64,000 nucleotides of DNA, from the sequence record NC_023593.1, one strand, 5' to 3'. This document shows, one piece after another, positions 1 through 64,000 of the stretch. This DNA is from Escherichia phage KBNP1711. The position numbers and the translations under genes are program-made. A model generated the notes under the pieces. The model was not told where the DNA came from, ran no database searches, and saw only the letters and a program-made list of their open reading frames with translations. How positions within the stretch are numbered: the first letter of the stretch is position 1; each line of letters starts with the position of its first letter.

Positions 1-478
1 CGCACTGCGTGCAACGCTGAAAAAGAAAGAACATAAAGAAAGTATTAAAAGAATAATAATAACATCAATTATCAATACCAATCTAATTAATACATACATC
101 ATTAATCCACCCATAATCGTTACACTAATCATTATTTACACTCAAACCATGGGGGATGCGATTGTTTCAATCCTACACTATTCTACCTGCAATAATGTGC
201 CCTTTACTTGTTTGTTATCAGGGCTGGCCTCTCATACCCTCCCAATTAATGAATGAAATAAACGGGGTGAAAGTAATGGGTACTATATTACACGGGGTAG
301 CGATTGCACGGGATAGGACACGGGGGAGGGTTAGGGCATTCAGGCACGTTCACGGGGAAGACGAACGCCAGTGAGATAACCCTTTTTTTAATGAGGACTC
401 CCCCTTTTTAGGAAACGCGCGCGAGGCACCTAGGCACACTCGGTCAAATCAGAATTTTAAACTGTTATATATAAGCAT

Positions 479-685
479 ATGCCCCAACTTTATGTTGTGG
501 ATTTAAGGTTGAGAGAGGGATTAATGAATCTAATTAAAGTGTTTAGACGGATGAAATGTAAGCATGATTATTATCTTCTTCGTAAAGCTTACGGGGATGA
601 AAGAATACACGGGCTATACTTATCAACATGGAAGTGTAAGGAATGTGGTAAGTTAAAGTTTAGTGAATGGGTGGACAGACCGTAA
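479..685 (+). CDS. hypothetical small Cys-rich protein (possible zinc ribbon)
   Basis: ORF track; CxH...CxxC spacing; no family recognised. Confidence 0.3.
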   Translation: MPQLYVVDLRLREGLMNLIKVFRRMKCKHDYYLLRKAYGDERIHGLYLSTWKCKECGKLKFSEWVDRP

Positions 686-912
686 TGGAATGGATATTCT
701 GGTTAGTAATAATCTTCTCTTTATTCATCTGCTTCTCTATAGCAAGGTGTATCAAATATGACTAAGCCTTAACATGACATGGCCTTTATGTGAGGTCCCC
801 TTTATATCAGAGGGATGTTTATGAGGTAGTCATCAGGGATGACGTAGCCTTTACGGGGTGGCCTTAATATGAGTACCCCTTTATGTCTTCCCTTTTTCAG
901 AGGAGAATTAAT

Positions 913-1170
913 ATGTATTTTATCTTAGACTTTTTATCAGAGGTGATTCCTCGGTTTCGCACTGAAAGGTGTGCATTCACATTTGAAGACATGGGTGACG
1001 GGGAGTTAATCCTCACCTGTATTGGTCGCTTAGTAGACTTAGACGATGACGAAGACTTTGATGCCACAATGGACGTAAGCGCCTTGGGTTGGCTTTACAT
1101 GAGAGCTTTCCTGTCATTCAAAACAAACACATTTACTGATTATAGAAAAGAGGACACTGATAATGAATAA
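913..1170 (+). CDS. hypothetical protein
   Basis: Track ORF 883..1170; AGGAG 7 nt upstream of ATG at 913 suggests the shorter start. Confidence 0.4.
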   Translation: MYFILDFLSEVIPRFRTERCAFTFEDMGDGELILTCIGRLVDLDDDEDFDATMDVSALGWLYMRAFLSFKTNTFTDYRKEDTDNE

Positions 1171-1681
1171 CACAACAATCATCGCAGCACAGGCTATGGA
1201 CTTAAACGATTATAACTCTGCCCTGTGTGGCTCAGGCACTTCAACTAAACTTATTAACGGACGGTTAGAACTGGTGAATGGTCTTTGTGTCCCTGATATC
1301 CATAGTGGTTCTATCCTTAAGCCAGAACATAAGAATCCTTCTACGTTAGAAGTTATTCAGTATGAATCTACCAAGCATAACCATTTGCCGGAACATGCAC
1401 GACAGATGATCGAATGGATAGAAGAAGCAGAATATGAAATGTTGTATAACTATATGAACTCAAAAGATGAGTGGACTCGATTGGTAAGCATTAACGAAGA
1501 TGGCACAGAAAAGATTACGTGGATTCATAAAGACGAAGTGGTTAACGACGTGGTAGAAGATTACGAAAAATTTTTGGTCGGAGGGTTGGCTGAAGTTGAG
1601 AAGGGGTATGCAGTTCCTGTAGAATACGAAGGTGAGCTTGTTGCTCTGAAGAAGATGTTTAACCTGAGCATCGATTGCTAA
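1163..1681 (+). CDS. hypothetical protein
   Basis: ORF track; GAGGA RBS; followed by terminator hairpin. Confidence 0.45.
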   Translation: MNNTTIIAAQAMDLNDYNSALCGSGTSTKLINGRLELVNGLCVPDIHSGSILKPEHKNPSTLEVIQYESTKHNHLPEHARQMIEWIEEAEYEMLYNYMNSKDEWTRLVSINEDGTEKITWIHKDEVVNDVVEDYEKFLVGGLAEVEKGYAVPVEYEGELVALKKMFNLSIDC

Positions 1682-1690
1682 TTTTGGTGT

Positions 1691-1716
1691 GCCTCTCGTA
1701 GTGGGAGGCTTTTTGT
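1691..1716 (+). terminator. rho-independent terminator-like hairpin
   Basis: 'gcctctc gtagt gggaggc' stem-loop followed by TTTTT. Confidence 0.5.
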
Positions 1717-1745
1717 TATAGTGGTAATGTAAGAAGGAGAGAAAC

Positions 1746-2216
1746 ATGTTTGGTGAAAAAGGAGAACTCACGCCTCTACAGGTAGCTGAGATTACAGGAA
1801 GATTACCCGGAGTAACGGAAGAACTTGAATCCAAGGGTATGAACCCAAGCAATGGGAAGTTTCAAAAAGGAAATAAGTTTGGTAGACCAAAAGGTAGTAG
1901 AGGTAAGCTTACTCAGCTTATGTTAGACCGAGTAGCTTCTAGTCATTTGTCTCCTGATGAAGTGTTAATTCAAATTTACGAAGACCCTAATATTCCGCCT
2001 GATCTTAGATTCAAGGCTGCATCAAAAGTCGCAGATCTAGTTTACCCTAAGGCAGCTTCTGTTGAAATTAAGATGGAGGATGAGAATGCAATTAATGAGG
2101 AAACGTTGAATGCACAAATCAAGGATTTCTTGACCGGAGCTTTAGGTATTGATGTTATGCCTCCAGAAGACTCTGAGGACGCTGAAAAGGAGGAGGAAGC
2201 GGACGAGAGTAAATAA
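1746..2216 (+). CDS. putative terminase small subunit
   Basis: AAGGAGA RBS; position immediately upstream of large terminase; acidic C-terminus; no diagnostic motif. Confidence 0.35.
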   Translation: MFGEKGELTPLQVAEITGRLPGVTEELESKGMNPSNGKFQKGNKFGRPKGSRGKLTQLMLDRVASSHLSPDEVLIQIYEDPNIPPDLRFKAASKVADLVYPKAASVEIKMEDENAINEETLNAQIKDFLTGALGIDVMPPEDSEDAEKEEEADESK

Positions 2217-2321
2217 AGGAAACGGGGAGCTGTCGAAGATTCTTTTACAGTGTACCTCAGTATAGAGGGGAGGGTTCTTTTCGCGAGGGATCTCTCCCTT
2301 TTTTTAATTTTTGGAGGAAGT

Positions 2322-3863
2322 ATGTCATTAGATAAAGAAGTATACGAAGCTCTCACTGGAGATAAACTAACAGTAGAGGAAAAGAAGCATCTGTTAGGAA
2401 TATTAAAAGAGCGAGATACATGGAGAAAGTATAATAAGATTCTAGCTTTCAAAGCATATGACTTTCAGAAGAAGTTTTATGAAGCAGGACTGAAGCACCG
2501 CTTTAGATTCCTGTGTGCAGCTAACCGTGTTGGTAAATCTTATAGTGAGGCATACGAGTTTGCTTGTCATGTCACAGGTCGCTACCCAACTTGGTGGACT
2601 GGATACAAATTTAAAAGACCTATCCTTGCATGGGCAGTCGGGATTACAGGGGATTCCACAAGAAAGGTTTTGCAAAAGGAATTGTTTGGCACACCTATTG
2701 GAAAAGATACAGATCTTATTGGTACAGGTGTGATTCCTCGTGATGCTATTGTCATAGACACAATAGAACGAGATGGTAACAAGCTTCAGATCGTACAAAT
2801 CAAACATCAAAACGAAAGGGGAGAGTTTGACGGCCTGAGCACATTAGAATTCCGTTCAACCCAACAGGGTGAACATACATTGATGGGTGCTACAGTTGAT
2901 TATATTTGGCTGGATGAAGAAGATCCTTATGAAAGTATGGCAATCTTTTCTCAGTGTGTAACACGTACACTCACAACTAAAGGTTTAGTAACGATTACAG
3001 CTACACCAGAGAACGGTTTAACAGAGCTGGTGGACAAGTTTATGAAAGGTGAAGGTGATGCAGATACAGGTTCTCTGTATTTCCAGAATGCTTCTTGGTG
3101 GGATGCACATGTTGACTTAGGTGGTCACATCTCAGACAAGGATATAAAGGATATGACCGAAGGTATTCCTGCTTGGCAGCTAGAGATGCGCTCCAAAGGT
3201 ATGCCTCTGTTGGGTTCAGGTTTGATTTATGATGTATCTGATGACTCAGTTAAGTGTGAACCATTCGATATCCCTGATACATGGAAACGTGTGTGTGCGG
3301 TTGATATCGGTATTGATCACCCTACTGCTGCTGTTTGGTCGGCTTACGATGCTAACACTGATACTATTTACATCTATGACTGCTATAAAGAAGGTGGTTA
3401 CACTCCAGCTTACCATGCTCCGGCTATTAATGGTCGAGGACAGTGGATTCCGGTGGTGTTACCTCACGATGCTGACAACCTTGAGAAAGGTAGTGGTTCT
3501 TCAGTGGCCCAATTCTATAGGAATGCAGGGGTTAACGTACAATCTGAGACCTTCTACAACAAGATTGGAATGGATGGTAAAAAGAACTTCTTTGTAGAGC
3601 CGGGAATTACAGATATTCGTGAACGTATGATGTCAGGTCGATTCAAGATCTTTAATACTGCTTCCTGTGCTAAACTCTTTGAAGAAAAAGCACGATACCA
3701 CCGTAAGGTTGGTAAGATTGTTAAAGAACATGATGACTTGATGGATGCGATGCGTTATTCTGCTTGCTCCGTAACACATAGAGGTCGTAGTAAACACGAT
3801 GCTAGCTACGGAAGTTCGTCGCTTTATCAAGAAAATATTAACAGATGGAATTCGAGTTACTAA
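2322..3863 (+). CDS. terL: terminase large subunit
   Basis: Walker A-like 'AANRVGKS', nuclease-domain acidic residues; GGAGGAAG RBS before ATG 2322 (track ORF starts 2250). Confidence 0.85.
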   Translation: MSLDKEVYEALTGDKLTVEEKKHLLGILKERDTWRKYNKILAFKAYDFQKKFYEAGLKHRFRFLCAANRVGKSYSEAYEFACHVTGRYPTWWTGYKFKRPILAWAVGITGDSTRKVLQKELFGTPIGKDTDLIGTGVIPRDAIVIDTIERDGNKLQIVQIKHQNERGEFDGLSTLEFRSTQQGEHTLMGATVDYIWLDEEDPYESMAIFSQCVTRTLTTKGLVTITATPENGLTELVDKFMKGEGDADTGSLYFQNASWWDAHVDLGGHISDKDIKDMTEGIPAWQLEMRSKGMPLLGSGLIYDVSDDSVKCEPFDIPDTWKRVCAVDIGIDHPTAAVWSAYDANTDTIYIYDCYKEGGYTPAYHAPAINGRGQWIPVVLPHDADNLEKGSGSSVAQFYRNAGVNVQSETFYNKIGMDGKKNFFVEPGITDIRERMMSGRFKIFNTASCAKLFEEKARYHRKVGKIVKEHDDLMDAMRYSACSVTHRGRSKHDASYGSSSLYQENINRWNSSY

Positions 3864-4006
3864 ATACAAGTGTTTCTAGTGAGGGTTAAGTCAGTTATTG
3901 CCCTCATTAGCTTATGGTATCAGCATACTGACATGCTGACGTGAGGGGGAGTGCAACGGCCCCTCTTAGTAATTCCTTCCCAGCTATCAACCGAGGGAGA
4001 GATTAG

Positions 4007-6250
4007 ATGGCTAAGAAGAATTTTAGTGAAGATGTATTGGATGAACTGCGCGTTGATCTTCAACGTCGATTCAACTACGCTCAAGGCTACGTAGATATCG
4101 CTGTAAAAGGCTATGCTCGTGAAGCTTGGGAATATTTTTATGGGAACCTTCCTGCTCCAGTTACAGCTGGTAGTTCTAGTTGGGTCGATCGTACAGTATG
4201 GGAATCAGTAAACGGTACACTCCAAGATATCATCAACGTATTCTGTTCAGGTGATGAAGCAGTAACGTTTGTAGCGGACAACCAAGCAGATAGTGATGCA
4301 GCTGACGTAGCAACTAAGCTCGTTAACCAAATCCTGTTGCGTGATAATCCGGGATACAATGTTATTTCCTCAGCGGCACAAGAGTGTCTTGTCACTCGTA
4401 ACTCTTTTATCAAATACTATTGGGATGAACAAACCTCCACTCAGACAGAAGAGGCAGAGGGCGTACCTCCAGAAGCACTTGCTGCATATGTGCAGGGATT
4501 AGAGGCTGGCGGTCTTGAAGATTTAGAAGTATTTACCACTGATAATGATGACGGTACAGTGGACGTCAAGGTTAACTACAAACAAACAGTAAAGCGTGTG
4601 AAGGTTGAGTATGTCCCTTCCGAACAAATCTTTGTAGATGAACATGCAACCAGCTTTGCTGATGCACAATATTTCTGTCATCGTGTACGTCGTTCTAAAG
4701 AAGATCTCGTAGCTATGGGTTTCCCTAAAGATGAGATTGAAGCTTTTAACGATTGGACGGATACGATGGACACTACCCAATCGACTGTTGCTTGGTCACG
4801 TACTGACTGGCGTCAGGATATAGATTCAGATATCGGTGTAGACACTGATGATATCGCTTCTATGGTTTGGGTTTATGAACATTACATCCGTACTGGTGTA
4901 CTGGATAAGAATAAAGAAGCAAAACTCTATCAGGTTATTCAAGCAGGTGAGCATATTCTCAGTTGTGAAGAAGTAACCAGTATTCCGTTCGTAACTTTCT
5001 GCCCATACCCAATTCCGGGTTCATTTTATGGTCAGTCTGTCTATGACATTACGAAAGATATCCAAGATTTACGTACCGCACTGGTTCGTGGTTATATTGA
5101 TAACGTAAACAATGCTAACTATGGTCGTTATAAAGCGATTGTAGGGGCGTATGACCGTCGCTCTTTGCTAGACAACCGTCCGGGTGGCGTTGTTGAAATG
5201 GAGCGTCAGGATGCGATTGACTTATTCCCATACCATAATCTACCTCAGGGTATCGATGGTCTGTTGGGAATGTCTGAAGAATTGAAAGAAACTCGTACAG
5301 GTGTCACTAAGCTCGGAATGGGTATTAACCCTGATGTGTTTAAGAATGACAACGCCTATGCTACTGTAGGTTTGATGATGAATGCAGCTCAGAACCGTCT
5401 CCGTATGGTATGTCGTAACATTGCACATAACGGTATGGTTGAGTTAATGCGTGGAATCTACAACCTTATCAGAGAGAATGGTGAAACCCCTTTACAGGTT
5501 CAAACACCTCGTGGAATGGTTCAGGTAAATCCAAAACAATTACCACCTCGTCACAATTTACAAGTTGTTGTAGCTATCTCTCCTAATGAGAAAGCAGAAC
5601 GTGCACAGAAATTGATTAGTCTGAAACAGCTGATTGCTGCTGACCAACAGTTAGCACCTCTCTTTACTCTGGAGCAAGATCGTTATATGACTGCACAAAT
5701 CTTTGAGTTGATGGGAATTAAGGATACTCATAAATACTTAATGCCTCTTGAGCAGTATCAGCCACCGCAGCCGTCTCCAATGGAAATTCTCCAGCTGGAA
5801 ATGACTAAAGCTCAGGTTGAGAACGTACAGGCTTCTTCTCAGAAGATGATTGCTGATGCATTCGACCAGCGTGAACGTACTACATTCGAACAGCAGAAAG
5901 CTGCCGATGAGTTCAGTCTGAAGCAGGAAGAGTTGCAGTTCAAGCAAGAAAATGCAGCAGACGTAATGACCTTAGAGAATCGTAAGGAAGACAATAGTGC
6001 TACTCTGGAACAAGCTAAACACAAGTTGTCTCTTCTTCAGCAGCAGGTTCGTCAGTATGAATCCGTACTGAAAGAACTACAGATGGTCATGGACCATCAG
6101 GTTGACCAAGAGAAGATTGTTGCTCAAGCACAAATTCAGGATAAGACTTTGGAACTCCAAAAGAAAGAGTCAAATGTAACTAAGAAAGACCAACAGAAGA
6201 CTCTAAAAGATTCTAGGATTCCTAACAGACGTCTTGGTAGTAAAAAATAA
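4007..6250 (+). CDS. portal protein
   Basis: 747-aa ORF directly after terL with coiled-coil C-terminus; GAGGGAGAG RBS. Confidence 0.75.
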   Translation: MAKKNFSEDVLDELRVDLQRRFNYAQGYVDIAVKGYAREAWEYFYGNLPAPVTAGSSSWVDRTVWESVNGTLQDIINVFCSGDEAVTFVADNQADSDAADVATKLVNQILLRDNPGYNVISSAAQECLVTRNSFIKYYWDEQTSTQTEEAEGVPPEALAAYVQGLEAGGLEDLEVFTTDNDDGTVDVKVNYKQTVKRVKVEYVPSEQIFVDEHATSFADAQYFCHRVRRSKEDLVAMGFPKDEIEAFNDWTDTMDTTQSTVAWSRTDWRQDIDSDIGVDTDDIASMVWVYEHYIRTGVLDKNKEAKLYQVIQAGEHILSCEEVTSIPFVTFCPYPIPGSFYGQSVYDITKDIQDLRTALVRGYIDNVNNANYGRYKAIVGAYDRRSLLDNRPGGVVEMERQDAIDLFPYHNLPQGIDGLLGMSEELKETRTGVTKLGMGINPDVFKNDNAYATVGLMMNAAQNRLRMVCRNIAHNGMVELMRGIYNLIRENGETPLQVQTPRGMVQVNPKQLPPRHNLQVVVAISPNEKAERAQKLISLKQLIAADQQLAPLFTLEQDRYMTAQIFELMGIKDTHKYLMPLEQYQPPQPSPMEILQLEMTKAQVENVQASSQKMIADAFDQRERTTFEQQKAADEFSLKQEELQFKQENAADVMTLENRKEDNSATLEQAKHKLSLLQQQVRQYESVLKELQMVMDHQVDQEKIVAQAQIQDKTLELQKKESNVTKKDQQKTLKDSRIPNRRLGSKK

Positions 6251-6259
6251 GGACACTGA

Positions 6260-6496
6260 ATGAATACACAACATCAATTCAATAAAGAGCATGCCGCCAA
6301 ACTGGCGGCTCTCAATCTTACAGGCAGTCTTGACGCAGCATTAGAGGCATTGAAAGAGAAACTCATGAAAGAAATTGTATCAACCGAGCCTCATGAGAAT
6401 AAGAAACGCGAAGATTGTTATCAAAAGTATAAAATGGTGGGTAGCTTAAAAGAGGTCATAAAAGCTGCTATCAATAGTGCAGGAGATGTTTCATAA
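6260..6496 (+). CDS. hypothetical small protein
   Basis: ORF track; AAGGA RBS; between portal and scaffold. Confidence 0.4.
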   Translation: MNTQHQFNKEHAAKLAALNLTGSLDAALEALKEKLMKEIVSTEPHENKKREDCYQKYKMVGSLKEVIKAAINSAGDVS

Positions 6497-7578
6497 TGCC
6501 ACAAGATAATTATATTGACCCGAACGATTTTAAATCTTTCCTCCAACTGGATGACCTGAAAGGTTCCTTCAAAGAAGAACTTGGTCGATTAGAATCTGAA
6601 CAAGAGCCAGAAGTGGACATTGACGAAGACTTCCCTGAATCTCAGGCTGATGACTTTGACATTGACACCGACCTTCTCGGCAAAGGCGATACGCTAGCGT
6701 TCGAAGATGAAGATGGTTGGGAAGATGAAGAAGAAACGGAAGACGAAGCAGATGAGACTGATGATGTTGTCGAGGATGACGAATCAGATGAGTCCAGTGA
6801 TGCTGAACACGAAGAAACAGCTGACGAGGACGTAGACTACGAAGACGGAGACGTCTACGATGTTGACTACGAAACCGTTATCACTCTTCCGGATGGTCGT
6901 GAAATGACAATCGAAGAACTGTCTAACGGCTACTTAACTGGTTCAGCGATGACCGAACGAGAAGAAACTCTCCAACGTCATGTTGAAGCTTTTGAAGAAC
7001 GTGTTGTAGGTTTGAAGGATGTATTAGATTTGGCGTCTCTGGAAGCAGACCGTGTAATTGAAGATTACAATGGCTTTGATTGGGACAAGCTCGCACAAGA
7101 AGATCCTCAGGCTTATGTAGAAAACAAACGTTTCTTAGAAAAATATGTAGCTCGTCGTCAGCAGCTGGAAGCAGCTCAGGCTAAGGCTAAACAGGAAGCG
7201 CAAGCTAAAGAAGAAGCTGTATTCCGCTCTAAGAGTGCTGAATGCGTTGCTATTCTGAAGCGTGAGATTCCTAATTGGGATGAGAATCTGTATCAGGGAC
7301 TAATGCAATATGCAATTGATCTCGGTGCTACAGAGGAAGAAGTATTGCGGGAGAATCGTCCGTCTATCTTCTTGGCTTTACACAAAGCATACCAGTTTGA
7401 TAAAGGTAAGCAACAGGTAATGGCTAAGATTAAACGTCCAGGTGCTCCACGAAAAGTCGTGAAGTCTGATGCTTCTAAAGCTCGTACTTCCGGTAAGCCA
7501 GACAACGCTAAGGTTGCCAAGGCATTTGCAGAGGGTCGTATTCGTCATGAAGATGCATTTAAGTATCTCGTAGATTAA
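6496..7578 (+). CDS. putative scaffolding protein (highly acidic)
   Basis: D/E-rich low-complexity N-half; position between portal and capsid genes; AGGAG RBS. Confidence 0.55.
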   Translation: MPQDNYIDPNDFKSFLQLDDLKGSFKEELGRLESEQEPEVDIDEDFPESQADDFDIDTDLLGKGDTLAFEDEDGWEDEEETEDEADETDDVVEDDESDESSDAEHEETADEDVDYEDGDVYDVDYETVITLPDGREMTIEELSNGYLTGSAMTEREETLQRHVEAFEERVVGLKDVLDLASLEADRVIEDYNGFDWDKLAQEDPQAYVENKRFLEKYVARRQQLEAAQAKAKQEAQAKEEAVFRSKSAECVAILKREIPNWDENLYQGLMQYAIDLGATEEEVLRENRPSIFLALHKAYQFDKGKQQVMAKIKRPGAPRKVVKSDASKARTSGKPDNAKVAKAFAEGRIRHEDAFKYLVD

Positions 7579-7619
7579 TCGACAAATTTATTTTTTAATA
7601 GTATAGGAGCTAACATAAC

Positions 7620-8690
7620 ATGGCAAATCCAACTTTATTTGTATCTTACGACCAGAACGGTAAAAAACTTTCCTTCGCTAACTGGATCTCTGTTCTGTCC
7701 CCGCAAGACACTCCGTTTGTGTCTATGACTGGTAAAGAGTCTATTAACCAGACTATTTTCAGCTGGCAGACCGACGCACTGGCAGCAGTTGACGCAGCTA
7801 ACGCACACATCGAAGGCTCTCGTGCTGATGATGGTGAAATGCAGCCGACTGTAATTAAATCAAACGTTACTCAGATCCTGCGTAAAGTTGTTCGTGTTTC
7901 TGATACCGCTAATACCACCGCTAACTACGGTCGTGGTCGTGAACTGATGTATCAGCTGGAGAAGAAAGGTAAAGAGATCAAGCGTGACCTCGAAAAAATC
8001 CTTCTGTCCGGTCAGGCTCGTACTGACGTACTGGCTGATCAGTATCTGACTAACTCAGCAGCTGACCCGGCTCAGGTTGGTAAGAATGACGCTCATGCAG
8101 CTCGTAAGACTGGTGCTTTCCAGTTCCTGTGTGCTCACGGTGGTCTGACTGGTGCTTCTGGTTCTCAGGTTGTTGATAAGACTAAGAACGGTCCTGCTGA
8201 CCCGGATACTGGTGCAATCACTGTTAAAGTTGCACAGAATGCTTCTAACCCGACCACTAACATTGGTTTTGATGAAGCTGATATCTTTGATATGACCCTG
8301 CAACTGTACACCGCTGGTTCTGAAGCAGATATCATCATGATCAACCCTGCTCATGCTAAGATCTTTGCTGCTCTTCAGGAAAACTCTGTTGGTTCTCGTC
8401 AGCGTATCTTTGAGAACACCAAGCAGTTCATCTACGAAGTTAATAGCATCACTGACCCGCTGGGCCAGAGCTACAAAATCATCGTTAACCGTTGGATGCC
8501 TGCTGATGCAGTATACTTCTTCCGCAGCGCTGATTGGACGCAGATGGTGCTTCGTGCACCAAAACGCACGGAATTAGCGAAGGATGGTTCTTACGAGAAG
8601 TGGATGATCGAAATGGAAGTTGGTCTGCGTCACCGCAACCCGTATGCTTCTGGCGTACTGTTCACCGCTGCGGGAAAGGCGGGAGCGTAA
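7620..8690 (+). CDS. major capsid protein (short form)
   Basis: Abundant-protein codon usage, AGGAG RBS, position after scaffold; ends 10 nt after slippery site. Confidence 0.75.
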   Translation: MANPTLFVSYDQNGKKLSFANWISVLSPQDTPFVSMTGKESINQTIFSWQTDALAAVDAANAHIEGSRADDGEMQPTVIKSNVTQILRKVVRVSDTANTTANYGRGRELMYQLEKKGKEIKRDLEKILLSGQARTDVLADQYLTNSAADPAQVGKNDAHAARKTGAFQFLCAHGGLTGASGSQVVDKTKNGPADPDTGAITVKVAQNASNPTTNIGFDEADIFDMTLQLYTAGSEADIIMINPAHAKIFAALQENSVGSRQRIFENTKQFIYEVNSITDPLGQSYKIIVNRWMPADAVYFFRSADWTQMVLRAPKRTELAKDGSYEKWMIEMEVGLRHRNPYASGVLFTAAGKAGA

Positions 8691-9217
8691 CAGTTGACAG
8701 TGTAACTGTTAGTCCTGCGTCTGTTGCTAGTCTTCAGACGGGGGCTACTCGGCAGTTCACTGCAATCGCGGAGAAAAGTGATGGTTCTACCGAAACAACT
8801 GGCTTTACTTGGTCAGTGACAGGAGGTGGTTCTATCACTCAGTCTGGTTTGTATACTGCTCCGAGTGCGGCTCAATCCACTGATGTGTCCATTACTGCAA
8901 CATTAGAAGATGTTTCTGGTACAGCAACCATTTCTGAAATTGTTGCTCCTGCTCCTACCATCGTATCTCGTGGTCCAATCGCAGATAAGGTAGGCGGTTC
9001 TACTACAGCTTTCACTACAATGTTTACCGTTACCAATTCAGCTGCTTCTAACTATACTTTCGTAGTAACTCCTCCGGGAGCTGGTTCTGTAAGTGCTGCC
9101 GGTCTTCTGACCTTGGCTGATGCTGCTTCTGGTGCTGTAAGTGTTAAAGCCACCCACTCTACGGTTTCGAGTGTTACGGCTACTTGTGAATTTACAGGTG
9201 TAACTCCAAAAGAGTAA
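7620..9217 (+). CDS. major capsid protein, extended form with C-terminal Ig-like (Big_2-like) domain via -1 frameshift
   Basis: Track ORF 8534..9217 is in the -1 frame and continuous across slippery heptamer 8672-8678. Confidence 0.6.
8672..8711 (+). promoter_or_regulatory. -1 programmed ribosomal frameshift signal
   Basis: Heptamer G_GGA_AAG, 9-nt spacer, 8-bp hairpin 'taacagtt gacagtgt aactgtta'. Confidence 0.6.
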
Positions 9218-9225
9218 AACTATAA

Positions 9226-9256
9226 AGGCTGCCTTCGGGTGGCCTTTTCTTGTTTT
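9226..9256 (+). terminator. rho-independent terminator after capsid gene
   Basis: 'aggctgcc ttcg ggtggcct' hairpin followed by T-rich run. Confidence 0.55.
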
Positions 9257-9278
9257 AAGACCTATACAAGCCAGTGTG

Positions 9279-9287
9279 TAATGTATA
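9279..9287 (+). promoter_or_regulatory. TAATGTATA motif (candidate phage promoter element)
   Basis: Exact motif 34 nt upstream of ATG 9321. Confidence 0.45.
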
Positions 9288-9320
9288 TTCTTTGTCTACA
9301 TACAACTAGGAGGACAATCT

Positions 9321-10067
9321 ATGGCGATGCCAGACGTTCAAAACCCAATTAATACCTACGGATGGCTTAAGAAGGCTGTGTCCCTCTGGGCTGACCGTGA
9401 CGACCCTGAATTTGTTAATCAAATTCCAAACTTTATTAACTTTGCAGAAAAGGAAATCTACCGTAATTTACGTATTCCTCCTCTGGAAAAAGAAGTCTAT
9501 TTAGATATTAAAGATGGTGTGGCTTTTATTCCACCAGATTACTTAGAAGCTCAGTGGATGATGAGATCTAAAGATGGTTTAATCTTCCGTGTAACCTCTC
9601 TCGAAGAAGTGGATTGGCTCAAACGTAATAACTCAGTCAACCCAACCAATTGGAATCAGGGAGAAGTTGTCTTTGCTCGTTTGGGTAGCCGGTTTATCTT
9701 CTACCCTGCAATTGAAGCAGATACTCCAGTTTACCCTGATGATGGCAGCCCTGAGATTCCAGCAGACAATGCGGTTATCCTCAGCTATTATGCTGACCCA
9801 CCAGAGTTTTGGGAAGATTCAGACACAAGTGCTATTCTTACTATCGCTCCAGAGCTTCTATTGTATTTTGCTTTACGTCATGCTTCCTTGTTTGTTCAGG
9901 ACGATAATGCAGTTCAGAAGTGGTCTGCTTTAGGTAAAGCCATTCTTGATGAAGTTGTTGAGCAGAGTAAGAAAGCAGAATACTCAGGTTCACCTTTAGT
10001 TATTCCTAACACGATTAGCCGTCTACATAGCTCTCGTGAAGTATATGGGATTCGTCGTTTTAGATAA
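9321..10067 (+). CDS. virion structural protein (possible head-tail adaptor/tail tubular protein)
   Basis: Position after capsid; strong GGAGGA RBS; no diagnostic motif. Confidence 0.4.
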   Translation: MAMPDVQNPINTYGWLKKAVSLWADRDDPEFVNQIPNFINFAEKEIYRNLRIPPLEKEVYLDIKDGVAFIPPDYLEAQWMMRSKDGLIFRVTSLEEVDWLKRNNSVNPTNWNQGEVVFARLGSRFIFYPAIEADTPVYPDDGSPEIPADNAVILSYYADPPEFWEDSDTSAILTIAPELLLYFALRHASLFVQDDNAVQKWSALGKAILDEVVEQSKKAEYSGSPLVIPNTISRLHSSREVYGIRRFR

Positions 10068-10076
10068 GGAGAGAAT

Positions 10077-12857
10077 ATGATCGTTTACAATAACCAAGCA
10101 CCTTCGGCTGTTAACAACGTTGGTCAGTTTGGTGCAACAGAAGGCTCTATCGGAGCCTATAAACAAGCTGCTGAATACGCAGCTGATGCTAAATATTGGG
10201 CACTATTAGCTGAGTCTAAATTTGGTACAGTTGATGACTTGATTGCTCAGGTTGAAATTCTGTACAAGCAAGGTGTTCTATTAAAAGAAGATATTGAAGA
10301 CTTAAAACAAGACTTCATTGCACAAGATGCTCGTTTGATGAACCTCATTGCTCAGACAAATGCAGCAGTTGCTGATGCTAATAACGCAGTTGCTCTGATT
10401 AATCAGAAGCTTGTAGAAGTTCAACGCCAGCTGGATATTCTGTTGGGTATGACAGTCACCGTTACAACCCTCCCTCCAGGTTCTGAGGCCACTGGTTCAT
10501 TTAACAACCAGACCGGTGAAATCAAACTTGGTATTCCTGAAGGTGAGAAAGGTGCAGATGGTTCTGTTACTGACCTATCTACTGCTCCTACCGGTACACC
10601 AGAATTGGGGGACATTGGTTTCTATGTTGACAAAGATGATAATACTGTTCACAAAACAACTCTCGAAGATATTGCCAACTTGATACCATCTGTTCGTTCT
10701 ATTTCTGTTAACGGAGGCCCTACACTTGACGGTGAAGTATCTCTTACGATCAACAAAGAAACTGTAGGTCTTGGTAATGTTTTGAACGTGGCTCAGTATA
10801 GTCGCCAAGAGATTAACGATAAGTTTGATAAAACAACTAAAACATACCAATCGAAAGCTGAAGCTGATTTAGATGCTCAATACCGACAGGTAGGGGAAAA
10901 GGTTTTGGTGTGGGACTCAACGAAGTATGAATTCTATACTGTTGCAGCGGATAAGACCCTCACTCCAGTTAAAACAGAAGGCCGTATCCTAACTGTTAAC
11001 TCTCGTGCTCCTGATTCAACAGGTAACATCGACATTACCATTCCAACAGGAAACCCATCTTTATATCTAGGTGAGATGGTGATGTTCCCTTATGACCCAG
11101 CTAAAACTGTTTCATACCCGGGAGTTCTTCCTGCGGACGGTCGTCTTGTTCCGAAAGCAAACGCAGTAGACCTTGGACCCTCTTTAGTCAGTGGTCAATT
11201 GCCTGTAGTTTCTGAAACAGAGTGGCAAGCTGGTGCTCGTCAATATTTTTCTTGGGGTAAATTGGCTGATGGTATTACTGATGCTGATTCTTCTAATTTT
11301 ATTAACATAAGACTTCCTGATTGGACAGGTGGCGAAGCTATTCGCTCCCCTGACTCTGATAAAGATGCTAACTACAAAGGTCGTGTTTTGTCTCAGGTTC
11401 CTTATATTGTTACAGTTAACGGTAAAGCTCCTGATGACGCTAACGGGAATGTGATTCTAACAGCAGCTAATGTTGGGGCAGCATCTTCAGGTGCTAACTC
11501 TGATATCACATCTCTTAGTGGACTGACTACTCCTCTCTCTGTTGCTCAGGGTGGTACGGGTGTCACCGATATCGGCTCGCTTCGTAGAGCGGCGTTGGTT
11601 CAGGGGGTTCTGTGTAATGATCAGATTAGCCCTCAATCTTATAACAGTTATAGATCTCCTAACGGGGAGTATGCTTTCAAAGTGGATAACTCGGGACTTG
11701 TTGCTTCTATTAATGCAGGGACAGAAGATGTTGTACCTTTTGCTATAGAATCAGGCGGTACGGGAGCAACCACATTAAATGATGCTCGAATCAATTTAAA
11801 TTTGGATAGGTTTTTACAGCCTAGCAATGAAACCACAGTTATGGCTCCTAGTAAATCTTCATATTTAACAATTTCAGACACCGCTTGGGGGGCTTATAGT
11901 TCTGATAACTTAGCATGGAGGGCTTTAGGGATAGGACAAGGTGGTACAGGAGCGACCACTGAGGTTGCTGCTCGTGTCAATCTGAAGGTGGATAAACTTG
12001 TTCAAAGTTCAACAGACACAAAACTTCTGGACGGTTCTGGAGAACACACCTTCTTTATTACAGATGCAGATTGGGGGTATTTCAATAACTCTGATTCTTC
12101 TAGAATAGCTTTGCCAGTAATAAGCGGTGGTACGGGGGGTAAAACACCAGCAGAAGGTTCTGAAAACTTAGGGGCAATGCATTATCAGTACGGTTCCTCA
12201 GTCTACTACGGTGGTGGTGATTTACCAACTGGTATTGGATTCTACAGCGGGGACACGTCACCTTTTCCGGGAGGTAATGGGGCACCCTTCACATATGCGG
12301 AGATAATGACTATTGCTGAAGGTGGTCGTGGAGGTAACTGGTCCCAAATAGGGTTCTCTACTATCACATATGAAGCCCCTCGCTACAGACAAAGGACTAG
12401 TGACCCTTCTTTAATCACAAACTGGCGTGACTTCTTAGTAAGAGATTTGAACACTACCGTAGATGTTAATGGTTTTGTTAAGATTGCATCACCTATAGTC
12501 AAACTAAAATCTGACGGGTCTTCTGAAGTCAATGACCAAGCCCAAGGAGTAACAACCGAAAGATTAGATGTTGGTGTTTATAAGATCTCTGGAGTTCTAG
12601 GTTTTAACTCAGACCCTTCTTGGGGAGGTAATGGTGGCGGTTTCTCTATCCCTCAAAACTCTAATGGTTTGCCTTTGTTATGGGTGGATTACGAAGTTGA
12701 TGAAGAAGGTGATATTACTCTGAAAACTTACCATCGAACTCACGAGGGAGTTCCTTCTTTTGCAAGTAATGTAATAGAAGGTGTGGTGGATGGAGAACCT
12801 ATTGACATTCCAGAAGGACGTTGGGTAGATCTTCGTGTAGAGATGCCAGCCGAGTAA
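10077..12857 (+). CDS. tail fibre protein with phage-fibre repeats
   Basis: Four repeats of '(S/Q)GGTG(A/V)T...AR(I/V)NL' and a collagen-like 'GEKGADG' segment. Confidence 0.7.
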   Translation: MIVYNNQAPSAVNNVGQFGATEGSIGAYKQAAEYAADAKYWALLAESKFGTVDDLIAQVEILYKQGVLLKEDIEDLKQDFIAQDARLMNLIAQTNAAVADANNAVALINQKLVEVQRQLDILLGMTVTVTTLPPGSEATGSFNNQTGEIKLGIPEGEKGADGSVTDLSTAPTGTPELGDIGFYVDKDDNTVHKTTLEDIANLIPSVRSISVNGGPTLDGEVSLTINKETVGLGNVLNVAQYSRQEINDKFDKTTKTYQSKAEADLDAQYRQVGEKVLVWDSTKYEFYTVAADKTLTPVKTEGRILTVNSRAPDSTGNIDITIPTGNPSLYLGEMVMFPYDPAKTVSYPGVLPADGRLVPKANAVDLGPSLVSGQLPVVSETEWQAGARQYFSWGKLADGITDADSSNFINIRLPDWTGGEAIRSPDSDKDANYKGRVLSQVPYIVTVNGKAPDDANGNVILTAANVGAASSGANSDITSLSGLTTPLSVAQGGTGVTDIGSLRRAALVQGVLCNDQISPQSYNSYRSPNGEYAFKVDNSGLVASINAGTEDVVPFAIESGGTGATTLNDARINLNLDRFLQPSNETTVMAPSKSSYLTISDTAWGAYSSDNLAWRALGIGQGGTGATTEVAARVNLKVDKLVQSSTDTKLLDGSGEHTFFITDADWGYFNNSDSSRIALPVISGGTGGKTPAEGSENLGAMHYQYGSSVYYGGGDLPTGIGFYSGDTSPFPGGNGAPFTYAEIMTIAEGGRGGNWSQIGFSTITYEAPRYRQRTSDPSLITNWRDFLVRDLNTTVDVNGFVKIASPIVKLKSDGSSEVNDQAQGVTTERLDVGVYKISGVLGFNSDPSWGGNGGGFSIPQNSNGLPLLWVDYEVDEEGDITLKTYHRTHEGVPSFASNVIEGVVDGEPIDIPEGRWVDLRVEMPAE

Positions 12858-12866
12858 ATAATATAT

Positions 12867-12882
12867 GCTCCCTTCGGGGAGC
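12867..12882 (+). other. intergenic hairpin (possible attenuator/terminator)
   Basis: 'gctccc ttcg gggagc' between the two fibre genes; weak T-tract. Confidence 0.3.
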
Positions 12883-12897
12883 TTTAAGGAGATTTTA

Positions 12898-15024
12898 ATG
12901 TCTAGAGAATTAATGCCCAAATCTGGCATAATGATGCCTCATGTTGTAATTAACCGAGATGCTGCGGTAGTGGGTGTTTCCACTATTGACGGTATTGCTG
13001 GTGCTGTAGATTTAACAGGAAAGTATCTACAGAAAACTGATGCTGCTGATACATACCTAACTAAAACAGATGGAGCTACTAAAACTTTTGTAACTGATGC
13101 AATAGGCCCTATCATGTCTGGTGCTTTGTTTAAAGACGACCCTGTTGTTGCAAACGATGTAGCTTTCCGTTCAGGTGGGGCCAATGGTGTAGAATCTGTT
13201 GATATGATCAAAGTCACTCCGGAGAATACTATCAAGTTAGGTAGTTATGCTTCTTCCGTTCAGGGTGTAGAGATTCACTCAGCTGGTCGTCTTCAGGTTG
13301 TTGATCAAAACGACAGTGGTATAGAAACTAAATACCCTGTGTACTCTAAGCGCTATCGTCCTGAGATTGAAGATTTACCTTTTGCTGCAATTGGTTCTTA
13401 TGTTAAGGATTCAAAAGGTCGTACTGTTGGTGTAACCCGTACCGGTATCAACTCTGATATCAAACAACTTACACAGAAAGTCACTTTTACTCAACCTGTA
13501 ACCGTAGCCGATGCTGTAGGCGATTATGATGCAGTGACACTGAGACAGCTTAAGAATCAGGGTGGTGGTTCTGGTGGTCCTACCATGAGTGGTATTTCTA
13601 ACTTTGGTATTGGTGATTTTCACCTACGTGACAGTCGTGCTTTCATCCCCGCTTTTGAGGTAGTCTCTGACGGGCAGCTTTTGAATCGCGCTGACTACCC
13701 TGATTTATGGGCTTATGCTCAACTCTTAACTCCAATCAGTGACTCCCTTTGGTTAGAAGACCCTTACCAGAGAGGTAGGTATTCCACAGGGGACGGCTCC
13801 ACCACTTTCCGTGTTCCAGACCGAAACGGTATTCAGCCTAATTCCCTTCCGGCTCTTTATGGACGAGGTGATGGTGGTGCTTCCGCAGCTAATGGTCAAG
13901 TGTTTGATTCTGCAGCCCCTGACATTATTGGCTCTGTTGCAGCATATTCTGCTGGAACTTATGCCCAGCTTTTTGGAGTAGCTGCCAATGCATTTGAATC
14001 TAGCAATGCCTTCTTTCCTCAAGGTACAGGGGATACAATACCTCCGGGGTCTGGGCCAGTCGATGGTCGATATAACACTATTGAGTTTAAGGCTTCCAGA
14101 TATAATGGAGTTTATGGTCGTAGTAACACAGAAATCATGGGTCGTAACTTTGTCGGTGTGTGGACTATCCGTGCTCATGGTGGATTCACTGCTGCTAATA
14201 CTTCTTGGTCTGTTATTAACAGTGACACTGTTTTGCCAAACACTGGAACTTCTATTAACGGTGGCTCTATTATATCTGAGTACAAAGTGGGCACAAATGT
14301 TGAAGGTTCTGCTTCGTTCAAAATGGCCGGTGCAGTTGGGGCTGCCTATTCTGCTCGTATTACAGTTTCCAATAAAACTTCAGGATCTAGTAAAACTTTT
14401 GATTTTTTAAGCGATGGAGACCTAAGCGTTCCAGGAAGCTTGCTTACTCTAGAAGGCAATGTCGACGCTAAAAGTCAACTGATATCTCGAGGTGGTCGGA
14501 TAGTTCTTGTAGGTAATAATGATCAAAGCCAATCTTTTATTGAATTTAACAGCAACAATGGTTATACTGTGTACGGAAGATTTTACTCAGAACGTGATGG
14601 TGACATTACCCTATCAACATCTACAGCCGGAGCTAATCAAAAATATTTTCAATTTCTCAAGGATGGAAGTGCTACAAGCTCCGGAGGGTGGATCAATTCT
14701 TCTGATATCAGAATTAAAGAGAATATCGAACCTATTAAAAACCCACTAGACAAAATGAGGAACATTAAAGGTGTTTCTTGGAAACTTAAAAATGGAGGGA
14801 AGGTAGGATTTGGTTTTATAGCGCAAGACGTCGAAGTAGATTTCCCTGATGCGATTTCTGTTTCGGGTGATATGGAGATGGCAGACGGGTCTTTAGTGAA
14901 GGATGTGAAGTCTGTTAATACCTATGGTGTTGCAGCTGCTTTACACCACGAAGCTATTCTTGAACTTATGAAGCAGGTTGAAGACCTCAAGAAAGAGGTG
15001 TCAGAGCTTAAGTCTAGTAAGTAA
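12898..15024 (+). CDS. tail fibre/tailspike with C-terminal intramolecular chaperone (peptidase S74-like) domain
   Basis: C-terminal 'NSSDIRIKENIEPI...GFIAQDVE' motif; AAGGAG RBS before ATG 12898 (track ORF starts 12865). Confidence 0.7.
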   Translation: MSRELMPKSGIMMPHVVINRDAAVVGVSTIDGIAGAVDLTGKYLQKTDAADTYLTKTDGATKTFVTDAIGPIMSGALFKDDPVVANDVAFRSGGANGVESVDMIKVTPENTIKLGSYASSVQGVEIHSAGRLQVVDQNDSGIETKYPVYSKRYRPEIEDLPFAAIGSYVKDSKGRTVGVTRTGINSDIKQLTQKVTFTQPVTVADAVGDYDAVTLRQLKNQGGGSGGPTMSGISNFGIGDFHLRDSRAFIPAFEVVSDGQLLNRADYPDLWAYAQLLTPISDSLWLEDPYQRGRYSTGDGSTTFRVPDRNGIQPNSLPALYGRGDGGASAANGQVFDSAAPDIIGSVAAYSAGTYAQLFGVAANAFESSNAFFPQGTGDTIPPGSGPVDGRYNTIEFKASRYNGVYGRSNTEIMGRNFVGVWTIRAHGGFTAANTSWSVINSDTVLPNTGTSINGGSIISEYKVGTNVEGSASFKMAGAVGAAYSARITVSNKTSGSSKTFDFLSDGDLSVPGSLLTLEGNVDAKSQLISRGGRIVLVGNNDQSQSFIEFNSNNGYTVYGRFYSERDGDITLSTSTAGANQKYFQFLKDGSATSSGGWINSSDIRIKENIEPIKNPLDKMRNIKGVSWKLKNGGKVGFGFIAQDVEVDFPDAISVSGDMEMADGSLVKDVKSVNTYGVAAALHHEAILELMKQVEDLKKEVSELKSSK

Positions 15025-15030
15025 TCTAGT

Positions 15031-15050
15031 AGCCCCTTCGGGGGCTTTAG
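15031..15050 (+). terminator. terminator-like hairpin
   Basis: 'agcccc ttcg ggggct' followed by TTT. Confidence 0.45.
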
Positions 15051-15120
15051 TAGTGAGTATGTTCAAGAAGTAATGAAACTACTATATCACAAAAGGAATA
15101 CACATAGGAGATACGAAGAG

Positions 15121-15339
15121 ATGAAAATGATGAAACAAATCAGTTATGGGTTAGCTTGTGTTGCTACCGGTTTTGCTGTGTCAGTGGCTGTTCCTGTTAA
15201 CGCTGTGCATCCTCTGGTAACACAACCTGCACCTGTTGAGAAATTGAGTGCATCATGCAAGCAGCGTACAATTCAAAATAATCTTGTGGTTATTTGTCCG
15301 GACTCTGATTCTAGTGCTCTGAGAAATATGCTTCAGTAA
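15121..15339 (+). CDS. small membrane protein, possible holin
   Basis: One N-terminal hydrophobic segment; directly upstream of lysozyme; AGGAG RBS. Confidence 0.3.
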   Translation: MKMMKQISYGLACVATGFAVSVAVPVNAVHPLVTQPAPVEKLSASCKQRTIQNNLVVICPDSDSSALRNMLQ

Positions 15340-15369
15340 TTCAGGGCTGACTAGAAAGGGAGGTGAAAA

Positions 15370-15861
15370 ATGGATAATGTCGCATTGCCACCGATACAAC
15401 TGAGCTTAAGCCCAGAAGGGATGGAATTCATCATGAAGCATGAAGGTATGAGAACTCGTGCTTACCAAGATTCCGCAGGTATCTGGACGATATGTGTTGG
15501 GGCTACGCGCGATATGAATGGGTATCCAGTTAGACAGGGATTAACGTATTCTATAGAGGATTGTCTAGCTCTGCTAGATAGAGACACACAAGACTCTGTT
15601 CGTGCCACTCAGAAAAATATTAGGGTTCCTTTGTTAACCCACGAGTTTGATGCTCTCACCTCTTTCAACTTCAACGTTGGTGGTGGAGCTTTATCAACTT
15701 CTAAACTTAGGAAAGTTATTAACGGGGATGTGAAGGGTGATGTTTATTCTGAGTTCCTCCGTTGGGATAAAATTACAGTTAAAGGTAAGAAGATTAGTAG
15801 TCCGGGGTTGAAGAATCGTAGAACTGCTGAAGCTGATCTTTACACTGAAGGTAAATACTAA
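15370..15861 (+). CDS. lysozyme (T4 lysozyme-like glycoside hydrolase)
   Basis: 'EGMRTRAYQDSAGIWTICVGAT' matches the phage lysozyme catalytic E/D/T region. Confidence 0.75.
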   Translation: MDNVALPPIQLSLSPEGMEFIMKHEGMRTRAYQDSAGIWTICVGATRDMNGYPVRQGLTYSIEDCLALLDRDTQDSVRATQKNIRVPLLTHEFDALTSFNFNVGGGALSTSKLRKVINGDVKGDVYSEFLRWDKITVKGKKISSPGLKNRRTAEADLYTEGKY

Positions 15862-15872
15862 AAGGAGTTGTC

Positions 15873-16676
15873 ATGGCAGTAGAAACTAATGCTAACACAA
15901 TTAATGACCTCAACCCCCTGTACCCTCGTGACAGGGATTATCTTTACGAAGGGGCGGCTCAGATTCGCCTTGTTAAACAAGTATTGCAGAATACTTTTCC
16001 AAACGTAACAGAGCCAGTTCAGTTGGACTCAGATTCTCTCAATATTCTGGCTAGCAAAGTTACCTTTACTGGTGACTCTATGGATGTTGGTGGGTTGATG
16101 ATCAAGAATGCCACTCCGGGCACAGGTGATAGAGATGTTGTTACTAAAGGCCAGATGGAAGCTTTCATGCAGAACTGGATGGCTAACAAAGTATTCAGAA
16201 TTGGTTCTTACTATATCACTGAAGAAGATATTAACCCTGGTGATAGTTCTTCTCTTGGTTTTGGCTCTTGGGCTAAAGTGACTGGCGTTATCATGGGTTC
16301 TGGTGTAGTAAACCCTGATGGTTCTGTTCCTAATGCTCAGCGTGTTGAATTCCAAGCAGGTGGTACAGGTGGTCGTGTGTTTAACACTGTCCGTTCTGAT
16401 AACCTACCTCTTGTAACTATTAACGGTTCAAGCTTCTCAGTGTCTAGTAACACACACAGTCATAACATGGTGTTTGGTCGTGGTGACGCAAGTGGTCATA
16501 ACAGTTCCCCTAACTGGTATAGTCCGGGTGGTGGTTATAATCAGAGAACTGAAAATGATACACACTCTCACACAATCTCTGGTTCTGTATCTTTTGGTCG
16601 TGATGATGTTTCTCGTCAACCAATCAATACTTTACCACCTTTCCGATCTGCACACATCTGGAGACGTATTAGCTAA
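15873..16676 (+). CDS. tail fibre-like protein with HxH motifs
   Basis: Repeated 'THSH' motifs as in fibre tips; tail-gene context. Confidence 0.45.
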   Translation: MAVETNANTINDLNPLYPRDRDYLYEGAAQIRLVKQVLQNTFPNVTEPVQLDSDSLNILASKVTFTGDSMDVGGLMIKNATPGTGDRDVVTKGQMEAFMQNWMANKVFRIGSYYITEEDINPGDSSSLGFGSWAKVTGVIMGSGVVNPDGSVPNAQRVEFQAGGTGGRVFNTVRSDNLPLVTINGSSFSVSSNTHSHNMVFGRGDASGHNSSPNWYSPGGGYNQRTENDTHSHTISGSVSFGRDDVSRQPINTLPPFRSAHIWRRIS

Positions 16677-16685
16677 GGAGGAATT

Positions 16686-19600
16686 ATGGCGTTATACCCT
16701 ATAAAATCACTTGGGGCTATCGGTGTTATCGCTGATCAGGCACCAACTGATTTAGCACCTAACGCTTTCACCAACGCTATGAACGCTCGGTTTGTTGAGC
16801 AGAGAGTTTTTAAGACGGGGGGCAATGCCCCTCTTTCTTACGTGGAAGAAGACAAAGATCTGACTCCACTCTCTTTTGTCTCCATGCCTTTCGATTATTA
16901 TAGCGCAGGAAATAGCTTCCTTGTAGTAGGTACAGATAAGAAGTTATATAAACTGACAGATGAAAGCTTAACCGATATCAGTCGTAAAGTTGCTACGGTA
17001 ACTAAGAAAGCTTCTGCTATCATAAAGATCTATCCAGTGGTCTCAAGGATTGTTCCTAAAGAGAGCACTGTCACAATGAACTTTAACCAGACAAAAGAGT
17101 TAGAAGTTCAGGTTTTTCCAGAGGATGCTAATAATGCCAATCTGACTTGGGAAGTAAGTAACCCTTCTTATGCCAGTATTGCAGTAAATCCTACAGATTC
17201 TAAAAAAGCCACCCTTACTACGTTGTCTACAGAAGGAACACTGTCCATTACTGTTTCCACTGAAGATGAATCTGTGACAGCTCAAATCTCCGTTAACATT
17301 GTTGATGGGGATACGGGTATCTTCTTGAGTCAAGACACAATCACAATTCGAAGAGGTGGTACAACAACTCTTACTGCTATCTCAGGTAAGACTCCTATCA
17401 CTTGGATTAGTAGCAATGGTGGTGCTTTGTCTGTGACACCTAATGCCAATACACTAACTACTGTTCTCAATGCCATGGGAGAAGGAACTTTTACTGTTAC
17501 AGCTGATAATGGCTCTAAGTCTGCTACCTGTACAGTTAATGTGATACCTCAGATTGATTCTATTTCTCTGAGTCAGACAGATGTTCAGATGGATAGAGGG
17601 ACTCAGTATGTTCTAACTGCAACAGTCAATCCTGCTGATGCTCCTAATAAAGCAATCACTTGGACTTCCTCTAATCCTAATATTGCTACAGTATCAGGGA
17701 CAAGTACAGAGGCTACAATTACTGGACTTCTGGCTGGGTTTACAGAGATTACAGCAGTAACAGAGGAAGGTAGTCGTTCAGCTGTTTGTACTGTTCGTGT
17801 CAACCTAGCAGGTAGAATGCTAAATACCAGAAGTCTAGCGATGGCTGCTAGTGCACCTCTAGTAGAAGAGTTCAAAGAGGAAGAAGAACCAGTTGTACAG
17901 AATGAAGAAGTTGTTTACTTCATGTCTGACTCTATGGGAATTGATACCTCTGGCATGGCTGAAGGCAACAACTTCTTTGACTACTCTAACGTATTCGATA
18001 TGGAAGGTTTTGCTCGTGCTGCGGAGAACTCAAGAGCTGTTCCTCTGACAAATGTGACATTAGATATTGTTGAAGCTTCTCTAGATGTAGGTGAAGAGAT
18101 TGTCATAACTGCTACAGCAGCTCCAGAAGGAGATTACTCTTATCAGTGGGTTGTTGATAAAAGTGGTTATGTTTCTACTACCTCTACAACTGGTAGGTCT
18201 TTGAAACTTACAGCTGTTCGTAAAGGCGAGATTAAAGTTACATGTACGGCGAGTCAGATGACTCAAAGAGATTACGATGCTTTTGATGATTACCCTTGGT
18301 ATCATGCAGTAATCTCTAACTGTGCAGTAGCGACAACTCACTATGAAACTCCTCAGGTTAAAGAATTCGAATCTGAATACTTTACAGACCTTCCGGGATG
18401 GGGTGAACAGACAGTTGTTGATGGTGACGGAAACCCTTCTGTTCGTAAATTTAACTGGAAGTGCGAAAGGGTTAGAGCTTTTAACAACAGGCTATTTGCT
18501 CTGAATATGAGAGAATCTAATGCCTCTGGTGTTACCACTCATTATCCTTTACGTCTTCGCTGGTCTAACTTTGCGAATGAGAACAAGGCTCCTACTTTGT
18601 GGGATGATTATGCTTACGACCGACTGACAACTTCTGATCTTTCAGCGAACATTGTTGGACAGACTGAAGCTCTTGAGAATGGTTATGCAGGATATATTGA
18701 TCTGGCTGACTCTAATGGTAGTTTGATTGATGTTCTCCCTTTGAAAGATTACTTATTTGTTTACACCGAGTTTGAAACCTACATTGGTTCTCCTACTAAC
18801 AACACATACCAGCCTCTGATGTTTAAGAAGCTGTTTAATGATTCAGGTATTCTTGCTCCTGAGTGTGTGGTTGAAGTAGAGGGTGGTCACTTTGTTGTAA
18901 CCCAGAACGATGTGATTCTTCATAACGGTGCATCTAAGAAATCTATTGCATCTAACCGTGTCAAGAACATGCTCATTAATGAAGTGTGTTTGGTAAACCC
19001 TCTAGCGACTAGAGTTCACTTGCACCAAGATAAGAAAGAGGTTTGGGTCATGTATGTTGGGCCGGGAGAGCCGAAAGAAAGTTTTGCTTGTACAAAGGCT
19101 GCGGTCTGGAATTACGAGTTTGACACTTGGTCTTTCCGTACTATCCCTTATGCTCAGTGTATTGGTCTTGTAGATCCTCCTGTTCTCGAAAGAGGTCCAG
19201 TGTGGACTGACTTCCAAACTATCACTTGGGATGACCCTGCTATTGATAAGCTGGTGTGGAGAAAGGATGCAACTAACTTCCGTCAGAGAATTACTATCGT
19301 AGGCTCTTTCTTAAGGGGTTTCTATCAAGTAGATGTTGGTGCTTTGGATTATTTCTATGACAGAGCGAATGACAAAATAATAGAGCGTCCTCTGGAAATG
19401 AGGTTAGAGAGAACGGGGATTGATTTTGATAACGTTACTAACGAATGGAATCAAAAACATATCAACCGATTCAGACCTCAGACTACAGGTTCTGGTACGT
19501 ATATCTTTGAAGCTGGAGGTAGTCAATTCTCTAATGAGTATGGTCACAACCACACAACTAAGAGTTATACGATTGGAGTTGATAGGCACGTAGCTGTGAG

Positions 19601-19706
19601 ACTGAACCATCCATACCTATTCTATAATGTTATAGATAATGATGTTAACAGTAACGCAGCCATAAATGGGCTGACAATAGAGTTTAATGTTGGCGGTCGA
19701 AGATAA
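16686..19706 (+). CDS. large virion protein with three Ig-like (Big_2-like) domains
   Basis: Three ~80-aa repeats with 'TLT...V.P..A....W.SSN...A.V' pattern. Confidence 0.6.
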   Translation: MALYPIKSLGAIGVIADQAPTDLAPNAFTNAMNARFVEQRVFKTGGNAPLSYVEEDKDLTPLSFVSMPFDYYSAGNSFLVVGTDKKLYKLTDESLTDISRKVATVTKKASAIIKIYPVVSRIVPKESTVTMNFNQTKELEVQVFPEDANNANLTWEVSNPSYASIAVNPTDSKKATLTTLSTEGTLSITVSTEDESVTAQISVNIVDGDTGIFLSQDTITIRRGGTTTLTAISGKTPITWISSNGGALSVTPNANTLTTVLNAMGEGTFTVTADNGSKSATCTVNVIPQIDSISLSQTDVQMDRGTQYVLTATVNPADAPNKAITWTSSNPNIATVSGTSTEATITGLLAGFTEITAVTEEGSRSAVCTVRVNLAGRMLNTRSLAMAASAPLVEEFKEEEEPVVQNEEVVYFMSDSMGIDTSGMAEGNNFFDYSNVFDMEGFARAAENSRAVPLTNVTLDIVEASLDVGEEIVITATAAPEGDYSYQWVVDKSGYVSTTSTTGRSLKLTAVRKGEIKVTCTASQMTQRDYDAFDDYPWYHAVISNCAVATTHYETPQVKEFESEYFTDLPGWGEQTVVDGDGNPSVRKFNWKCERVRAFNNRLFALNMRESNASGVTTHYPLRLRWSNFANENKAPTLWDDYAYDRLTTSDLSANIVGQTEALENGYAGYIDLADSNGSLIDVLPLKDYLFVYTEFETYIGSPTNNTYQPLMFKKLFNDSGILAPECVVEVEGGHFVVTQNDVILHNGASKKSIASNRVKNMLINEVCLVNPLATRVHLHQDKKEVWVMYVGPGEPKESFACTKAAVWNYEFDTWSFRTIPYAQCIGLVDPPVLERGPVWTDFQTITWDDPAIDKLVWRKDATNFRQRITIVGSFLRGFYQVDVGALDYFYDRANDKIIERPLEMRLERTGIDFDNVTNEWNQKHINRFRPQTTGSGTYIFEAGGSQFSNEYGHNHTTKSYTIGVDRHVAVRLNHPYLFYNVIDNDVNSNAAINGLTIEFNVGGRR

Positions 19707-19712
19707 CAACTA

Positions 19713-19740
19713 AGGGGCTTCGGCCCCTTTTCTTGTTTTT
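19713..19740 (+). terminator. rho-independent terminator
   Basis: 'aggggc ttcg gcccct' hairpin followed by 'tttcttgttttt'. Confidence 0.55.
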
Positions 19741-19757
19741 AAACTTTGGAGGTACTT

Positions 19758-20726
19758 ATGGGTGCTGGAGGTTTTCGTAAGAATACTGGACGCAACAACA
19801 CCACACTTCCCTATAATGTTGGGTTTCTTAATAGGGTAGAGGATACAGAAACATATAACACCGCTGTCTATGATGAATTACAGAAAGTCAGTACAGCAAC
19901 TAACCAAATGTTCCAAGCAATCGACGAGATTCATGATGAGATTGATGTTCGTATCAAAGCTCTTAATGCTATGAACCTCCAGTTTGATGAGCTTGAGAAT
20001 AGAATTACTACAGAGATTGAAACAGCTATTGCAGATATTATCACACAGATGGGTAATTTATCTACTGAAGATATTTGGGATAATTCAACCGTTCCTCCTA
20101 CTAAACTGGATGGTACGGTAGCTGGTATTAAAACTAGCATTGAAGGGAATGATGTAAAGATTCAAACTGTTCAGGGGATTGTTAATGAGCAGGGAGAGGA
20201 GATTGCTTTAGTTCAAACAGAACTTTCTAACATTAATAGCAGTCTTTCTCAGTATATGAAGCTCACGGACTACGAAGCTACTTGGGGTGTTAATTCTAAT
20301 GTTAATGGTCGATACGCTGGAGTTAAATTAACTAACAACGGAACGAACAGTGCTTTCCAAGTGACTGCTCAGAAGTTTATTGTCGGTGATGGTAGCTCTG
20401 GTAACACCCCTTTCGTCTTTGAGAATGGTAGGGCTAGAATGGAGTTCGCTGATATAAAGAATGTCAATATCACAACTGCCATGATTGCTAATGCTCGTAT
20501 TCAGTTTGCTCAGATTGATAACGTGTGGATTACTGACGGTCAGATTGCTAACCTTACTGCTAACAAGATTACTGCTGGTTCTATGAGTGGTTCTAATTGG
20601 AGACTTACAGTAGGTGGGGATTTTGTGATGGGTGGTACAGGTGGTTCTCAATTGTGGATGAATGGTAATAGAATAGATTTTTATGATGGGAGTGGGACTC
20701 TTCGCATAAGAATAGGGAGTTGGTAA
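19758..20726 (+). CDS. virion structural protein
   Basis: GGAGG RBS before ATG 19758 (track ORF starts 19746); structural context. Confidence 0.45.
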   Translation: MGAGGFRKNTGRNNTTLPYNVGFLNRVEDTETYNTAVYDELQKVSTATNQMFQAIDEIHDEIDVRIKALNAMNLQFDELENRITTEIETAIADIITQMGNLSTEDIWDNSTVPPTKLDGTVAGIKTSIEGNDVKIQTVQGIVNEQGEEIALVQTELSNINSSLSQYMKLTDYEATWGVNSNVNGRYAGVKLTNNGTNSAFQVTAQKFIVGDGSSGNTPFVFENGRARMEFADIKNVNITTAMIANARIQFAQIDNVWITDGQIANLTANKITAGSMSGSNWRLTVGGDFVMGGTGGSQLWMNGNRIDFYDGSGTLRIRIGSW

Positions 20727-20727
20727 T

Positions 20728-21762
20728 ATGGCATATGGAATATGGACAAGACCTGTTGGTCCAGGTCCGGCGGCACCTGCTGACATTTACATCGATAGTG
20801 GTAGCACGTTTCCTCAACTCAAGAATAGAGTTAGCGGTAACTTTGCATTTAGTGGAAACATATGTGACCTCCCTATAAACGGGTGGGATGGAAGTGGTCA
20901 AATAGTTATTGTCCCGACAGGTTCTGTGGTATGGGAAAGATACATACCGCCTAATGTGACCTCAGACGTATACTGGATAAACAATATCTCAGTTATTAAT
21001 AACTCTACTTTTCGAGTTACTATGGATTATAATGTTAATGGGTGGGTCTTTGATATGGCTTTTAATGTATATCAGATATGGCCTAGAGCTAATAGAAACT
21101 ACGGAATTACTTTTTCTAACACAGCTGATTACTTCTCTATTTCTGACTCTGGCACTGTTGGTCAGTGTATCTGGGCTTGGGAAGGTGATATAAACGGCTC
21201 TCTTCAGATACCAGATATTGGAGGTTTTGATATGAGCCGGGCAACTGTTTATGCAAACTGGAGTCACGGAGGGGCTGGGTTGTTGTATAACCCATCTAAC
21301 AGAGTTGTTTATGTGTACCAAAACAGATCTCACGATAATAGTAACACAAACCAAACAGGGTCTATTGGTGGTGTTAGGATTGCTGTTTTCTGCGATGGTT
21401 CTGGAGTACCAACTCACAACGGTGGCCTAAATATCTTTTCCCCAAATGGGTCTCAGTGCGTATTCTCTACCTACAGAACCCCTTTTAGTGTTGAAGGGTT
21501 TATGCCTATGAGTGGAGGTAATACATCTCTGGCCTATCCAATGATACCACTGTCTTATGGGGCTGGGGCTATACGAGGAAGTGCTAGTGGTTGGTACTTT
21601 CAACACACAAGATCTCATATGATGAATGGATCTTCTTTTGGGACAGGGTATGGAAGAATGATATACTCTTGGTCAAATCAGTATGATCTCGGTGGTGGGG
21701 GTGCTCTAGGATTAAGTATTCCGGTATTAGACGCCAAGAAGATTTTTAGAAGCATACAATAA
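20728..21762 (+). CDS. virion structural protein
   Basis: ORF track; structural context. Confidence 0.4.
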   Translation: MAYGIWTRPVGPGPAAPADIYIDSGSTFPQLKNRVSGNFAFSGNICDLPINGWDGSGQIVIVPTGSVVWERYIPPNVTSDVYWINNISVINNSTFRVTMDYNVNGWVFDMAFNVYQIWPRANRNYGITFSNTADYFSISDSGTVGQCIWAWEGDINGSLQIPDIGGFDMSRATVYANWSHGGAGLLYNPSNRVVYVYQNRSHDNSNTNQTGSIGGVRIAVFCDGSGVPTHNGGLNIFSPNGSQCVFSTYRTPFSVEGFMPMSGGNTSLAYPMIPLSYGAGAIRGSASGWYFQHTRSHMMNGSSFGTGYGRMIYSWSNQYDLGGGGALGLSIPVLDAKKIFRSIQ

Positions 21763-21771
21763 GGAGAGGAT

Positions 21772-22566
21772 ATGGATAGAATTTTAGGAGTTTCAGAACT
21801 AGACCCACTGGTTCAACAAGCTGCTAAGAAGTATGGTATTCCTGCTGCTCTTGTTCATGCGGTTATTCAGAGGGAATCTAGTGGCAAACCCTCTGCTGCT
21901 TCAGGAACAGGGCCAGTAGGATTGATGCAGATTAGTAAAGGTTTGGCAAAAGATTATGGTTACAAATTAGAAGATCGTCTAGACCCAGCTAAGAATATCG
22001 ACATGGGTGCTAGATACATCAGGGACAATCTAAAAGCGTTTAATGGTGATGTAAGAAAGGCAATGGTAGGTTATTCAGAAGGGACTGGTGGTGCTAAGCA
22101 AATGTTTGCTGGTAAGAAAGGGTTCACCCCTCAAGCACTAGACTCCATGAACAACAAACACTTCCTCCCTTTCTTTAACCCTAATGATGCAGCAAGACAG
22201 ACAGCAAACCCTGTAGGAGCTTTACAGGAGGCTCAAGTTGTAGATCAATACAATCCATCAACACTAACTCGTGAGGGTGCTGCAAACGCTCCTACACAGG
22301 CTGAGGTGATGGCTAGTAAGACAGGCGCTCTTGGTGGGAAACCTGCTGAGTTCTACGCTGAAGAAGTGCAAGGTCAAGACCAACAAAGACCTCAGAATTT
22401 TGGTAATGCTGCACTTGCTGCTGCTGCAATGCTGGCTGGTAAAGTTCCTAACTCACAGACTGTTCAAAGAGCGCATGCACCTACTGGAGCTTCCTCTAAT
22501 TACAGTCCTCAAACTCAAGCGGTGCTCAGACGTTTAGCAAGCATCGGTACAGACATTTACAGGTAA
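21772..22566 (+). CDS. lytic transglycosylase (SLT domain), likely virion-associated
   Basis: 'QRESSGKPSAASGTGPVGLMQI' SLT catalytic-Glu region. Confidence 0.7.
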   Translation: MDRILGVSELDPLVQQAAKKYGIPAALVHAVIQRESSGKPSAASGTGPVGLMQISKGLAKDYGYKLEDRLDPAKNIDMGARYIRDNLKAFNGDVRKAMVGYSEGTGGAKQMFAGKKGFTPQALDSMNNKHFLPFFNPNDAARQTANPVGALQEAQVVDQYNPSTLTREGAANAPTQAEVMASKTGALGGKPAEFYAEEVQGQDQQRPQNFGNAALAAAAMLAGKVPNSQTVQRAHAPTGASSNYSPQTQAVLRRLASIGTDIYR

Positions 22567-22575
22567 GGAGGTTCT

Positions 22576-23619
22576 ATGTCTCTCTTCGGTTCTTCGGCTA
22601 AATCTAAAGTTACAGTAGCGCCTTCTTCTCAAGTAGATGCTCTGTTACGTCAGATTGTTTCCAATGCTCAAGGAATGAATAACGGTCAATTTGTTGGTCG
22701 TGAAATGGCAGGATTCAATCAGAATCAAAGTGCTGCTCTATCAGGTTTGGCTAACTCTGATGTACAGAAACAATTAGCTGCTCTTTATACACCCCGTACT
22801 CAGCAAGGATTAGACCAGATGAATACTCTGGCTCAGCGTTATCAAAGTATGGCAAATGGTGGTGTTACTGGTCAAGCTGTTAATGATTACAGCAAATCCC
22901 TGAATAACTCAGCTCTTGCACAAGCCACAGGTAAAGCAGCTTCTAATGTATCTCTTGGCAATGGCTCTGATTCTGGTTCACTCCGTCGTGCTAGTGCTCA
23001 AGGTGCTGCTCTGGCTAGTGCAAACACTAACCTCTCTCGTAGTATAGATGGTAAGAACATGGGGATTAATAACCTCCAGAACAATGAAGCTTTCCAACGT
23101 GGTATCCTAGGTGCTCAGACAGGTCTGGCCGGTCAGAATCTTAACTTGGGTGCACAAGGTGTTCAGGCTACTCAGCAAGCCATTCAGAATCAGCTCTTGG
23201 CTGGTAATCTGCAACAGCAGCAAGACCAGACTCAGGCTAACCTTAATTGGGAGAATGCTATTGGTAATCAACAGTTCGGTTGGAATCAACTCAACAATCA
23301 GCTTAATGTACTTAACTCAGTAAGTCCTATGGCTGGGTACACAATCAAGAATGCACAACCCGGTGTTAGTCAAGGACAGCAATTGCTTGGTGCAGGTGTG
23401 ACTGGACTAGGTATTGCAGGTCGCTTAGGTGCTTTCACTCCTAATGCTCAGACTCAGAATGCTTGGAACTCTTACAACGCTTCTGGCGGACAATCCGGTA
23501 TGGCTGGTCCTATGATTGGTGGGTCTAACCTTTCTAACCAACAGAGTCAAAACAACTGGCTATCTACCGCAGGTAATAATATTTTAGGTGGTGTTCTTGG
23601 GGCATTCGGGGCTAACTAA
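22576..23619 (+). CDS. Q/N/G-rich virion protein
   Basis: Low-complexity Q/N/G/A composition; structural context. Confidence 0.45.
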   Translation: MSLFGSSAKSKVTVAPSSQVDALLRQIVSNAQGMNNGQFVGREMAGFNQNQSAALSGLANSDVQKQLAALYTPRTQQGLDQMNTLAQRYQSMANGGVTGQAVNDYSKSLNNSALAQATGKAASNVSLGNGSDSGSLRRASAQGAALASANTNLSRSIDGKNMGINNLQNNEAFQRGILGAQTGLAGQNLNLGAQGVQATQQAIQNQLLAGNLQQQQDQTQANLNWENAIGNQQFGWNQLNNQLNVLNSVSPMAGYTIKNAQPGVSQGQQLLGAGVTGLGIAGRLGAFTPNAQTQNAWNSYNASGGQSGMAGPMIGGSNLSNQQSQNNWLSTAGNNILGGVLGAFGAN

Positions 23620-23631
23620 GGAGAAAACTTT

Positions 23632-24600
23632 ATGGCTTTATTCGGTGGTGGGGGTGGTTCTACTACCTCCAAAATGACAAGACCTGACTATATTCAGAGT
23701 TACATTGATCAATTAGTTAATCAAGTAAATAACACTAGTTCAGGCGATTATGTTTATCGAGAGAACGTAGGATTTAATAACAACCAGAACCAAGCTCTTA
23801 ATGATCTTGCTCAATCTGGTGCCTTAGGTGCCCTCTCTTCTCGATATATGGATGCAGCTGGTCAAGGGTTAGGTTATATGGATAATGCCTACCAAGGCTT
23901 TAATAACCTCTCCGGACAAGGGCCTATCTCAGCAGAACAGATTGGTGCTCTTGCTGGTGAACTCTACGACGATGCTGCTGTACAAGCAGCTATCACTGCT
24001 AACAACGAACAAACTCAACAGAGTCTGGCACGTAATGCTCTTCCTCAACTGGCTCAGCAATATGCTGGTCAACAAGGCTCTGGTGCTCGTATGGCTAAAT
24101 CTTTTGCTCAGGGTGATGCTCTGAATCAGATGCAGAATACAGCAACCAACATTACTAACAGTGCTTATGACTCTGCTCTAGGACAAGCTCAGAACATCCT
24201 CTCTGGAAACAGACAGAACCAAGCAGCTGCTCTTAGTGGACTCTCTAACATTGGTGGTAACTTGGCTGGTCTTGGTCAGCAAGGTGCTCAGTTGTCACAA
24301 CAGCAATTAACTAATCAATGGGGTGCTGGTTTGCAGCAACAGCAACAGCAACAAGCCGGTTTGGATAATGCTTATCAGAATGCTCAGAACGCAGCTAATT
24401 GGGGATGGCAAGATATTAATAACCAACTAGGTGCAGCAGGTGTCCTTAATGGTGCCCTCGGAACAACCACAACTACTAAAACAACTGGTGGCGGTGGTGG
24501 TTTCCTTGGTGGAGCAGCAAGCGGTGCAGCAGCTGGTTCAGCGTTTGGCCCTTGGGGTGCATTAGCTGGCGGTGTTATTGGTGGCTTAGCCTCTACCTAA
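23632..24600 (+). CDS. Q/N/G-rich virion protein (paralogue-like)
   Basis: Composition and motifs resemble 22576..23619. Confidence 0.45.
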   Translation: MALFGGGGGSTTSKMTRPDYIQSYIDQLVNQVNNTSSGDYVYRENVGFNNNQNQALNDLAQSGALGALSSRYMDAAGQGLGYMDNAYQGFNNLSGQGPISAEQIGALAGELYDDAAVQAAITANNEQTQQSLARNALPQLAQQYAGQQGSGARMAKSFAQGDALNQMQNTATNITNSAYDSALGQAQNILSGNRQNQAAALSGLSNIGGNLAGLGQQGAQLSQQQLTNQWGAGLQQQQQQQAGLDNAYQNAQNAANWGWQDINNQLGAAGVLNGALGTTTTTKTTGGGGGFLGGAASGAAAGSAFGPWGALAGGVIGGLAST

Positions 24601-24614
24601 CTAGGAGATTAATT

Positions 24615-26279
24615 ATGCAACAAACTTCATACGCGTACCTCCGCAGTCGAGACCCACGCAATCAGATTTATGGTGTAAATCAGGGAGGGGCACAAGCCTC
24701 TCCTTATGTTCCTCGTCCTGCTTACCCACAAGCAGATATGTCTGTTTATACCCGTCCTAATATGGCTCCTGCTGGATTAGCTGGATTGGTTTCTCAGGCT
24801 AACGAAGATCAAGAAGCAATGCTTGGTCCAAACAAACAAATTGTTCAGGGTGCTAACATCCAACCTGATATCCCTAACGAAACTCCTGTAGCAGCTCCTC
24901 AGTCAGCTTCTCCTTTTGCTAACGATGAAAGCATGGTTGCTGCTGGCCTTTCTCCAGAAACTGCTTCTCAAGAGTTCTCAGACCCTCTGCCGGTAAGTGC
25001 TCCTCCTAAACCGTTGGAACCTACTGATACAGAGTTTACTCAAGACCAAGTTAAACAGGCACAACAGGTTATGTCAACCCTTTCTTCTGGTTTACCTGAA
25101 GCTGAAGGTATGGCAGGTGCTTCTCGTAGCGCTGACCAAGAACGTGTTAACAAGGATTTGATGGAAGTGGCTAAGGCTAAGAATCCGATGGAAGAGTGGG
25201 GTAAGCTACAGAAACAACCTTTCTATCAGAACTCTAGTTTCTATACAGGCTTGATGGGTGTAGGTCTTTCTATCATGTCCGGTAAATCCCCTATTGAAGC
25301 TTTCCAGATTGGCTCTGGTATGGCTGCACAGGATGAGACTAAGAATCAACTTGAAGCTAACCGCGAATCTCTTATCGAACAAGGTTACTCTCCAGACTCA
25401 GTTGCTGCTGCAATTGCTACTGGTGACCCTTCTGCTTTGAAGATTCGTCAGATTAGCCCTCAAGAGAAACTTGCTTTGTCTGCTATTGAAGATGAGAGAG
25501 CTAACCGTGAATGGGACAGACGTCAGCAGGTTAACGAACAGTCTATGAGTCGTAGAATGGATGCAACTCGTCAGGCTGCTGAACAGCGTGCACAAGAACA
25601 GTTTGCTCGTCAGAAAGATCTTATCAACTATCGTGATAAAGTGAAAGCTGATCGTGCTGAACAGATGGCTCAGAGTTTTAACTTTAATACGAAAGAGATT
25701 CGTAACGCCCAGAACACTGCTGAAGGCACGATTGCTAAACAGTGGGCAGAGAAAGGTGGTCTGTTTAACCAGTCTCATAAAGACTTGGACTTGGCTGATC
25801 AGGCAGTTAAGGATAAAGATTATCAGACAGCTCGTTCTGCTTACATGCAAGCAATTATGAACTCCGCAAGAGCTGAAATTGGTTCTACTCGTTCTCTAAC
25901 TGAAGAAGACTTACGTCACTTTGCAGAAGACCCTTCGATCTTTGTTAAGGTCGGTAATACTTGGTCTCTGAAAGGTGGGTACCGTCCCACTGATGCCGCT
26001 CTTGCTTATGCTCGTAAACAGGCAACTGTTGGTCACACTTCAGCGATGAAGGGTGTTAAGGATGCTAAGAGGGATACTATCAATGCTTATGTGGGTTCTG
26101 GTATGGATAAGAAACGTGCTACTGCACTTGTTAACCGTGCTATACCTTCTGGTGGTTTCTATGACCCGCTGGGTACATTTGAAGCACAGGCAGAAGAGGC
26201 TGTTGGTGGTGATGCTACTAATCCACGCCTGAATGGTGCTCTTTCAGCTTCTGAAGATACTAGCTGGTTCACTCAATAA
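24615..26279 (+). CDS. internal virion protein (hypothetical)
   Basis: GGAG RBS before ATG 24615 (track ORF starts 24552). Confidence 0.4.
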   Translation: MQQTSYAYLRSRDPRNQIYGVNQGGAQASPYVPRPAYPQADMSVYTRPNMAPAGLAGLVSQANEDQEAMLGPNKQIVQGANIQPDIPNETPVAAPQSASPFANDESMVAAGLSPETASQEFSDPLPVSAPPKPLEPTDTEFTQDQVKQAQQVMSTLSSGLPEAEGMAGASRSADQERVNKDLMEVAKAKNPMEEWGKLQKQPFYQNSSFYTGLMGVGLSIMSGKSPIEAFQIGSGMAAQDETKNQLEANRESLIEQGYSPDSVAAAIATGDPSALKIRQISPQEKLALSAIEDERANREWDRRQQVNEQSMSRRMDATRQAAEQRAQEQFARQKDLINYRDKVKADRAEQMAQSFNFNTKEIRNAQNTAEGTIAKQWAEKGGLFNQSHKDLDLADQAVKDKDYQTARSAYMQAIMNSARAEIGSTRSLTEEDLRHFAEDPSIFVKVGNTWSLKGGYRPTDAALAYARKQATVGHTSAMKGVKDAKRDTINAYVGSGMDKKRATALVNRAIPSGGFYDPLGTFEAQAEEAVGGDATNPRLNGALSASEDTSWFTQ

Positions 26280-26298
26280 GACCTAAGTCCTGCCTTCT

Positions 26299-26307
26299 AT
26301 AATGTAT
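26299..26307 (+). promoter_or_regulatory. TAATGTATA motif (candidate phage promoter element)
   Basis: Exact motif 38 nt upstream of ATG 26345. Confidence 0.45.
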
Positions 26308-26344
26308 ATAGGGGGTAGGACATTTTTATTTATAAGGAGACGTT

Positions 26345-29300
26345 ATGGCTAACATTAAATCTTGGGAAGAAGCATCGAAAAGCCCCAAGTATATGAATGC
26401 AACTCCTGAGCAACAGGCTCAGTTGAGAGAGCAATATAAAGCGGCAGGTGGTACAATCCCTGAAGATAAGCCAGTACAACCACAACAAGAAGAGCGTGGC
26501 TTAGTTGGTGAGTTCGCTCAGGGAGTGTCTAATGCTATCGAATCTGGTGGAGCTAGTATTGCAGCTAGTACCGCTCGTGGTTTAGGTGGTCTGGTTGAAA
26601 TGGGTGAGAACGTTCTCGGTTCCCAAACAAGTTATGGTAAAAGAATTCAAGATAACGCAAAACAAGTATTAGAAAAGCGTATGGCTGGTATCGAGGATGG
26701 CTTTGGTAAGACTGCTGGGCAGTATGCTGGAGTGGCTGCTGATATTGGTTTGACGGTTGCTAACCCAGCTTTAGCTGCTGGTGTTATTGCGGGTCGTGAA
26801 GCAGGTCGTGCTTATGCAGACCAGACTCCAGAAGAGGGAGAAGACAAGTCAGTGTTAGATGCTGCTCTTGTTGGTGGTGCTAACTTTGCAGCTCAGAAGA
26901 TTCTTCCGGGTTTTACAGGAACATCTGAATCTACTTTAGGTCGTATTGGTCAGAGTGCTGCTTCTAACGCCGTGGCTGGCGCTAAGGGTGGTGCTCTCGT
27001 AGGTGCTGCTGAAGCTCAGAACAAATATGGTGATGACACTACACTTGCCAATGTACTAGAAGGTGCAATTGATGAAGGTGTTGCTGGTGCTGCTTATGGT
27101 GGTGCTATCGGTGGTGTTCATGGTGCGATTAGTCGCCCTAGTCCTCAAGTGTTTGATAAGACTCCTGAGAATGTTAAGACTGATATCTCCGCTGAAGATG
27201 AAGCAATTCGTAGTGCGAAGAATGCTGATGAACTCCGTGAAGCTTACTCTCAAGCCGATACTGCTAACACAGCTTCCGCTCTTAACCTGCTAGACCAGAA
27301 CGATTTCCGTATTACAGATGCTGTGGCTATGGATTCTCCAGCTGCTCAACGTATCCTTAATACTGACCAGACTCGTGCTGAGAAAGCTGCTTCCTCTCTT
27401 ACAGAGCGTTCTAACATTCCGGGTCTTAATCCTCTTGCTTCTCCAAGTAAGGTCAAGGGTAAAGCTTTTGCGGATAACGAACATAACCAGAAGCAAGCTG
27501 TAGCAATGAAAGATGCAATGGCTGACTACACTAAAGACAACACCAAGACTCTTAATGATGTTCTTGATAACCTAGACCGAGAGTTGAATGACCTTCGTGT
27601 TCGTGGTGACTTTACTGGTAGTGCTATTGACATTAAGAATCAGACTCGCAATGATCGTGATTTCATTGATGCTTACAAGAACTTCTACACTGAAGCAAAC
27701 AGATTCAAAGCTCGTGATGGTGAAGACTTTAATAACTTTGTAGAGAAAGCTACTGAACTACAGAAACTTGCTGACAATGTTTCTCCAGAGATGAAGAAAG
27801 CTATTGGTGGTTTGAAGAAACTCAAAGGTATGCCTGAAGGTTTCAACCCTATCCAAGATGCCTTTACTCTGAACAACACAGCTAAGCTAATGAGTAACCA
27901 AGACCGTGGTTGGACGACACTGACAGATGATGGTTTCCGTGAAGCCTCTTCTCCAAGCTTTGTTATGAATACCCTAGGTGCTGCTAAGTATGCTCTGAAC
28001 CGCTTCTCTTCAGAGAGGGCTAGGTCTCAACGTGCTCGACAGCAGGATTCAAATAGTGAAGCAATTCGCTCTTTGGCTCGTGGTGATTTAGAGGTTGCTC
28101 GTGCTCGAAGTGCAGCAGCAAAAGCACGCGAAGAAATGGAAGCCGAACCGGTTGTTGATGACGTCCAATTTAAGACGCAAGCTGATGACCAAAATATGGC
28201 TGGTTCTGAACCCTCTTCTCCAGCTACTGTGACGGAAGATTTCTCTCCTTCTCCAGCTCCTTTAACTGCTCGTGATTTGGTTGCTCAAAGGCGTGCTATC
28301 CGACAGGCGGAACAACGTCGTGCAGAGGAAGAAGCACAAGCTGCTCAGAATGCTCCAGTTGAACCAGAAGCTCCAGCAGAAACTCTGCCTACGCGTAACC
28401 CTCTTGAGGAACGTAGAGTGCAAGAAGCTGAGATGGAACAACAGCGTGCAGCAGAAGAGGCTGCTAAAGCTCCTGAGACGCCCGTAGAAGAGCCTACAGC
28501 TAAAGCTGAGCCATTACCTGCTCGTGCTCCTAAAGCTCCTAAGGAAGCTGCTCCTGAGGTTAAACCGGCTACTGGTGTAGAGCGTCTTGCTGCTATGTCA
28601 ACAGCTGCTCGTCAGGCTACTAAAAACCGTGCTGAACGTTTTGCTCGTTCTCTGTATACTGCCGGTGCTAAAGCTAAAGCTACTGCGGAAAACTTCTTGG
28701 CTTATAAAGGGGACCCGAAAGAGCTGATGCGTCGTATCCGTCAGGAAGACCAAGCGAACAATGCTGCTCGTCATGAAGAGATGGCTCGTAACCAATTAGC
28801 TTCTCAGCAAGGTATTGCAGCTGCTAAGTCTAACCGAGTCCGTTCTGCATTCTCCGATTGGGTTAAAGAACGTGGGCTACCTTCTGAAATCGCCTCTAAA
28901 GCTCTTCGTGCTGAAGAACGTGGATTAGACGGTAACGTGTCAAGTCTAGACTCTCTGAAGCGCAGAGCTGAGCGTATGTATCAGAAAGAGCGTGATGATG
29001 AGTTTGATAGGATGTATCGTGAAGCTCTGGAAGAAAATAAAGCTTTCGATAAGAAAGATGCACCTAAGCTGAAAGATCAGAAGGCTGAGTTCCAGTCAGA
29101 GATTGATTCTCTGCTTGAGAGCGAACCTCTTCGTCCTGCTCAGAAAGATGCAATGCGTAAGATGATGAGTGATTTTGTTGATGGGAAGTTTAAAGCGGCT
29201 GAGAAAGCTGGAAGGGAAGAAGCTTTAGAGGTTGGTCAAATGAAGGACTTGTGGGATGGATTTATTAATACCTACAATCGTGAAGTTGGCATGTTCAATA

Positions 29301-30766
29301 AAGCTAACAAGAACTCTCAGTATGAAGCAGCAGCTAAGCATCTACAAGCTCGTGAAGAACGTCTTACCTCTTTACGTAACAGAGCAGAAGCTCGTGCTCA
29401 AGCGAAAGCTACAGCAGAAGCTGAACGTCAGTCACTCGAAGCTATTGCTGGTCAGAAGACTGAGATAGAGAAGATGTTTGATGCGTTACCTAAACCTGTC
29501 CGCGAGGCTCAGGAAAGCCGTACTCTGAAACAGCTTGCAGCTCACCATGATAAGAACTCCCCTGTTCCTCCAGAACGTTTCCGTAGTATTATCGAACGTA
29601 TCCACAACGCAGAGTCTGACTACCTTGATCGTAAGCGTCGTCTCACTGATGCAGAGGAAGATGCTCGTGAAGCTAAGTGGAACAAGATGTATGAACAAGC
29701 AGAGGAGATGAACCGTAAGTTCGATATAGATGCTCGTGTATCTCGTGATAAGAGCCTCAAAGAAGCCCAGGAGCGACAGAATGATCTCATGGCAGTACAA
29801 CGCCAACGTGATGACATTCACAGCCGTCTGGTGCGTTCTATCGAAGATAAGGGCATACCTAAAGCTGATGCTGAAGCATTTGCTGGTTCTTATATGGATA
29901 ATCGTTATGCTCTTCTTGAAAAACCTATGACCCCTACCGAACATCAGAATGCTCGTGCACGTATTGAGTCCGATGTAGAGAAGTTTGCTAAGAAGTATGA
30001 AAGCTTGTCTCCTATCGAGAAAGACGTGGTTAAGATTACTGGTGATGTGGAAGGTAAACTGGATGGGTTGGATGCTGAGACTGTGAAGGCAGTTGAGGAA
30101 GCTAGGAAGGTTGACTCTGATATTAAGAAACTTCAGGATGAAGAGTTGGAGATGGAGAAAGTCCGTTCAGCTTTACCTGATGATGAAAAGTCTCAGGCAA
30201 ATTCCGACATTCTGGAAAGCATTAAAAAACAAGAAGATAAGTTTGCAGGGAAGGTTGAGAAGGCATTCTTGGAAGGCAAGGACTTGAAGGAACTGGCTAG
30301 TGTTGCAGAGGTTCTGGATAGGGTTCATGGTGCTGACAAGGCTGGGAACAACCGTAGATTTGTTCGTGCTCTACAGACTGCTGCTGACAACAAGAAGAAG
30401 TATGGTGATAATCCGGTAGCTTGGTTTAGTGCTGATGATTACTCTGCTATTGCTAAACTTGGTGCTGCATCAGCGGGTGGTAACAAATCAAGAGCGTTGG
30501 AGAAGATCTTTGGTTCTACAGCAGATCAAGCTAAGGCTAAGCTTTTGGGGAGAGATGATGTAGCGAAGATTAGACGTGTGATTGAAGCGAATCCTGAAAT
30601 CAAGATTCCTTCTTACAAGACTACTACTCGTCAAGAGTATTTACAGTTCTTGGAGAAGTATAATGATGAGGGAGTGTTGAAAGTCAAACGTGGTTCTCTG
30701 TCTGACAAGTTGGAAAGGAATAAGCGTCAAGCTAGACTTCGTGTTAGAGTTCGCTCGAAAGAGTAA
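26345..30766 (+). CDS. large internal virion/ejection protein
   Basis: 1473 aa; Gly/Ala-rich hydrophobic segments then a long A/E/K/R coiled-coil region. Confidence 0.5.
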   Translation: MANIKSWEEASKSPKYMNATPEQQAQLREQYKAAGGTIPEDKPVQPQQEERGLVGEFAQGVSNAIESGGASIAASTARGLGGLVEMGENVLGSQTSYGKRIQDNAKQVLEKRMAGIEDGFGKTAGQYAGVAADIGLTVANPALAAGVIAGREAGRAYADQTPEEGEDKSVLDAALVGGANFAAQKILPGFTGTSESTLGRIGQSAASNAVAGAKGGALVGAAEAQNKYGDDTTLANVLEGAIDEGVAGAAYGGAIGGVHGAISRPSPQVFDKTPENVKTDISAEDEAIRSAKNADELREAYSQADTANTASALNLLDQNDFRITDAVAMDSPAAQRILNTDQTRAEKAASSLTERSNIPGLNPLASPSKVKGKAFADNEHNQKQAVAMKDAMADYTKDNTKTLNDVLDNLDRELNDLRVRGDFTGSAIDIKNQTRNDRDFIDAYKNFYTEANRFKARDGEDFNNFVEKATELQKLADNVSPEMKKAIGGLKKLKGMPEGFNPIQDAFTLNNTAKLMSNQDRGWTTLTDDGFREASSPSFVMNTLGAAKYALNRFSSERARSQRARQQDSNSEAIRSLARGDLEVARARSAAAKAREEMEAEPVVDDVQFKTQADDQNMAGSEPSSPATVTEDFSPSPAPLTARDLVAQRRAIRQAEQRRAEEEAQAAQNAPVEPEAPAETLPTRNPLEERRVQEAEMEQQRAAEEAAKAPETPVEEPTAKAEPLPARAPKAPKEAAPEVKPATGVERLAAMSTAARQATKNRAERFARSLYTAGAKAKATAENFLAYKGDPKELMRRIRQEDQANNAARHEEMARNQLASQQGIAAAKSNRVRSAFSDWVKERGLPSEIASKALRAEERGLDGNVSSLDSLKRRAERMYQKERDDEFDRMYREALEENKAFDKKDAPKLKDQKAEFQSEIDSLLESEPLRPAQKDAMRKMMSDFVDGKFKAAEKAGREEALEVGQMKDLWDGFINTYNREVGMFNKANKNSQYEAAAKHLQAREERLTSLRNRAEARAQAKATAEAERQSLEAIAGQKTEIEKMFDALPKPVREAQESRTLKQLAAHHDKNSPVPPERFRSIIERIHNAESDYLDRKRRLTDAEEDAREAKWNKMYEQAEEMNRKFDIDARVSRDKSLKEAQERQNDLMAVQRQRDDIHSRLVRSIEDKGIPKADAEAFAGSYMDNRYALLEKPMTPTEHQNARARIESDVEKFAKKYESLSPIEKDVVKITGDVEGKLDGLDAETVKAVEEARKVDSDIKKLQDEELEMEKVRSALPDDEKSQANSDILESIKKQEDKFAGKVEKAFLEGKDLKELASVAEVLDRVHGADKAGNNRRFVRALQTAADNKKKYGDNPVAWFSADDYSAIAKLGAASAGGNKSRALEKIFGSTADQAKAKLLGRDDVAKIRRVIEANPEIKIPSYKTTTRQEYLQFLEKYNDEGVLKVKRGSLSDKLERNKRQARLRVRVRSKE

Positions 30767-30770
30767 ACAG

Positions 30771-30812
30771 GAAAAGCCCCCAAGGATATTCTCCAAGGGG
30801 GCTTTATTTTTA
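30771..30812. terminator. bidirectional terminator at convergence of the two gene blocks
   Basis: 'aaaagccccc...gggggcttt' hairpin flanked by A-run and T-run. Confidence 0.55.
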
Positions 30813-31007
30813 AATCTTTTTGTAGGTAATCGTTCCTTCTTTAACTGCCCTCTCATAAGATTCTTTAAACTTACGCATAGCAGCTATTTTACCTTCTCGG
30901 ATTTTATCATAATCAGGTTTATCTGTTTTCATGGGTAGTATCCTATTTAAGTTTTAGAAACCATCAAATTCGTCATACATCCCAGCACTCTTCATTCATA
31001 CAACCTC

Positions 31008-31262
31008 CTAAATTAAATCATAATATTGAATAATATCTTTCAGAGCAAAGTCACGAATCTGATCTTTCTCTGTATCGTAGGCTGTCATAATCCAGCAAGG
31101 ATTCCCGTCATTGTGATAAACGGAAACACCAACTGAAGTTCGGATAGGAATAACGGCTCGGTCTGCAACCTCACCTCTCCAATTACGATAGCGAAAGCGA
31201 AGAATTTGTTTCGTAGAGACTGGAGCATCAGTTGTTTCCTTTTTTAAATTGTTTTCTAGCAT
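31008..31262 (-). CDS. hypothetical protein
   Basis: Track ORF 31008..31370 trimmed to an internal Met to reduce overlap with the HNH gene. Confidence 0.25.
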   Translation of the reverse strand: MLENNLKKETTDAPVSTKQILRFRYRNWRGEVADRAVIPIRTSVGVSVYHNDGNPCWIMTAYDTEKDQIRDFALKDIIQYYDLI

Positions 31263-31629
31263 TATTTTCTTCTTGAGTTTTAGTTTTATGGCAAGGTTCT
31301 TTACAAAGCACTTGGAATCCGTGTTTCTCAACAAGTGCCCTCTGAATAATTTCATCCCAAGTAGCTTCATGGTCGATAGGGACCAGAGGCTCTATATGGT
31401 CAATAGCCATTTCTTTAACAGGGTGGTCGTTGCCACACATAGCACATTGATAGTGCATTGCCAGCTTCCCTGTCTTGGGGTTTATCTTGCGTTCTGTTTG
31501 AGCATCTTTAAGAGCATCGAACATAGGCTTCCACTTCCTAGTCAGAGAACGAATCCCTGACTTGATGAAGGAATTGTATCGAGCTTCTGTCCAAGTGCCA
31601 CTACAGCGAGTCTTCTCAACCTTCGCCAT
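31228..31629 (-). CDS. HNH endonuclease
   Basis: 'CAMCGNDHP...DHIEPL...CKEPCH' HNH/zinc-finger motif. Confidence 0.7.
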   Translation of the reverse strand: MAKVEKTRCSGTWTEARYNSFIKSGIRSLTRKWKPMFDALKDAQTERKINPKTGKLAMHYQCAMCGNDHPVKEMAIDHIEPLVPIDHEATWDEIIQRALVEKHGFQVLCKEPCHKTKTQEENNARKQFKKGNN

Positions 31630-31840
31630 AACCTATATCCATATCATCCTCCTGCCAGACTCGTTTATTAACACGGTGACTAACCTTGTCAGCCTTGGGG
31701 ATACGACCGGTACGTTGATCAAACAGTTGGTGTTTAATCTTCTGATCTTTACGAGTTTCACGGTTAGGTGAAGTTTCATCATAAGTACGGTAGTTGAATT
31801 TGTTACCCATTATCAATATCCTTATTCCAAATTTTATCAA
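31616..31840 (-). CDS. hypothetical small protein
   Basis: ORF track only. Confidence 0.25.
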   Translation of the reverse strand: MIKFGIRILIMGNKFNYRTYDETSPNRETRKDQKIKHQLFDQRTGRIPKADKVSHRVNKRVWQEDDMDIGYGEG

Positions 31841-32642
31841 GCCATGACCACTCGAAGAGGTCTTCTGGTGTTTGACCTACGAATAGGAGACGAGCATTTT
31901 CAAGCATCTTTTCTTCCCATTCTGTATCAAACTTCTTATAATATTCCATTCGCACTATATGATAAAGAGTCCACTTATCATTTACACCTTGTAAAAGGTT
32001 GATAGCGGCTTTCTTTCCAACCCCTTGACGACGGAGTTGTAACTTACCTCCCCACATAACTTCCTCACGTTCACCACAACCGGGAATGTTATCTGTTCCA
32101 TCACCAATGAGCATTTGATAAAAGAAGTTTTGCCAAGCAACCTCATCTGATACATAGTGAGGAGGAACCTCTTTCTGTCTTTCTCCACATGCCCACCGAT
32201 AGTGCCATCCGGGAGTTATCAATAAGTCTTTGTCTCGTGTACAGATGATAGTGTTCTTGTCAGTTCGCTGTCTTTCTGCTAATGCATCATCAGCTTCTCT
32301 TCCATAAACATCTACATACTCGTAATTGTTTTTAATGTAGTCACCAACGTTCTGCCAGTGGAAAGGTCTTTCTCCCGGAGGTCGGTTGGCTTTGTATCCT
32401 TGCTGCTTTGCTACATCAAAACGGAAATTACCGCCTTCGCTGAAGTAGAAGATTGTCTTTCGACAGCCAGCGCGAGCAATGATTGTATCAAGTTTGTTTT
32501 GAAGTCGTTCAATTAGAAACCCATAATCTACTGGTGTACGTCCTGTATCCAGAAAAGGATGCTCCTGAGTCAGAGCACCCACTTCGTATCGGAGAACATC
32601 AGCATCCACTAGAGCTACTTCAGGATACTTAACGTCTTCCAT
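31803..32642 (-). CDS. 5'-3' exonuclease / flap endonuclease
   Basis: 'LVDADVL', 'GREADDALA', 'TRDKDLL', 'IGDGTDNIPG' acidic motifs of FEN/PIN nucleases. Confidence 0.6.
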   Translation of the reverse strand: MEDVKYPEVALVDADVLRYEVGALTQEHPFLDTGRTPVDYGFLIERLQNKLDTIIARAGCRKTIFYFSEGGNFRFDVAKQQGYKANRPPGERPFHWQNVGDYIKNNYEYVDVYGREADDALAERQRTDKNTIICTRDKDLLITPGWHYRWACGERQKEVPPHYVSDEVAWQNFFYQMLIGDGTDNIPGCGEREEVMWGGKLQLRRQGVGKKAAINLLQGVNDKWTLYHIVRMEYYKKFDTEWEEKMLENARLLFVGQTPEDLFEWSWLDKIWNKDIDNG

Positions 32643-32643
32643 A

Positions 32644-33180
32644 TCACTCCCCTAAAAGTTTACGAACTTCTTTCTTGAATGTTTCATACTCTTCAGGGTA
32701 TTCAAACCCACACTCTAACATTGCATAGTGAACAACCTTAAGCAAGTCTTGAACCTTGTTCTTATCTTTGTGTCGATAAGCATACTTGATCATGTTACAT
32801 TGCTGGAAATTAAGCTGAGGGTTAGCTGCATAGAATTCAATAGGTTGAATCTTCTTGGAGTCAGGGTCATAATGAGCACCGCCAACCATTACATCTAGTG
32901 CTGGACTTCTTTGGCTAGTCTTCTCAGTTGTATTCTTAAAACTGACCACAGGAACAGAAGAGTAAACTATATACTCTTCCCCTACTGGTGGTTTTACTCT
33001 TAGTCCACGCATGGCATATTCAATCTTTATGTCAGCGGAACCTGAAGCGACCTCTTCAATAGATTTTCGATAGCTGTCAATAACTGCCCTTAGCATAGAG
33101 ATTGTTTTGGTCATATCTTTTACTTTCTCATTCAGTACAACAATCTCTGATTCTTTGAAATCGAACAAATTCATTTCCAC
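32644..33180 (-). CDS. DUF3310-like phage protein
   Basis: 'QPIEF...NMIKYAYRHKDK' resembles the DUF3310 signature (recalled). Confidence 0.3.
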   Translation of the reverse strand: MEMNLFDFKESEIVVLNEKVKDMTKTISMLRAVIDSYRKSIEEVASGSADIKIEYAMRGLRVKPPVGEEYIVYSSVPVVSFKNTTEKTSQRSPALDVMVGGAHYDPDSKKIQPIEFYAANPQLNFQQCNMIKYAYRHKDKNKVQDLLKVVHYAMLECGFEYPEEYETFKKEVRKLLGE

Positions 33181-33563
33181 TCTCCAATGATTTCCATATC
33201 AAATTTATCTCCTTTCTTCGTAAGGAGTATTGCCGGTTTATCTTTACTTTTCATATACTCAAACATGTGCAGAGACCCTCTTGACTCTCCATCCCAGAAG
33301 ACTATTGCTGAGTCAGCATACTCTCCCATGTCTACGTTTCGAAGGATACCAGCTTTCTTTCCTAAGGTTGTCCAAGAAGGGATAAACCTTTTAACCCCAA
33401 GGCCGTTGTGCTTAGCAACAATCTCTCCGTGAGAGTCTGGCCCTGTTGCTCCTCCTGATACAACTTCAGTGAAGAGCTTAGGTATTTCTTTGGGGAGTAA
33501 ATCCCACATCTGAATAAAAGAAGGCCAGTCAATAGACCGGCTTCCTGCTATAATCACTTTCAT
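33171..33563 (-). CDS. SLOG/DUF2493-like Rossmann protein
   Basis: 'VIIAGSR...SGGATGPD' N-terminal pattern (recalled). Confidence 0.3.
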   Translation of the reverse strand: MKVIIAGSRSIDWPSFIQMWDLLPKEIPKLFTEVVSGGATGPDSHGEIVAKHNGLGVKRFIPSWTTLGKKAGILRNVDMGEYADSAIVFWDGESRGSLHMFEYMKSKDKPAILLTKKGDKFDMEIIGEWK

Positions 33564-33564
33564 A

Positions 33565-34206
33565 TTAAGACCCTTGGAATTCTTCTTTGTCGAAGTGCTT
33601 CTCTACCACATACTCATACAGATCTTTATACTCTGCATAACGACGGTAGAATGTACCGTGTGAGATGCCTAATTCTTTCTGAATGGAATCGTGAGGGATA
33701 CCTAAGAAGAGCATTGAGAACATGCTTGCGAGCTTCTGTGTGTCCATTGTATCACTCAAATCTTGGAAGAAGTAGAAGATACGAGATTCCATGAAAGGGT
33801 CCCCAACTGAATCATGCTTATTAACTGCATATTCCAGAGGACCTTCTGAGTAAATGTCAGGGTTGTTAAACATATCTGCTTCTGGAATAGCATAGATACG
33901 TCGATCACCAACTGTCTGTCGATTAGAACGGATAGACCAGATGATATTCTTCACACGATAGGTCATGTGCTCAATCTCTACCTCACCTTCTAGTAGAAGC
34001 TCTTCTTGCTTGGAATAGATGAAACGCCAAGCATTAAGCAACACCTCTTGAGCTACATCCTCTGCTTCATGATAGTCACGAATGTCGTACATAAAGAATT
34101 TGTGAACCACTTTCCAGTTCACCTTATAGAACTCATCGAAGGTTGGGAAGTATTTGATTGGAATACCGTGAATACGATACCGAGTAGGTGTTGTTTTCTT
34201 AGCCAC
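33565..34206 (-). CDS. ECF-type sigma factor-like protein
   Basis: Region 2-like '[16 protein letters not shown]'; region 4-like HTH '[17 protein letters not shown]'. Confidence 0.5.
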
Positions 34207-34236
34207 AAGTTATCCTTAACTTTGTTGGTTTTAAAT

Positions 34237-34446
34237 TTATACGCTGATCAAGTAAATAGCCGTTTCGGGGTTTGGTGTGTGTTGTTGTGGTGTTCCGAGG
34301 ATACGAATCCACTCATCGTTTTCTGGTTCGTAATACAACCAAGCATCTGTGAATTTGAAAGTTTTTCCAAACACTTTGTTATCGTGTTCCCAAATTACGT
34401 GAACATTTCGAGTTCCTTGTGGTAGAACTGATTGCGCTCTAATCAT
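34237..34446 (-). CDS. hypothetical small protein
   Basis: ORF track only. Confidence 0.3.
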   Translation of the reverse strand: MIRAQSVLPQGTRNVHVIWEHDNKVFGKTFKFTDAWLYYEPENDEWIRILGTPQQHTPNPETAIYLISV

Positions 34447-34706
34447 TGGATACCTCTTTCTTTCAGAGCCTCTATTAACCCGTTGTGGTTAGCAGCACAC
34501 TCTGTGTATTGGTCTTGATACCACTCTAGTGTTGTTGATAGTGCAACACCTTGTGGACCTTCTAGCATCGGTAAATCTACCCTACACTCAGCTTTTAGGT
34601 TTGTTGGTAAGGGCATTAATTGCCTGCTGTTGTCGCTCATTGAACAACTTGACATACTCATCACTAGCGCAAACATTATAAAAAACTGGCTTAGTCTTTT
34701 CATAGT
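34443..34706 (-). CDS. lipoprotein, o-spanin-like
   Basis: Signal peptide 'MKRLSQFFIMFALVMSMSSC', Pro-rich mature part; start embedded in the upstream gene. Confidence 0.35.
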   Translation of the reverse strand, partial: TMKRLSQFFIMFALVMSMSSCSMSDNSRQLMPLPTNLKAECRVDLPMLEGPQGVALSTTLEWYQDQYTECAANHNGLIEALKERGIQ

Positions 34707-34938
34707 GCATCTCTTTGTAAACTGTCTCAGTGTTCTTCTTCCAGTCTGATAGACCATTGAGAACTCTCATAGCAACCTCATCAGCTGCTTTGTTTCTCTC
34801 TATCTCTAATTCTTGCTGATGTTTCTCTTTGTCCAGATTGTTACTATCTGTTTGGTATTCGTTAAACTTCATACCACCAAAGAACACAAGAGCTGAAAAG
34901 ACGATGAACCCTAAGTTATCGCTTAACGTGTTTTGCAT
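34588..34938 (-). CDS. membrane-anchored coiled-coil protein, i-spanin-like
   Basis: N-terminal TM 'LGFIVFSALVFFGG' then charged helical region; overlaps the lipoprotein gene out of frame. Confidence 0.35.
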   Translation of the reverse strand: MQNTLSDNLGFIVFSALVFFGGMKFNEYQTDSNNLDKEKHQQELEIERNKAADEVAMRVLNGLSDWKKNTETVYKEMHYEKTKPVFYNVCASDEYVKLFNERQQQAINALTNKPKS

Positions 34939-34949
34939 ATTATCTCCAA

Positions 34950-34975
34950 CGAAAAAAGCCACCCGAAGGTGGCTA
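34950..34975 (-). terminator. rho-independent terminator (- strand)
   Basis: 'agccacc cgaa ggtggct' hairpin with U-run on the - strand. Confidence 0.5.
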
Positions 34976-34996
34976 AACTATTACAAGGAGAGATAC

Positions 34997-35737
34997 TTAG
35001 AACGGAGATTCGTCTTCTTCAAAAGTAGACTCAGGCTCACGGTCGATAGTAGGGATAGAAGCAACCGGCTCTTTCTGCTCGTTCTCAGAAGCCTTAGTGA
35101 CTTCACGACCAGCGAGAGGAATGTTCTTAGCGTCATTAGCTTGGGTAAGCAGGTTACGCTGGAATGGGAAGATTACCTGGTAAGCAGCTACGTTATCATC
35201 TGTTTCAGCATACGGTTCGAAGAAGACCAAAGGACTGCGAGCAGCAGCAACAGCTTCACGATACTTGGTAGGAATCGGAGTAATCTGTTTGATAGAATTC
35301 TTAACTTCACCAGCTTTGTTGGTGTAAGAGTTAATCAGAACGTTTACAGGCTGACCTAACAGCATTTCTTTAAACCAAGCTAAATCACCTTTCAGTGCTT
35401 GGATGCTAGGGTCAACCATCTTAATTAGGTTGAGAATACCAGAGTTCTTAGCTCGTGGGTTTACATCGAAGCTCTTAAATTGACATGCAGGGCGCGGGTC
35501 AAGAGCGTTGCCTTCAGAGTCCTTACCGGTTGCATCAACACTAATCAGTTCAAACGCCAAGTCCATACGGAAAGCTGGGTTCTTAGGAGTAACTGCTTTA
35601 GTTTTAGGGTCAACCCAAGGGTCACGATTGTGAACACCAAGACCAACAACACGAACGATACGAGCTTCGTACTCACCATCAGGGATTACGTCGTAGTTGG
35701 ATTTACGGGAAACGGACATAGTTGGGATAGAAGACAT
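34997..35737 (-). CDS. single-stranded DNA-binding protein-like
   Basis: Acidic C-terminal tail ending in Phe ('EEDESPF'), as in SSB proteins. Confidence 0.45.
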   Translation of the reverse strand: MSSIPTMSVSRKSNYDVIPDGEYEARIVRVVGLGVHNRDPWVDPKTKAVTPKNPAFRMDLAFELISVDATGKDSEGNALDPRPACQFKSFDVNPRAKNSGILNLIKMVDPSIQALKGDLAWFKEMLLGQPVNVLINSYTNKAGEVKNSIKQITPIPTKYREAVAAARSPLVFFEPYAETDDNVAAYQVIFPFQRNLLTQANDAKNIPLAGREVTKASENEQKEPVASIPTIDREPESTFEEDESPF

Positions 35738-35794
35738 ATTTTAATTTCCTTATTTAATTTAAGATTGTTGCTCACTTTGAGCGGTTATGTATAG

Positions 35795-35803
35795 TATACA
35801 TTA
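35795..35803 (-). promoter_or_regulatory. TAATGTATA motif (- strand)
   Basis: + strand 'tatacatta'; 58 nt upstream of SSB-like gene start. Confidence 0.4.
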
Positions 35804-35866
35804 CACCTATACCGATAAGAGTGCTATGTAGTATAAGCATCAGTGGTAGTAGATATTGACTACTAG

Positions 35867-35875
35867 TAATGTATA
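35867..35875 (+). promoter_or_regulatory. TAATGTATA motif (+ strand, faces away from flanking genes)
   Basis: Exact motif in the 414-bp intergenic region. Confidence 0.3.
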
Positions 35876-35970
35876 TATTGTATAGATGATAATTCTATTG
35901 CAGGCTTGTATATTGGGCAATTCTCAGAATCCCTTGCAAGTACCGAAGGGCAGGAGACACCTGCGAGATA

Positions 35971-36038
35971 AAAATAGAGAATTAAGGAATCCTTGATTTA
36001 GGTTGTGGGGACTCCTAGGGACTTTGATTCTCTATTTA
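35971..36038. repeat. inverted repeat flanking a 45-nt spacer
   Basis: 'aaaatagagaat' ... 'attctctattt'. Confidence 0.4.
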
Positions 36039-36151
36039 AAAGATTAATAATTACTTACTACCTAAATAGTTAACTAACTTACTTAAACCAAATTCAATAA
36101 TAATAGATAAAAAGATTATTCCTAAGAAAGCTAAGATGTAAAGAACATAAG

Positions 36152-36319
36152 TTACCATTCCATCATTCCTTTTAATCTAGATTCTTCTACTATTCGCTGA
36201 TAAAGTAAGTTAGATTCAGCTTGATCTTTTAATATCTTACTATATTGATCTCTGAGACTATCTTTATAAACAACAGGTGGTTTAAATAGTGATGATACCT
36301 TGTTCTTTTCTTCTTTCAT
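36152..36319 (-). CDS. hypothetical small protein
   Basis: Track ORF 36152..36403 trimmed to an internal Met. Confidence 0.25.
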   Translation of the reverse strand: MKEEKNKVSSLFKPPVVYKDSLRDQYSKILKDQAESNLLYQRIVEESRLKGMMEW

Positions 36320-36788
36320 CAAAGGTCTTCCTAATCTCTTGCAGAGATACAGCTTTAAAGTTGATTTGTTCCATCGAAGTACAGAAGTATCTCCAATCAT
36401 CAATCACATGATTATGAGTATGAGCATAGATGTTGAACTTCCCTCTCATTTCATCAGAGTGAATAGGAATGTGAGTTACCCAAAACTCTTTGTACTTGAA
36501 GTCACCTGATACAGTTCTGAACACTTTCATAATCTGTGGTAATAAATCCAGCCTGTCATGGTTCCCTAAGACAAGATGTTTCTCACCCTTAATCTCATAG
36601 ATGATATCCAGTGCATATGGTTCAAACACCCAATCACCAGTAAAGAAAGTCTTATCACGTTTAGTCACATGGTCAAACGCTGAAAGAATTGCTTTGTCAT
36701 GTTCTTCAATACTGCCGAACTGTTTACGAAACTTGCAGATGTTACGATGACCTAAGTGACCATCTCCTGCGAAATATACCTCAGCCAT
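36282..36788 (-). CDS. metallophosphoesterase (calcineurin-like)
   Basis: 'GDGHLGH', 'GDWV', 'GNHD', 'HTHNH' metal-binding motifs. Confidence 0.65.
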   Translation of the reverse strand: MAEVYFAGDGHLGHRNICKFRKQFGSIEEHDKAILSAFDHVTKRDKTFFTGDWVFEPYALDIIYEIKGEKHLVLGNHDRLDLLPQIMKVFRTVSGDFKYKEFWVTHIPIHSDEMRGKFNIYAHTHNHVIDDWRYFCTSMEQINFKAVSLQEIRKTFDERRKEQGIITI

Positions 36789-36797
36789 AGAGACCTC

Positions 36798-36998
36798 TTA
36801 GATAGTACAACCATCACATACGAAATCCCCGCTCAGGGATTCTTGTAATAAACGACTTTGTTCGTCAGATACTAGTTGATTAACTACTTTCTGTAACTCC
36901 AATAGTTGATCAAAATCTATATATTGTCCTTCCTCAAGAACGTTAGTTTCAATCCCCCATAAAAGTGATGGCATGTTTCCGCTTGCATTAAAGATCAT
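36798..36998 (-). CDS. hypothetical small protein
   Basis: ORF track; start/stop overlap with neighbours. Confidence 0.3.
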   Translation of the reverse strand: MIFNASGNMPSLLWGIETNVLEEGQYIDFDQLLELQKVVNQLVSDEQSRLLQESLSGDFVCDGCTI

Positions 36999-37219
36999 AA
37001 TGTAGTCCTTTGTTTATTATTAATAACATCCAACGCAGTGTAAGCTTTACCTGTTCCTAAGTATTCTAGAACTGGCGGACTCTTCTTTTCTTCAGCAACC
37101 TCAACGTAGGTTTTAACTTCACCTTTCAGAACTTCTTGAGAAGCAATAGCACTTTCTTCAGAGTGGTGTACAACAGTAATTACTTTCTTTCCAATCTTAT
37201 AAGTATGAACCCAAATCAT
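36995..37219 (-). CDS. hypothetical small protein
   Basis: ORF track; start/stop overlap with neighbours. Confidence 0.3.
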   Translation of the reverse strand: MIWVHTYKIGKKVITVVHHSEESAIASQEVLKGEVKTYVEVAEEKKSPPVLEYLGTGKAYTALDVINNKQRTTL

Positions 37220-37422
37220 TTAACTTCCTCAATATCAACTAATTCAAAACTTCCTATTTCTTCAAGCTGGATAATCTCTTTAACCTTCTCAACAGCTTTA
37301 ATAGGGTTTTCTTCTTCTACAACTTTACACCCTGACACTTCAAGACTACCTGTTCCACGAAGGTATAGATTTAACTTGTAGATCACTTTGTAATATTTCA
37401 TCGTATTCCCAATTTCTTTCAT
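37216..37422 (-). CDS. hypothetical small protein
   Basis: ORF track. Confidence 0.3.
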   Translation of the reverse strand: MKEIGNTMKYYKVIYKLNLYLRGTGSLEVSGCKVVEEENPIKAVEKVKEIIQLEEIGSFELVDIEEVK

Positions 37423-37591
37423 AATATCCAGAGTTGTAGTTTAGGGCGCATTTCTCGGCCTCTTCTATGTCATCTGTGTTTAGGATATTAACCCAACCAC
37501 CAACTTCATCAAAACCCTCTTCTTCTTCATTAAACCATACGCTGTATTTCTTCATCTTGATAAGACTCTTCCCCAATCTTTTACATAGCAT
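37346..37591 (-). CDS. hypothetical small acidic protein
   Basis: ORF track; start uncertain. Confidence 0.25.
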   Translation of the reverse strand: MLCKRLGKSLIKMKKYSVWFNEEEEGFDEVGGWVNILNTDDIEEAEKCALNYNSGYYERNWEYDEILQSDLQVKSIPSWNR

Positions 37592-37731
37592 CGACCGTTA
37601 ACCCACTTTGTATCTGACTTAAATTCTTGAGACAGTCTCACTTCACAATCTTCTCTACTGGCATCCCCTCCGATATCAATCAGATACAGGAATAGGGCTA
37701 TACCTAAAGCCCAAAGAATTAACTTCTTCAT
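37573..37731 (-). CDS. small membrane protein (52 aa, below track cutoff)
   Basis: Hand-translated 'MKKLILWALGIALFLYLIDIGG...'; ATGA overlap with upstream gene. Confidence 0.25.
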
Positions 37732-38120
37732 CGAATCACCAAAGGCTCATCAGAATACACAGGAGCGGCTATTTCTACAGGAGGTGCTGCTTTAAGGTCA
37801 TTGAGTCTTACACCCTTTAGCATCCCATCTAGGTGGTCCATCTTGGGGATTCCAACAGGGAAGTCATCAATCCAAATATCTACAAAGAAACCAAGCTGCC
37901 GACAAACATCATCTTTCTGTACACCATTACAAAAGATAATAGGAATCTGCAAGCACTCTGCATCAATCTTAATGTCGTGGTTGTCGTACCCATTAGGCTC
38001 TGCAAAGCGATAAGTTACGAATCGTACATCATAACCCTTCGACTGCATTAATGCTACCACAGAACGCCACAGCTCTTTATCAGAGGTGTAGGTATCATCG
38101 TAATCTAAACCAATGTTCAT
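37728..38120 (-). CDS. HAD-like phosphatase (putative)
   Basis: N-terminal 'GLDYDDTYT' (DxDxT motif). Confidence 0.35.
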   Translation of the reverse strand: MNIGLDYDDTYTSDKELWRSVVALMQSKGYDVRFVTYRFAEPNGYDNHDIKIDAECLQIPIIFCNGVQKDDVCRQLGFFVDIWIDDFPVGIPKMDHLDGMLKGVRLNDLKAAPPVEIAAPVYSDEPLVIR

Positions 38121-38134
38121 ATCTAATCCTTAGA

Positions 38135-38160
38135 CAAGAAAAGCCGCCCGAAGGCAGCTC
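38135..38160 (-). terminator. rho-independent terminator (- strand)
   Basis: 'gctgcc ttcg ggcggc' hairpin plus 'ttttctt' on the - strand. Confidence 0.5.
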
Positions 38161-38166
38161 TTTAGT

Positions 38167-38364
38167 TTATGCTTCTTGTTCTTCTGGCTCTTCAGCATTC
38201 AGCTGTTCCAGTCGATCATTCTCAATACTCAGATCGATAACTACACCAGTGAGTTCTACTACAGCCTGACGCAGTGCATCTTTACCCATCGAGTTAACTT
38301 GGGTCATGAAGAATGCTTTACCTTCTTCTGTGGATAGGGTTTCTTTAAGTTCAATAGGGGTCAT
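38167..38364 (-). CDS. hypothetical small acidic protein
   Basis: ORF track. Confidence 0.3.
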   Translation of the reverse strand: MTPIELKETLSTEEGKAFFMTQVNSMGKDALRQAVVELTGVVIDLSIENDRLEQLNAEEPEEQEA

Positions 38365-38711
38365 TTATTATCTCTCATAAATTCGGGTCACTGTACCACC
38401 CGCAGCTTCTACTTGAGCTACGAATGAATCACGCTCTTCATCTGTATAAACCAGCTCATTCAGGAACGTTCCTTCAGAGTCTTGGTACAGGATGTTCCAC
38501 TTAGGCAGGGGCTTACGGATCAAGTCCATCATTCTTTATCCTCCCGTTCTTTCCACAGTTGGGCTAGTTCTAAATAATACTCAGCTTCGTCAGTGCGTCC
38601 TTGTTCTTTACAGATGCTATACTGACGGAAGCACCAATCTGAAGGTTGCTCTTCCACTTCCTTGTCTCCTTGAGAAGTAATCAATAAGACTACTTCATTT
38701 GTTTTTCCAAT

Positions 38712-38903
38712 TCACTCTTCCATTTGAGGAATCTCTAAATGCTTTATAGAGAAGTTTTTATTTGGGAAAGTCTTTATTAGCCAAGCTGCTTCTTGGATAG
38801 CTTTGTTTTCTTTCTCGTAAATACAAAGCCGAGAATCCAATGAAACAATCCTCCCGGTTTCGCTGAAGATAGCCCATGTTTTGTATGTGTAAGTAGGTGT
38901 CAT
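38712..38903 (-). CDS. hypothetical small protein
   Basis: ORF track. Confidence 0.3.
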   Translation of the reverse strand: MTPTYTYKTWAIFSETGRIVSLDSRLCIYEKENKAIQEAAWLIKTFPNKNFSIKHLEIPQMEE

Positions 38904-39275
38904 TTATTTCTCCAACACCGAGATGCTATATCTATCGTGTAAGGTTTTTCTAACCCAAGCAATGCGTTTAGGGTTTTTGTGATGAGAGCCTGTGTAACGT
39001 TCTCTGTGGTATGTGTCACAACCGAAAGGGTATACCGGGTCCTCAAACCCTTCGTGTTCAAACATATACGTCAGATCATTAAAGTCCGTATGTTTTGTGA
39101 AGAAGTAATAGCTTTTATAACAACGGTAGTTGAAACACAAACCGTGCTCAGGACTGAACCATTTTGGGTATTCGTCTGTCTGAGAGATGTTATAATACTG
39201 GAGGAGGAAATCCTCCATCCCCCTTTCTTTGGCAATACATCTTAGTGTTCGGTAAATAATGTTACTTTGTTTCAT
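38904..39275 (-). CDS. hypothetical protein
   Basis: ORF track. Confidence 0.35.
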   Translation of the reverse strand: MKQSNIIYRTLRCIAKERGMEDFLLQYYNISQTDEYPKWFSPEHGLCFNYRCYKSYYFFTKHTDFNDLTYMFEHEGFEDPVYPFGCDTYHRERYTGSHHKNPKRIAWVRKTLHDRYSISVLEK

Positions 39276-39284
39276 TGTGAATTC

Positions 39285-39766
39285 TCAATGTGTGTGATTC
39301 CAGTTTAATCCTATCTGACAATCAGATGCCAGAGGACATTCCATCTTGAGGTACTCACCAGCTTTCTTAACACAAAGCTCTGTAAGCTCTTTTAGCTTTT
39401 GTGCATCATTACGGTGAACAGAGAACTGCCCTTCATCGTGCATGTCAATAACCTTCGCACAACGAACACCATCACGCTCAATCCACTTGTTAAGGAAAAG
39501 CATGGCATACTTCATAACAATCGCACCAGCACTCTGTAATAGGGTATTCAGTGCTTTATGAACCATTACCTTACCTGTTGCATCACGTCTCATTGTAACA
39601 CGACGACCATCAACACCCAAGATATAACCTTGAGCTGCCTTCTCTGTCATACGTTCAATAAGAATTGCAATACAAGGATTCTCTGCCAAGAAACGTGCTC
39701 TCATTACTGCACCTTCTTCAGAGCCTCCACCAACGATAGAACCGAGCTTAGCATCACCTGCCCCAT
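39285..39766 (-). CDS. DNA polymerase (family A), exon 2
   Basis: 'GAGDAKLGSIVGG...ALNTLLQSAGA...HDE' matches the T7 DNA polymerase C-terminus; frame open upstream of track start 39704. Confidence 0.7.
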
Positions 39767-40547
39767 CAATAGTTCAAGCAAAGGCGCTACTCTTTGCTCC
39801 GTTCTCTTATGAACTGCTTACAGTTTCCTGTAAGATCGGACTATATCTTCATCTCCACCTTTACGTGCTGAGAGACAGGCGCTTCCGTAACACTTGTTAC
39901 GTACTCCCTTCCGGGATAGTCTCTGAACTTTCCGTGACACAAACTTTTCTACATAGATCAATGAACTGAGCATCAGATAGTTTACCTTTTGCATTATTCA
40001 CTTCCCAAGTTACCCATTGGACATTTCCAATTTCGTAACCTTTCGAATTATCCTTCCTATCTAAAGAAAGTTTATTCGGATGTCCGCTGACGAAAGATAG
40101 TGAATCTCCTGTCAAGGCACATTTGTAGTTTTGCTGAGAAAGAAGCTCGAATAAATAGTCTTGAGTAATCGTGAACTCAAAACCCCTTTCTCTAGCTCTG
40201 TGATGGGAGTTGTGATATCTCTCACGAACCGCTCCACCCCAAGTTTGTCGATATTGTCCCATAGCAGCAGATGCTGCACTTCTGTTTCGACGTCTCCACT
40301 CATTTGAAGCAATGAGAGCACAATTTTTTACATTGACATTGCTTTCCATCTTTACTCTTAGATGAATTATGGAAACTGTCGAGTGGCTTTTCTTCGCCAC
40401 AGCTTGAACATATCTTTGTCATAAACACCTCCTTGTGTTGATGTTTATGTCACGGCTTAGCTGCTGATTGGCATATCTTTCGACTTAGCTTTCCAGCAAT
40501 TCACCTGTTTTGCTTCTGCACATTTCTATGCAGTGAACCAATTATTT
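39767..40547 (-). mobile_element. group I intron (putative) interrupting DNA polymerase motif B
   Basis: Exon 1 ends on U, intron ends on G; splicing restores 'KTFIYAFNYGAGD'. Confidence 0.55.
39897..40400 (-). CDS. intron-encoded HNH homing endonuclease
   Basis: 'SLDRKDNSKGYEIGNVQWVTWEVNNAKG' HNH-type motif; ORF lies within the intron. Confidence 0.6.
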   Translation of the reverse strand: MAKKSHSTVSIIHLRVKMESNVNVKNCALIASNEWRRRNRSAASAAMGQYRQTWGGAVRERYHNSHHRARERGFEFTITQDYLFELLSQQNYKCALTGDSLSFVSGHPNKLSLDRKDNSKGYEIGNVQWVTWEVNNAKGKLSDAQFIDLCRKVCVTESSETIPEGST

Positions 40548-41910
40548 AGTTAAAGGCATATATAAATGTCTTCGCATTGTCACGAGTAGGAAGACCAGCA
40601 AGTCTCTGATTATGAGAATGGATATCACCTTCTAACAGAATATCACGATACATAACAGCAGAAGCTAAACCACGTTCAGCTAATGCTTTCTTACCAGCGT
40701 TACCTTCTGCAATTGCTTCAGCAAGCATGTCTCTACACTCTTTAATGAGGTAGTGAGCAAGCATACGAAGCTCTAATCCAGAACCATCATAACCTAGGAA
40801 GAGTTCTCTACCAGCTGGTACATAATACTTATATAACCCTACTGGTTTGTCTTTCTTTCCGGGTTTTCCACGTTCGTAGATAACGTTTGTATTTTTTCGT
40901 AAGTAACACCCATCAGGGATATTGTTGGTAATGATGAAAGGATAGTTATGACTATCATCTGTGGAGTAGTTAGATTGAAATAAACTCCTACACTCGTGAC
41001 CAAACAGACCGCGAGAAGGAATATTAACAACAATGCGATGTTTAAAACGAAATGTCGGAGTAGCGCAGCTATTAGCTTCCGCTGAGAGTTTACCATCTGG
41101 ACGTTCCTTATCAATCAGTCCATTAATCAAGCCTAGTCTGTGAGCCGCTACAACACGTCTCTTAAGCAGACTTCCCACCTTACCTAGATCACCCTCAAGA
41201 CCTTCTTCAAGAGTCTCTTCGAGGTTTGTAGGAGCTGTGGGCCACTTGTTCGAAGTAGCTAATGCTCTCTTAATTTCATCAAAGGTTACAGGTTTCTTCC
41301 TGTTAGGGTTTAAACCTAAACCAAAGACATAAGCCTTCATGTAGTTGACAGTTTTGTGACGAAAGTGCTTATCCAAGAATTTCTTGATATCAGCATCAAC
41401 CATCTGAGCTGTCTGTCGCTCTTTCTCATTGCCACGCATCCAAGAGTTGTACCATTCTTGATACGTTCCACACTTACGCAAGGCTCGCTTAATCTCAAAT
41501 GTGTTCCAAGGCTTCTTAGATGTATTAAATTCTGGAGGAAGAAAACCTTCATCCATCAGTGCTTCTTTAACTCGTGCATCCTTTGATGGGTCAAAGTCAA
41601 CATACTCAACACAAGTAAAAGCTCCACCGATATCTTCCCTCTTTAACCCCACTCTGTCACAATATAATTGAGGCCACTTCTGAAGAGCACCAGTCTTCTT
41701 AAAGGGTTTCATGTAAGTAGAACCATCAACCCTCATCTTAGGTAACAGAGGAATCAGCTCTCTGTCGATGTTAACGATAATCTCTCTGAGAAGGTGAACA
41801 TACCACCGTGCATTCCTCCGATTAAAGTTGACACCACTCTTCGCTTGCTTTGAAATTATATCAGCGACAGTCATCTCCGTTAAGAACGGAAGTACATCAG
41901 GGTTCTCCAT
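40548..41910 (-). CDS. DNA polymerase (family A), exon 1
   Basis: Motif A 'DGSGLELRMLAHY'; start of motif B 'RDNAKTFIY'; AAGGAG RBS. Confidence 0.7.
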
Positions 41911-41925
41911 CACCCTCTCCTTTTA

Positions 41926-42303
41926 TTATCGGTATAGTAAATCTGTAAACGCTTGGTTGTCTGCTATTACGTCCAAAGCCTCATCCGTGCTAGGAACTTC
42001 AGTTGCTTCCACTTGGTACGCAACTTCACGTACACGGAAAGCTCTTGCAGGAACCCTAAAGTCTGCATGTCTCTCCATAACATCTTTCTGAACCTGTGCA
42101 AGCTTCATACCCCACACTTCTTCATAAAGCTCTGGATGTTTGTTACTAATAACTACATACTGACGGTGTATGGATTTTGACTCTCTGACCTTAGCTAGTA
42201 GATCATTAAATAGATCTAACTCTTCTTCTGAGAGCGCATCTACAACGTCTTCCCACTTCTCTACACAGAAGCGGTGGGCATGTCTGATAGGTAATGGCAT
42301 CAC
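41926..42303 (-). CDS. hypothetical protein
   Basis: ORF track. Confidence 0.35.
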   Translation of the reverse strand: MMPLPIRHAHRFCVEKWEDVVDALSEEELDLFNDLLAKVRESKSIHRQYVVISNKHPELYEEVWGMKLAQVQKDVMERHADFRVPARAFRVREVAYQVEATEVPSTDEALDVIADNQAFTDLLYR

Positions 42304-42582
42304 TCACCCCTTAGGAAAAGGAATCAACAAATCAACTGCTGCTTGAATATCTTCTTGCACTTTAGGGTTTTTGTAAGAAACAAAACGGCCTTTGCTGTCT
42401 CGAAGCATCACATTAGTGCGGGCAGTTTCTTTAAACATTAAGATATTTTCAGCGGCATCCCTCTCTTCCATCATACCAAAATCCATAATATCTTCTGGAG
42501 CTGAGGCGATTTTGAGCTTGAAGGTCTGGCCTGTGCCGTTGTCGTAACGATCACTGATCTGGATAGTTTTCACCAGAGACAT
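42304..42582 (-). CDS. hypothetical small protein (tandem paralogue 1)
   Basis: Shares 'ARTNV.LR...G.F.SYKN..V...........L.PFPKG' with 42584..42841. Confidence 0.4.
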   Translation of the reverse strand: MSLVKTIQISDRYDNGTGQTFKLKIASAPEDIMDFGMMEERDAAENILMFKETARTNVMLRDSKGRFVSYKNPKVQEDIQAAVDLLIPFPKG

Positions 42583-42583
42583 A

Positions 42584-42841
42584 TTAAACTCCTTTAGGGA
42601 AAGGAAGAAGATTTTCTACTGCAACACGATAAACCTTTTCTACGTTTTTGTTTTTATAAGAGATGAACTTGCCATCAGCACCACGAAGGATTACGTTAGT
42701 TCGAGCTGTCTTTGGGTTATGAGAAATCTGATTAGCAATGATAGACGCGTTAAGAGCATTCTCAGCATAATTAGTGAAGTTCCATTTAACAAGTTTAGTA
42801 GAAAGAGAATCGATGATAGTTACAGTTTTTACGATAGACAT
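42584..42841 (-). CDS. hypothetical small protein (tandem paralogue 2)
   Basis: Paralogue of 42304..42582. Confidence 0.4.
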   Translation of the reverse strand: MSIVKTVTIIDSLSTKLVKWNFTNYAENALNASIIANQISHNPKTARTNVILRGADGKFISYKNKNVEKVYRVAVENLLPFPKGV

Positions 42842-42865
42842 ATTTTATTACCTAAAGGATTTGTA

Positions 42866-42895
42866 TAAAAGAAAAGGCCACCCAAATGGGTAGCC
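42866..42895 (-). terminator. rho-independent terminator (- strand)
   Basis: 'ggctaccc attt gggtggcc' hairpin plus 'ttttctttt' on the - strand. Confidence 0.5.
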
Positions 42896-42900
42896 TCTGA

Positions 42901-43215
42901 TTAACTTGAGCTTAAAGCCCCTTTGCGACCGCCAGCTGATTTTCCAGCGCGATCTCCACTTTTGCCGCCAGCTGAACGATTTCCGCTGACTGTCTCAACA
43001 CGTAAGTTGCTTGACGCATTAGAGCCTCCTGATTTAATGGCTCGTTTGTGTCCGACATCTTTACCTTTGAGTGCAGATTTTCCAACGCGTTTTTCAACGA
43101 TGCGACGTGCACGGTGGCGCTGAGCATCTCCGCTCTTACTTCCAACTCCCGTTTCACCTCTTGCGATGGCTGTACGTCTTTCTTGTGCATAATCTCTTTT
43201 AGCCTTATCAGTCAT
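42901..43215 (-). CDS. basic Gly/Ser/Lys/Arg-rich protein (possible nucleic-acid-binding)
   Basis: Strong AAGGAG RBS; TAATGTATA motif 37 nt upstream. Confidence 0.45.
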   Translation of the reverse strand: MTDKAKRDYAQERRTAIARGETGVGSKSGDAQRHRARRIVEKRVGKSALKGKDVGHKRAIKSGGSNASSNLRVETVSGNRSAGGKSGDRAGKSAGGRKGALSSS

Positions 43216-43251
43216 TTACAACTCCTTAATATATCAGTGTACACTAAGGAG

Positions 43252-43260
43252 TATACATTA
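43252..43260 (-). promoter_or_regulatory. TAATGTATA motif (- strand)
   Basis: + strand 'tatacatta' upstream of 42901..43215. Confidence 0.45.
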
Positions 43261-43286
43261 TGAGAGGGTAGCTTTAGTTGCCAGCT

Positions 43287-43472
43287 TTAGTCACACCACC
43301 CTGTAGGTGGTACAAAAGTGTCAGGAACATCAATAATAGTTGGTTCACCATCATTTACACAGGTATCTTCATTAAATTCTTCACACTCAAAACATGCTTG
43401 TTCAATGTTTTTGTAGAAGTCAATGGTAGAAGTACCATCACCACAGTCTCGGATAACTAGGGCAACTTGCAT
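43287..43472 (-). CDS. hypothetical small Cys-containing protein
   Basis: ORF track. Confidence 0.3.
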   Translation of the reverse strand: MQVALVIRDCGDGTSTIDFYKNIEQACFECEEFNEDTCVNDGEPTIIDVPDTFVPPTGWCD

Positions 43473-44213
43473 TTAATTACCACCCTTTTCCATAGCTTTA
43501 ACGATTGCTTTACAGAAACCAGAACGAACAATATCATCTGAGTCGCCATCAACAATATCAGCGAACTCGTACAGGTCGTGATCGTCAATGAACTCAGTAG
43601 CCCAAGTAAGACCGCTCTCTCGGCCTTTCATATCGTGCTGGTTAGTGTCACCCATGCAGAACAGCTGGGATGTTTCACCCAAGCGAGTCATAATAGAGAA
43701 TGCTTCATCTTTGGTTGTATTCTGGAACTCATCCACAATAACAATGGCATCATTGAAAGAGCGACCACGGAGATATTCCAGAGGCACAAACTCAATGTTC
43801 CCATTACCAAGCTGACATTCATAGAAACCTTTACCATACCGCTGAGTGATTACATCAACAATAGGCATCAGGTATGGTTCGAACTTATCACGAAGCCCAC
43901 CCGGAAGTAATCCAAGAGAGTTACCCATGCCAACAGAGGGTCGGCTAATGATAATCTTTTGAATCTTACCACTCTTCAGTGCATCAATGACAGTAGAGGT
44001 GATGACGAACGTCTTACCACAGCCCGCAGGAGCGTCTGTGAACACCACTTGTTTAGTCTTGATAGCATTGAGTAGCTCAGATTGAAACTGATTCTGAGGG
44101 ACCACTGGCTTCGCTAAAACAACCTCTTCATACTCACGCTTACCTTTCTTAGTGACTAAGGCTTCACGACGTAAATCTTTACGAGATTCTCTACGGGACT
44201 GTCTACGGCTCAT
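43473..44213 (-). CDS. phoH: PhoH-like ATPase
   Basis: Walker A 'DAPAGCGKTF', Walker B 'IVIVDEFQN'. Confidence 0.7.
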   Translation of the reverse strand: MSRRQSRRESRKDLRREALVTKKGKREYEEVVLAKPVVPQNQFQSELLNAIKTKQVVFTDAPAGCGKTFVITSTVIDALKSGKIQKIIISRPSVGMGNSLGLLPGGLRDKFEPYLMPIVDVITQRYGKGFYECQLGNGNIEFVPLEYLRGRSFNDAIVIVDEFQNTTKDEAFSIMTRLGETSQLFCMGDTNQHDMKGRESGLTWATEFIDDHDLYEFADIVDGDSDDIVRSGFCKAIVKAMEKGGN

Positions 44214-44395
44214 TTTCGCTCTCCTAGCTCTTCGTAATTAAATACAGAGGTTCGACAATCTTTACATGTTGTTGTATAGACCCGAACATTAATGAACTTC
44301 TTGTTCTTCCCTTTGGTGGGTGAGCCTTTAGCAAGCTCGCTGATAACTTTAGAACTTAAGTTTAGGTTTGTTCCTTCACATTTAGAACACTTCAC
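44210..44395 (-). CDS. small zinc-ribbon protein
   Basis: 'CSKCEG...CKDC' paired CxxC. Confidence 0.35.
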   Translation of the reverse strand: MKCSKCEGTNLNLSSKVISELAKGSPTKGKNKKFINVRVYTTTCKDCRTSVFNYEELGERK

Positions 44396-44558
44396 TCCGG
44401 CTCACCAACAGTAACATCCCATACAACTTGGGAGATGATGTTGTTAATCTGTTTGATTTGCTCGTGAGTCAGTTGCATACCTTTCATTTTCCGAGAGGCA
44501 TTACTTCGTGCTCTTCGCTGACGATAGAAGTTATTCTTTTTAGTAGAGTGTAAGCTAC

Positions 44559-44744
44559 TCATTTCACAACCTTAAATTTGAATGTTGTTGGGTGATAATA
44601 ATGCAACCTGTTAATGGTGTGCTTTGTTTCAAGATATGTCCTACAGGAGTGACACATAACATGAGACAAACCAGTCACAGGATTGGGCTTAAAATTGATG
44701 ATAGTCTTCTCTTTCTTACAGAAGCTACACACTTTCTTATCCAT
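44559..44744 (-). CDS. small zinc-ribbon protein
   Basis: 'CSFC...CHSC' paired CxxC. Confidence 0.35.
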   Translation of the reverse strand: MDKKVCSFCKKEKTIINFKPNPVTGLSHVMCHSCRTYLETKHTINRLHYYHPTTFKFKVVK

Positions 44745-44892
44745 CTTCTCTCCTGCTAATCCTCTGAGTTGTGGGAACAGCAGTATTCACATACTCCACA
44801 ACAAGGACAAATCTCTACACTTGGGTCATATGCATCATCAACTGTCATCCCACACTTGGTGCAGAACACATCATCATCATCTTCTTCCAATA

Positions 44893-45549
44893 TTAATTCT
44901 CCAAAGTTTTCTTCAGAGCTGCCCACGAGATTGGGTAGAGTTTAGCCATCTCTTCATCCAGAGATTGAGCAAACACTCGAACTTCGTATTGAGCGTGAGA
45001 GGAGAGTCGCTGACGACACAACTCAAACCAGCCATACAAAGAACCAGTCCACACCCACTCAGTGATCATTCCCTGAGGAAGAACAAATCGAGCTTGCTCT
45101 GGTGCAACGAATTCAATCAACTTGTCATATGCTGCTAGAGAGGCTTCATATGCATCGTTAATCAACATTAATGCTTCAGCTCGCTCTCCATCAATGAGTT
45201 GAACCCCTGAACCTGCATGGAGGTCCGAAGGTCTCGCAAAAATCTCTTTAGGGATGAAGACTTCAACTGCTCCATCTTTATACCTCCGGGACATTTCGTT
45301 CCACGAGAATCCAACCTGATGCTTGCCCAGCTGTCTCGCAATTGCGATAGGTGCTTTGCATCGGAAACTGACTTGCGGGTGCCTGAAAGGCGTGACATGC
45401 TTCTCTCTTGCGAGGAAGTTGATGAGACGTTCATCACGTTCATTTAAATCACCTTCACGGGTTACGCCAAAGGAAACTCGAGCTGCGTTTACTACGCTAC
45501 GATCACTTCCCATAGCTTCGATTAATGTTGCTTGTAATTGTTCATTCAT
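44893..45549 (-). CDS. thyX: flavin-dependent thymidylate synthase (ThyX family), atypical RHR motif
   Basis: Matches recalled Thermotoga ThyX ('AARVSF','KAPI..ARQ','S.RY','SHAQ.E'); has KHQ where RHR is expected. Confidence 0.65.
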   Translation of the reverse strand: MNEQLQATLIEAMGSDRSVVNAARVSFGVTREGDLNERDERLINFLAREKHVTPFRHPQVSFRCKAPIAIARQLGKHQVGFSWNEMSRRYKDGAVEVFIPKEIFARPSDLHAGSGVQLIDGERAEALMLINDAYEASLAAYDKLIEFVAPEQARFVLPQGMITEWVWTGSLYGWFELCRQRLSSHAQYEVRVFAQSLDEEMAKLYPISWAALKKTLEN

Positions 45550-45564
45550 CCGTGAATTTCCTTA

Positions 45565-45774
45565 TTAATATTCTTTTACATAATAAACCACTAAGGTTCC
45601 CATCTCTGACAATGTTGATTTATGTAAGCTTACTTTACTATAAATCTTTGGAGCCATCTTAAGAGCCTTCTTAAAACGGCGAGCATCTTTACGAGTAGCA
45701 AAGTGCTCTGTAACAGGTATAGACAGATCTTGGTAGATATAATATACCACCGTCCAATATTTTTTCATAATCAA
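45565..45774 (-). CDS. small protein, member of a 4-copy paralogue family
   Basis: 'W.V........F.TRK(D/E)AR..KK...' and C-terminal YY shared with 47631..48267. Confidence 0.4.
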   Translation of the reverse strand: MIMKKYWTVVYYIYQDLSIPVTEHFATRKDARRFKKALKMAPKIYSKVSLHKSTLSEMGTLVVYYVKEY

Positions 45775-46043
45775 ACACCTAGGGCAGTAGTTAAGAATGC
45801 TTTCAGGTTTGCTTCAGTCTGCATACCAGAGATGCTGTAGTGTGCACCACTGTTACGGTCAGGCACAACGAAAGCAGGGATACTTCGTACACCATACTTA
45901 ACAGCTTGTTCACGACCATCACCTTCAAGGATATTAATCTCTTCCACTTCTACATCAAACTCCTTAACAACCTTCTCAAAGGTAGGAGCCATTGCTTTAC
46001 ATGGAGCACACTGATCACTATAAAACTTAATTACTTTACTCAT
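45771..46043 (-). CDS. thioredoxin-like protein
   Basis: 'CAPC' active-site dithiol; AAGGA RBS before internal Met (track ORF to 46097). Confidence 0.6.
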   Translation of the reverse strand: MSKVIKFYSDQCAPCKAMAPTFEKVVKEFDVEVEEINILEGDGREQAVKYGVRSIPAFVVPDRNSGAHYSISGMQTEANLKAFLTTALGV

Positions 46044-46233
46044 TCTATTCCTTGTTAATAAACAGGTTGATATGATGCTGGGTAGCAGGAACAACAATAA
46101 AAGATTTATACTGACCTTTTGCTAAGTCATGAGCAATCTTCTTTGTCTGACCAAGACCCATCACACAGCCGCTAACGATAATGGCATGTGCTTGTAATTC
46201 TTCAGGTAGGTTTAGTTTCACTCTTTGGATTCC

Positions 46234-46419
46234 TTATAGCATACAAAGAATAATAACAAGAGGTAGTGTTATAGCAAAATGTACCAGAACAACACTACCT
46301 AGCTTGATAGCTTTAACATCCTCTTCTGCTGGGTTTTCTTTAATTGCTAAATTTCGAGCTTTATATATAACAGTACCAACTATTAACGACCACACGGCCC
46401 ACACAATCAGTGAAATCAT
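46234..46419 (-). CDS. small two-TM membrane protein (paralogue 1)
   Basis: Two hydrophobic segments; similar to 46429..46608. Confidence 0.35.
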   Translation of the reverse strand: MISLIVWAVWSLIVGTVIYKARNLAIKENPAEEDVKAIKLGSVVLVHFAITLPLVIILCML

Positions 46420-46428
46420 ATCAAACCC

Positions 46429-46608
46429 TTATGCAGTCCACAGGTGGAGAAGGAAAGGAATCACAATAGTACAAACTACCAGAGCGATGCTGCCATGTTT
46501 AATAGCTTTAGCTTCACTTGGATTTTCTTTAAGCATCTGCTTCTGGGCCAGATAGACGATACCACCAATAATGATTGCCCAAAAAGACCATACGATTGCT
46601 GAAAACAT
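46429..46608 (-). CDS. small two-TM membrane protein (paralogue 2)
   Basis: 'MFSAIVWSFWAIIIGG...KENPSEAKAIKHGS' resembles 46234..46419; track ORF trimmed to internal Met. Confidence 0.35.
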   Translation of the reverse strand: MFSAIVWSFWAIIIGGIVYLAQKQMLKENPSEAKAIKHGSIALVVCTIVIPFLLHLWTA

Positions 46609-46669
46609 ATTCACATCCTTATAAAGAAGTTCGCCCCACCTCGGATTAGGAGACAGGGCGGAGGTTTGA

Positions 46670-47254
46670 TTAGTAAGACACGTCACCACTGGAGTGGGAC
46701 ATGTTGCTCTTGACGAAGTAACAGAACTTTCCAAGACCTTCATTAATTTCTTGAAGCATACTCTGATCAACTGGATAGGTGCACAAGTCTGAATCAAACT
46801 CGTCCATCTTCTCAATGATACACATAAGAGTCATGCACATGTCAGAAAGCATACCGTCCATGTCGAGATCAGCGTTACCTTCTCGGAACCAAGCACAACC
46901 AAGATAGCTACTAGCTGTTGCATCCACTTTAATGCAGTGATAACGCATTCGCTCTGCTACCCGATCACCAGTTTCACGAGCATAATCTTCTAGTTCATCG
47001 AACATACCGTGAACACCTTGGAAACCAGCTCCAGAGACGTTCCAGTGATAGTTCTTTGATTTGATGTGTAGAAGTTCAAGGTTAGCCTGCACACCACACA
47101 GGATGTGCTCTAGGCTGTTACCGCTAATCAATTTATTCATTCCCTCTAGACGAGAGATAGAAGAGTCAGTTGTAGAGAATGGGTTGCTAGAACCCACTCG
47201 TGTCAGTTCAGGTAAGTCGAAGACATTATTATGCATTAGGTTCATCTCCTTCAA
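46670..47254 (-). CDS. Dps/ferritin-like protein
   Basis: 'ANLELLHIKSKNYHWNVSGAGFQGVHGMFDELEDYARETGDRVAERM' resembles the Dps di-iron site helix pair. Confidence 0.45.
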   Translation of the reverse strand: MKEMNLMHNNVFDLPELTRVGSSNPFSTTDSSISRLEGMNKLISGNSLEHILCGVQANLELLHIKSKNYHWNVSGAGFQGVHGMFDELEDYARETGDRVAERMRYHCIKVDATASSYLGCAWFREGNADLDMDGMLSDMCMTLMCIIEKMDEFDSDLCTYPVDQSMLQEINEGLGKFCYFVKSNMSHSSGDVSY

Positions 47255-47558
47255 GCTCAGTAGAGTTAGCTACATTTCGTTCCAGATTTGAGATTACCTG
47301 TTGGGTGATAACGATGCAGTTCTGTGGGTCAACTGACTTAGAACGTCCCATCTCAGGGTCATACACCTTAACACGTTTTGCTGTAGAACCAGTTACCTGT
47401 AATACCTTGAGAAGATAACCCTGATTCCCGATAGACCATGCAACAACATCACGATTCTTGATGAATCGACCAAGCATATCACGATGATAGAACTGCTGCA
47501 TAACCTTTGATTTATTAATCTCTTCGGCTGGCGGAGCCACTTTACTCAAATCTAACAT
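47229..47558 (-). CDS. hypothetical protein
   Basis: ORF track; variant AAATGTATA motif about 40 nt upstream. Confidence 0.35.
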   Translation of the reverse strand: MLDLSKVAPPAEEINKSKVMQQFYHRDMLGRFIKNRDVVAWSIGNQGYLLKVLQVTGSTAKRVKVYDPEMGRSKSVDPQNCIVITQQVISNLERNVANSTELEGDEPNA

Positions 47559-47630
47559 TTCACTCTCTCCTGTTTAACACAATATTCTTATACTGTATAT
47601 ACATTTGAGAGTGATCATATCTACTACCAA

Positions 47631-47840
47631 TCAGTAGTAAATTACTTTAGACATAAAAGAACCAGTGTTAGGGTCTTCATGCCAGCGATGTATGTCAGCG
47701 CTTTTTACTATTGTGCCCAGAGTCTTCAACTGTTTCTTAGCAATACGAGCCTCTTTGCGAGTGTCAAACAATTTGATGTTATCTTTTCTCATATGTTGCT
47801 CAAGATCCCAAACAACATGAATAGCCCACATCTTTTTCAT
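47631..47840 (-). CDS. small protein, paralogue family member
   Basis: Tandem array member. Confidence 0.4.
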   Translation of the reverse strand: MKKMWAIHVVWDLEQHMRKDNIKLFDTRKEARIAKKQLKTLGTIVKSADIHRWHEDPNTGSFMSKVIYY

Positions 47841-48055
47841 TAGTAATGTACCTTTCCGCTGATATAAATACGGCCTGAGGTATACTCATAGCCCTTGAGA
47901 ATCTTAACAGAGGTAGTGGAGCCATCGTTTAGTGCACAGATTGACTTCTTAAGATTGCGTGCATCTTCTCGTGTCTTCTGGTAGGTCATGGTCACACCCC
48001 CACTCTTCCACTCTGTTTTAACTAACCAAACTATTTTCATAAGACCTGCTCTCAT
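47840..48055 (-). CDS. small protein, paralogue family member
   Basis: Tandem array member. Confidence 0.4.
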   Translation of the reverse strand: MRAGLMKIVWLVKTEWKSGGVTMTYQKTREDARNLKKSICALNDGSTTSVKILKGYEYTSGRIYISGKVHY

Positions 48056-48267
48056 TAGTAGTACACCTTGCTACCAGCCATAAATGCCCCTGTTGAGTTT
48101 ATCATGGCTTTGCTGATAGTAACTTTCTTACACCGTAAACATACCTTCCAGTTCTTTTTACAGATTCGAGCTTCTTGTCGAGTGTTACAAAAAATAGCCG
48201 AAGATATTTCTTGGGTGTTGTTATCATAAACACGAACACACCACTTTTTCATTGTTCCAAACTCCAC
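48055..48267 (-). CDS. small protein, paralogue family member
   Basis: Tandem array member. Confidence 0.4.
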   Translation of the reverse strand: MEFGTMKKWCVRVYDNNTQEISSAIFCNTRQEARICKKNWKVCLRCKKVTISKAMINSTGAFMAGSKVYY

Positions 48268-48467
48268 TATCTGTCAACCGATTCAGGGACAAACTGCATT
48301 ACACAGACCTGATTACGAGGAAGGTTTATTTCACAAGCGGCTTTTCTATCAGCAACCTTAGATGACGAGTTAGGGCCAATTTGAGCCATCATTAATCCCA
48401 TAGCTAACATGCCGAGGATTACACCAATTGCTAAAGATGCTACAGTTTCTTGTTTCATCTTGATCAC
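48267..48467 (-). CDS. small membrane protein
   Basis: One hydrophobic segment 'LAIGVILGMLAMGLMMA'. Confidence 0.3.
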   Translation of the reverse strand: MIKMKQETVASLAIGVILGMLAMGLMMAQIGPNSSSKVADRKAACEINLPRNQVCVMQFVPESVDR

Positions 48468-48997
48468 ACCCCTTTAGATGCAACTACACCTTCAGAATTA
48501 TTATAACGACCCTTCACTGCATATGAATGTTCCCCTGCATGAGAGTGCTCAAACATAACCATCTGACCAACACGCATACCAGCACGAACTCGTAAGCTAT
48601 GATGCTTGGTTACGTTATGGAATTCAAATGTCAGCTTACTGCTATTAAACCCTGCGTCTGCCCACCCAGCGTGGAGATGGTTCAAGCCACAACGAGCCAT
48701 CGAAGACCGCAGGACAAACAAACTGGAGATGTTATCTGGAAGGTTAAACTCTTCCATCGAGTGAGCTAAGAAGAATTGTCCCGGAGTAATGATAATACCG
48801 TCTTCAGGGATTTTTACTTCTTTCCACTTGAGATTTTCTTTCGCATCAATGTCAACAATCCCATCAGCCTGTTCTTCAATAAGGATAGTATCACCAATAC
48901 GGATATCCACACTAGCAGCGTTAACATACTTATGCTCCGCATCCAGAAAACCGTTATCGATAACGTCGTGTAATTCCATGCTTCCTAATAAACTCAT
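48464..48997 (-). CDS. dcd: dCTP deaminase (dCTP deaminase/dUTPase superfamily)
   Basis: 'VDIRIGD', 'LRSSMARCGL', 'HAGWADAGF' match E. coli Dcd motifs (recalled). Confidence 0.65.
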   Translation of the reverse strand: MSLLGSMELHDVIDNGFLDAEHKYVNAASVDIRIGDTILIEEQADGIVDIDAKENLKWKEVKIPEDGIIITPGQFFLAHSMEEFNLPDNISSLFVLRSSMARCGLNHLHAGWADAGFNSSKLTFEFHNVTKHHSLRVRAGMRVGQMVMFEHSHAGEHSYAVKGRYNNSEGVVASKGV

Positions 48998-49011
48998 TCT
49001 TATTCCTTATG

Positions 49012-50292
49012 TTAATCTGTGATACTGTCGCTTTCGTCAACCCAGACTGGATTATTAATCTGTCCTAAACGACGAGCTGATGTTTCGTTAATAGAGTTAA
49101 CCCCTGCTGTGCGAGGGTTTGTGTACCACGGTCGGACTATGCTACCCGACTGAATTGCTTGGTTTGCTTCTACATGCCACCTGTTTGATACCGTGTTGGC
49201 TTCAAAGTTACCACCCGCTCCACCACTGATAGGCACAGCTTGAGCTGGTTGATTTACTCGGTTAGTTCCTGCCCCAAAGGCTGCTGCAAATTCAGACACA
49301 CGTGCACTAAATGAAGAACGAGCACGCTGAGGAGGTGATATATCATTTCGTGTATCTACTGCACGAGGCATAGCCCAAGTATCATCTGTTGAGATATCAG
49401 GGGTAGGCTCTTGCTCTAGAGGTTGAAGATTAGCTGTCCATTGACTATTCAGTATACGATAGAAATCTGCACCATAACCACTTCGGATAACATCCTCTCT
49501 GACACCAAAGAAGCGACTGATATCCCCACCGATTCGGGCTAGTTTGTCATTGTATGCAGGTATGATTATTCCACCCTCTGTCACTAAATCAGAGACACGA
49601 CTTGTTGTAAGTGGTGAAGTGATCCAACAATAATAATCAGTAATGTGACCATCGTATCCGAAGAATGCAATCTCTGCATCAGGCCATTTCTTGTGGACAT
49701 ATGCCACTTCACGGTTAGAACAAACAGGGATTGCACCTGTTTCAGTCATTGCATAGAAGCCGTCAGAAGAGAACCAAAGTGAATCTAGTGCTAAGAATCC
49801 ACGACACACGCTCGGGAAAGTAGCAGCCAGCGCCCCAAGTGAGGTAGGTTCATTGAACATTAACTGAATCTTTGCACTCTGATAATTAATCTCTAGGATA
49901 TCTACAAAATTCAAAGAAGACCCAGGGGCATATTGATTATTACTTCGTCCAATATCCTGCTCAATGAGAAGAGATCTTGTTTCAACACCATGAGCCTCTG
50001 CCCACTCTTTGAAATCTTCAAGGAACAAGCGAGCCTTAGCTCGCCACATCGACCGATCAGTTACAGACTGTCTCGGCAATCCACCCTCTGTAGTGATGAG
50101 AAAGATATCAATGTCGTGAGGTTCACGCGTCTGAAAGATTGCATCCCTAACAGCACCACCTGCAATGATAGGGTACACACCATCAGGGATTAAACGGTTT
50201 GCAATCAACTCGTTAATTAACGTAAGACCAGACACAAGCTGCGGACTATCATCAATCCGACGACGAATTAGTGCATTAGGGATATTATACAT
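49012..50292 (-). CDS. nucleotidyltransferase (CCA-adding/poly(A) polymerase head-domain type)
   Basis: 'IIAGGAVRDAIF...HDIDIFL' matches the 'GGxVRD...DxD' active site. Confidence 0.5.
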   Translation of the reverse strand: MYNIPNALIRRRIDDSPQLVSGLTLINELIANRLIPDGVYPIIAGGAVRDAIFQTREPHDIDIFLITTEGGLPRQSVTDRSMWRAKARLFLEDFKEWAEAHGVETRSLLIEQDIGRSNNQYAPGSSLNFVDILEINYQSAKIQLMFNEPTSLGALAATFPSVCRGFLALDSLWFSSDGFYAMTETGAIPVCSNREVAYVHKKWPDAEIAFFGYDGHITDYYCWITSPLTTSRVSDLVTEGGIIIPAYNDKLARIGGDISRFFGVREDVIRSGYGADFYRILNSQWTANLQPLEQEPTPDISTDDTWAMPRAVDTRNDISPPQRARSSFSARVSEFAAAFGAGTNRVNQPAQAVPISGGAGGNFEANTVSNRWHVEANQAIQSGSIVRPWYTNPRTAGVNSINETSARRLGQINNPVWVDESDSITD

Positions 50293-50841
50293 TTACATTT
50301 TCCAATATAAAGATGGGGGGTCATTTGGGTCAAAGTTTGCAATATGGCAAAGATATTTATAAACCTTAACCGTTAAGTTTACGTCCTGTTCACAATAAGT
50401 AAACATGTCCTCTGTAAAGGCATCCCATGCTTCTTCCTGTTCACCGTAATCACCCTTAAGCTCTTCTAAGAACTCACCCCATTGCTTTAAGCCATGACCT
50501 CTTGGGCCATGTCTAGGGTCGCCTTTCGGATACTCAGGACTGTCACCAATACGGTCAGGTTTAAGATACCGACTCAGACATAAAGTGTCTAGGACGTTGA
50601 ATTTGTAATCAATCAAATCAGGGTACATCTTCTTCAGAGCACATAAGTCGAAGTCAATAACGTTATGACCTACAACAACATCAGCCTCTGTAAGTTTCTT
50701 GATACCCTCTTCAATCTGGTGAGGGCGAAATCCCCACCGTTCACCAGTTGATATATCGAAGATAAAGATACACCATACGTTTGTGATATTGTCGTACAGT
50801 GCATCACTCTCAATATCAAATGCGTAGACTTTCTTTACCAC
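50293..50841 (-). CDS. DnaQ-like 3'-5' exonuclease
   Basis: Exo I 'YAFDIESD', Exo II-like '[11 protein letters not shown]'. Confidence 0.55.
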
Positions 50842-52625
50842 GGGCTTTTCTCTCCATCTTGAGCAAGAAGTGATGCTGCATCCTCTCCATTTGTCAGCGA
50901 GAATGGGTTTTCTTCATCAATTTCATGATCTTCACGCTCAAGCAACCGTCCCGTCTCTCCTACATACTTCGTATAGCACACCCCTGTTTGTCCATAGTTA
51001 CGCTCTTTGAGGAGTCGTATAATGGAGAGGTTCTTAGCCAGACCATCTGCTTGTTTGTCACGTTCAAAACCGATGATACATTGACACCAACGCATAAGAG
51101 AACGAGAGCCAGTAAACTGTACCTCTCGAACCTGACCACCTTCTTCATGAGGTGCACCACCTGCCGGAGCATTGAGGTGAGATAGTACGAATGCTGTGAA
51201 GTTTAATTCTTGACACATACCAGCAAGCTCGGAAGCAATCTTACTGATTTCAGTGTTAATCTCTGAAGGTGTTAAATGAGACACCAGAGCGGTAATGTTA
51301 TCAAGGATGATAAACTTACACTGGTTTTCAACAACCCAGAAACGGATACACTGTTTAATGTCGGCCCATTCATTCTGACCAAAGTTATCATAGAGGAAGA
51401 ATTTATCTGCATATCGAAGAGCTTCGTTACGCAATGTATCTTCATCATACTCAACATCAGGTCTATGGAAAGGAATAGATGCTGACTTGCCTGCAATGTT
51501 CTTAACGGACATTCCGACCTTCTCTTCCAAGAAGAATCCGCCACCATTAAAACCATGCTCAAGGCAAAGCCAAGCAACCAGTTCATGTGCAATCAATGTT
51601 TTACCAGAGCCTACACCACCACCAATTGCTACCATTTCTCCCCAACGAATACCGTAGGTCATCTCATTAAGAGTTTTCCACGGGTATGGGATACCCCACT
51701 CTGCTTTCTTCAGAGCATCATCTAAGCAATCAAAAACAGTTACAGCACCAGCTGGAGATTCCCGCTTCGCTGAATATTTAAGAATGTTAAACAATTCCTG
51801 ACCACGACCAGAGAGGAGCATATCATTCGCATCTTTAAGCTCTTTCTCAACACCGTTGTACTGGAAAGAACCTTTAGGAATACGAGCAAACTTCACATGT
51901 GGGAACAGAGCACGCCCTTTGGTAAGAGCAATCTCACCAGCATCATCGTTGTCCATACAAAGGACAACCTCTTCAAAACCATTCAAGAACTCACGGTTGC
52001 GAGACAGAACGGAAGAAATCGACCCTGCACCGAACGGTAAAGAGACACACGCTGGTTTAATGTTTGTTGCATTTGTAAAAGCTGTAAGAACGTGGAAGCC
52101 AGACATGCAAGACAAGGGGTCTTCAAAGATGAAGAGCTTCTTATTATACACATCTCCACGTTTAGCCTGTGCCATACCAAACAAATCAGCTTCTTTCACA
52201 CTACCGATGTAATAAAACTTTTTACTATCAAGTAGTTTAACCTCGTAACCGACAATGTTTCCGTCACGTTCACGAGGAAAGAAGTAACTGTCCGGTGTCT
52301 GACCATCAGTTTGACTGAGACCAATACGACATTCAAAACGCTCTGATACAGCTTTAGGGATTAATCGACGAGTGAGTTCTCCTTGAGGTAACTCCAAGCA
52401 ATCATCCAAGACCTCTCGAAGTTCTTCAGGGGACAGCTCTTTCTTTTCATTTGGTGTAGGTGTCGTGCCTTTCTCAAAGACTTCGTAATTACCACACCGG
52501 TTACAACTACCCCACTCTTCACCGGATTCCTCATTACGGAAGAGAATCATGTGATTGTGGGTTTTATCACGACCATGAGAGATGCACTCCTTACAGCCTG
52601 TGTCTCCCAAAATGATCTTTGACAT
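50835..52625 (-). CDS. primase-helicase (T7 gp4-like)
   Basis: N-terminal Zn ribbon (CxxC...CxxC), TOPRIM 'MDNDDAG', Walker A 'GGGVGSGKT'. Confidence 0.75.
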
Positions 52626-52662
52626 GCTCTATCCTCCTTGGATTCTCCTTGAGCAAACTACC

Positions 52663-52872
52663 TTACTTATAAAAACTTCGAATCATGTCCCAGATTTCTT
52701 CCTGCTGGACCCTAAAGAAAGCTAAACGTGTCGATGTACGTTCGATAAACTCTTCACTATGCTTTTCTCTATCTAGCATACTGACAAGCTTTTCGTATTT
52801 ATTGATCTTCCATCGCATTTTTAAATAGTCTGATTCTAGTGTCCTTAACCTCTGACACTCAATCAAATCCAT
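52663..52872 (-). CDS. hypothetical small protein
   Basis: ORF track. Confidence 0.3.
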   Translation of the reverse strand: MDLIECQRLRTLESDYLKMRWKINKYEKLVSMLDREKHSEEFIERTSTRLAFFRVQQEEIWDMIRSFYK

Positions 52873-53291
52873 CAGTTATCCTCTGACAGATAAAGAGACC
52901 AGTCACCAGATTCAACCAGTTCATCTTGCTCTTCATCAATGTGATAAATCCAAGCAGTGACAGTTTCACCACTATCCAGAACCACTTCGATAGGTGTACG
53001 CTTGTAGAAAGTGTGTGGGTTGTCATTACCACGATGCCCTTCCAGCATGTCATAAGCGCCCTCAACACCATCCATATCCGTCTTAAACACTTCAACACGA
53101 ACAGGTTTACCGTTACTGCTGTGTTCCAGAGAAACACTTGGGAAGTATGAACCACCGTAGCGGTACAGGTTGTAGTTTTCTTTAGTGAAACCTTCACCAA
53201 TCGATTCAGCACCTGCACGAGCATTCACTCGGAAGTTAGCCTGACCAGTACGAAGAGAACCATAAGTTGCTACATAAATTACTTCTGACAT
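52872..53291 (-). CDS. gamma-glutamylcyclotransferase-like (AIG2/YtfP family)
   Basis: N-terminal 'YVATYGSLRTGQAN', C-terminal 'VESGDW', cf. E. coli YtfP. Confidence 0.55.
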   Translation of the reverse strand: MSEVIYVATYGSLRTGQANFRVNARAGAESIGEGFTKENYNLYRYGGSYFPSVSLEHSSNGKPVRVEVFKTDMDGVEGAYDMLEGHRGNDNPHTFYKRTPIEVVLDSGETVTAWIYHIDEEQDELVESGDWSLYLSEDN

Positions 53292-53362
53292 TTTAAATAC
53301 CTTTGTTCATTGTTTAGTTAATCCGAACTAGCCTCCTCTTTCGAAGAAGCTAGAGCAGATTG

Positions 53363-53545
53363 CTATGCTGTGAAGTTTTTGATTACACCGCAAATAACAT
53401 CTGTTTCAAACGTACCCACCAGAACATCGTCTCGGTAGAAGTTAATCGCTCTACCGTCTCGGTTAAAGTGATCTGCTTCAATGAGCATTGACTGTACCTG
53501 ACCATCTGGAGTGGAGGTTCGAAAGATGACGTTATACTGACTCAT
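53363..53545 (-). CDS. hypothetical small protein
   Basis: ORF track. Confidence 0.3.
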   Translation of the reverse strand: MSQYNVIFRTSTPDGQVQSMLIEADHFNRDGRAINFYRDDVLVGTFETDVICGVIKNFTA

Positions 53546-53784
53546 AAAGAAGTTACTCCCTTATCTTCTTGGGCGATAGAGATGATACGACTCACACACT
53601 GCATTGAGTACTCATCTCCACGCTTTAGGAACGTTACGATAGCAGAGAATTGATTACCAATCATCCGCTCATTTGTGATACCGAACTCTTTGCAGAGTTC
53701 TTTCAGTTTGCTACGAGAACCAATAATCAGAGGCTCTTTTTCTTCAGTCATTCCGCGACTAATCAAATCTTCAATAGACAACAT
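53542..53784 (-). CDS. hypothetical small protein
   Basis: ORF track. Confidence 0.3.
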   Translation of the reverse strand: MLSIEDLISRGMTEEKEPLIIGSRSKLKELCKEFGITNERMIGNQFSAIVTFLKRGDEYSMQCVSRIISIAQEDKGVTSL

Positions 53785-53807
53785 AATTCCATTCCTTGGG
53801 GGTTTAA

Positions 53808-55025
53808 TTAAAAGTTTACTACTTCACCATTAACGGTAGTTACTGATGCAAGACGACGAACACGACCAATCTGTTCACGACTAATTGGAGTGTTCCAACC
53901 AGAGCGATAGAAGTTGCGACCGCAGAAGAATACAACAACATTAGAAGCAATCCGTCCGTAGTTACGATCAGGGTGGTTGATATTCGCTAGGTAATATCCA
54001 CGGGTCAGGTTTGCATTTTCATTAATGGGACGAGCATTTGGTGCAGTTGTTTCAGCTTGCATCACTTCTTGAACTTCTTCAACAACAGGCTCAACTGTAG
54101 GAGTATCACCAGCTAAAGCAAAGTTCTCATCAGCAGCCTCTTCTGCATCATCTTCCAGCTCCACAGTTTCCTGAATAACTGGCAGAGGGTATGCTACACG
54201 ATACTCAGGGTTTTGACCACGGAGAGACTCAACATACTGCAAGAAGTTGTGCTGGTAAGTTTCCAGAGTCGTACCAGTCAGGCCCGGAGCGGTGTTAACT
54301 TCTAACACCCATGCTTCCTCGCCTTTACTGATAATGTCAACAGCACCAAAGTTAAGACCGAGTGCTTGTACTGCTTTGTGCGCTTGAATCAGAACCTGAT
54401 CATTTGGTGAATCATTAAAAGCATTTGAATAAACCCAACCAGTGTGATGATTACGAACATCTTCACGATAGTCAGGGTTATCACGATACCCATTACGACG
54501 AATCTTCTTCTGTACGTAAGTAATAACACCTTCAAAGACATGAACACGCCATTCACGACGTGGGCCAGTGATTGCTTTCGTGTACAGAGGAGCCTCTGCA
54601 ATACCTTCACGAGTAAGACGAACAGTGATACCTTCACCAGAGTGACCGTTCAGTACACCACGTTCATAAACAATACTATTTCGGTTCCAGTTCTGTGCTT
54701 CTTCACGATTAGTGGTATATTCAACAGTCTTGACTTCCGCAAGACGCATAGTATTGAAAGCTGCAACCTTGTTCGCCGCACGATTCAACGCTGCTACGTT
54801 GTTCAGGACCGTTGCACCTTCGAAGAAGGATTCTTGATAACGACGGTTTCCGTAGTTGATGATCACATCACCAGAACGAGCACGGAATCGGCTGGTTCCA
54901 TCAGACAGAAGAGCCATTGCGTTAGCATTGATTCGGTTGTCACGGAGATGTTGATTCAAGCTGGACACCAGAGCATTAACAGAATCAGAAGGGCCATAAG
55001 GGAGAACACGGATACGAGTAGTCAT
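53808..55025 (-). CDS. ATP-grasp ligase (RimK-like)
   Basis: 'GAVDIISKGEEAWVLEVNTAPGL' matches the RimK C-terminal ATP-grasp motif. Confidence 0.6.
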   Translation of the reverse strand: MTTRIRVLPYGPSDSVNALVSSLNQHLRDNRINANAMALLSDGTSRFRARSGDVIINYGNRRYQESFFEGATVLNNVAALNRAANKVAAFNTMRLAEVKTVEYTTNREEAQNWNRNSIVYERGVLNGHSGEGITVRLTREGIAEAPLYTKAITGPRREWRVHVFEGVITYVQKKIRRNGYRDNPDYREDVRNHHTGWVYSNAFNDSPNDQVLIQAHKAVQALGLNFGAVDIISKGEEAWVLEVNTAPGLTGTTLETYQHNFLQYVESLRGQNPEYRVAYPLPVIQETVELEDDAEEAADENFALAGDTPTVEPVVEEVQEVMQAETTAPNARPINENANLTRGYYLANINHPDRNYGRIASNVVVFFCGRNFYRSGWNTPISREQIGRVRRLASVTTVNGEVVNF

Positions 55026-55027
55026 TT

Positions 55028-55261
55028 TTAGATACCTTTAAGTTTAAGAATTTCGTTGCGAGTACGTTGGATACGTTCTTCAAGAGTGTGATAATCAAAG
55101 ATGCAGATCTCTTCTGCTTCATCAGAAGGTGCATCCATTAAACCCATAGCAATCGGATACACTTTTCGCTGTTCCGTTGTCATGTTCTGTAGCCGGAGTC
55201 GTTGATACTCCAGCAGGGTAATTTTCGGCTTGTTAGTTTCCTTGCTTGACATGAGGCTCAA
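55028..55261 (-). CDS. hypothetical small protein
   Basis: ORF track. Confidence 0.3.
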   Translation of the reverse strand: MSLMSSKETNKPKITLLEYQRLRLQNMTTEQRKVYPIAMGLMDAPSDEAEEICIFDYHTLEERIQRTRNEILKLKGI

Positions 55262-55466
55262 CCTTGATACCTTTCAGTTTCACATAGTCAGCCAGCACGT
55301 TGTTAATAACTGTTGGGAAAGGAATCTCAACAGGTGCATTAACTAACCCACCAATACCCTCTTGCATCCACTTCTGGATTGCACGAAGGTTATCACATCC
55401 TGTGCTTGTCATTGGAATACGGCGAGTGGTTACAACGTTATCCAACATCATCTTACGAATTTCCAT
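55233..55466 (-). CDS. hypothetical small protein
   Basis: ORF track. Confidence 0.3.
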   Translation of the reverse strand: MEIRKMMLDNVVTTRRIPMTSTGCDNLRAIQKWMQEGIGGLVNAPVEIPFPTVINNVLADYVKLKGIKVEPHVKQGN

Positions 55467-55476
55467 AATACACCTC

Positions 55477-57495
55477 TTAATTATGACCTTTACAGTGCAC
55501 TGAATCGCACACCACTTGATTGGTATTGTTTAGTGTGCAGAGTTCTGCATCACGCCACGGAATCTTTTTAAAACAGACTGCACAAAACCCCAAAGTAGAC
55601 CAGAGGGCTTTTGTGAAGGTTGCTGAACGGTTTCCATCGGAAGAGGCAACTGTTCTGGTAATTGAGACTTTTGACTCACGAAAGGTTTCCGCTACTGGAG
55701 CGGATTCCTCCTTTGGGGTAGTCACTGCAATAGCATAAATACCACCCCAACGCTTCTCAATGTAAGCACCGAATACATCTTCCAGAGTGATTTCACTCTT
55801 ACGCTTGGTTGAGGATTCCATGACAACCATGTTGTCCAGAATCTTTTGATCGACACGAAGAGCTACTTCAGGACGTCGAGCACTTGTTGTATCAACACAC
55901 TTAGTCCAAACATAACCCTCTTTCAGGGTGACTTGAGTTGCTTGCTTCTTTGCTTTATTAGCACAGATTTTACAAACATCGTCACCACGAAGTTTACTGA
56001 ACTCTTCATCAAATTCAAAGTCAGACTTCACTTCACCGCACACCGAACAAACACCGATAGGAATCTCATCCTCTTCAACGTCTTCTACTTGCTTCTGGAT
56101 AGAATCAAAACAAGCTTTATGCCAATATGCTTGGTATGCGAAGATTGCACTTGGGGCTTCTTTCCAGTCGATGTGCTTATCACAGCCACCACAATCACCA
56201 TGGGAATGGGCTTCCCAGAACTTACGAGTGATAGTCACCCCATTCTTGCTGACAAAACTATCCTCTGCATCAAAAGGGATATCATCATCGAAATCAGCTG
56301 TAGTGCTTTCCGGCTCCTTTTTCGACAAGTCAAAGAAGTGACCAGAGATCAACACCAAACGAATCATGCTATTAACTTCAGAAATACAGCCAACCGTACC
56401 ACGGTAAACCATATGCTTATTCTTAAGAGCAGCTTCGTAATCAGTTTGCAGGATGTTATGAACATCACCCTCAATATACTCTTGAGCTTTGTCATCATAA
56501 ATATAACCAACCATCTTACCGCGATCGGTATCTTTATAACAAACAAACTCGTGAGGAATAATATCAACCTGCATATCACGACGGATATCAACACCTTTGT
56601 CAGATGCGATCTTGTTTTGTTTCAAGATTGCTTCACGACGACGTACATCACCTGCGGTTACGCCGGGCTTTCTTTGCTCGTCGCTGTTCCCGTTTACGTA
56701 ACTTTTTATCCCGCTTGAGTGATTGTTGCTGTAGCTGTTCGAGTAATAACTTCCCCAACGCGTTGCTACCGTAAAAACCGGGAGTTCATGTACGACCTCC
56801 TCTACCAAAGTCATCTTGTTGTCAGAAACATCAAAGATGTACTCTGTACCGACTTTACACTCAAAGTGCTCATCGATTCGATTCTTGTGGCTCTTAGAAC
56901 GCTGAAGAATCCACATCAACATAGCTTCTTCTGAAGCACCAAACCATGAAGTTCCCAGACGGGCCAGATGGAATGGACGCTCATCGTTGCGAATGATGTG
57001 AAGACGGTTATCACTTGCATCATGCCAGATCAGAGTGAATGCACCATCCAACTTCTGAATAGTCTCTGCTGCACCAATCTTGTTAATAGAGTGGCAGATG
57101 TTCTCACTATCAACCTCAAAAACCTTACTGTCAGGCAGAAGGTCTTGATCAACTAAGGTTCCGTTATGAACCAGAGTGATGTTTCCGTGAGAGAATGGGT
57201 GAGCGTTACGTGAGTTAATAGCACCTTTCGTAGCATGTCGGCTATGACCAACAATCCATGAAGGAGGCACTGTGTAATTAGTAAGGCCAGTTGTCAGCTC
57301 GGTGTACTCTTTCTGTAACATGAAAGCATAGGAAGGTAGTGCTTCTTTGTAAGAGAACACAGATCTTTCGCTTTTACGCTGACCGAAAATACCAGTTGAG
57401 TGTTGACCACGAAATACACCAGCATAAAGAAGCTGGTTGTAAACATCTAAGTCATAACTTGAGAGGCTTCCACCTGCTAATACGATACCACAAAT
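55477..57495 (-). CDS. class-II (Ntn) glutamine amidotransferase fused to a Cys-rich C-terminal domain; probable AUU start
   Basis: Frame open upstream of track start 57360 encodes 'CGIVLAGG...FRGQHSTGI'; AGGTGG 7 nt before ATT. Confidence 0.55.
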   Translation of the reverse strand: MCGIVLAGGSLSSYDLDVYNQLLYAGVFRGQHSTGIFGQRKSERSVFSYKEALPSYAFMLQKEYTELTTGLTNYTVPPSWIVGHSRHATKGAINSRNAHPFSHGNITLVHNGTLVDQDLLPDSKVFEVDSENICHSINKIGAAETIQKLDGAFTLIWHDASDNRLHIIRNDERPFHLARLGTSWFGASEEAMLMWILQRSKSHKNRIDEHFECKVGTEYIFDVSDNKMTLVEEVVHELPVFTVATRWGSYYSNSYSNNHSSGIKSYVNGNSDEQRKPGVTAGDVRRREAILKQNKIASDKGVDIRRDMQVDIIPHEFVCYKDTDRGKMVGYIYDDKAQEYIEGDVHNILQTDYEAALKNKHMVYRGTVGCISEVNSMIRLVLISGHFFDLSKKEPESTTADFDDDIPFDAEDSFVSKNGVTITRKFWEAHSHGDCGGCDKHIDWKEAPSAIFAYQAYWHKACFDSIQKQVEDVEEDEIPIGVCSVCGEVKSDFEFDEEFSKLRGDDVCKICANKAKKQATQVTLKEGYVWTKCVDTTSARRPEVALRVDQKILDNMVVMESSTKRKSEITLEDVFGAYIEKRWGGIYAIAVTTPKEESAPVAETFRESKVSITRTVASSDGNRSATFTKALWSTLGFCAVCFKKIPWRDAELCTLNNTNQVVCDSVHCKGHN

Positions 57496-57569
57496 TTTCT
57501 AATCCACCTGAAGGGTAAACCCTTTCATCTAATTAACCTTTAATTGTGCCCCTTTCGAGGCACCCATTG

Positions 57570-58670
57570 TTACAGCAGTCGTTCTAACTGAATTTCCAAG
57601 TGGTCTGGAATATACTCAGTGACGTTGTTATCAGAGACGCCAGATTCACGCATCATGTTGAGCATGTTACGAATCTGCCCTTCTGTTGCTTCACGAGTTT
57701 CACTAATCTCTGTTTCATACAGAGCCATGATCTCGTTATGAACATCTTGAGCATTACCACGGACATATCCGAGGAAGCCATAGAAGTCAGACATATCACG
57801 AAGGGATACAACTACCGACCCACTACTATCAAGAGTTTGTAAACGAATACGCCCAACCTGACGCACAGATCGGTTACGACAGAACAGGATATCACGAGCC
57901 AGACGATAACCGCTATCAAGATCTTCGTGTCTTGGGGTGTAGTCCAGAGGTAGGTGCGGGAGCATAGGGTCAAAACGAACCCTGTTGAGCATCTCAACAA
58001 ACTCTTCATTGTCCATCTCTGCATTTTCAACTGCTAATTTCTTAAGAACCAAGAAGCGGTTTACCAGATTTAACAGCTGACCTTTCTTCCACTTAGGCTC
58101 TGAGATACGGAACTCAACAGAACCGAACTGAGCCAGAGGGAGTAGGTTGAGTGATGTGTACTTATCCCAACGGTCGACGATATGTCGGAAGAAGTTCTCA
58201 CCTTCGTAGTTAAATGCTTCAGAAGCGTTCATTACTTGAGCCTGAACCACTGCAAAAGCAGGACAGAAATTACTACGGTAACGGTGATAACCAGAGCACT
58301 TAAACATCAATGCTTCATAGAAAGTCCACCCAAGGATAACTTTCTTAACGATATTGCTATCAGCATCTCGCATATCCATATGAACGTGAGTGGAACATCG
58401 CCAAGTCCCTTCTGCTTCGGACTCCATCACTGCCTCACTCAGATTGTTGATAGCGTCAAACAGTTCTACACCATTGTAAGGGCGAGAACAGACCATTTCA
58501 CATCCGTTGCGAAGCGAGCCATCCTCTGTACATTCCCACATATCTGCTTCGATATGATCGTCACCTTCAAGCTCCAGCTCAATACCAATACCGCATTGGA
58601 ATGCGATACTCGGATGTGCTTCACTCAGACGATTACTACGGTATCCAAAAGCTTGCGCTACAGTTGTCAT
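57570..58670 (-). CDS. carboxylate-amine ligase (GCS2/YbdK-like amidoligase)
   Basis: 'GIGIELELEG', 'EDGSLRNGCEMV', 'STHVHMDM', cf. YbdK. Confidence 0.5.
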   Translation of the reverse strand: MTTVAQAFGYRSNRLSEAHPSIAFQCGIGIELELEGDDHIEADMWECTEDGSLRNGCEMVCSRPYNGVELFDAINNLSEAVMESEAEGTWRCSTHVHMDMRDADSNIVKKVILGWTFYEALMFKCSGYHRYRSNFCPAFAVVQAQVMNASEAFNYEGENFFRHIVDRWDKYTSLNLLPLAQFGSVEFRISEPKWKKGQLLNLVNRFLVLKKLAVENAEMDNEEFVEMLNRVRFDPMLPHLPLDYTPRHEDLDSGYRLARDILFCRNRSVRQVGRIRLQTLDSSGSVVVSLRDMSDFYGFLGYVRGNAQDVHNEIMALYETEISETREATEGQIRNMLNMMRESGVSDNNVTEYIPDHLEIQLERLL

Positions 58671-59281
58671 AACGACTCCACTAACTCCACAGTGTATTGG
58701 TTAAAATCACTTTCAATATGCTTGAACTTGTCAAGCAGTTGTACGGTCTGACGACCACGGCTGTCATATCCAGCACTAAGAAGCACACGACCAACATGTG
58801 CACCTTTATAATAAACAAGACCATCAGAAGGATTGATGAAGATAAAGCGAGTCAACAAGCCTTCAAAGGATGGGTTAAACAGGTTATAAACCATCTCACC
58901 AGAGATGTTACGACCTAGAGAAGTTACGCCACGGAGTTTGTTACCCATCAACCCCTTAGCTCGCTGACGAACTGGATTGATGTGAGTCCAACTTACCATG
59001 TTACGTCCGTGTTGAAGATAACCAACATCAGGGGATTCCAGAATCAGGTTAGGGTTGAAAACCCCAATCTGAACTGTTGTACGGTTAAACCCTGAGTCTG
59101 TTTTAAACCAACGCTCTGCTTCGAACATCAAAGCCATCTCTGCTTCATGAGAGAAGTCATCACGAGAGAACTCACCTTGTTGGAATACGTTCATAACAAA
59201 CAGTGGGATGTTTAAGTTCCCACGTCTTTCAGCAATCCATGTCCCACAATAGTAATGAGAGAAGTCAGTTACTAAGCTCAC
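58667..59281 (-). CDS. hypothetical protein in amide-ligase cluster
   Basis: ORF track; ATGA overlap with upstream gene. Confidence 0.4.
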   Translation of the reverse strand: MSLVTDFSHYYCGTWIAERRGNLNIPLFVMNVFQQGEFSRDDFSHEAEMALMFEAERWFKTDSGFNRTTVQIGVFNPNLILESPDVGYLQHGRNMVSWTHINPVRQRAKGLMGNKLRGVTSLGRNISGEMVYNLFNPSFEGLLTRFIFINPSDGLVYYKGAHVGRVLLSAGYDSRGRQTVQLLDKFKHIESDFNQYTVELVESL

Positions 59282-59290
59282 GATAACCCC

Positions 59291-60097
59291 TTACGCTACC
59301 TGTAAACGTTTCAAGAACACATCTGCTTCACGAACATCGTTGGTGTTGATGATCTGGTGCAGCTTTTCAATCGGAAGGCGAGAGTGGAGGCTCATCAAGA
59401 ACTCCATGTCGCTATTTTGTACAACCTTGTCAACTTGATCGTACACGAATTGACGATCTTCTTTCTTGCCAATCCAGAAGTTCGACAGAGAGCGATACTC
59501 AATGCCATAAGGTTTGTAACGGATTGCGGATGCTTTACCGTACAGCTCTTTACGTCGAGTATCACCATCCATCAGAACAGCAGGCAATGACAGGAAGTAA
59601 TCACACAGAACGCCCAGCATCATCTGAACCTTCTTATTCACATCCAGAGAGCCAGTGACACCAATGTGCACATGACCACCTGCTGTACGCAAGCCCTTGT
59701 TCTCTGAAGTTGGAGAAGCATTCTTTTGACCAGTGAATGCGTTGAAGTCTGGAGTACAACCAAACACGAAAGCGGACGGATGGAATGATTCCAATTCCTC
59801 TTTAGAGAAGATATGAGAACTTACACCCAGAGCCGCTTCCATGTCCTGTTTCTTCAGAACTTCGTTGGTAAGATCAATACCGCGCTGAACGTTGTCATTA
59901 AACGCTTCAAAACCTTGTTGTGGGTTGATATCAAACTCAGCCAGCACGTTGTCTTCTTGGAGACGTACATCCTTAGCCAGATCGATTTTATTTTCTTTAG
60001 AACAACCCAGCTTGCCAGCAACAGAGGTGATGATGCCAGAAGAAGTACGAACAAACATCTCTGGGTCCGTTCCAATTAAAAAGATGCGCTTAGTCAT
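59291..60097 (-). CDS. carboxylate-amine ligase-like (second GCS2-like paralogue)
   Basis: 'LIGTDPEMFV' and 'GGHVHIG'; GGTGGA RBS before ATG 60097 (track ORF to 60178). Confidence 0.45.
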   Translation of the reverse strand: MTKRIFLIGTDPEMFVRTSSGIITSVAGKLGCSKENKIDLAKDVRLQEDNVLAEFDINPQQGFEAFNDNVQRGIDLTNEVLKKQDMEAALGVSSHIFSKEELESFHPSAFVFGCTPDFNAFTGQKNASPTSENKGLRTAGGHVHIGVTGSLDVNKKVQMMLGVLCDYFLSLPAVLMDGDTRRKELYGKASAIRYKPYGIEYRSLSNFWIGKKEDRQFVYDQVDKVVQNSDMEFLMSLHSRLPIEKLHQIINTNDVREADVFLKRLQVA

Positions 60098-61019
60098 TAT
60101 AGTATTCCACCAATTCTTTAAAGAGGGATATGATTGTTTCTTTGTTGCTCTCCATATTAGAGCCGCAACGACTTTCAATACGTTCTAAGAAACCATTTAC
60201 ATTGATGTTAGAAATCTTTTCATCAAGAGATGAACGTTTCCAACCAGTGCTCATAGACCAAACTCTCAAAAAGGTACTCATTGAAGAGTACATCTCTGCG
60301 TTTTGGTTTCGACGACGAGCAATACGACGAAGAGCTGCACGGTCATGGTTTCGGATATACCCTGATGTGTTATCACCTTCTCCGACTTTGTTTTGCAACC
60401 AAACGTCGGTTGAAAACTCACCTGTATTGCAAATAATCGGAAGAAATGCAAATGCTGGTAAATCATGCGGTAAATAGATAGATGTTGATTCGTCAGTGGA
60501 GTCATTAACTCTATCAAAGTTAAGCTCCCCAAAGAAGTCCTTACTTACCCCAGCAAGAGCTAGAGCTAATCCAACACGACGACGGAATAGCCATTCTTCT
60601 CTATCATCAACTCCCTCTGAAAGAAAATCCATAGATTCATACTCGCAATCGAGATAGCTACGGAAAGTCATTAGTCCTGTAAAAACTTTATCTGCTGCGT
60701 GTTCACGAAGATCAACCTCTACACTATTAGCAGAAGTTATTGTGAACATATCTTTGTACATAGAACAGGAGTTCAGTACATCAGCAGTATCCACCAAATG
60801 AGACTCAGTCTCATCCATGTTGCAGTGGGGCCAGTAGTTAATCTTACCCATGTGCGCTGTGAAGTTATCCAAGCTGGTTCGAGTACTCAGGCCGTTAATG
60901 TCACGAGTGCTAAAGTTGTGCATAGAGTTGTGGATACCGAAACAAACTCGGCTCGCAAAACTCTGCTCACCCAACATATCACTAACTTCTACAGGAGCTA
61001 ATGTTGTGGAAATTGCCAT
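60090..61019 (-). CDS. hypothetical protein in amide-ligase cluster
   Basis: ORF track. Confidence 0.4.
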   Translation of the reverse strand: MAISTTLAPVEVSDMLGEQSFASRVCFGIHNSMHNFSTRDINGLSTRTSLDNFTAHMGKINYWPHCNMDETESHLVDTADVLNSCSMYKDMFTITSANSVEVDLREHAADKVFTGLMTFRSYLDCEYESMDFLSEGVDDREEWLFRRRVGLALALAGVSKDFFGELNFDRVNDSTDESTSIYLPHDLPAFAFLPIICNTGEFSTDVWLQNKVGEGDNTSGYIRNHDRAALRRIARRRNQNAEMYSSMSTFLRVWSMSTGWKRSSLDEKISNINVNGFLERIESRCGSNMESNKETIISLFKELVEYYND

Positions 61020-61031
61020 TGTCTTTAACCT

Positions 61032-62225
61032 TTAATTTCCTAAGAAAAGTTTCGTGAGAATTGAATCCCACTCCGTACTAGGCAGCACATCAAAGCTGCT
61101 ATTATTTGACAAATTCGACTGTTGAAAGTGGCGAATCAGTGTGTAAGTGTTAACACGGTCATTACCAAATCGAGTATACAACAACTCGTTTCGAGTCTTG
61201 TCTGATAGGGAAATAGCTTTGGCAAAAGCTACAATCAGCATAGGCTCTTTGAGGGCACGATCTTGAAGGGCTTCTGGTTGAATAATAGGTAAGAACATCG
61301 AGTTGTTTACATACAGCTCATGCTCTTCGTGTCCGGGAACGTCATACCAAATACTCTGGTAGTCTTCATCACGAAAATGTCCTTCACCAGCCATATATGA
61401 CGGTTGACGCCACGCGGTCTGGCGAGGTTCTGCCATATTAGCTCCGATACCCACTGTGTACAGTGTTACAGGGAACAGGCAGTTGTCATATTCGTTACCA
61501 GTAAAGGCAACTCGTACTTCACCAAACAGGTTCTCTTTTGCGTTAATCAATCGAGAATAGGCAAGAGCTTGTAACGGAGACCAATTATCCATGTAGAGCT
61601 TATCAAGGAAAGTCCACACGTTTGCTTGTTCGTCTTCTTGATAGAACAGACGATTCACCATAAGGTAGAACAGGCAACGATCAGCAGGAACTGGTTCAGA
61701 TACATCTTCTGTTACTACACCCATAAAACCTTTTTCATGCCAAACAAGACATGAAGGACGATCTTTATCCATGAAAGCTTCAAGCGCTTCCATAACTGAC
61801 TTGACAGTTACATCAGGACGTTCACGATATTCAGCCCAAAGCTCAACTGCATTCTTAGGCTTTTCATCCCCTACATCAGCGTGATAGAAAGCATATTGGA
61901 AGGAGATGATGTTGTTGCTCCCATCCTTTCCACGCATAGGGATGTGGGTTCCAGAGTTCCAGATAATACGAATATCTTCCATTGACATATTTCTGCTCAG
62001 GACTTCATCTCTGCCTGAGCTTTGCATCAAGCTATAGCTGCTATCCCAAACATGGACATACTGCGTCCAGCCTTCATTGGCTTCGTAGGTAATGGGGTCG
62101 TAATAGTCGTCATCTTCATCACAATCATCACCACCATGGTAGTTGTCGTGCTGAAGAAATCCATAGCAAGGAGGCCAGACTGTTAATACGTTGTCGTGCT
62201 TATCCTGCAATGTTACTGGAAACAT
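61032..62225 (-). CDS. hypothetical protein in amide-ligase cluster
   Basis: ORF track. Confidence 0.4.
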   Translation of the reverse strand: MFPVTLQDKHDNVLTVWPPCYGFLQHDNYHGGDDCDEDDDYYDPITYEANEGWTQYVHVWDSSYSLMQSSGRDEVLSRNMSMEDIRIIWNSGTHIPMRGKDGSNNIISFQYAFYHADVGDEKPKNAVELWAEYRERPDVTVKSVMEALEAFMDKDRPSCLVWHEKGFMGVVTEDVSEPVPADRCLFYLMVNRLFYQEDEQANVWTFLDKLYMDNWSPLQALAYSRLINAKENLFGEVRVAFTGNEYDNCLFPVTLYTVGIGANMAEPRQTAWRQPSYMAGEGHFRDEDYQSIWYDVPGHEEHELYVNNSMFLPIIQPEALQDRALKEPMLIVAFAKAISLSDKTRNELLYTRFGNDRVNTYTLIRHFQQSNLSNNSSFDVLPSTEWDSILTKLFLGN

Positions 62226-62236
62226 TTTGAAACCTC

Positions 62237-62599
62237 TTATTGTTGTTTGATCAACTCAACGGACTTACGGATGTAAAGAATATCACGGAAGTTACGATAG
62301 TTGTTCATGAATTGATGCTTCTGGAACTCAGCTTCAAGCAGAGATTCTTTGGCACTTTCATAACTCTTACGGGCAAGATACACAACCCGCTCTGGTAATA
62401 CGTTTGCACGACGGATGATATACTTGTGAGCTTTCATATTGCTCTGCTCACGAGCTATCTTACTTTTTGCTACCGTAATGCCATTTGCAAGCCAAACAAG
62501 CTCTTGCTCAAGCTCTTCGTTGGACATTCCACCGAGGTTTGATGCAACCTTGTTCAGAGTTTCAATGTTAACGTTGCCCTTGATGGGACGTGTATTCAT
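62237..62599 (-). CDS. hypothetical protein
   Basis: ORF track. Confidence 0.35.
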   Translation of the reverse strand: MNTRPIKGNVNIETLNKVASNLGGMSNEELEQELVWLANGITVAKSKIAREQSNMKAHKYIIRRANVLPERVVYLARKSYESAKESLLEAEFQKHQFMNNYRNFRDILYIRKSVELIKQQ

Positions 62600-62601
62600 A
62601 C

Positions 62602-62757
62602 CTACTCCTGTTGTTTACACTCACCAATAACCCACTGATAAGAAGTGGATTGACCTGAAAAGAAACACTGAATAAATCCAGACGTTCTCTGCGTTACCAG
62701 TGCTAGTGCACATATCACTACCGCTGCTGCTAGCAGTTTCATATCTAATTTAGACAT
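62602..62757 (-). CDS. small secreted/membrane protein
   Basis: GAGAGGA RBS before internal Met; signal-like 'MKLLAAAVVICALALV'; track N-terminus would span a terminator hairpin. Confidence 0.35.
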   Translation of the reverse strand: MSKLDMKLLAAAVVICALALVTQRTSGFIQCFFSGQSTSYQWVIGECKQQE

Positions 62758-62776
62758 ATTTCCTCTCTTTGAATTT

Positions 62777-62801
62777 AAAAAAGGACTCTCCGAAAAGAGC
62801 C
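62777..62801 (-). terminator. rho-independent terminator (- strand)
   Basis: 'ggctctt ttcg gagagtcc' hairpin followed by 'tttttt' on the - strand. Confidence 0.5.
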
Positions 62802-62995
62802 AAGCTTTAAATACAAAAAAGATATTACCCAATATCTGTGGATAACCTGCTCTTAAAATATCTATCCGACGGATGTTCGAGGACTGTCCCTCTCCCTAGC
62901 ATCGGCCCCATACGGGAAATATATTAAGATTAGGTTAGTTGAGTCAGAATAACTCACATAGCCCTCCGGAGGGAAGGCTATAAATGTCACTCTAT

Positions 62996-63244
62996 CTAAA
63001 AATCGCCTGATTTTACAAAATCATCACTAAGGATTTCATCAATTTCTTTGCTGGTTAGGTCTTTTCTGAACCAACAACAAGGAACATCCACCCATTGACC
63101 AGAATTGTTTTCTACAGAGCATCTGTTTCCTGTCTTACTTTTGCATTTATAAGACTTCCCTTTATCTAGGCGATAATGGATTCTATAAACAATTGACACA
63201 AGTTCTATCATACTATTTATCCCCACCAAAGGCAAGGTAGGCAT
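62996..63244 (-). CDS. hypothetical small Cys-rich protein
   Basis: ORF track. Confidence 0.3.
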   Translation of the reverse strand: MPTLPLVGINSMIELVSIVYRIHYRLDKGKSYKCKSKTGNRCSVENNSGQWVDVPCCWFRKDLTSKEIDEILSDDFVKSGDF

Positions 63245-63455
63245 CTTTGATTTCAGTAACCTGTGAATCAGGTTTGAATGCAGACAAATGCCCTGTGTTC
63301 AGATTAACTGCGTTGGCAGGGATGATGCAACCCTCTACTTTAGTGTCAGGGATTTTCATGTAGTAGCTTGAAAAGTGCTCTGCTGAGAAAACTTCCCCAA
63401 TAGAGATATCACTAATCTTCGCTAGAACATCCTTAGCTGGTTTCCCTATTTTCAT
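63213..63455 (-). CDS. hypothetical small protein
   Basis: ORF track. Confidence 0.3.
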   Translation of the reverse strand: MKIGKPAKDVLAKISDISIGEVFSAEHFSSYYMKIPDTKVEGCIIPANAVNLNTGHLSAFKPDSQVTEIKDAYLAFGGDK

Positions 63456-63688
63456 TACTCACCTTTCTTAGCACGATCTTTGGCAGTTTTGCCAGTGCGG
63501 ATACGATGGGAAACGTTAACCAGAGTGCCACCTTCAACAATGGTAACGCTCTTGTTCTTGGCAACGTCAAACACAGACTTCTCCGTGCCACCCAAGCGAA
63601 TCTGCTTAGGCTCACTGAAGGTTTGTGTGGACTTGGACTGGATGTTGAACGGCTGACGGATTGCATCGATTGCACTTACTTTACTCAT
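63455..63688 (-). CDS. hypothetical small basic protein
   Basis: AGGAG RBS before internal Met (track ORF to 63712). Confidence 0.3.
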   Translation of the reverse strand: MSKVSAIDAIRQPFNIQSKSTQTFSEPKQIRLGGTEKSVFDVAKNKSVTIVEGGTLVNVSHRIRTGKTAKDRAKKGE

Positions 63689-64000
63689 GGGGGAATAGCT
63701 CCTAAAAATCATGACTGCGTAGAGGGAATTCCCTACGCAAAAACGACGCTAAAAGAAGCGTCACAGTAGTTGAAAAGAGGTACAGAAACAGAGGTTATTT
63801 AGCTACCTTTTTCTGACCGTTTACGAACCAGATAATTGAACCGTCGGGCTGTCGTTGACCGAAGCCTTTCATGGTTAGCATGTCTTCCGAAAACTCTTTA
63901 AAAGTAATCACTTGCTTACCCTTACATTGGAGTTAATACAATCTCTGCTTTGGCAAACCTCTCGCCAACTTCGAGAGTATCAGCAACAGGACGAGGCACA

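Follow-up and report, generated by a model that had tools for sequence, protein, structure and literature searches.

Organization of the terminal region

The stretch analysed here consists of 64,000 nucleotides of Escherichia phage KBNP1711 (NC_023593.1) and is referred to as the window over its whole length. Its first 4 kb match the phiEco32-like podoviruses (Gordonclarkvirinae). The closest relative of this part is Escherichia phage EP335 (96.5% identity), and ECBP2, 4E8 and about 90 others come next at 81–85% identity. The window starts where the ECBP2 record starts, and the physical genome end lies elsewhere. The 4E8 record begins at window position 226, and its annotation places a direct terminal repeat (DTR) of 206 bp at position 1 of that record. 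The left ends of phiEco32 and SU10 also align at window position 226. The DTR of phiEco32 is 193 bp long (PMC9965538). The interior of the DTR contains five ACGGGR repeats (262–357) and a conserved core, GAGGACTCCCCCTTTTTAGGAAAC (about 388–415), which is conserved out to Vibrio and Aeromonas phages. The features of the region are listed in Table 1.

Table 1. Positions of the repeat units and neighbouring features in the window
Feature	Position	Strand	Sequence or remark
Right end of unique region	1–225		
Solitary unit	198–211	+	TGCCCTTTACTTGT; matrix score 15.1, one of the seven highest in the window
DTR	about 226–431	.	placed by homology
AT-rich promoter-like stretch	about 445–505		conserved
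Gene 1	524–685		small Cys/His protein, Zn-ribbon-like; phrog_7696
26-aa hydrophobic ORF	685–765		stop codon abuts unit 1
Repeat array	766–905	+	between early gene 1 and gene 4
Unit 1	766–780	+	GCCTTAACATGACAT; matrix score 14.1
Unit 2	781–796	+	GGCCTTTATGTGAGGT; matrix score 19.9, highest of the whole window
Unit 3	797–813	+	CCCCTTTATATCAGAGG; ends the left sub-array; fused to CTTTATATCAGAGG motif
Spacer separating the sub-arrays	814–845	+	includes degenerate unit GTTTATGAGGTAG
Three-codon remnant ORF in spacer	821–829		ATG AGG TAG
Small palindrome in spacer	829–843		GTCATC-AGG-GATGAC
Unit 4	846–859	+	AGCCTTTACGGGGT; matrix score 15.2
Unit 5	860–875	+	GGCCTTAATATGAGTA; matrix score 17.5
Unit 6	876–889	+	CCCCTTTATGTCTT; matrix score 14.7
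Degenerate unit 7 with gene 4 Shine-Dalgarno	890–912	+	CCCTTTTTCAGAGGAG (890–905); ATG at 913
Gene 4 homologue	913–1170	+	85 aa; first gene 3' of the array; phrog_12698 (no function assigned)
Gene 5	1163–1681		
Strong terminator	1691–1709		
Copy of known phage-sigma promoter motif	1725–1733		TAATGTAAG; late promoter P6
Gene 6	1746–2216	+	putative small terminase subunit; large terminase gene directly 3'

The array starts 335 bp beyond the DTR edge, and the order in the window is DTR, array, genes 4 and 5, gp6, large terminase (TerL) and portal. An earlier note on this DNA placed the repeats upstream of the first structural genes. This placement is imprecise, because genes 4 and 5 come next and the packaging and structural module begins with gene 6 (1746), about 850 bp beyond. 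Genes 4 and 5 belong to the early class in phiEco32 and SU10 (PMC4281155). Family searches with gp1, gp4 and gp5 give no informative matches, and a search of IMG/VR for gp4 relatives gives no confirmed match; further loci were taken from GenBank phage records and metagenome contigs.

Repeat units and their clustering

The stretch 766–905 contains a unit with the core (G/C)CCTT(T/A)A(T/C)(G/A) in six strong copies and one or two degenerate ones, all on the + strand and arranged in two sub-arrays. The CCTTWA sequences on this strand start at 767, 783, 799, 848, 862 and 878, with spacings of 16, 16, 49, 14 and 16 bp. The five copies quoted in the earlier note are all present. Four of them lie exactly where that note put them, and the fifth, cccctttatgtc, is located at 876–887 rather than at 877–888. 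A full copy at 766–780 and a degenerate copy at 890–905 had been overlooked. The CTTTATATCAGAGG motif that follows unit 3 is the ribosome-binding site of the small inserted gene 2/3 in phiEco32, 1-6af and KarlSchell. Unit 4 carries an ACGGGG motif that is also repeated within the terminal repeat.

CCTTWA is found 69 times on both strands of the whole window, as compared to 71 expected, and six of these 69 cluster on one strand in 117 bp. When the sequence of 766–898 is shuffled 20,000 times with its dinucleotides preserved, the maximum is three copies, which is reached in four shuffles, as compared to the six copies observed. In a broader test, any 5-mer occurring at least five times is found in 51 of 5000 shuffles. 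A position weight matrix was derived from other genomes only (20 genomes, 52 distinct units; the window left out), and its seven best matches over 128 kb of strand were those at 783, 862, 848, 799, 201, 878 and 767, in this order. Strong matches are thus essentially confined to the terminal region, where they comprise the six sites of the array and the site at 201. Tandem Repeats Finder reports nothing in 1–2500, because the spacers outside the core are too divergent. The clustering of the units is not due to chance.

Conservation among genus-level relatives

The array was compared among 21 genomes, which are the window and 20 further genomes. It is found in all 21, between gene 1 and gene 4 and on the + strand, with 4–9 copies. 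The unit spacing is 13–16 bp in every genome (n=21), often with an alternation of 16 and 14. The units of these Kuravirus genomes follow the register (A/G)TGA-NN-T-SS-CCTT(T/A)A and are arranged head to tail, as in ATGACATGGCCTTTA and ATGAGGTGGCCTTTA. Among 86 distinct units from the 21 genomes, the information content is 1.1–2.0 bits at CCTTWA, 0.5–0.8 bits at the positions adjoining it and less than 0.5 bits in the spacers, and the 5–7 bases separating the cores are freely variable. A conserved core with free spacers is a signature that suggests a recognition site rather than a recent duplication. The CCTTTAT sequence of the last full unit and the segment TCAGAGGAGA, from the stretch with the Shine-Dalgarno sequence of gene 4 (890–912), are invariant in 15 genomes. 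The orthologue of unit 1 overlaps the stop codon of gene 1 in most relatives.

The earlier note had named two outcomes that would speak against its proposal, namely that the repeat is not conserved in related genomes and that it scores no better than shuffled AT-rich sequence. Neither is observed, since the repeat is present in 21 of 21 genomes and its six copies exceed the maximum of three in the shuffles. The description of the sequence as AT-rich is itself wrong. The G+C content of the array is 46%, whereas that of the flanks is 31–40%, and the array is the most GC-rich segment outside the DTR locally.

The array is split into a left and a right block in all genomes compared. The gap between the blocks is either a 38–58-bp spacer or one or two small genes. 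Small genes fill it in phiEco32 (genes 2/3), 1-6af and KarlSchell, and the gap of the window retains just a three-codon remnant. In three genomes an extra small ORF, with CTTATTCAGAGGA repeats on its flanks, separates the array from gene 4. Because small genes come and go here, the region is a hotspot of gene gain and loss, in which the unit cores persist.

This hotspot allows the repeats to be explained as neutral scars, in which a ribosome-binding-site cassette has been duplicated or illegitimately recombined and has no function of its own. Sub-arrays A (764–813) and B (844–905) align as duplicates, each ending in a ribosome-binding site. Genes 2/3, the 26-aa membrane ORF and a 36-aa ORF are gained or lost at unit or cassette boundaries, the insertions are bordered by CTTATTCAGAGGA repeats, and the copy number ranges from 4 to 9. 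However, the 8–10-bp core is invariant while the spacers diverge, which is not expected of neutral scars, the spacing of 13–16 bp is held in 21 genomes, and the units are recognisable across families in which the small terminase (TerS) is only 42–54% identical. A purely neutral origin is therefore very unlikely.

Units at the terminal repeat and in distant relatives

The solitary unit is located about 15–25 bp 5' of the DTR start, which is the right-end side in a concatemer. The related sequences GTGCCTTAA and GCCTTTAC are found at the matching place in eight other genomes. Unit-like sequences are also present within the repeat itself, since the DTR begins with AGCCTTTC in most genomes and its conserved core contains CCCCCTTTTTAGG.

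A tblastn search with gp6 identifies relatives with 42–54% identity in Grimontviridae and allied phages. These are Cronobacter phage GAP52, a Salmonella 7-11-like phage, Proteus phage P59, Aeromonas phage BUCT695, Pantoea phage TacPo2 and Vibrio phage SJSY21. All six have a non-coding or sparsely annotated stretch of ~0.9–2 kb 5' of the TerS gene, and the DTR-core sequence (..CCCACTTCCCCCTTTT..GCTAGC..TACCAC..) is present in each of them. A related unit, ATGA-NN-T-SS-C(A/C)T, is found between the DTR core and the TerS gene, for example as ATGACCTCCCATCTA, ATGACATGGCATCAA, ATGAGGTGGCATCAA and ATGGTAGGGCAT. The direct repeats of these phages lie 95–420 bp past the DTR core and 60–420 bp before the TerS gene. 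They are ATGACCTCGCATCAA, ATGACCTCCCATCTA and ATGACACCGCATCTA in GAP52, ATGAGGTGGCATCAA, ATGACATGGCATCAA, ATGACCTCCCATCTA and ATGACATCCCATCAA in P59, three copies of AATATGACCTCTCATCAA in BUCT695, ATGGGATGGCATG, ATGACATGGCATG and ATGGACTGGCATG in TacPo2, and AATGGTAGGGCATGA, with a 14-bp period in part, in SJSY21. The 11-mer TATGAGGTGGC is common to the units of P59 and Kuravirus. Units are also located 5' of the DTR core, at 201 in the window, at 1660 and 1834 in P59 and at 80 in BUCT695.

Metagenomic contigs with an intermediate gp6/TerS (61–74% identity) bridge the motifs, from GCCTTWA through GCCATTYA to CGCATGAA. Contigs L029 and L032 have GCCTTWA units at 16-bp spacing, soon after the DTR core and directly 5' of the TerS start. 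The units of L033 are GCCATTCA and GCCATTTA, and L030 has only one unit, GTGACCTCGCATGAA. The units of these two contigs adjoin the TerS start and lie 835–1100 bp from the DTR core. The likeness of the units across families rests on about 12 semi-conserved positions, and the strict pattern shared across families matches just one unit in the window. Judging from the sequences, the units of Kuravirus and of the distant relatives are probably homologous.

Coding and promoter tests

A coding repeat is ruled out, because the array region contains stop codons in all six frames and the indels between genomes are not multiples of three. Look-alikes of CRP, IHF, sigma-54 and CsrA sites, noticed by eye, were dropped, because the bases that match are not the conserved ones.

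The earlier note listed a repressor, terminase and RNA polymerase as possible binders of the array, besides a packaging- or origin-proximal element. The units could be weak or degenerate tandem gp36 promoters, or activator sites for the first rightward late promoter. Some units elsewhere read CCTTAATGTGA, with an AATG core (phiEco32 441 and 625, WFI101126, SU7 and Ptacy1532), and CT-rich blocks precede three genuine TAATGTATA sites in the window. The units of the 7-11-like phages and GAP52 are located immediately 5' of matches to the late-promoter consensus GTAAtg-16-aCTA, which has been shown experimentally for phage 7-11 (PMC8948821). However, TAATGTATA is not found in 766–898 at up to one mismatch, whereas genuine copies of the motif are located at 1725, 9279, 21063 and 26300 in the window, among other positions. 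The gp36 promoter is tAATGTAtA, of which −14A, −13A, −12T and −11G are contacted and required (PMC12276001). The units of the window read TTATGTG, TAATATG and TAACATG, and each lacks the required −14A or −11G. One orthologous unit alternates between AATG and AACA among genomes (CCTTAATGTGA and CCTTAACATGA), which indicates that these bases are not under promoter-type constraint.

The location of the array does not favor a promoter either. The mapped phiEco32 promoters are located only before genes 6, 13, 26, 40, 58 and 68 (PMC4331800, PMC8948821). Genes 4 and 5, which follow the array, are of the early class, and the Kuravirus late promoter P6 is about 850 bp away, beyond the terminator. A sigma-70 scan of 1–2400 gives no site in 766–912. 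Upon manual inspection, 20 bp separate the TGACA and TAAYAT pieces found in units 1 and 3, whereas sigma-70 needs 16–18 bp. In addition, the unit is common to phage groups with unrelated sigma factors, and it is therefore unlikely to be read by the sigma factor. Recognition by RNA polymerase is thus disfavoured, and a promoter-related role of either kind is improbable.

Possible RNA leader

The array may instead function as RNA. The CCUUU(A) cores would then be anti-Shine-Dalgarno mimics or sites for an RNA-binding protein and would tune the first downstream gene in its translation or stability, and they would lie in an early transcript that runs from a post-DTR promoter through gene 1 to genes 4 and 5. 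Every unit has the sense orientation of rightward transcripts, which an RNA element would need. The ribosome-binding site that ends each sub-array is CAGAGGG-ATG or CAGAGGAG-ATG. The array always precedes the next gene, whether this is an inserted ORF, gene 2 or gene 4. The promoter motif TAATGTAAA just 5' of the units in L029 would place these units in the leader of the TerS mRNA.

The folding results are as follows. The + strand folds somewhat better than its shuffles (z = −1.9; 6/200), whereas the − strand does not (z = 0.15). The consensus fold of 15 genomes keeps only a pairing between CCUUU of the last unit and AGAGG of the Shine-Dalgarno sequence. Its five pairs, which amount to −2 kcal/mol, are invariant in 15 of 15 genomes and show no covariation. 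Because all five are invariant, the fold neither supports nor opposes an RNA structure. The hairpins of the ccc...ggg type proposed in the earlier note do exist in the window, at 781–797 and 798–814, with six pairs each including three G-C and two G-U, but they are not kept in relatives with different spacers. An intrinsic terminator or attenuator was rejected, since these hairpins are weak and their 3' arms are not conserved in relatives. Rfam 15 gives no family for this region, and the best match, L31 leader at 773–796, scores 18 bits against a gathering score of 33 (E = 0.68).

Two further results argue against an RNA leader. The Grimontviridae units (CATCWA) are unable to pair with a Shine-Dalgarno sequence, and the units located 5' of the DTR core are outside the expected rightward transcription. 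An RNA leader is unlikely on this evidence, but it is the main rival to a DNA-binding role. The sense-strand orientation and the ribosome-binding site that closes each block speak in its favor.

Possible origin iterons

The units may also be iterons, which a phage replication initiator or primase-helicase would bind near the genome end. They are oriented direct repeats in a non-coding stretch near this end, several repeat families crowd the long non-coding termini of the distant relatives, and GAP52 has three perfect DnaA boxes (TTATCCACA) about 600–750 bp 5' of its DTR core. On the other hand, the 14–16-bp spacing differs from the typical one of roughly two helical turns, and the locally GC-rich array is not adjoined by an AT-rich unwinding region. 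A search for the DnaA box at up to one mismatch finds none in or beside the array of the window, the sole near-match being at 620, inside gene 1. No initiator gene lies alongside, the families of gp1, gp4 and gp5 being uninformative. An origin at this site is highly doubtful. Because of the evidence against each, the promoter, iteron and scar explanations are less likely than an RNA leader.

Possible role in genome-end recognition

The array is real, non-coding, oriented, regularly spaced and variable in copy number, with a conserved core and spacers that are not conserved, and it is syntenic with the terminal repeat and the terminase region across two phage families. This supports the suggestion of the earlier note that binding sites are arrayed near the genome end, as far as the conserved core, the variable spacers, the single orientation, the spacing of 14–16 bp, the distance of 335 bp from the DTR and the presence in two families are concerned. 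The explanation that we favor, with a probability of roughly 0.35, is that the array is bound as DNA by a conserved phage protein with a role at the genome end or in packaging. From the arrangement of the sequence we infer that the array would act as DNA rather than RNA, that TerS would be the binder and that packaging would be the process.

In the mechanism that we propose, an oligomeric protein conserved in the phiEco32/7-11 supergroup would bind the row of sites on double-stranded DNA. This protein, most likely gp6 (TerS), would read the array together with the unit-like sequences at the DTR edges. The contact between gp6 and the array would lead to recognition of the phage concatemer, and gp6 on the array would anchor the packaging motor near the genome end, in the fashion of the R sites of cosB or of pacL/pacR of SPP1. 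The anatomy of the array, with one orientation, a short fixed period, a variable copy number and two blocks, fits sites that are bound by an oligomer.

Several results point to recognition of DNA at the genome end, namely the near-absence of the unit elsewhere in the genome, the site at 201 and the unit-like start of the DTR. The units located 5' of the DTR core, where a rightward transcript is not expected, likewise point to recognition at the DNA level. The order of DTR core, units and TerS gene in the distant relatives, like that of DTR, array and terminase genes in the window, is the placement expected of a terminase site. The sigma factors and promoter motifs are unrelated between the phiEco32 and 7-11 groups (PMC8948821), and a cis element common to both groups is thus a more probable target of a core protein that they share. 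TerS is 42–54% identical across these phages.

The small terminase candidate gp6 is the most likely binder, as far as can be judged from sequence. It is reported to have profile similarity to TerS of PaP3 (PMC9965538). A sequence search of the PDB with gp6 gives nothing, and its AlphaFold model (pLDDT 69, pTM 0.36) has no significant Foldseek match. With this model, the small terminases of PaP3 and NV1 are found at E = 1.7–5.6. The product of gene 1 is unlikely to be the binder, since most of the distant relatives with the units lack an annotated ORF in the interval from the DTR core to TerS.

The probability given to the packaging explanation reflects the position of the array, at 335 bp from the DTR edge and some 850 bp from gene 6 in this genus, the units of L030 and L033, which adjoin the TerS start and not the DTR core, and the weak fold matches of gp6. 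In addition, the units track a rightward gene start at least as well as a genome end, and this fits a role in gene expression equally. It may further be proposed that the unit ATGA-NN-T-SS-C(C/A)T(T/C)WA is a packaging-recognition element of the whole supergroup of C3 podoviruses with elongated heads (Gordonclarkvirinae and Grimontviridae), that an oligomeric TerS reads a one-orientation array of variable copy number located past the terminal repeat, and that the motif drifts with TerS. This broader proposal is more speculative than the packaging explanation itself.

The array is a genuine and conserved cis-element of an ordinary type that resembles binding sites, and it has apparently been undescribed so far. 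A description of it was not found in the accessible literature on phiEco32, SU10, YF01 and 7-11, the primary phiEco32 reports aside. Podoviruses with terminal repeats cut concatemers at precise sites. For most of these phages, including the therapeutically used phiEco32/SU10 group, we know of no DNA signal to which guidance of the terminase has been assigned. The array is conserved, easily mutated and located in a region of natural gene gain and loss, and it thus offers an experimental handle. As a recombination hotspot that tolerates insertions, the region is useful for engineering payloads into these phages. Should the array instead serve as an RNA leader or as a sigma-factor decoy, a new layer would be added to a well-studied transcription programme. 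If the unit is read by TerS, it would represent a defined pac- or cosB-like site for phages with a short DTR and a working model for the SRL/SRR repeats of T7. The array would gain in interest if it turned out to be the packaging signal of the supergroup and to serve as a model for the repeats of T7.

Comparison with known systems

The gp36 middle and late promoters (tAATGTAtA) occur in the same phage group as the array, and TAATGTG is found in some units of some genomes. The units of the window, in contrast, do not have AATG, and the conserved CCTT is not part of the promoter motif. In the centromere-like parC site of plasmid R1, a core is flanked by two blocks, each with five 11-bp repeats. 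This site and the iterons of plasmids and phages resemble the array in having two blocks of direct repeats in one orientation with a spacer of about 40–50 bp, but the phage is virulent, a partition or initiator gene is not located nearby, and the period and the context are different.

In lambda, cosB (R3-I1-R2-R1) contains the sites for gpNu1, with three R sites in mixed orientation and an IHF site within about 170 bp of cosN. Lambda cosB and SPP1 pacL/pacR are similar to the array in that several sites of ~16 bp are located between the DNA end or cut site and the small-terminase gene. In these systems the sites are read by an oligomeric TerS that anchors the motor, whereas binding of TerS to the array is a proposal. 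The array differs from cosB in that its units, 4–9 across genomes, are in the same orientation and are located 335–480 bp from the repeat edge, and lambda is a cos phage, whereas the phages compared here have a DTR. The distances of 335 bp to the DTR and about 850 bp to gene 6, with a promoter-like region and genes between, are far for a cosB-type site.

The closest parallel is provided by the SRL/SRR arrays of CCTAAAG that flank the terminal repeat of T7, which were reportedly described together with the T7 sequence by Dunn and Studier in 1983. We know of no function that has been established for these arrays, and a literature search on SRL/SRR function yielded nothing usable. In the T7 sequence, CCTAAAG is found 12 times with a 13-bp period at 175–338, right after the 160-bp repeat, and 3–4 more copies are present in the interior of the repeat. 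T7 differs from the phage analysed here in gene content, which is unrelated, and in the core of the repeats, which is CCTAAAG instead of CCTTWA. The T7 array directly abuts the terminal repeat and precedes the early promoters, whereas a promoter-like region and gene 1 intervene here. Each side of the repeat carries a full array in T7, whereas the right-end side has one copy (201) here. The two phages are alike in being podoviruses with a short direct terminal repeat. Both have a core of 6–7 bp in one orientation at a fixed period, which is 13 bp in T7 and 14–16 bp here, and in both the repeats lie just inside the left end. Further copies are located within the terminal repeat in T7, whereas here one unit precedes it and unit-like sequences are present within it. 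When a T7-type array is defined by a short core that occurs at least six times in one orientation at a fixed period of 11–17 bp, the array of the window, with 6–7 copies, is of this type. By this analogy, the Kuravirus array appears to be the same kind of object as the T7 repeats, displaced inward.

Repeat families of the terminal region

The motif ACGGGR is a second repeat family common to the direct terminal repeat (DTR) and the array of CCTTWA-core units. Five plus-strand copies, mostly (C)ACGGGG, are packed into a 96-bp stretch inside the DTR, and further copies are located downstream of it (Table). One of these further copies, at 853, falls in unit 4 of the array (CCTTTACGGGG), and GTACACGGGTTG is present in the array spacer of relatives.

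Other repeats are found in the distant relatives. A conserved family with the sequence (G)TGAATA-NN-TATGCA is located upstream of the DTR core, and the Kuravirus DTR has a possible counterpart of it, in phiEco32 ATGAATAGGATGG. In Cronobacter phage GAP52, a non-coding stretch of 170 bp holds three perfect DnaA boxes (TTATCCACA) and several near-copies; this cluster precedes the DTR core by about 600-750 bp. The window has no equivalent of this cluster. The entire terminal region of the supergroup seems to be made up of several repeat families.

Coordinates of repeats, palindromes, genes and hairpins in the window and in compared loci (L-numbers; L022, GAP52; L024, Proteus phage P59; L029, metagenomic contig)
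Feature	Sequence	Position
ACGGGR, DTR copies	window	262-357
ACGGGR, further copies	window	591, 853, 998
DnaA boxes, perfect	L022	464-472, 556-564, 623-631
(G)TGAATA-NN-TATGCA	L022	997-1147
(G)TGAATA-NN-TATGCA	L024	1710-1807
(G)TGAATA-NN-TATGCA	L027	1460-1695
(G)TGAATA-NN-TATGCA	L025	205-248
CTTT(W)TATCAGAGG	window	800-813, 893-905, 930-943
TTTTATCAGAG	L024	2142, 2461
GTCATC-AGG-GATGAC	window	829-843
Palindrome in relatives	L006	about 1028-1042
Palindrome in relatives	L010, L011, L014, L020, L002, L008	
26-aa ORF	window	685-765
ATG AGG TAG	window	821-829
Coding call over array (phi32_3)	L004	565-744
Coding call over array	L001	587-679
Coding call over array	L016	589-801
Coding call over array	L017	770-916
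CCTTTA units in called ORF	L029	2144-2270
Terminator and TAATGTAAG	window	1691-1733
Second terminator-like hairpin	window	2285-2300

Ribosome-binding sites and palindromes in the array

The CTTT(W)TATCAGAGG motif occurs three times in the window. Two copies close the two sub-arrays, one each, and serve as ribosome-binding site, while the third lies within gene 4, 17 nt in. In the 7-11-like phages and GAP52, the units are followed by T-rich versions of this motif that end in CAGTG, and Proteus phage P59, a distant relative, has TTTTATCAGAG again in its non-coding region.

The array also contains perfect small palindromes in which arms of 5-6 bp enclose a centre of 3 nt. These palindromes differ in position from genome to genome and come and go in the manner of small insertions. 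The 3' arm of the window's palindrome, GATGAC, is at once the 5' half of the following array unit. The centre of this palindrome is AAA, TTT or AGA in relatives, and CACTAC-TTC-GTAGTG, GCTAC-TAC-GTAGC and GTAGT-GAA-ACTAC occur elsewhere.

Small genes and ORF calls at the array

The array region is a hotspot where tiny genes are gained and lost. An ORF for a hydrophobic 26-aa peptide (MEWIFWLVIIFSLFICFSIARCIKYD) separates gene 1 from the array in the window and is inserted there in about half of the relatives, and phiEco32 genes 2/3 are reduced in the window to ATG AGG TAG. Several GenBank records have protein-coding genes annotated over the array; neither the frame nor the extent of these ORFs is conserved between genomes, and they are probably spurious. 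In L029, a metagenomic relative whose TerS is 72% identical, the called ORF of the gp5-like protein contains three to four CCTTTA units (GTGCCCTTTATGCCTTCGCCTTTAGTTGATAAGCCCTTTATTCAGAG). Either these units can be coding in this relative or the ORF has been called too long.

Physical left end, terminators and late promoter

The window starts 225 bp ahead of the physical left end, as does the ECBP2 record. Positions 1-225 belong to the unique sequence, at its right end, and relative to virion DNA the deposited genome is therefore circularly permuted.

A second terminator-like hairpin separates gene 6 from the large terminase gene. The strong terminator consists of GCCTCTCGTAGTGGGAGGC and a T-run, and is directly followed on its 3' side by TAATGTAAG, the window's counterpart of the phiEco32 late promoter ahead of gene 6.

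Follow-up and report, generated by a model that had tools for sequence, protein, structure and literature searches.

The window, that is, the whole 64,000-nucleotide stretch of Escherichia phage KBNP1711 DNA that was analyzed (NC_023593.1), belongs to a phiEco32-like (Gordonclarkvirinae) coliphage, and its segment 7620-9217 matches 124 phage records, the best of which is ECBP2 at 92%. The capsid gene is preceded by the portal gene, a small ORF and the scaffold gene, and is followed by the adaptor and fibre genes. SU10_MCP is the sole Pfam match of the capsid protein (E 6e-77), which among solved structures matches SU10 gp9 (7z45_A, E 1e-222), and the adaptor gene gives a SU10_adaptor match in Pfam with E 1e-29. 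The 3' end of the capsid gene contains a slippery heptamer followed by a hairpin, and the -1 frame beyond it remains open through two Ig-like domains (Table 1). Only one intrinsic terminator was found on the + strand in 7400-9500; it is the first after the capsid gene, is located 3' of the stop codon of the extension, and is annotated at the same place in the phages Paul and SU10. Rfam and tRNA scans of the whole window gave no matches.

Table 1. Features at the 3' end of the capsid gene and in the extension, in window coordinates.
Feature	Position	Strand	Basis or remark
Shine-Dalgarno sequence AGGAG	7605..7609	+	10 nt 5' of the capsid ATG; read from the sequence
Major capsid protein gene, zero frame, 356 aa, 38.9 kDa	7620..8690	+	Pfam SU10_MCP; 7z45_A
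Slippery heptamer GGGAAAG, phase G_GGA_AAG	8672..8678	+	Codons counted from ATG 7620
-1 frame extension, 179 codons plus stop (9215-9217)	8678..9217	+	ORF list; frame reading
Spacer between slip site and hairpin, 9 nt	8679..8687	+	Sequence; 9 or 12 nt in relatives
Extended helix (GCGGGA...UCCUGC) enclosing the hairpin, predicted	8679..8718	+	Minimum-free-energy fold
Hairpin, perfect 8-bp stem and 8-nt loop, candidate frameshift stimulator	8688..8711	+	Inverted repeat
Ig-like domain 1, Big_2 type, extension residues ~5-86	8690..8935	+	Pfam, AlphaFold2, Foldseek
Ig-like domain 2, GGSTTAFTTMFT...NS type, extension residues ~94-176	8957..9205	+	AlphaFold2, alignment
Intrinsic terminator, 10-bp stem with GC-rich core, then T-rich tail	9224..9257	+	Terminator scan

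An earlier note on this DNA had proposed, from the letters alone, that the heptamer is slippery in the X_XXY_YYZ pattern, and counting codons from the capsid ATG confirms the phase G_GGA_AAG, which allows both tRNAs to re-pair. This heptamer is reported to be among the most shift-prone in E. coli (Atkins et al., 2016). In the zero frame it is followed by GCG GGA GCG TAA, the stop codon beginning 9 nt after the heptamer, and the protein ends in ...TAAGKAGA. After a -1 slip, the reading would instead be GGC GGG AGC GTA ACA GTT GAC..., corresponding to ...TAAGK followed by GGSVTVDSVTVSP...; this agrees with the trans-frame sequence AAGKGGSVTVD given previously, and the extension estimated at about 180 aa comprises 179 codons up to 9217. 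The predicted fusion product has 532 aa and 56.1 kDa, which places the two capsid species 17.2 kDa apart (38.9 versus 56.1) rather than the approximately 19 kDa suggested earlier. Its predicted junction-spanning peptide is TAAGKGGSVTVD...; however, trypsin cuts at the junction lysine K353, so that AAGKGGSVTVD would be absent from a tryptic digest. The predicted tryptic peptide GGSVTVDSVTVSPASVASLQTGATR has its N-terminus exactly at the slip, and TAAGKGGSVTVDSVTVSPASVASL is the predicted chymotryptic peptide that spans the junction.

The length of the extension was compared with chance expectation using the 62 X_XXY_YYZ heptamers that lie in frame in ORFs of 100 aa or more, counted over both strands of the window. 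The median -1 extension was 3.5 codons, and an extension longer than 100 codons was found for two heptamers only, the capsid site and an incidental case, a neighbouring gene with a start of its own; the 179-codon extension is exceptional among the heptamers of the window. On the minus strand, the helicase gene (50835-52625) contains AAACCCA 69 nt from its stop codon, with a 203-codon -1 ORF; this sequence was rejected as a frameshift site because the downstream 3'-5' exonuclease gene has its own GTG overlapping the helicase stop and because the heptamer is a poor slip site in bacteria. No GGAGG, AGGA or GAGG that might act as a Shine-Dalgarno-like stimulator is present in 8650-8671 upstream of the capsid heptamer. 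Such a stimulator, of the dnaX/IS type, is optional for -1 frameshift cassettes.

The spacer and the perfect hairpin, both previously pointed out, can be read directly from the sequence, which is TAACAGTT-GACAGTGT-AACTGTTA with arms TAACAGTT and AACTGTTA forming an exact inverted repeat. The hairpin is short and AU-rich; RNAfold gives -8.6 kcal/mol (z = -2.5) with an additional G-U pair, and five of 200 shuffled sequences fold as well. Its core AACAGT/ACTGTT, comprising the six central pairs, is invariant in 15 of 15 relatives, and the loop varies in sequence and in length (8-11 nt), a pattern that fits a conserved structure. However, the bases of the stem also encode a conserved VTVDSVTVS strand, so that constraint on the protein alone could also explain the conservation, and no covariation or compensatory changes in the stem were seen across the 15 sequences. 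In the predicted fold of 82 nt that includes the extended helix (-32.3 kcal/mol, z -2.84), a second helix begins right after the heptamer, and phiEco32 has a similar lower helix in a different register. A ribosome positioned on the slip site would cover or melt this lower helix, leaving only the upper hairpin placed to act. The stem-loop proposed for SU10 by Mirzaei et al., which encloses the slip site itself, is represented by only about four weak pairs in the window. A pseudoknot between CAGUG in the hairpin loop and CACUG at 8757-8761 was dropped since the loop sequence is not kept in KarlSchell, Paul or L016.

The extension is under purifying selection in the -1 frame, as judged from sequence comparison: dN/dS is 0.25 against phiEco32 and 0.21 against a relative from IMG/VR (a scan of 10 loci), and values of 0.6-0.97 were obtained for the other two frames. 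A scan of every in-frame start found no ATG, GTG or TTG in the -1 frame in 8601-8815. The in-frame starts at 8534 and 8600 are located inside the heavily translated capsid gene and have no Shine-Dalgarno sequence at a working distance, and the next one, GTG 8816, comes 46 codons into the extension, midway through the first Ig domain, again without a Shine-Dalgarno sequence. When all in-frame ATG, GTG and TTG codons were scanned together with their upstream sequences, none was credible, and an own start for the Ig-domain ORF was rejected. These results bear on the foremost alternative, in which the Ig-domain ORF forms a gene apart from the capsid gene and is translated from its own start into an unattached decoration protein or minor capsid protein. 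In GenBank, most records are annotated in this manner, nearly all of them listing a 'major head protein' and an 'Ig domain containing protein' as two CDS; the SU10 cryo-EM paper likewise treats gp10 as a separate protein, and ORF finders report 8534-9217 as a 227-aa ORF starting with TTG. However, the annotated starts vary by record, being a GTG eight codons past the slip site in phiEco32 and an ATG or GTG 33-46 codons past it in others, and they are not conserved, corresponding to GTA (for the GTG of phiEco32 'gp12') and AAA in the window. The ECBP2 start corresponds to GTG 8816, inside domain 1, and the later starts would delete the first beta-strands of that domain. Homologous database proteins of 108 to 252 aa start at many positions, as expected if gene callers guess a start. 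Furthermore, no candidate start of the ORF is preceded by a Shine-Dalgarno sequence, and capsid-Ig fusions that are in frame exist in Salmonella phage 7-11 and Cronobacter phage A24. A separate gene is therefore improbable, and the independent expression of 8534..9217 that the earlier note had named as a refutation of its reading is unlikely.

The AlphaFold2 model of the extension, built with 20 sequences, has a mean pLDDT of 96.6 and contains two beta-sandwich domains; in this high-confidence model, the extension is a pair of tandem Ig-like domains. Among solved structures, Foldseek matches the model best to LigA of Leptospira with its tandem Big_2 domains (E 1.5e-11); a further match is to Big_2-CBM56 (E 5.6e-5), and matches among viral models include the annotated 894-aa frameshift capsid protein of Paul and the capsid protein of Salmonella phage 7-11. 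A sequence search of the extension against solved structures gave one marginal match only (E 0.14). The Pfam score for Big_2 (PF02368) is 20.9 bits (E 3.5e-4), below the gathering score of 22.8, and orthologous extensions pass the threshold at 23.4-34.5 bits. The Big_2-like fold that had been recognized from the letters is thus borne out by the model and the LigA match, although there are two domains rather than one and the Pfam match of the window itself is subthreshold. Domain 2 is present in one to four tandem copies in relatives, the repeats being visible in the KarlSchell and Paul extensions. The 1006-aa protein encoded at 16686-19706, in which three similar Ig domains had been noted, is a homologue of the SU10 nozzle protein (7z47_G, E = 0) and does contain three Big_2 stretches; however, their likeness to the capsid extension is at the level of the family only. 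Recent copying of the Ig domains of the extension from the nozzle protein was rejected, as the BLASTP match was not significant (E 0.75).

All 15 of the Kuravirus-like sequences compared contain GCTGCGGGAAAG 12-15 nt before the capsid stop, with GGGAAAG identical, and all but one have a -1 extension of 178-545 aa, made up of one Big_2 domain, one to four copies of domain 2 and, in some cases, a further C-terminal domain. The extension has 179 aa in the window, 178 in phiEco32, 459 in KarlSchell and about 540 in Paul and YF01. A frameshift at GGGAAAG has already been described for phiEco32, SU10, Paul, YF01 and Privateer. In GenBank, the two frames of Paul are joined into one CDS that bears the note 'Frameshift at GGGAAAG' (CPT_Paul_009/010), and the YF01 paper attributes two isoforms to Kuravirus-like phages as a whole. 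For Privateer, the published work describes this signal together with two bands of capsid protein, and mass spectrometry identified the minor form in virions. The programmed -1 frameshift adding an Ig-like extension, the central claim of the earlier note, is supported and already known for orthologues; every sequence-level prediction derived from it holds, and the orthologous site is published. The related systems, phiEco32 gp11/gp11-12, Paul, YF01 gp8, SU10 gp9/10 and Privateer, share with the window the SU10_MCP family, the heptamer GGGAAAG and its phase, a -1 extension that begins with a Big_2 domain and a terminator after the extension. In the Privateer type the heptamer directly precedes the stop, compared with 12-15 nt in the other relatives. 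These systems differ in the length and domain content of the extension, the window combining a capsid body of KarlSchell type with an extension of ECBP2 type.

This combination points to an exchange. On both flanks of the extension region the window shares 99% identity with KarlSchell_Bas89, and from approximately 8530-8640 to approximately 9342-9467 it is 99-100% identical to ECBP2; KarlSchell_Bas89 has its own 459-aa extension at the same place. From these identities the window is a recombinant in which an extension cassette of ECBP2 type has been exchanged into a backbone of KarlSchell_Bas89 type. The left crossover falls among the final 50 codons of the capsid gene, which are conserved, within about 140 nt 5' of the slip site. 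The 99.4% identity between the extension proteins of the window and ECBP2 indicates that the cassette was apparently exchanged recently and intact. This exchange also bears on a second alternative, slightly less probable than a separate gene, in which the -1 ORF is a decaying remnant without useful expression. Such a fate is apparently seen in SU10, in the published sequence of which the -1 frame is closed after 11 codons by a stop, also described in the YF01 paper as premature, and the heads of which have no Ig density by cryo-EM, in agreement with that stop. In the window, however, the -1 ORF is intact, under purifying selection and confidently modelled as folded, besides having been apparently passed on as an intact cassette.

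The hairpin region of SU10 reads TAACAGTAGACA-C-TGTCTACTGTTA, which is perfectly palindromic over 25 nt and contains one base more than phiEco32; it is this extra base that leads to the premature stop. The palindrome looks like the result of a templated quasi-palindrome correction or a sequencing artefact. The mass-spectrometry table of SU10 lists 78.1% coverage of gp9 and 50.3% of '9+10'; these figures are compatible with peptides that all lie in the shared part and thus provide no independent proof of the fusion. The crossover of the chimera near the slip site, the variable copies and families of Ig domains at the junction and the loss associated with the SU10 palindrome raise a tentative and rather doubtful further idea, namely that the conserved gene end containing the slip site and the quasi-palindromic hairpin may serve not only for recoding but also as a joint for swapping and switching capsid display modules.

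More distant relatives, with 41-58% capsid identity, were also compared. Proteus phage P59 has G_GGA_AAG directly before TAA and a 169-aa extension with I-set and Big_2 domains, coliphage PJNS034 has C_CCA_AAA and a 132-aa extension of I-set type, and the IMG/VR contig L025 has A_AAA_AAG and a 42-aa extension; domains were scanned in the extensions of P59, PJNS034 and the Lahexavirus type, and these are Ig-like. Aeromonas phage LAh_8 and the contigs L020-L022, which constitute the Lahexavirus type, have no canonical heptamer and instead a conserved G_GUA_AAG one or two codons before the stop, with extensions of 90-171 aa. Their -1 ORF is open across the capsid stop and encodes an I-set domain or two Big_2 domains (E 8e-35), and in L020-L022 a GC-rich hairpin is located 6 nt 3' of G_GUA_AAG. 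A_AAG is also documented as a -1 site, though a weaker one, when the P-site match before it is imperfect (Atkins et al., 2016), and the Lahexavirus-type phages apparently use G_GUA_AAG as an unannotated slip site. Salmonella phage 7-11 (gp008/gp009) and Cronobacter phage A24 (gp102/gp101) resemble the window in having short and long, Ig-bearing forms of the same capsid family; unlike the window, the two forms arise from duplicated genes, and the long form, a second capsid paralogue with Big_2 domains (7-11 gp009 and A24 gp101), is in frame without recoding. These in-frame paralogues show that the covalent capsid-Ig fusion is the product under selection. At least four slip sites, or gene duplication, thus appear to lead to the same fusion across the wider group.

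A third alternative, in which RNA polymerase slips at the G3A3 run and the long product is translated from mRNA lacking one base, would give the same protein as ribosomal slippage, and the two cannot be fully separated by sequence alone; it is nevertheless very improbable, as productive transcriptional slippage in bacteria involves long homopolymers, usually at least 7 A or T (Atkins et al., 2016), and the runs here are of 3 nt, and as relatives with differing heptamers keep the X_XXY_YYZ phase and the Lys codon in the A site (G_GUA_AAG of Lahexavirus being a partial exception), which is the signature of tRNA re-pairing.

The phase of the heptamer, the 179-codon extension without its own start, purifying selection, the fold, the conserved arrangement and the location of the terminator only after the extension together argue for a -1 ribosomal frameshift at 8672-8678, which very probably makes a second, longer capsid protein. 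In the proposed mechanism, a single late mRNA would include both the capsid gene and the Ig-domain ORF that follows it, every ribosome would initiate at the capsid ATG 7620, and this single initiation site with its AGGAG would serve both products. Most ribosomes would read through G_GGA_AAG and terminate at TAA 8688-8690 to give the 356-aa major capsid protein. A minority would slip by -1: tRNA-Gly would leave GGA for GGG, and the only tRNA-Lys of E. coli would leave AAG for AAA. The hairpin 9 nt 3' of the slip site would probably pause the ribosome and raise the slip rate. The slipped ribosomes would proceed to 9217, and the resulting 532-aa protein with two C-terminal Ig-like domains would be built into the prolate head alongside the shorter form, as a minor subunit presumably displaying these domains on the outer surface. 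Slippage of about 10% is quoted for T3 and T7 in the YF01 paper, and SU10 heads contain 715 capsid subunits by cryo-EM; at that rate, given purely as an illustration, each head would contain some tens of the long form. The Ig domains probably bind weakly to carbohydrates on surfaces, a role that has been proposed for Ig-like domains of other phages.

For annotation, this reading gives one capsid gene with two products, 7620-8690 and join(7620..8678, 8678..9217), the joined CDS replacing a capsid gene and a free-standing 'Ig domain protein', an error that persists in the majority of the 124 related GenBank records. Display of Ig-like domains on the prolate head depends on the long isoform and may affect adhesion to surfaces or mucus, a matter of relevance to therapy with Kuravirus-like phages and to capsid display. 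The several slip sites, the in-frame paralogues, the cassette exchange and the loss in SU10 suggest that the pair of short and long capsid proteins is firmly selected. The other slip sites in distant relatives, the in-frame paralogues, the chimeric nature of the window and the SU10 palindrome are new here, and this comparative pattern extends published work without overturning it.

Similar designs occur in other systems. Lactobacillus phage A2 has the slip site C_CCA_AAA, the same heptamer as in PJNS034, with a downstream stem-loop. As proposed for the window, a -1 frameshift at the end of its head gene (gp5A/gp5B) adds an Ig-like extension (Atkins et al., 2016), although A2 is an unrelated siphovirus of a Gram-positive host with a heptamer different from that of the window. 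The parallel with T7 10A/10B drawn in the earlier note holds for the design, a -1 frameshift near the end of the capsid gene that gives a minor longer subunit; however, T3 gene 10A/10B is the closer analogue, since its extension is Ig-like as in the window (Atkins et al., 2016; YF01 paper), whereas T7 has a slip site of G_GU type, an extension that is not Ig-like and a need for a distant 3' element (Atkins et al., 2016). On the basis of these literature descriptions, gene 10 of T3 and T7, with its different capsid family and slip site, would be placed as an analogue, not a homologue, of the capsid system of the window. E. coli dnaX shares with the window a heptamer ending in A_AAG, the single tRNA-Lys and a downstream hairpin (Atkins et al., 2016); it differs in having an upstream Shine-Dalgarno-like stimulator, of which there is none at 8650-8671, and a much stronger stem, and its shift truncates the protein, whereas that in the window would extend it.

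Comparison of the window with related coliphages showed that it is a mosaic, in which an ECBP2-like segment is inserted into a background resembling Escherichia phage KarlSchell_Bas89. The flanks on both sides are ∼99% identical to KarlSchell_Bas89, and the segment at 8530-9467 shares 99-100% identity with ECBP2. From the last part of the capsid gene, this segment runs through the slip site, the 179-aa extension and the terminator into the beginning of the adaptor gene. Synonymous divergence (dS) from ECBP2 was 0.007 for the extension and 0.47 for the capsid body. Because KarlSchell_Bas89 carries an extension of 459 aa at the place of the ECBP2-like segment, the extension appears to have been exchanged as a cassette.

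Positions of the features discussed, in the window or in the compared capsid loci of relatives (L numbers)
Feature	Source	Position	Details
Left mosaic breakpoint	Window	about 8530-8640	
Right mosaic breakpoint	Window	about 9342-9467	
-1 ORF region	PJNS034 (Escherichia phage), L013	3885-4289	C_CCA_AAA; 132-aa I-set extension
-1 ORF region	IMG/VR contig L025	3921-4055	A_AAA_AAG; 42-aa extension
-1 ORF region	Aeromonas phage LAh_8, L009	3905-4190	
-1 ORF region	Contigs L020, L021, L022	about 3905-4430	
Hairpin adjoining slip site	SU10, L006 (KM044272)	4057-4081	Perfect 25-nt palindrome, TAACAGTAGACA-C-TGTCTACTGTTA
Two capsid paralogues	Salmonella phage 7-11, L012	1982-2920; 3001-4758	
Two capsid paralogues	Cronobacter phage A24, L011	2992-3930; 4011-5096	
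DnaB-like helicase	Window	50835-52625	Minus strand
3'-5' exonuclease, 182 aa	Window	50293-50841	Minus strand; GTG start overlaps helicase stop
426-aa ORF	Window	49012-50292	Minus strand; directly abuts exonuclease gene

The predicted design and the capsid family of the window are shared by PJNS034 and the IMG/VR contig, whereas the slip sites differ; in PJNS034 a strong hairpin lies about 20 nt 3' of C_CCA_AAA. In the Lahexavirus-type phages (LAh_8 and the contigs L020-L022) the canonical heptamer is absent, and G_GUA_AAG is conserved one or two codons 5' of the capsid stop, with a GC-rich hairpin 6 nt downstream in the three contigs. The -1 ORF runs open over the capsid stop, and its product carries either an I-set domain or a pair of Big_2 domains; the LAh_8 record lists this ORF as a 'putative tail protein' that starts internally. 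On the basis of these sequence features, the arrangement looks like an unannotated frameshift.

In SU10, the hairpin contains one more base than that of phiEco32 (folding energy of the palindrome, -19.2 kcal/mol), and the added base creates a TAG after 11 codons of the -1 frame. The palindrome looks like either a templated quasi-palindrome correction, by which the long capsid form was silenced, or an artefact of sequencing. The SU10 proteomics table alone is no proof of a gp9-gp10 fusion (capsid and Ig ORF). In 7-11 and A24, the second of the tandem capsid paralogues continues in frame into Big_2 domains, and no frameshift is required. The 7-11 record places a terminator between its capsid genes, and this element might fix the proportion of short to long capsid protein through transcription, not recoding.

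Three Big_2 stretches are also present in the 1006-aa protein at 16686-19706, which is homologous to gp17, the nozzle protein of SU10 (PDB 7z47_G, E = 0). Their similarity to the capsid extension was not significant (BLASTP E 0.75), and the two are therefore not recent copies of each other.

Neither tRNA genes nor Rfam families at the gathering threshold were found in the window (1-64000). Should the 426-aa ORF that abuts the exonuclease gene encode the polymerase domain, this phage would have its DNA polymerase divided between two genes. An in-frame AAACCCA heptamer located 69 nt 5' of the helicase stop appears to be incidental.

Follow-up and report, generated by a model that had tools for sequence, protein, structure and literature searches.

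Two consecutive genes of the Escherichia phage KBNP1711, referred to here as A and B, probably encode the two subunits of one branched long tail fibre, in which B is docked on a middle module of A (residues 246-467) and is matured by an S74-type chaperone. The genes were analysed in a window of 64,000 nucleotides of the sequence record NC_023593.1, and the parts of the fibre region given with coordinates below are located on its plus strand. Gene A, the anchoring subunit (10077..12857; 926 aa, with the ORF confirmed at these coordinates), has as its orthologues gp12 of SU10, gp12 of EP335 and gp14 of phiEco32, while gene B, the receptor-binding subunit (12898..15024; 708 aa), corresponds to gp13 of SU10, gp13 of EP335 and gp15 of phiEco32. 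That both are tail-fibre genes, as the first-pass annotation had proposed, was borne out by the Pfam, PDB and PHROG matches. A matches the SU10 gp12 structure PDB 7z47_D (E = 0), with about 90% identity over residues 1-521 and the C-terminal 137 aa alignable too, and is assigned to PHROG 10305 (tail fiber); B matches PHROG 6921 (E = 0), is 100% identical to the annotated KBNP1711 tail fiber protein P0058 of 708 aa, and shares 72% identity with SU10 gp13 over residues 1-507.

KBNP1711 is an E. coli podophage of the Gordonclarkvirinae (SU10/EP335 group), with a backbone 96% identical to that of EP335, and its gene order (adaptor, A, B, holin, lysozyme, short fibre, nozzle) is the order of SU10 and EP335. 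The adaptor protein, the docking platform of the long fibres, is encoded directly upstream of A (9321..10067; Pfam SU10_adaptor PF24175, E 1.3e-29), and the short tail fibre gene (15873..16676; Pfam Gp10_C, E 3.3e-9) equals SU10 gp16 in position and length (267 aa). In SU10, the trimers of gp12 and gp13 form one long tail fibre, with gp12 attached to the adaptor dodecamer, which has six sites for such fibres (PMC9509320). As in the fibre of Kuravirus SU10 (PDB 7z47, 7z4a, 7z4b, 7z4f) and in that of EP335, the PF25670 end is found on A and the S74 end on B. Apart from the fibre region, a -1 frameshift was observed at the capsid gene, which looked new and has already been published for this phage group.

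The attachment of A to the virion may be read from its N-terminus. Over residues 1-120, A shows 85-95% identity with SU10 gp12, as expected of an adaptor-binding N-terminus of the gp12 type, and over residues 1-480 the identity amounts to 60-95% per 40-residue window, mostly 80-95%; the putative adaptor-binding segment (residues 1-90; 10077..10346) corresponds to the first 90 residues of SU10 gp12, which were resolved in the adaptor-bound state (PMC9509320). The N-terminal part of B is also well conserved, with 70-100% identity to SU10 gp13 and EP335 gp13 per 40-residue window over residues 1-320 (mostly 75-100%). Its first residues (1-45/53), which belong to the conserved docking segment 1-60 (12898..13077), are 64-75% identical, mostly about 73%, to the proteins of the LtfB type in T5-like phages, DT57C ltfB among them. 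By this alignment, the first 45-60 aa of B are of the LtfB type, and B is without a virion-docking N-terminus of its own. In T5-like phages, LtfB attaches through LtfA (PMC4728585), and a module common to these LtfA proteins is found in the middle of A (residues 246-467; 10812..11477), where it matches residues 230-448 of DT57C LtfA (8hqz_d) with E 3e-44 and is the candidate docking site for B. Thus, an LtfA-type module in A and an LtfB-type N-terminus in B are both present. A second collar-like domain inside A was also considered and dropped, as A(301-470), when compared directly with B(205-401), gave no significant match (E 0.15).

The distribution of these modules among phages favours the branched arrangement. 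Of the phage records, 240 contain the A(246-467) module (Escherichia 111, Salmonella 95, Shigella 5, Klebsiella 3) and 234 contain B(1-60) (Escherichia 110, Salmonella 91, Shigella 5, Klebsiella 3), the spread over the taxa being almost equal. For the C-terminal beta-sandwich knob of A, PF25670 (Phage_tail_C_2; residues 792-926; 12450..12854), a candidate free tip, the count is 325, and the taxa are distributed otherwise (Klebsiella 60, Acinetobacter 51, Proteus 18), so that B(1-60) appears to co-occur with A(246-467) and not with PF25670, in a correlation drawn from the record counts and sampled rows. In the Salmonella phage S131, the LtfA carrying the A-type module ends in its own S74 chaperone and thus has a free C-terminal tip, and its LtfB has the B-type N-terminus. 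The branched LtfA/LtfB fibres of DT57C and DT571/2 (also S131) share with the KBNP1711 fibre this LtfA module, the LtfB N-terminus, and, with B, the chaperone ends of the S74 type. In DT57C, genetics show that both subunits recognise different O-antigens, and the branching of phiEco32 gp14/gp15 was cited in the same work from a cryo-EM personal communication (PMC4728585). However, LtfA is attached to a siphovirus tail via LtfC with its T5-type N-terminus and has its own S74-matured tip, whereas A has the podovirus adaptor attachment and ends in the PF25670 knob, with no chaperone.

The first-pass annotation had read A and B as two distinct fibre sets. Such independent sets, each attached to the virion and each with its own receptor specificity, are highly improbable, even though the two consecutive genes are each annotated as a tail fibre in all relatives and the abstract of Witte et al. 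speaks of 'two distinct tail fibers' (PMC8217332). The SU10 virion leaves no place for them, since the adaptor sites are taken by gp12, the six nozzle sites hold the short-fibre gp16, and a third kind of site is absent (PMC9509320); on the same structural grounds A and B are assigned to one fibre, and the second set is that of the short fibre gene at 15873..16676. Furthermore, the N-terminus of B is similar to that of LtfB, which needs LtfA for its attachment (PMC4728585), and the Wifcevirus homologues of B, which attach directly (BASEL paper), have another N-terminus and match B only from residue 205.

A serial fibre, with A proximal and B distal, joined end to end at one elbow by PF25670 and with only B contacting the receptors, is a possible but doubtful alternative. 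It agrees with the SU10 fibre of 700 Å as seen in negative stain, which was described as serial, with one elbow (300 + 400 Å) and no branch mentioned, and in which gp12 was named proximal and gp13 distal (PMC9509320), the naming adopted also in the YF01 and BASEL papers; PF25670 is, moreover, found in A of every Gordonclarkvirinae member examined. Only 90 residues of SU10 gp12 were resolved, and neither a serial nor a branched model was seen directly (PMC9509320). Against a joint at PF25670, the N-terminus of B is about 70% conserved in the T5-like phages whose LtfA, without PF25670, ends in a self-cleaving chaperone; in three or more unrelated phage groups (HK446, K7_rec23, KarlBarth), PF25670 terminates fibres that have no partner resembling B; and the identity of PF25670 between clades is about 50% versus 82-92% for B(1-40), which fits poorly with a conserved joint. 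The branched fibre with B docked on the middle module of A is the reading followed below.

In the branched fibre, the remainder of A beyond the docking module would be one of the arms, with a shaft of variable length built of four repeat units with GGTG cores (residues 484-737; 11526..12287). The cores are located at residues 492, 560, 622 and 684, with the spacings of 68, 62 and 62 aa, and four or more GGTG were found in 0 of 20,000 residue shuffles of A. The four repeats of the pattern GGTG(A/V)T...AR.NL that had been claimed for A were thus present as cores, while the full literal pattern fits only repeats 2 and 3 (GGTGATTLNDARINL and GGTGATTEVAARVNL), which represent a true tandem duplication of 62 aa (21/55 identical, z = 16); repeat 1 (GGTGVTDIGSLRRAAL) and repeat 4 (GGTGGKTPAEGSENLG) have the core alone in common. 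Over residues 470-800 of A, no match to a Pfam repeat family (such as Phage_fiber_2) was obtained even at E <= 5, so that the 'phage-fibre repeats' of the first-pass annotation did not hold as a curated family. The repeats are nonetheless real, and they are also present in other fibre PHROGs and in LtfB of S131. The relatives of A contain from 2 to 5 cores at lengths of 786, 852 or 926 aa, with four cores in KBNP1711 (926 aa) and EP335 and two in SU10 (786 aa), and the identity of A to its SU10 counterpart drops to 0-40% across the repeat region.

The other arm would be formed by B, in which two binding modules are followed by the chaperone. The first of them, a putatively T4 gp12/tail-collar-like module designated RBD1 (residues 205-440; 13510..14217), matches residues 559-870 of DT57C LtfA with E about 1e-86 (3.4e-94 for the whole chain; B residues 214-522 are homologous to this part of LtfA), while Pfam Collar PF07484 scored 17-18.6 bits against B, under the cut-off of 24; the homology to the proteins in which such a module has been described is strong, and an HHpred analysis of EP335 gp13 was reported in PMC8217332. 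From residue 205, B matches the fibres of Wifcevirus, T5-like/Tequintavirus, Gordonclarkvirinae and other phages, and it falls into the same homologous set as the 'T-shaped' dual-RBD fibres of the BASEL paper (Bas87 Gp10, Bas32 Gp24, Bas99 Gp114), the T shape being the description of the homologues in that paper. The variable loops of RBD1 (residues 321-400) are 28-62% identical to the relatives and unlike those of all five relatives compared. The second, distal variable module RBD2 (residues 441-601; 14218..14700), which would become the mature C-terminus after the cleavage, is 85-95% identical to EcoN5 and 8-40% identical to EP335, SU10, NJ01 and EC.W14-3, and B residues 441-680 as a whole are EcoN5-like rather than EP335-like (18-62% identical to EP335). 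A T5-like (pb1-like) fold of the RBD2-type module was claimed in the BASEL paper. The AF2 structure prediction covered B as a single chain; its pLDDT of 65 and pTM of 0.29 were too poor for a fold assignment of the binding modules, the Foldseek search of the PDB with this model gave no pb1 match, and the chaperone was the only part with a meaningful match.

The C-terminal residues 602-708 of B (14701..15021) form an S74 intramolecular chaperone, as had been proposed with a profile match as the test: Peptidase_S74 PF13884 matches the whole of B with E 9e-14 (51.9 bits) and its C-terminal 208 aa with E 1.6e-14 (54.4 bits), at a cut-off of 22. In agreement with this, B matches the chaperone of S16 gp37 (6f45_A; phmmer E 1.4e-7) and MyRF (7dc3), and the modelled chaperone region (pLDDT 81-90, with a terminal helix of 33 residues) was superposed by Foldseek on the MyRF ICA domain 7dc3 with E 4e-5, probability 1.00 and TM 0.62-0.65 on the target. 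B is like the known chaperones of this type (K1F endosialidase, T5 pb1, S16 gp37, phi29 gp12, MyRF ICA) in the C-terminal position, in the Ser...Lys(+5) dyad of the motif S-D-x-R-x-K, and in the fold, where a mixed alpha/beta region precedes a long C-terminal helix, with no notable difference from them.

The segment GWINSSDIRIKENIE, which is located at 14686-14730, contains the putative dyad, with the codons of Ser601 at 14698-14700, Ser602 at 14701-14703, Asp603 at 14704-14706 and Lys607 at 14716-14718. Self-cleavage by Ser602/Lys607 is inferred from the invariance of both residues across an alignment of 41 homologues (45-94% identity) and from the mass spectrometry of EP335 gp13, the autoproteolysis of which was placed 'after Ser621' by ESI-MS (PMC8217332), this residue being aligned with Ser602 of B. 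For T5 pb1, with the dyad Ser1264/Lys1269, the cut was placed N-terminal to the catalytic Ser, at Thr1263-Ser1264 (PMC4690869). Because these two placements differ, the cut in B is fixed only to Ser601|Ser602 or Ser602|Asp603. The cleavage predicted earlier at the Ser-Asp of SSDIR, near nt 14700, appears right to within one residue by the alignment with Ser621.

The start of B at 12898 was also confirmed. The mechanical ORF begins at 12865, and this ATG was rejected, as it is without a Shine-Dalgarno sequence and abuts a conserved hairpin, while the true ATG at 12898 has AAGGAG 6 nt ahead of it (12886-12891) and agrees with all annotations, the equivalent start being annotated in EP335, EcoN5, SU10, EC.W14-3 and NJ01. 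Six phages were compared over the spacer between A and B, which measures 40 nt in all of them and differs little in sequence; it includes, directly upstream of the AAGGAG, the hairpin GCTCCC-TTCG-GGGAGC (12867..12882), the stem and loop of which are unchanged in five of them, while in EC.W14-3 a single A of the 3' arm is replaced by G and the pair is kept as G-U. A scan of 9200-15500 for promoters and terminators gave counts not above those of shuffled sequence.

Taken as a mechanism, A would trimerise and, by its first approximately 90 residues, anchor the six fibres of each virion on the adaptor, the step shown in SU10, while B would trimerise and enter the fibre via its conserved N-terminal 45-60 residues, the dock for which would be the middle module 246-467 of A and not its C-terminus, giving a branched fibre. 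One arm would consist of the GGTG-repeat shaft, which varies in length, with the PF25670 knob at its end, and the other would be B with its T4-gp12-like binding module and the variable distal module. The last 107 residues of B would serve as a template on which the distal module folds into a trimer, and would afterwards remove themselves via Ser602/Lys607, leaving a mature B that ends at residue 601 or 602. Such a fibre would be the first to bind the cell, in a reversible manner and most likely at an O-antigen, as for EP335 gp13, and the short fibres and nozzle would act after it. The variable segments of B are unlike those of EP335, and therefore the receptor specificity of KBNP1711 probably differs from the O157/O26 of EP335.

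The dual receptor specificity claimed earlier stood in part: more than one specificity is plausible, because the relatives of B are predicted with two receptor-binding domains (BASEL paper, structure predictions) and A ends in PF25670, the tip domain of single-protein fibres elsewhere, but not by way of two fibre sets. With somewhat less confidence than even, it is suggested that the branched fibre offers three binding surfaces, namely the knob of A and the two modules of B, with the number of repeat copies (2 to 5) setting the arm length.

The two-subunit fibre of this known phage is ordinary, and the current understanding is unchanged by it. The cut site, the variable segments and the subunit joint tell engineers which fibre pieces can be swapped. 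The point of some value is the choice between a branched fibre with a third binding tip and a serial one. If the branched fibre is true, the proximal/distal picture derived from SU10 would need revising, and A(246-467) together with B(1-60) would represent a portable docking joint, used by podoviruses and T5-like siphoviruses alike.

Escherichia phage KBNP1711 has a recorded tail fiber protein identical to the 708-aa product of gene B, the second subunit of the long tail fibre, and EP335 shows 96% identity to the rest of the window; on these two grounds the window can be assigned to a known Gordonclarkvirinae (phiEco32/SU10-like) podophage of E. coli. The tail-gene order is that of SU10 and EP335, namely the adaptor (9321..10067, PF24175), gene A, encoding the anchoring subunit of the long fibre (10077..12857, plus strand, an ORF of 926 aa), gene B on the same strand, the holin (likely start 15121, since the PHROG 11161 match begins at residue 17 of an 88-aa ORF), the lysozyme (15370..15861, PF00959), the short tail fibre (15873..16676), a nozzle protein with Big_2 domains (16686..19706) and the tail needle (19746..20726). 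The lysis genes (15121-15861) lie within the tail-gene block, flanked by the long-fibre and short-fibre genes, a layout common to the relatives. The mechanical ORF of B opens at 12865, and the functional start is placed at 12898 from the Shine-Dalgarno sequence (AAGGAG at 12886-12891, with the ATG 6 nt further on) and from the starts annotated identically in all six related phages, in which the 40-nt spacer between A and B is also kept. Directly 5' of this ribosome-binding site, the spacer holds a hairpin, GCTCCC-TTCG-GGGAGC (12867-12882), whose stem and loop are unchanged in five of the six phages, the sole change (EC.W14-3) retaining the pair as G-U. RNA stability, translational coupling or processing may be its function; a consensus scan found a terminator-like site there on the minus strand only, the plus strand having just three T after the stem.

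The first-pass annotation had taken A and B for two independent fibre sets, which proved wrong. In SU10, each of the six long fibres combines one trimer of gp12 with one of gp13, the N-terminus of gp12 anchoring it to the adaptor, and six short fibres (gp16) are carried on the nozzle (PMC9509320). A aligns with SU10 gp12 (PDB 7z47_D, E = 0) with about 90% identity over residues 1-521, and the last 137 residues are also aligned; it is the orthologue of gp12, as B is of gp13 of SU10 and EP335. A and B are therefore the two subunits of a single fibre, the second set being the short fibre.

The two ORFs, the GGTG repeats of A and the S74-type end of B, all pointed out in the first-pass annotation, were confirmed. 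The GGTG cores of A lie at residues 492, 560, 622 and 684, and at least four were obtained in none of 20000 shuffles. Units 2 and 3 are a genuine tandem duplication of 62 aa (z = 16) and the only ones to match the literal pattern proposed earlier, GGTG(A/V)T...AR.NL; units 1 and 4 have the core alone in common with the others, and no Pfam repeat family was found over the repeats. The number of cores differs among the relatives: two in SU10 (A of 786 aa), five in NJ01 and EC.W14-3 (852 aa), and four in EP335 and EcoN5 (926 aa). The C-terminus of A (12450-12854) matches PF25670 (E 1.3e-56). This domain is also found in a 196-aa Dhillonvirus protein and in many short proteins (147-255 aa) in records of Citrobacter, Serratia, Yersinia and Enterobacter; their sources call them phage tail or tail fiber proteins, and many are partial entries. 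This distribution suggests a small, exchangeable fibre-tip cassette.

B matches Peptidase_S74 (E 9e-14) and contains GWINSSDIRIKENIE at 14686-14730. Across 41 aligned homologues (45-94% identical), Ser602 and Lys607 do not vary and Asp603 and Arg605 are nearly invariant, the same Ser/Lys(+5) arrangement as Ser1264/Lys1269 of T5 pb1 (PMC4690869). By sequence, the chaperone domain matches both the MyRF ICA domain and the S16 gp37 chaperone (6f45_A, E 1.4e-7). Within the AF2 model this domain is the confidently predicted region (pLDDT 81-90), and its fold matches MyRF ICA (Foldseek E 4e-5, TM 0.65 on target). The same motif begins at Ser621 in EP335 gp13, which aligns with Ser602, and the ESI-MS mass of that protein fits autoproteolysis after Ser621 (Witte et al., PMC8217332). 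The Ser-Asp site (14703|14704), correctly located in the first pass, is therefore experimentally supported in the closest characterised orthologue. Because the T5 cut is placed one residue earlier, N-terminal to the serine (PMC4690869), cleavage of B is predicted after residue 601 or 602.

How the two subunits are joined divides the literature: in the SU10 paper the fibre is drawn as serial, a proximal and a distal part with a single elbow, gp12 being resolved for 90 residues only (PMC9509320), whereas a branched fibre has been described by Golomidova et al. (PMC4728585) and Witte et al. (PMC8217332), with DT57C genetics and an unpublished phiEco32 reconstruction cited in support. The question tested was which part of A co-occurs with the docking end of B. 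Phage records containing the middle module, A(246-467), numbered 240 (Escherichia 111, Salmonella 95, Shigella 5, Klebsiella 3) and those containing B(1-60) 234 (110, 91, 5 and 3, respectively), with many sampled accessions in common; PF25670 gave 325 records with another breakdown (Klebsiella 60, Acinetobacter 51, Proteus 18). PF25670 ends the fibres of HK446, Klebsiella phage K7_rec23 and Dhillonvirus KarlBarth, which lack both the A module and a downstream B-like gene. In Salmonella phage S131, LtfB bears the N-terminus of B, and LtfA combines the A module with a terminal S74 chaperone of its own, which makes the C-terminus of LtfA a free tip. Across hosts with entirely different C-termini in their A-type proteins, the N-terminus of B keeps about 70% identity, which points to the middle module of A as most likely its conserved partner. 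Docking there would leave the C-terminal half of A as a second arm; as inferred from this co-occurrence, a branched fibre is the more probable arrangement and the serial fibre drawn for SU10 the less probable.

Elsewhere in the window, the capsid gene (7620..8690) carries a slippery heptamer, G_GGA_AAG (8672-8678), in the X_XXY_YYZ register of its frame, 10 nt 5' of the stop. The -1 frame after it (8672-9217) is open for 179 aa, comprising a GGSV linker and an Ig-like (Big_2) domain; this frame lacks a start codon of its own in the vicinity. The identical heptamer and register occur in EP335 and SU10; the -1 frame of the SU10 record is interrupted after 11 codons, and no Ig protein was observed on the SU10 capsid (PMC9509320). 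For this phage group, a capsid isoform arising by frameshift has been published before (PMC7881722, PMC9965538). Directly 3' of the Ig-like ORF, ahead of the adaptor and fibre genes, is a terminator-like hairpin and T-run (9224-9247), at the position of an annotated terminator in the SU10 record. The cumulative GC skew reaches its maximum near 32 kb and then declines (about 32000-36000), suggesting that transcription switches direction near 32 kb, with the late structural genes on the plus strand before the switch.

Everything noticed in the first pass had been described: an annotation exists for B, the SU10 structure paper assigns the fibre, cleavage of the chaperone has been measured in EP335, and the BASEL paper discusses the two-domain architecture of relatives of B. 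Sliding identity in 40-residue windows gave a mosaic picture of both subunits. Residues 1-480 of A are conserved (60-95% identity to SU10, EC.W14-3 and NJ01, the three less closely related phages, mostly 80-95% to residue 440), residues 481-800 are highly variable, and residues 801-926 show about 50% identity between clades. B is conserved over residues 1-320 and EP335-like over 1-280; residues 321-400 are variable in each comparison (28-62%), these loops resembling none of the five relatives compared; residues 441-680 are 85-98% identical to EcoN5 versus 18-62% to EP335, and the final 28 are again 100% EP335-like. B is a recombinant, as seen over 13861-15021 (residues 322-708). More than one specificity is plausible, on other grounds than those first proposed, and the specificity of EP335 (O157/O26) should not be assumed for B.

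What the first reader, a model, noticed from the sequence alone, without database searches (positions are those of the whole stretch)
31228..31629. Free-standing HNH endonuclease at the start of the early-strand block
A second HNH-type protein ('CAMCGNDHP...DHIEPL...CH'), separate from the intron-encoded one, lies at the distal end of the - strand block. Free-standing HNH genes are often mobile or assist terminase in DNA cutting; here it is not adjacent to terL.
Basis: partly seen in the sequence, partly recalled or inferred. Interest (0 to 1): 0.25.

Follow-up and report, generated by a model that had tools for sequence, protein, structure and literature searches.

The report
Core phage HNH nuclease, not mobile
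The gene is a real HNH nuclease, but it is a fixed, already-annotated core gene of phiEco32-like phages that sits beside the replication exonuclease, so it is not a mobile homing endonuclease and probably not a terminase helper; it is ordinary.

Summary

- About 97 Kuravirus-type records carry the neighbouring exonuclease, and about 97 carry this gene.
- It is entry #20 in the published 63-protein Kuravirus core proteome.
- Its dN/dS is 0.07-0.17.
- It is 100% identical in phage Bas89, whereas seven of Bas89's other eight HNH genes are absent from this window.

It is the phiEco32 phi32_30 orthologue and lies at the 3' end of the middle-gene (not early) cluster. It sits in an overlapping cassette: T7 gp1.7-like kinase, FEN-type 5'-3' exonuclease, 64-aa ORF, HNH, WYL-like ORF.

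The exonuclease-HNH pairing recurs in 64 of 71 testable IMG/VR loci and in Zobellviridae and Chaseviridae.

The WYL-like partner's homologues overlap endonuclease VII genes in rV5-like phages.

My best inference is a nuclease that works with the exonuclease on branched or host DNA, in an endo VII / T7 gp3-like role. This is not proven. The gene is already known, and interest is low.

The parts
31228..31629 (-). Core HNH nuclease, 133 aa; orthologue of phiEco32 phi32_30, EP335 ORF27 and YF01 gp25. Zn-finger C62/C65 + C109/C113; catalytic D77-H78 and H114.
31008..31262 (-). WYL-like small protein, 84 aa. Its start overlaps the HNH 3' end by 35 nt. It is also present in about 97 relatives.
   Evidence: Pfam WYL E=5.4e-5, 23.6 bits against a cutoff of 21.8; EP335 ORF26 has the same 35-nt overlap; tblastn gives 97 records >=60%; homologues overlap EndoVII genes in rV5-like phages.
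31616..31810 (-). 64-aa basic ORF of unknown function (phrog_10643), a core gene. It overlaps the exonuclease stop by 8 nt and the HNH start by 14 nt.
   Evidence: core proteome entry #21.
31803..32642 (-). FEN-type 5'-3' exonuclease, 279 aa, the conserved upstream neighbour of the HNH.
   Evidence: PHROG 107 E=1.6e-66; Pfam 5_3_exonuc_N E=7e-6, below threshold; core proteome entry #22; upstream on the same strand within 1.3 kb in 67/80 IMG/VR loci.
32644..33180 (-). DUF3310-type nucleotide (dNMP) kinase immediately upstream of the exonuclease. I recall this as the T7 gp1.7 type; that was not tested here.
   Evidence: Pfam DUF3310 E=2e-8; PHROG 26149 and 236 'nucleotide kinase'. A DUF3310-like ORF also lies 0.2-0.75 kb downstream of the HNH in about 15 distant loci.
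35795..35803 (-). Exact match to the phiEco32 gp36-dependent middle/late promoter element TAATGTATA, upstream of the phi32_40 homologue. It is the nearest candidate promoter upstream of the operon that ends with the HNH.
   Evidence: consensus and promoter positions from PMC8948821. A terminator-like hairpin at 34974-34957 lies in between, so co-transcription is inferred, not shown.

Best explanation
Shown: the gene encodes a catalytically intact, vertically inherited, non-mobile HNH (beta-beta-alpha-metal) nuclease. It is a core component of the middle-gene DNA-metabolism operon of phiEco32-like phages. It sits in an overlapping, presumably translationally coupled run: nucleotide kinase, FEN 5'-3' exonuclease, 64-aa ORF, HNH, WYL-like ORF. 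Inferred, and my commitment: it is the phage's general DNA-processing endonuclease, and it works with the FEN exonuclease. It nicks or cuts branched replication/recombination intermediates, the role T4 endonuclease VII and T7 gp3 play before packaging. As with T7 gp3+gp6, it may also open host DNA for exonucleolytic breakdown, with the resulting dNMPs recycled by the adjacent kinase. The small WYL-like protein is probably a nucleic-acid-binding partner or regulator of the nuclease. I put about 0.93 on 'core, non-mobile nuclease of the replication module' and about 0.4 on the specific endo VII / gp3-like role.
For: Core status: 97 records against 97 records; published core proteome; 100% aa identity in Bas89, while 7 of Bas89's other 8 HNH-type genes are missing from the window. 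Purifying selection: dN/dS 0.07-0.17, comparable to 0.02-0.09 for the exonuclease, and pairwise identities track the exonuclease (0.85 vs 0.88, 0.82 vs 0.81, 0.62 vs 0.57, 0.60 vs 0.56). Active site: C62, C65, D77, H78, C109, H114 and K117 are invariant and C113 is near-invariant down to 33% identity; confident HNH fold. Context: the FEN exonuclease lies upstream on the same strand within 1.3 kb in 67/80 IMG/VR loci, and in 64/71 of those with enough upstream sequence. The 5 of the 7 exceptions whose flanking ORFs were scanned lie among PolA, PD-(D/E)XK nuclease, DnaQ-like exonuclease, RNR, ThyX and metallophosphatase genes. The same polA...exo-(small ORF)-HNH order occurs in Zobellviridae (Vibrio 1.208.B, CVT22, O4), Chaseviridae (pAh6.2TG) and StenR_269. 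Endo VII link: homologues of the overlapping WYL-like ORF (35-47% id) overlap the 3' end of Pfam Endonuclease_7 genes in LL12, Iguana and pEp_SNUABM_01 and in 18/80 IMG/VR loci, in an exonuclease...EndoVII-WYL...dNMP kinase neighbourhood. No Holliday-junction resolvase, endo VII or T7-endo-I-type gene is annotated anywhere in Bas89 or CVT22. Timing: middle-gene cluster (PMC8948821).
Confidence: 0.5

Rival explanations
1. Host-DNA degradation and nucleotide salvage only. The HNH nicks host (possibly unmodified) DNA, the FEN exonuclease digests it to dNMPs, and the adjacent DUF3310 kinase re-phosphorylates them. There is no role in junction resolution.
For: Gene order kinase-exonuclease-HNH. A DUF3310-like ORF lies 0.2-0.75 kb downstream of the HNH in about 15 distant loci. 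RNR, ThyX and metallophosphatase are neighbours in the loci that lack the exonuclease. Gordonclarkvirinae are unusually resistant to restriction-modification systems and may carry a DNA modification (PMC11990801), which could allow self/non-self discrimination. The T7 gp3/gp6/gp1.7 precedent is from my own knowledge.
Against: I found no report of host DNA breakdown in kuravirus infection. No modification has been demonstrated. This reading does not explain the WYL-EndoVII parallel. It also overlaps with the best explanation, since T7 gp3 does both jobs.
Confidence: 0.2
2. Packaging accessory. An HK97 gp74 / GVE2-type HNH assists terminase in cutting concatemers, or nicks to regenerate the 193-bp direct terminal repeats.
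Against: It lies about 27 kb from terS/terL. In every distant locus examined it sits in the replication or nucleotide-metabolism module, not beside terminase. The 'terS' label was examined and rejected by Kuravirus authors, who assign terS to gp3 next to terL (PMC9965538). gp74-type HNHs are defined by adjacency to terminase in cos phages (Kala et al. 2014, cited), whereas these phages have DTRs.
Confidence: 0.15
3. Selfish free-standing homing endonuclease, possibly fixed or domesticated at this site.
For: It has an HNH catalytic domain and stands alone. These phages do carry many mobile HNH genes, and this very region is an insertion hot spot (Bas89_0021, phi32_31). At deep levels the gene is patchy: it is absent from 7-11, GAP52 and LAh_6.
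Against: There is no presence/absence polymorphism among about 97 close relatives. Purifying selection is strong. Reading frames overlap with both neighbours. It belongs to a different family (phrog_3106) from the polymorphic HNHs (phrog_99), with no BLASTP similarity to them. Pfam detects no homing-type DNA-binding module. Synteny with the exonuclease is conserved across several phage families.
Confidence: 0.03

Closest known systems
phiEco32 phi32_30 / EP335 ORF27 / YF01 gp25 'HNH endonuclease' (Kuravirus-group core protein, PHROG 3106)
   Same: It is the orthologue: 82-100% aa identity, the same 133-aa length, and the same position between the small ORF downstream of the 5'-3' exonuclease and the WYL-like ORF.
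   Different: Nothing of substance differs. In phiEco32 an extra phrog_99 HNH (phi32_31) is inserted just upstream; the window lacks it.
Geobacillus phage GVE2 HNH endonuclease (PDB 5H0M/5H0O) and the HK97 gp74-type terminase-associated HNH proteins
   Different: The gene is not next to terminase. The phages have DTR ends, not cos ends. There is an extra conserved N-terminal segment of about 40 aa (W13-T14-E15, R27, W33) and an inserted helix at 91-98. The canonical Asn is not conserved in this clade (G104 here, N in some relatives).
T4 endonuclease VII (gp49; Pfam PF02945) and T7 endonuclease I (gp3): packaging and recombination debranching nucleases
   Same: Both are small phage nucleases of the beta-beta-alpha-metal superfamily (endo VII) encoded in the replication/recombination module near an exonuclease. 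In rV5-like phages, endo VII is followed by an overlapping homologue of the same WYL-like ORF that follows this HNH.
Free-standing homing HNH endonucleases of kuraviruses (PHROG 99, e.g. phi32_31, Bas89_0021)
   Same: They share the HNH catalytic motif and the same genome neighbourhood.
   Different: Those are polymorphic between near-identical genomes (7 Bas89 HNH-type genes are absent from the window) and form their own similarity cluster. The target is invariantly present and unrelated to them by BLASTP.

Membership tests
HNH (beta-beta-alpha-metal) nuclease superfamily | Catalytic His at the end of beta-strand 1 (D-H), a metal-binding His/Asn on the alpha-helix, and often two CxxC pairs binding structural zinc | tested here: met
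   C62-x2-C65, D77-H78, C109-x3-C113-H114 are invariant or near-invariant in 25-28 homologues. PHROG 3106 E=1e-37. Pfam HNH and HNH_5 match only below threshold.
HNH (beta-beta-alpha-metal) nuclease superfamily | beta-beta-alpha fold | tested here: met
HNH (beta-beta-alpha-metal) nuclease superfamily | Metal-dependent DNA cleavage | not testable with these tools
   Needs biochemistry.
Free-standing homing endonuclease | Sporadic presence/absence among closely related genomes | tested here: not met
   97 vs 97 records; core proteome of 32 genomes; present at 100% identity in Bas89, whereas 7 other Bas89 HNH genes are absent from the window.
Free-standing homing endonuclease | Relaxed or patchy evolution relative to flanking host genes; gene inserted between, not coupled to, its neighbours | tested here: not met
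   dN/dS 0.07-0.17, comparable to the exonuclease; start and stop overlap both neighbours; synteny conserved across phage families.
Free-standing homing endonuclease | Site-specific cleavage of the endonuclease-lacking allele | not testable with these tools
   No empty allele was found among close relatives.
Terminase-associated HNH (HK97 gp74 type; Kala et al. 2014) | Gene adjacent to the terminase/portal genes | tested here: not met
   terL is at 2250-3863 and portal at 4007-6250; the HNH is about 27 kb away and lies in replication modules in all distant loci examined.
Terminase-associated HNH (HK97 gp74 type; Kala et al. 2014) | cos-type genome ends with an HK97-like packaging module | tested here: not met
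   The literature reports 193-bp direct terminal repeats in 30 group members (PMC9965538). The ends were not determined here.
Terminase-associated HNH (HK97 gp74 type; Kala et al. 2014) | Stimulates terminase-mediated cleavage or binds terminase | not testable with these tools
   Needs biochemistry.
Endonuclease VII family (Pfam PF02945) | Match to the Endonuclease_7 profile or fold | tested here: not met
Endonuclease VII family (Pfam PF02945) | Resolves four-way and branched DNA | not testable with these tools
   This is a functional analogy only, inferred from the shared WYL-like neighbour.

The most novel reading that the evidence does not exclude
The core HNH and the overlapping 84-aa WYL-like protein form a conserved two-protein debranching ('packaging and recombination') nuclease. 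In Gordonclarkvirinae-like phages it replaces endonuclease VII, whereas rV5-like phages pair the same WYL-like partner with a true endo VII. A stand-alone WYL domain would then be a previously unrecognised accessory subunit, acting as a branched-DNA or ssDNA sensor, for phage beta-beta-alpha-metal nucleases.
Probability: 0.25. Interest if true: 0.45.

Novelty: already known. Interest (0 to 1): 0.15.

Why it matters
As given, the finding matters little. The gene is already annotated as an HNH endonuclease in RefSeq and is listed, with function 'unknown', in a published core proteome. Three points have practical value.
1. Annotation: the recurrent GenBank label 'terminase small subunit' for this gene is wrong and should not be propagated.
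2. Separating kinds of HNH: these phages carry two different kinds of HNH gene. Many are polymorphic selfish ones (phrog_99), and one is fixed (phrog_3106). The fixed one belongs to a large family (more than 2,000 clusters at 50% identity) that travels with the FEN exonuclease across several phage families.
3. A testable hypothesis: the shared WYL-like neighbour of this HNH and of endo VII gives a cheap way to ask which enzyme debranches DNA in a widespread, therapeutically used but poorly studied phage group.

Tried and rejected
1. Homing/mobile reading: rejected (see the membership test).
2. Terminase small subunit label: rejected. The HNH fold, the distance from terL, and the literature assignment of terS to the gene next to terL all argue against it.
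3. Non-orthologous displacement test: I asked whether phages that keep the exonuclease but lack this HNH (7-11, LAh_6) carry a recognisable nuclease in its place. 7-11 gp044 is phrog_36539 of unknown function and shows no similarity to the HNH profile. The test was uninformative.
4. Rosetta-stone test: I looked for WYL-nuclease fusions among larger WYL-like proteins. Pfam showed only the WYL domain, plus one weak Lar-like hit. No support.
5. Neighbours of other small WYL-like ORFs: these were a thymidylate kinase, a transcription regulator or unknown. The WYL-nuclease link is therefore lineage-specific, not general.
6. HNH-versus-exonuclease identity correlation over distant loci: Pearson r is 0.93 but is driven by the few close relatives, and Spearman rho is 0.05, not significant. 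I do not use it as evidence.
7. Single-sequence PDB search gave only a spurious eIF3g hit; the profile was needed.
8. Literature searches for host DNA degradation by kuraviruses found nothing. One search failed on syntax.
9. The promoter consensus with one mismatch is not enriched over shuffles (16 against 17.9 expected). Only the exact matches at positions homologous to known phiEco32 promoters are meaningful.

Full report
**What the window is.** The 2-kb region around the finding is 97% identical to Escherichia phage EP335 (Gordonclarkvirinae, Nieuwekanaalvirus) and 95% identical to BASEL phage Bas89. It is about 80% identical to dozens of Kuravirus-type phages, including NJ01. The + strand carries the late genes: terL at 2250-3863, the SU10-type portal at 4007-6250, and onward to a 1473-aa protein ending at 30766. 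From 31008 upward the genes run on the - strand.

**The observation.** An ATG-initiated 133-aa ORF lies at exactly 31228-31629 (-) and contains the quoted motifs.
- It matches PHROG 3106 'HNH endonuclease' at E=1.2e-37. Pfam HNH and HNH_5 are only sub-threshold.
- Alignments of 25-28 homologues, down to 33% identity, show invariant C62, C65, D77, H78, Q106, C109, H114 and K117, and near-invariant C113. This is the zinc finger and catalytic set of an HNH nuclease.
- There is also a family-specific N-terminal signature (W13-T14-E15, R27, W33).
- AlphaFold2 gives a confident model (pLDDT 93.7).
- A profile search of PDB sequences also finds GVE2 HNH (E=1.4e-4).

- tblastn finds the protein at >=60% identity in 97 phage records, all Escherichia/Shigella kuravirus-type. 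The adjacent exonuclease is found at >=80% in 97 records.
- The published core proteome of 32 Kuravirus-like genomes lists '#20 HNH endonuclease, 402 nt, 133 aa, category Unknown'. It is followed by the small ORF (#21) and the 5'-3' exonuclease (#22). None of the other three HNH genes that paper counts in YF01 appears in the core list, including gp80, the only one I located in its gene table (PMC9965538 Table S4).
- Pairwise dN/dS is 0.07-0.17, comparable to 0.02-0.09 for the exonuclease. Protein identities track those of the exonuclease.
- Bas89 provides an internal control. It has nine HNH-type genes, but only two are present in the window: this one at 100% amino-acid identity, and the polA-intron ORF. 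The other seven are missing.
- The missing genes form their own similarity cluster. The two I scanned against PHROGs (phiEco32 gp31 and Bas89_0021) belong to phrog_99, and none of the cluster shows BLASTP similarity to the target.
- Such mobile HNHs are inserted right next to the target in other phages. phi32_31 lies between the small ORF and phi32_30 in phiEco32. Bas89_0021 lies in the junction with the late block.

The region is an insertion hot spot, but the target itself is fixed.

**Anatomy and context.** The gene sits in a run of overlapping - strand genes:
- a DUF3310-type nucleotide kinase (32644-33180);
- a FEN-type 5'-3' exonuclease (31803-32642);
- a 64-aa basic ORF (31616-31810), overlapping the exonuclease stop by 8 nt and the HNH start by 14 nt;
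- the HNH itself;
- an 84-aa WYL-like ORF (31008-31262), overlapping the HNH by 35 nt.

By homology to phiEco32, this is the middle-gene cluster (DNA polymerase, nucleotide metabolism, sigma factor), not the early one (PMC8948821). Exact copies of the gp36-dependent promoter element TAATGTATA lie on the - strand at 35795-35803, upstream of the phi32_40 homologue, and at 43252-43260. The gene is therefore at the transcriptional end of the block, not its start.

**Deep conservation.** The family is large: 2,164 clusters at 50% identity with E<=1e-10, nearly all small proteins matched end to end.
- In 80 IMG/VR loci the FEN exonuclease lies upstream on the same strand within 1.3 kb in 67. Among loci with enough upstream sequence the count is 64 of 71.
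- Of the seven exceptions, the five whose flanking ORFs I scanned lie among PolA, a PD-(D/E)XK nuclease, a DnaQ-like exonuclease, ribonucleotide reductase, ThyX or metallophosphatase genes.
- Annotated genomes show the same polA...exonuclease-(small ORF)-HNH order in Zobellviridae (Vibrio 1.208.B, Citrobacter CVT22, Pseudomonas O4), in Chaseviridae (Aeromonas pAh6.2TG) and in Stenotrophomonas phage StenR_269.
- CVT22 shares the entire phiEco32-like plan, including the sigma factor, the primase/helicase and the amidoligase/GATase cluster.
- The more closely related 7-11 and LAh_6 phages keep the exonuclease but lack this HNH.
- Where neighbours were annotated or scanned, they were replication or nucleotide-metabolism genes and none was a terminase. 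I did not screen the 80 IMG/VR loci systematically for terminase genes.

**An unexpected clue to function.** The WYL-like ORF (Pfam WYL, E=5.4e-5, above the gathering threshold) is also present in 97 close relatives.
- Its nearest homologues outside the group (35-47% identity) are small ORFs of rV5-like myoviruses.
- In LL12, Klebsiella phage Iguana and Erwinia phage pEp_SNUABM_01, these ORFs overlap the 3' end of a gene matching Pfam Endonuclease_7. The match is above the gathering threshold in LL12 and pEp_SNUABM_01 and just below it in Iguana.
- The neighbourhood there reads exonuclease ... EndoVII - WYL-like - polymerase exonuclease subunit ... dNMP kinase.
- Among 80 IMG/VR loci with the WYL-like domain, the upstream overlapping gene is an endo VII in 18 and the present HNH family in 7.
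- The remainder are larger WYL proteins or have unrelated or unknown neighbours.

The same small partner therefore follows two different beta-beta-alpha-metal nucleases in two phage lineages. No other junction resolvase is annotated in Bas89 or CVT22.

**Most likely mechanism.**
- Shown: an intact, selected, non-mobile HNH nuclease of the middle-phase DNA-metabolism operon, linked to the FEN exonuclease across phage families.
- Inferred: it is the phage's DNA-processing endonuclease. It cuts or nicks branched replication/recombination intermediates, as T4 endo VII and T7 gp3 do. It may also open host DNA for the exonuclease, with the adjacent kinase recycling dNMPs as in T7 gp3+gp6+gp1.7. Both T7 and T4 precedents are from my own knowledge.
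- The BASEL study reports that these phages are strikingly resistant to restriction-modification systems and may have modified DNA (PMC11990801). That would allow self/non-self discrimination, but this is speculation.
- The packaging-helper rival rests on similarity to GVE2 HNH and on the need to regenerate 193-bp terminal repeats. It has no support from genome context, and the 'terminase small subunit' label in some records was already rejected in the literature.

**Verdict.** The gene is already annotated and published as a core protein of unknown function. The exonuclease linkage across families and the shared WYL-like partner with endo VII are modest new leads. Interest is low.

Noticed in passing
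window 30767-31007; L002 4136-4639; L089 1053-1334: The junction between the convergent late (+) and middle (-) blocks is variable. The window has a 40-aa DUF5486 ORF at 30810-30932 (-). EP335 has only about 103 bp there. Bas89 has a 504-bp phrog_99 HNH gene, and phiEco32 has two small ORFs.
   Followed up: partly
window 39817-40557 (-): The polA gene is split (40546-41913 and 39285-39704). Two sub-threshold Rfam group I intron matches (E=2e-10 and 2e-6) flank an endonuclease ORF at 39897-40400. Relative to Bas89_0048, that ORF shows a 1-nt frame break near 40327-40331, so it may be N-terminally truncated or decaying here.
   Followed up: partly
L094 1418-2183; L095 1559-2237; L096 1504-2195; 18 of L097-L176: In rV5-like myoviruses a small WYL-like ORF, homologous to window 31008-31262, overlaps the 3' end of the endonuclease VII gene. 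I am not aware that this pairing has been described.
   Followed up: partly
L088 and L093 (Bas89 whole genome) versus the window: Bas89 is about 95% identical to the window but carries seven extra HNH-type genes absent from it, including one inside the COOH-NH2 ligase gene (annotated as a joined CDS). HNH load varies greatly between near-identical kuraviruses.
   Followed up: partly
window 9279, 21063, 26300, 35867 (+); 35795, 43252 (-): There are six exact copies of the phiEco32 gp36-dependent promoter element TAATGTATA. They include one upstream of the 1473-aa gene (26345) and a divergent pair at 35795/35867. A strong terminator-like hairpin lies at 34974-34957 (-), just after the phi32_40 homologue.
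   Followed up: no
window 48464-50292 (-): A dCTP deaminase (Pfam DCD E=1e-34) lies next to a 426-aa ORF that is annotated as a nucleotidyltransferase in Bas89. The BASEL paper links this pair to possible DNA modification and to the group's resistance to restriction-modification systems.
   Followed up: no
L177 (Citrobacter phage CVT22, whole genome): This Zobellviridae phage shares the overall phiEco32-like plan: a late + block, then a - block with an amidoligase/GATase/COOH-NH2 ligase cluster, primase/helicase, sigma factor, polA, exonuclease, small ORF and HNH. This suggests a deep common ancestry between the two groups.
   Followed up: no
L090 3809-4303 (Salmonella phage 7-11 gp044): In 7-11, which lacks the HNH, a 164-aa ORF of unknown function (phrog_36539) overlaps the 3' end of the exonuclease gene, at the position corresponding to the small ORF/HNH, and is followed by a DNA ligase.
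   Followed up: partly
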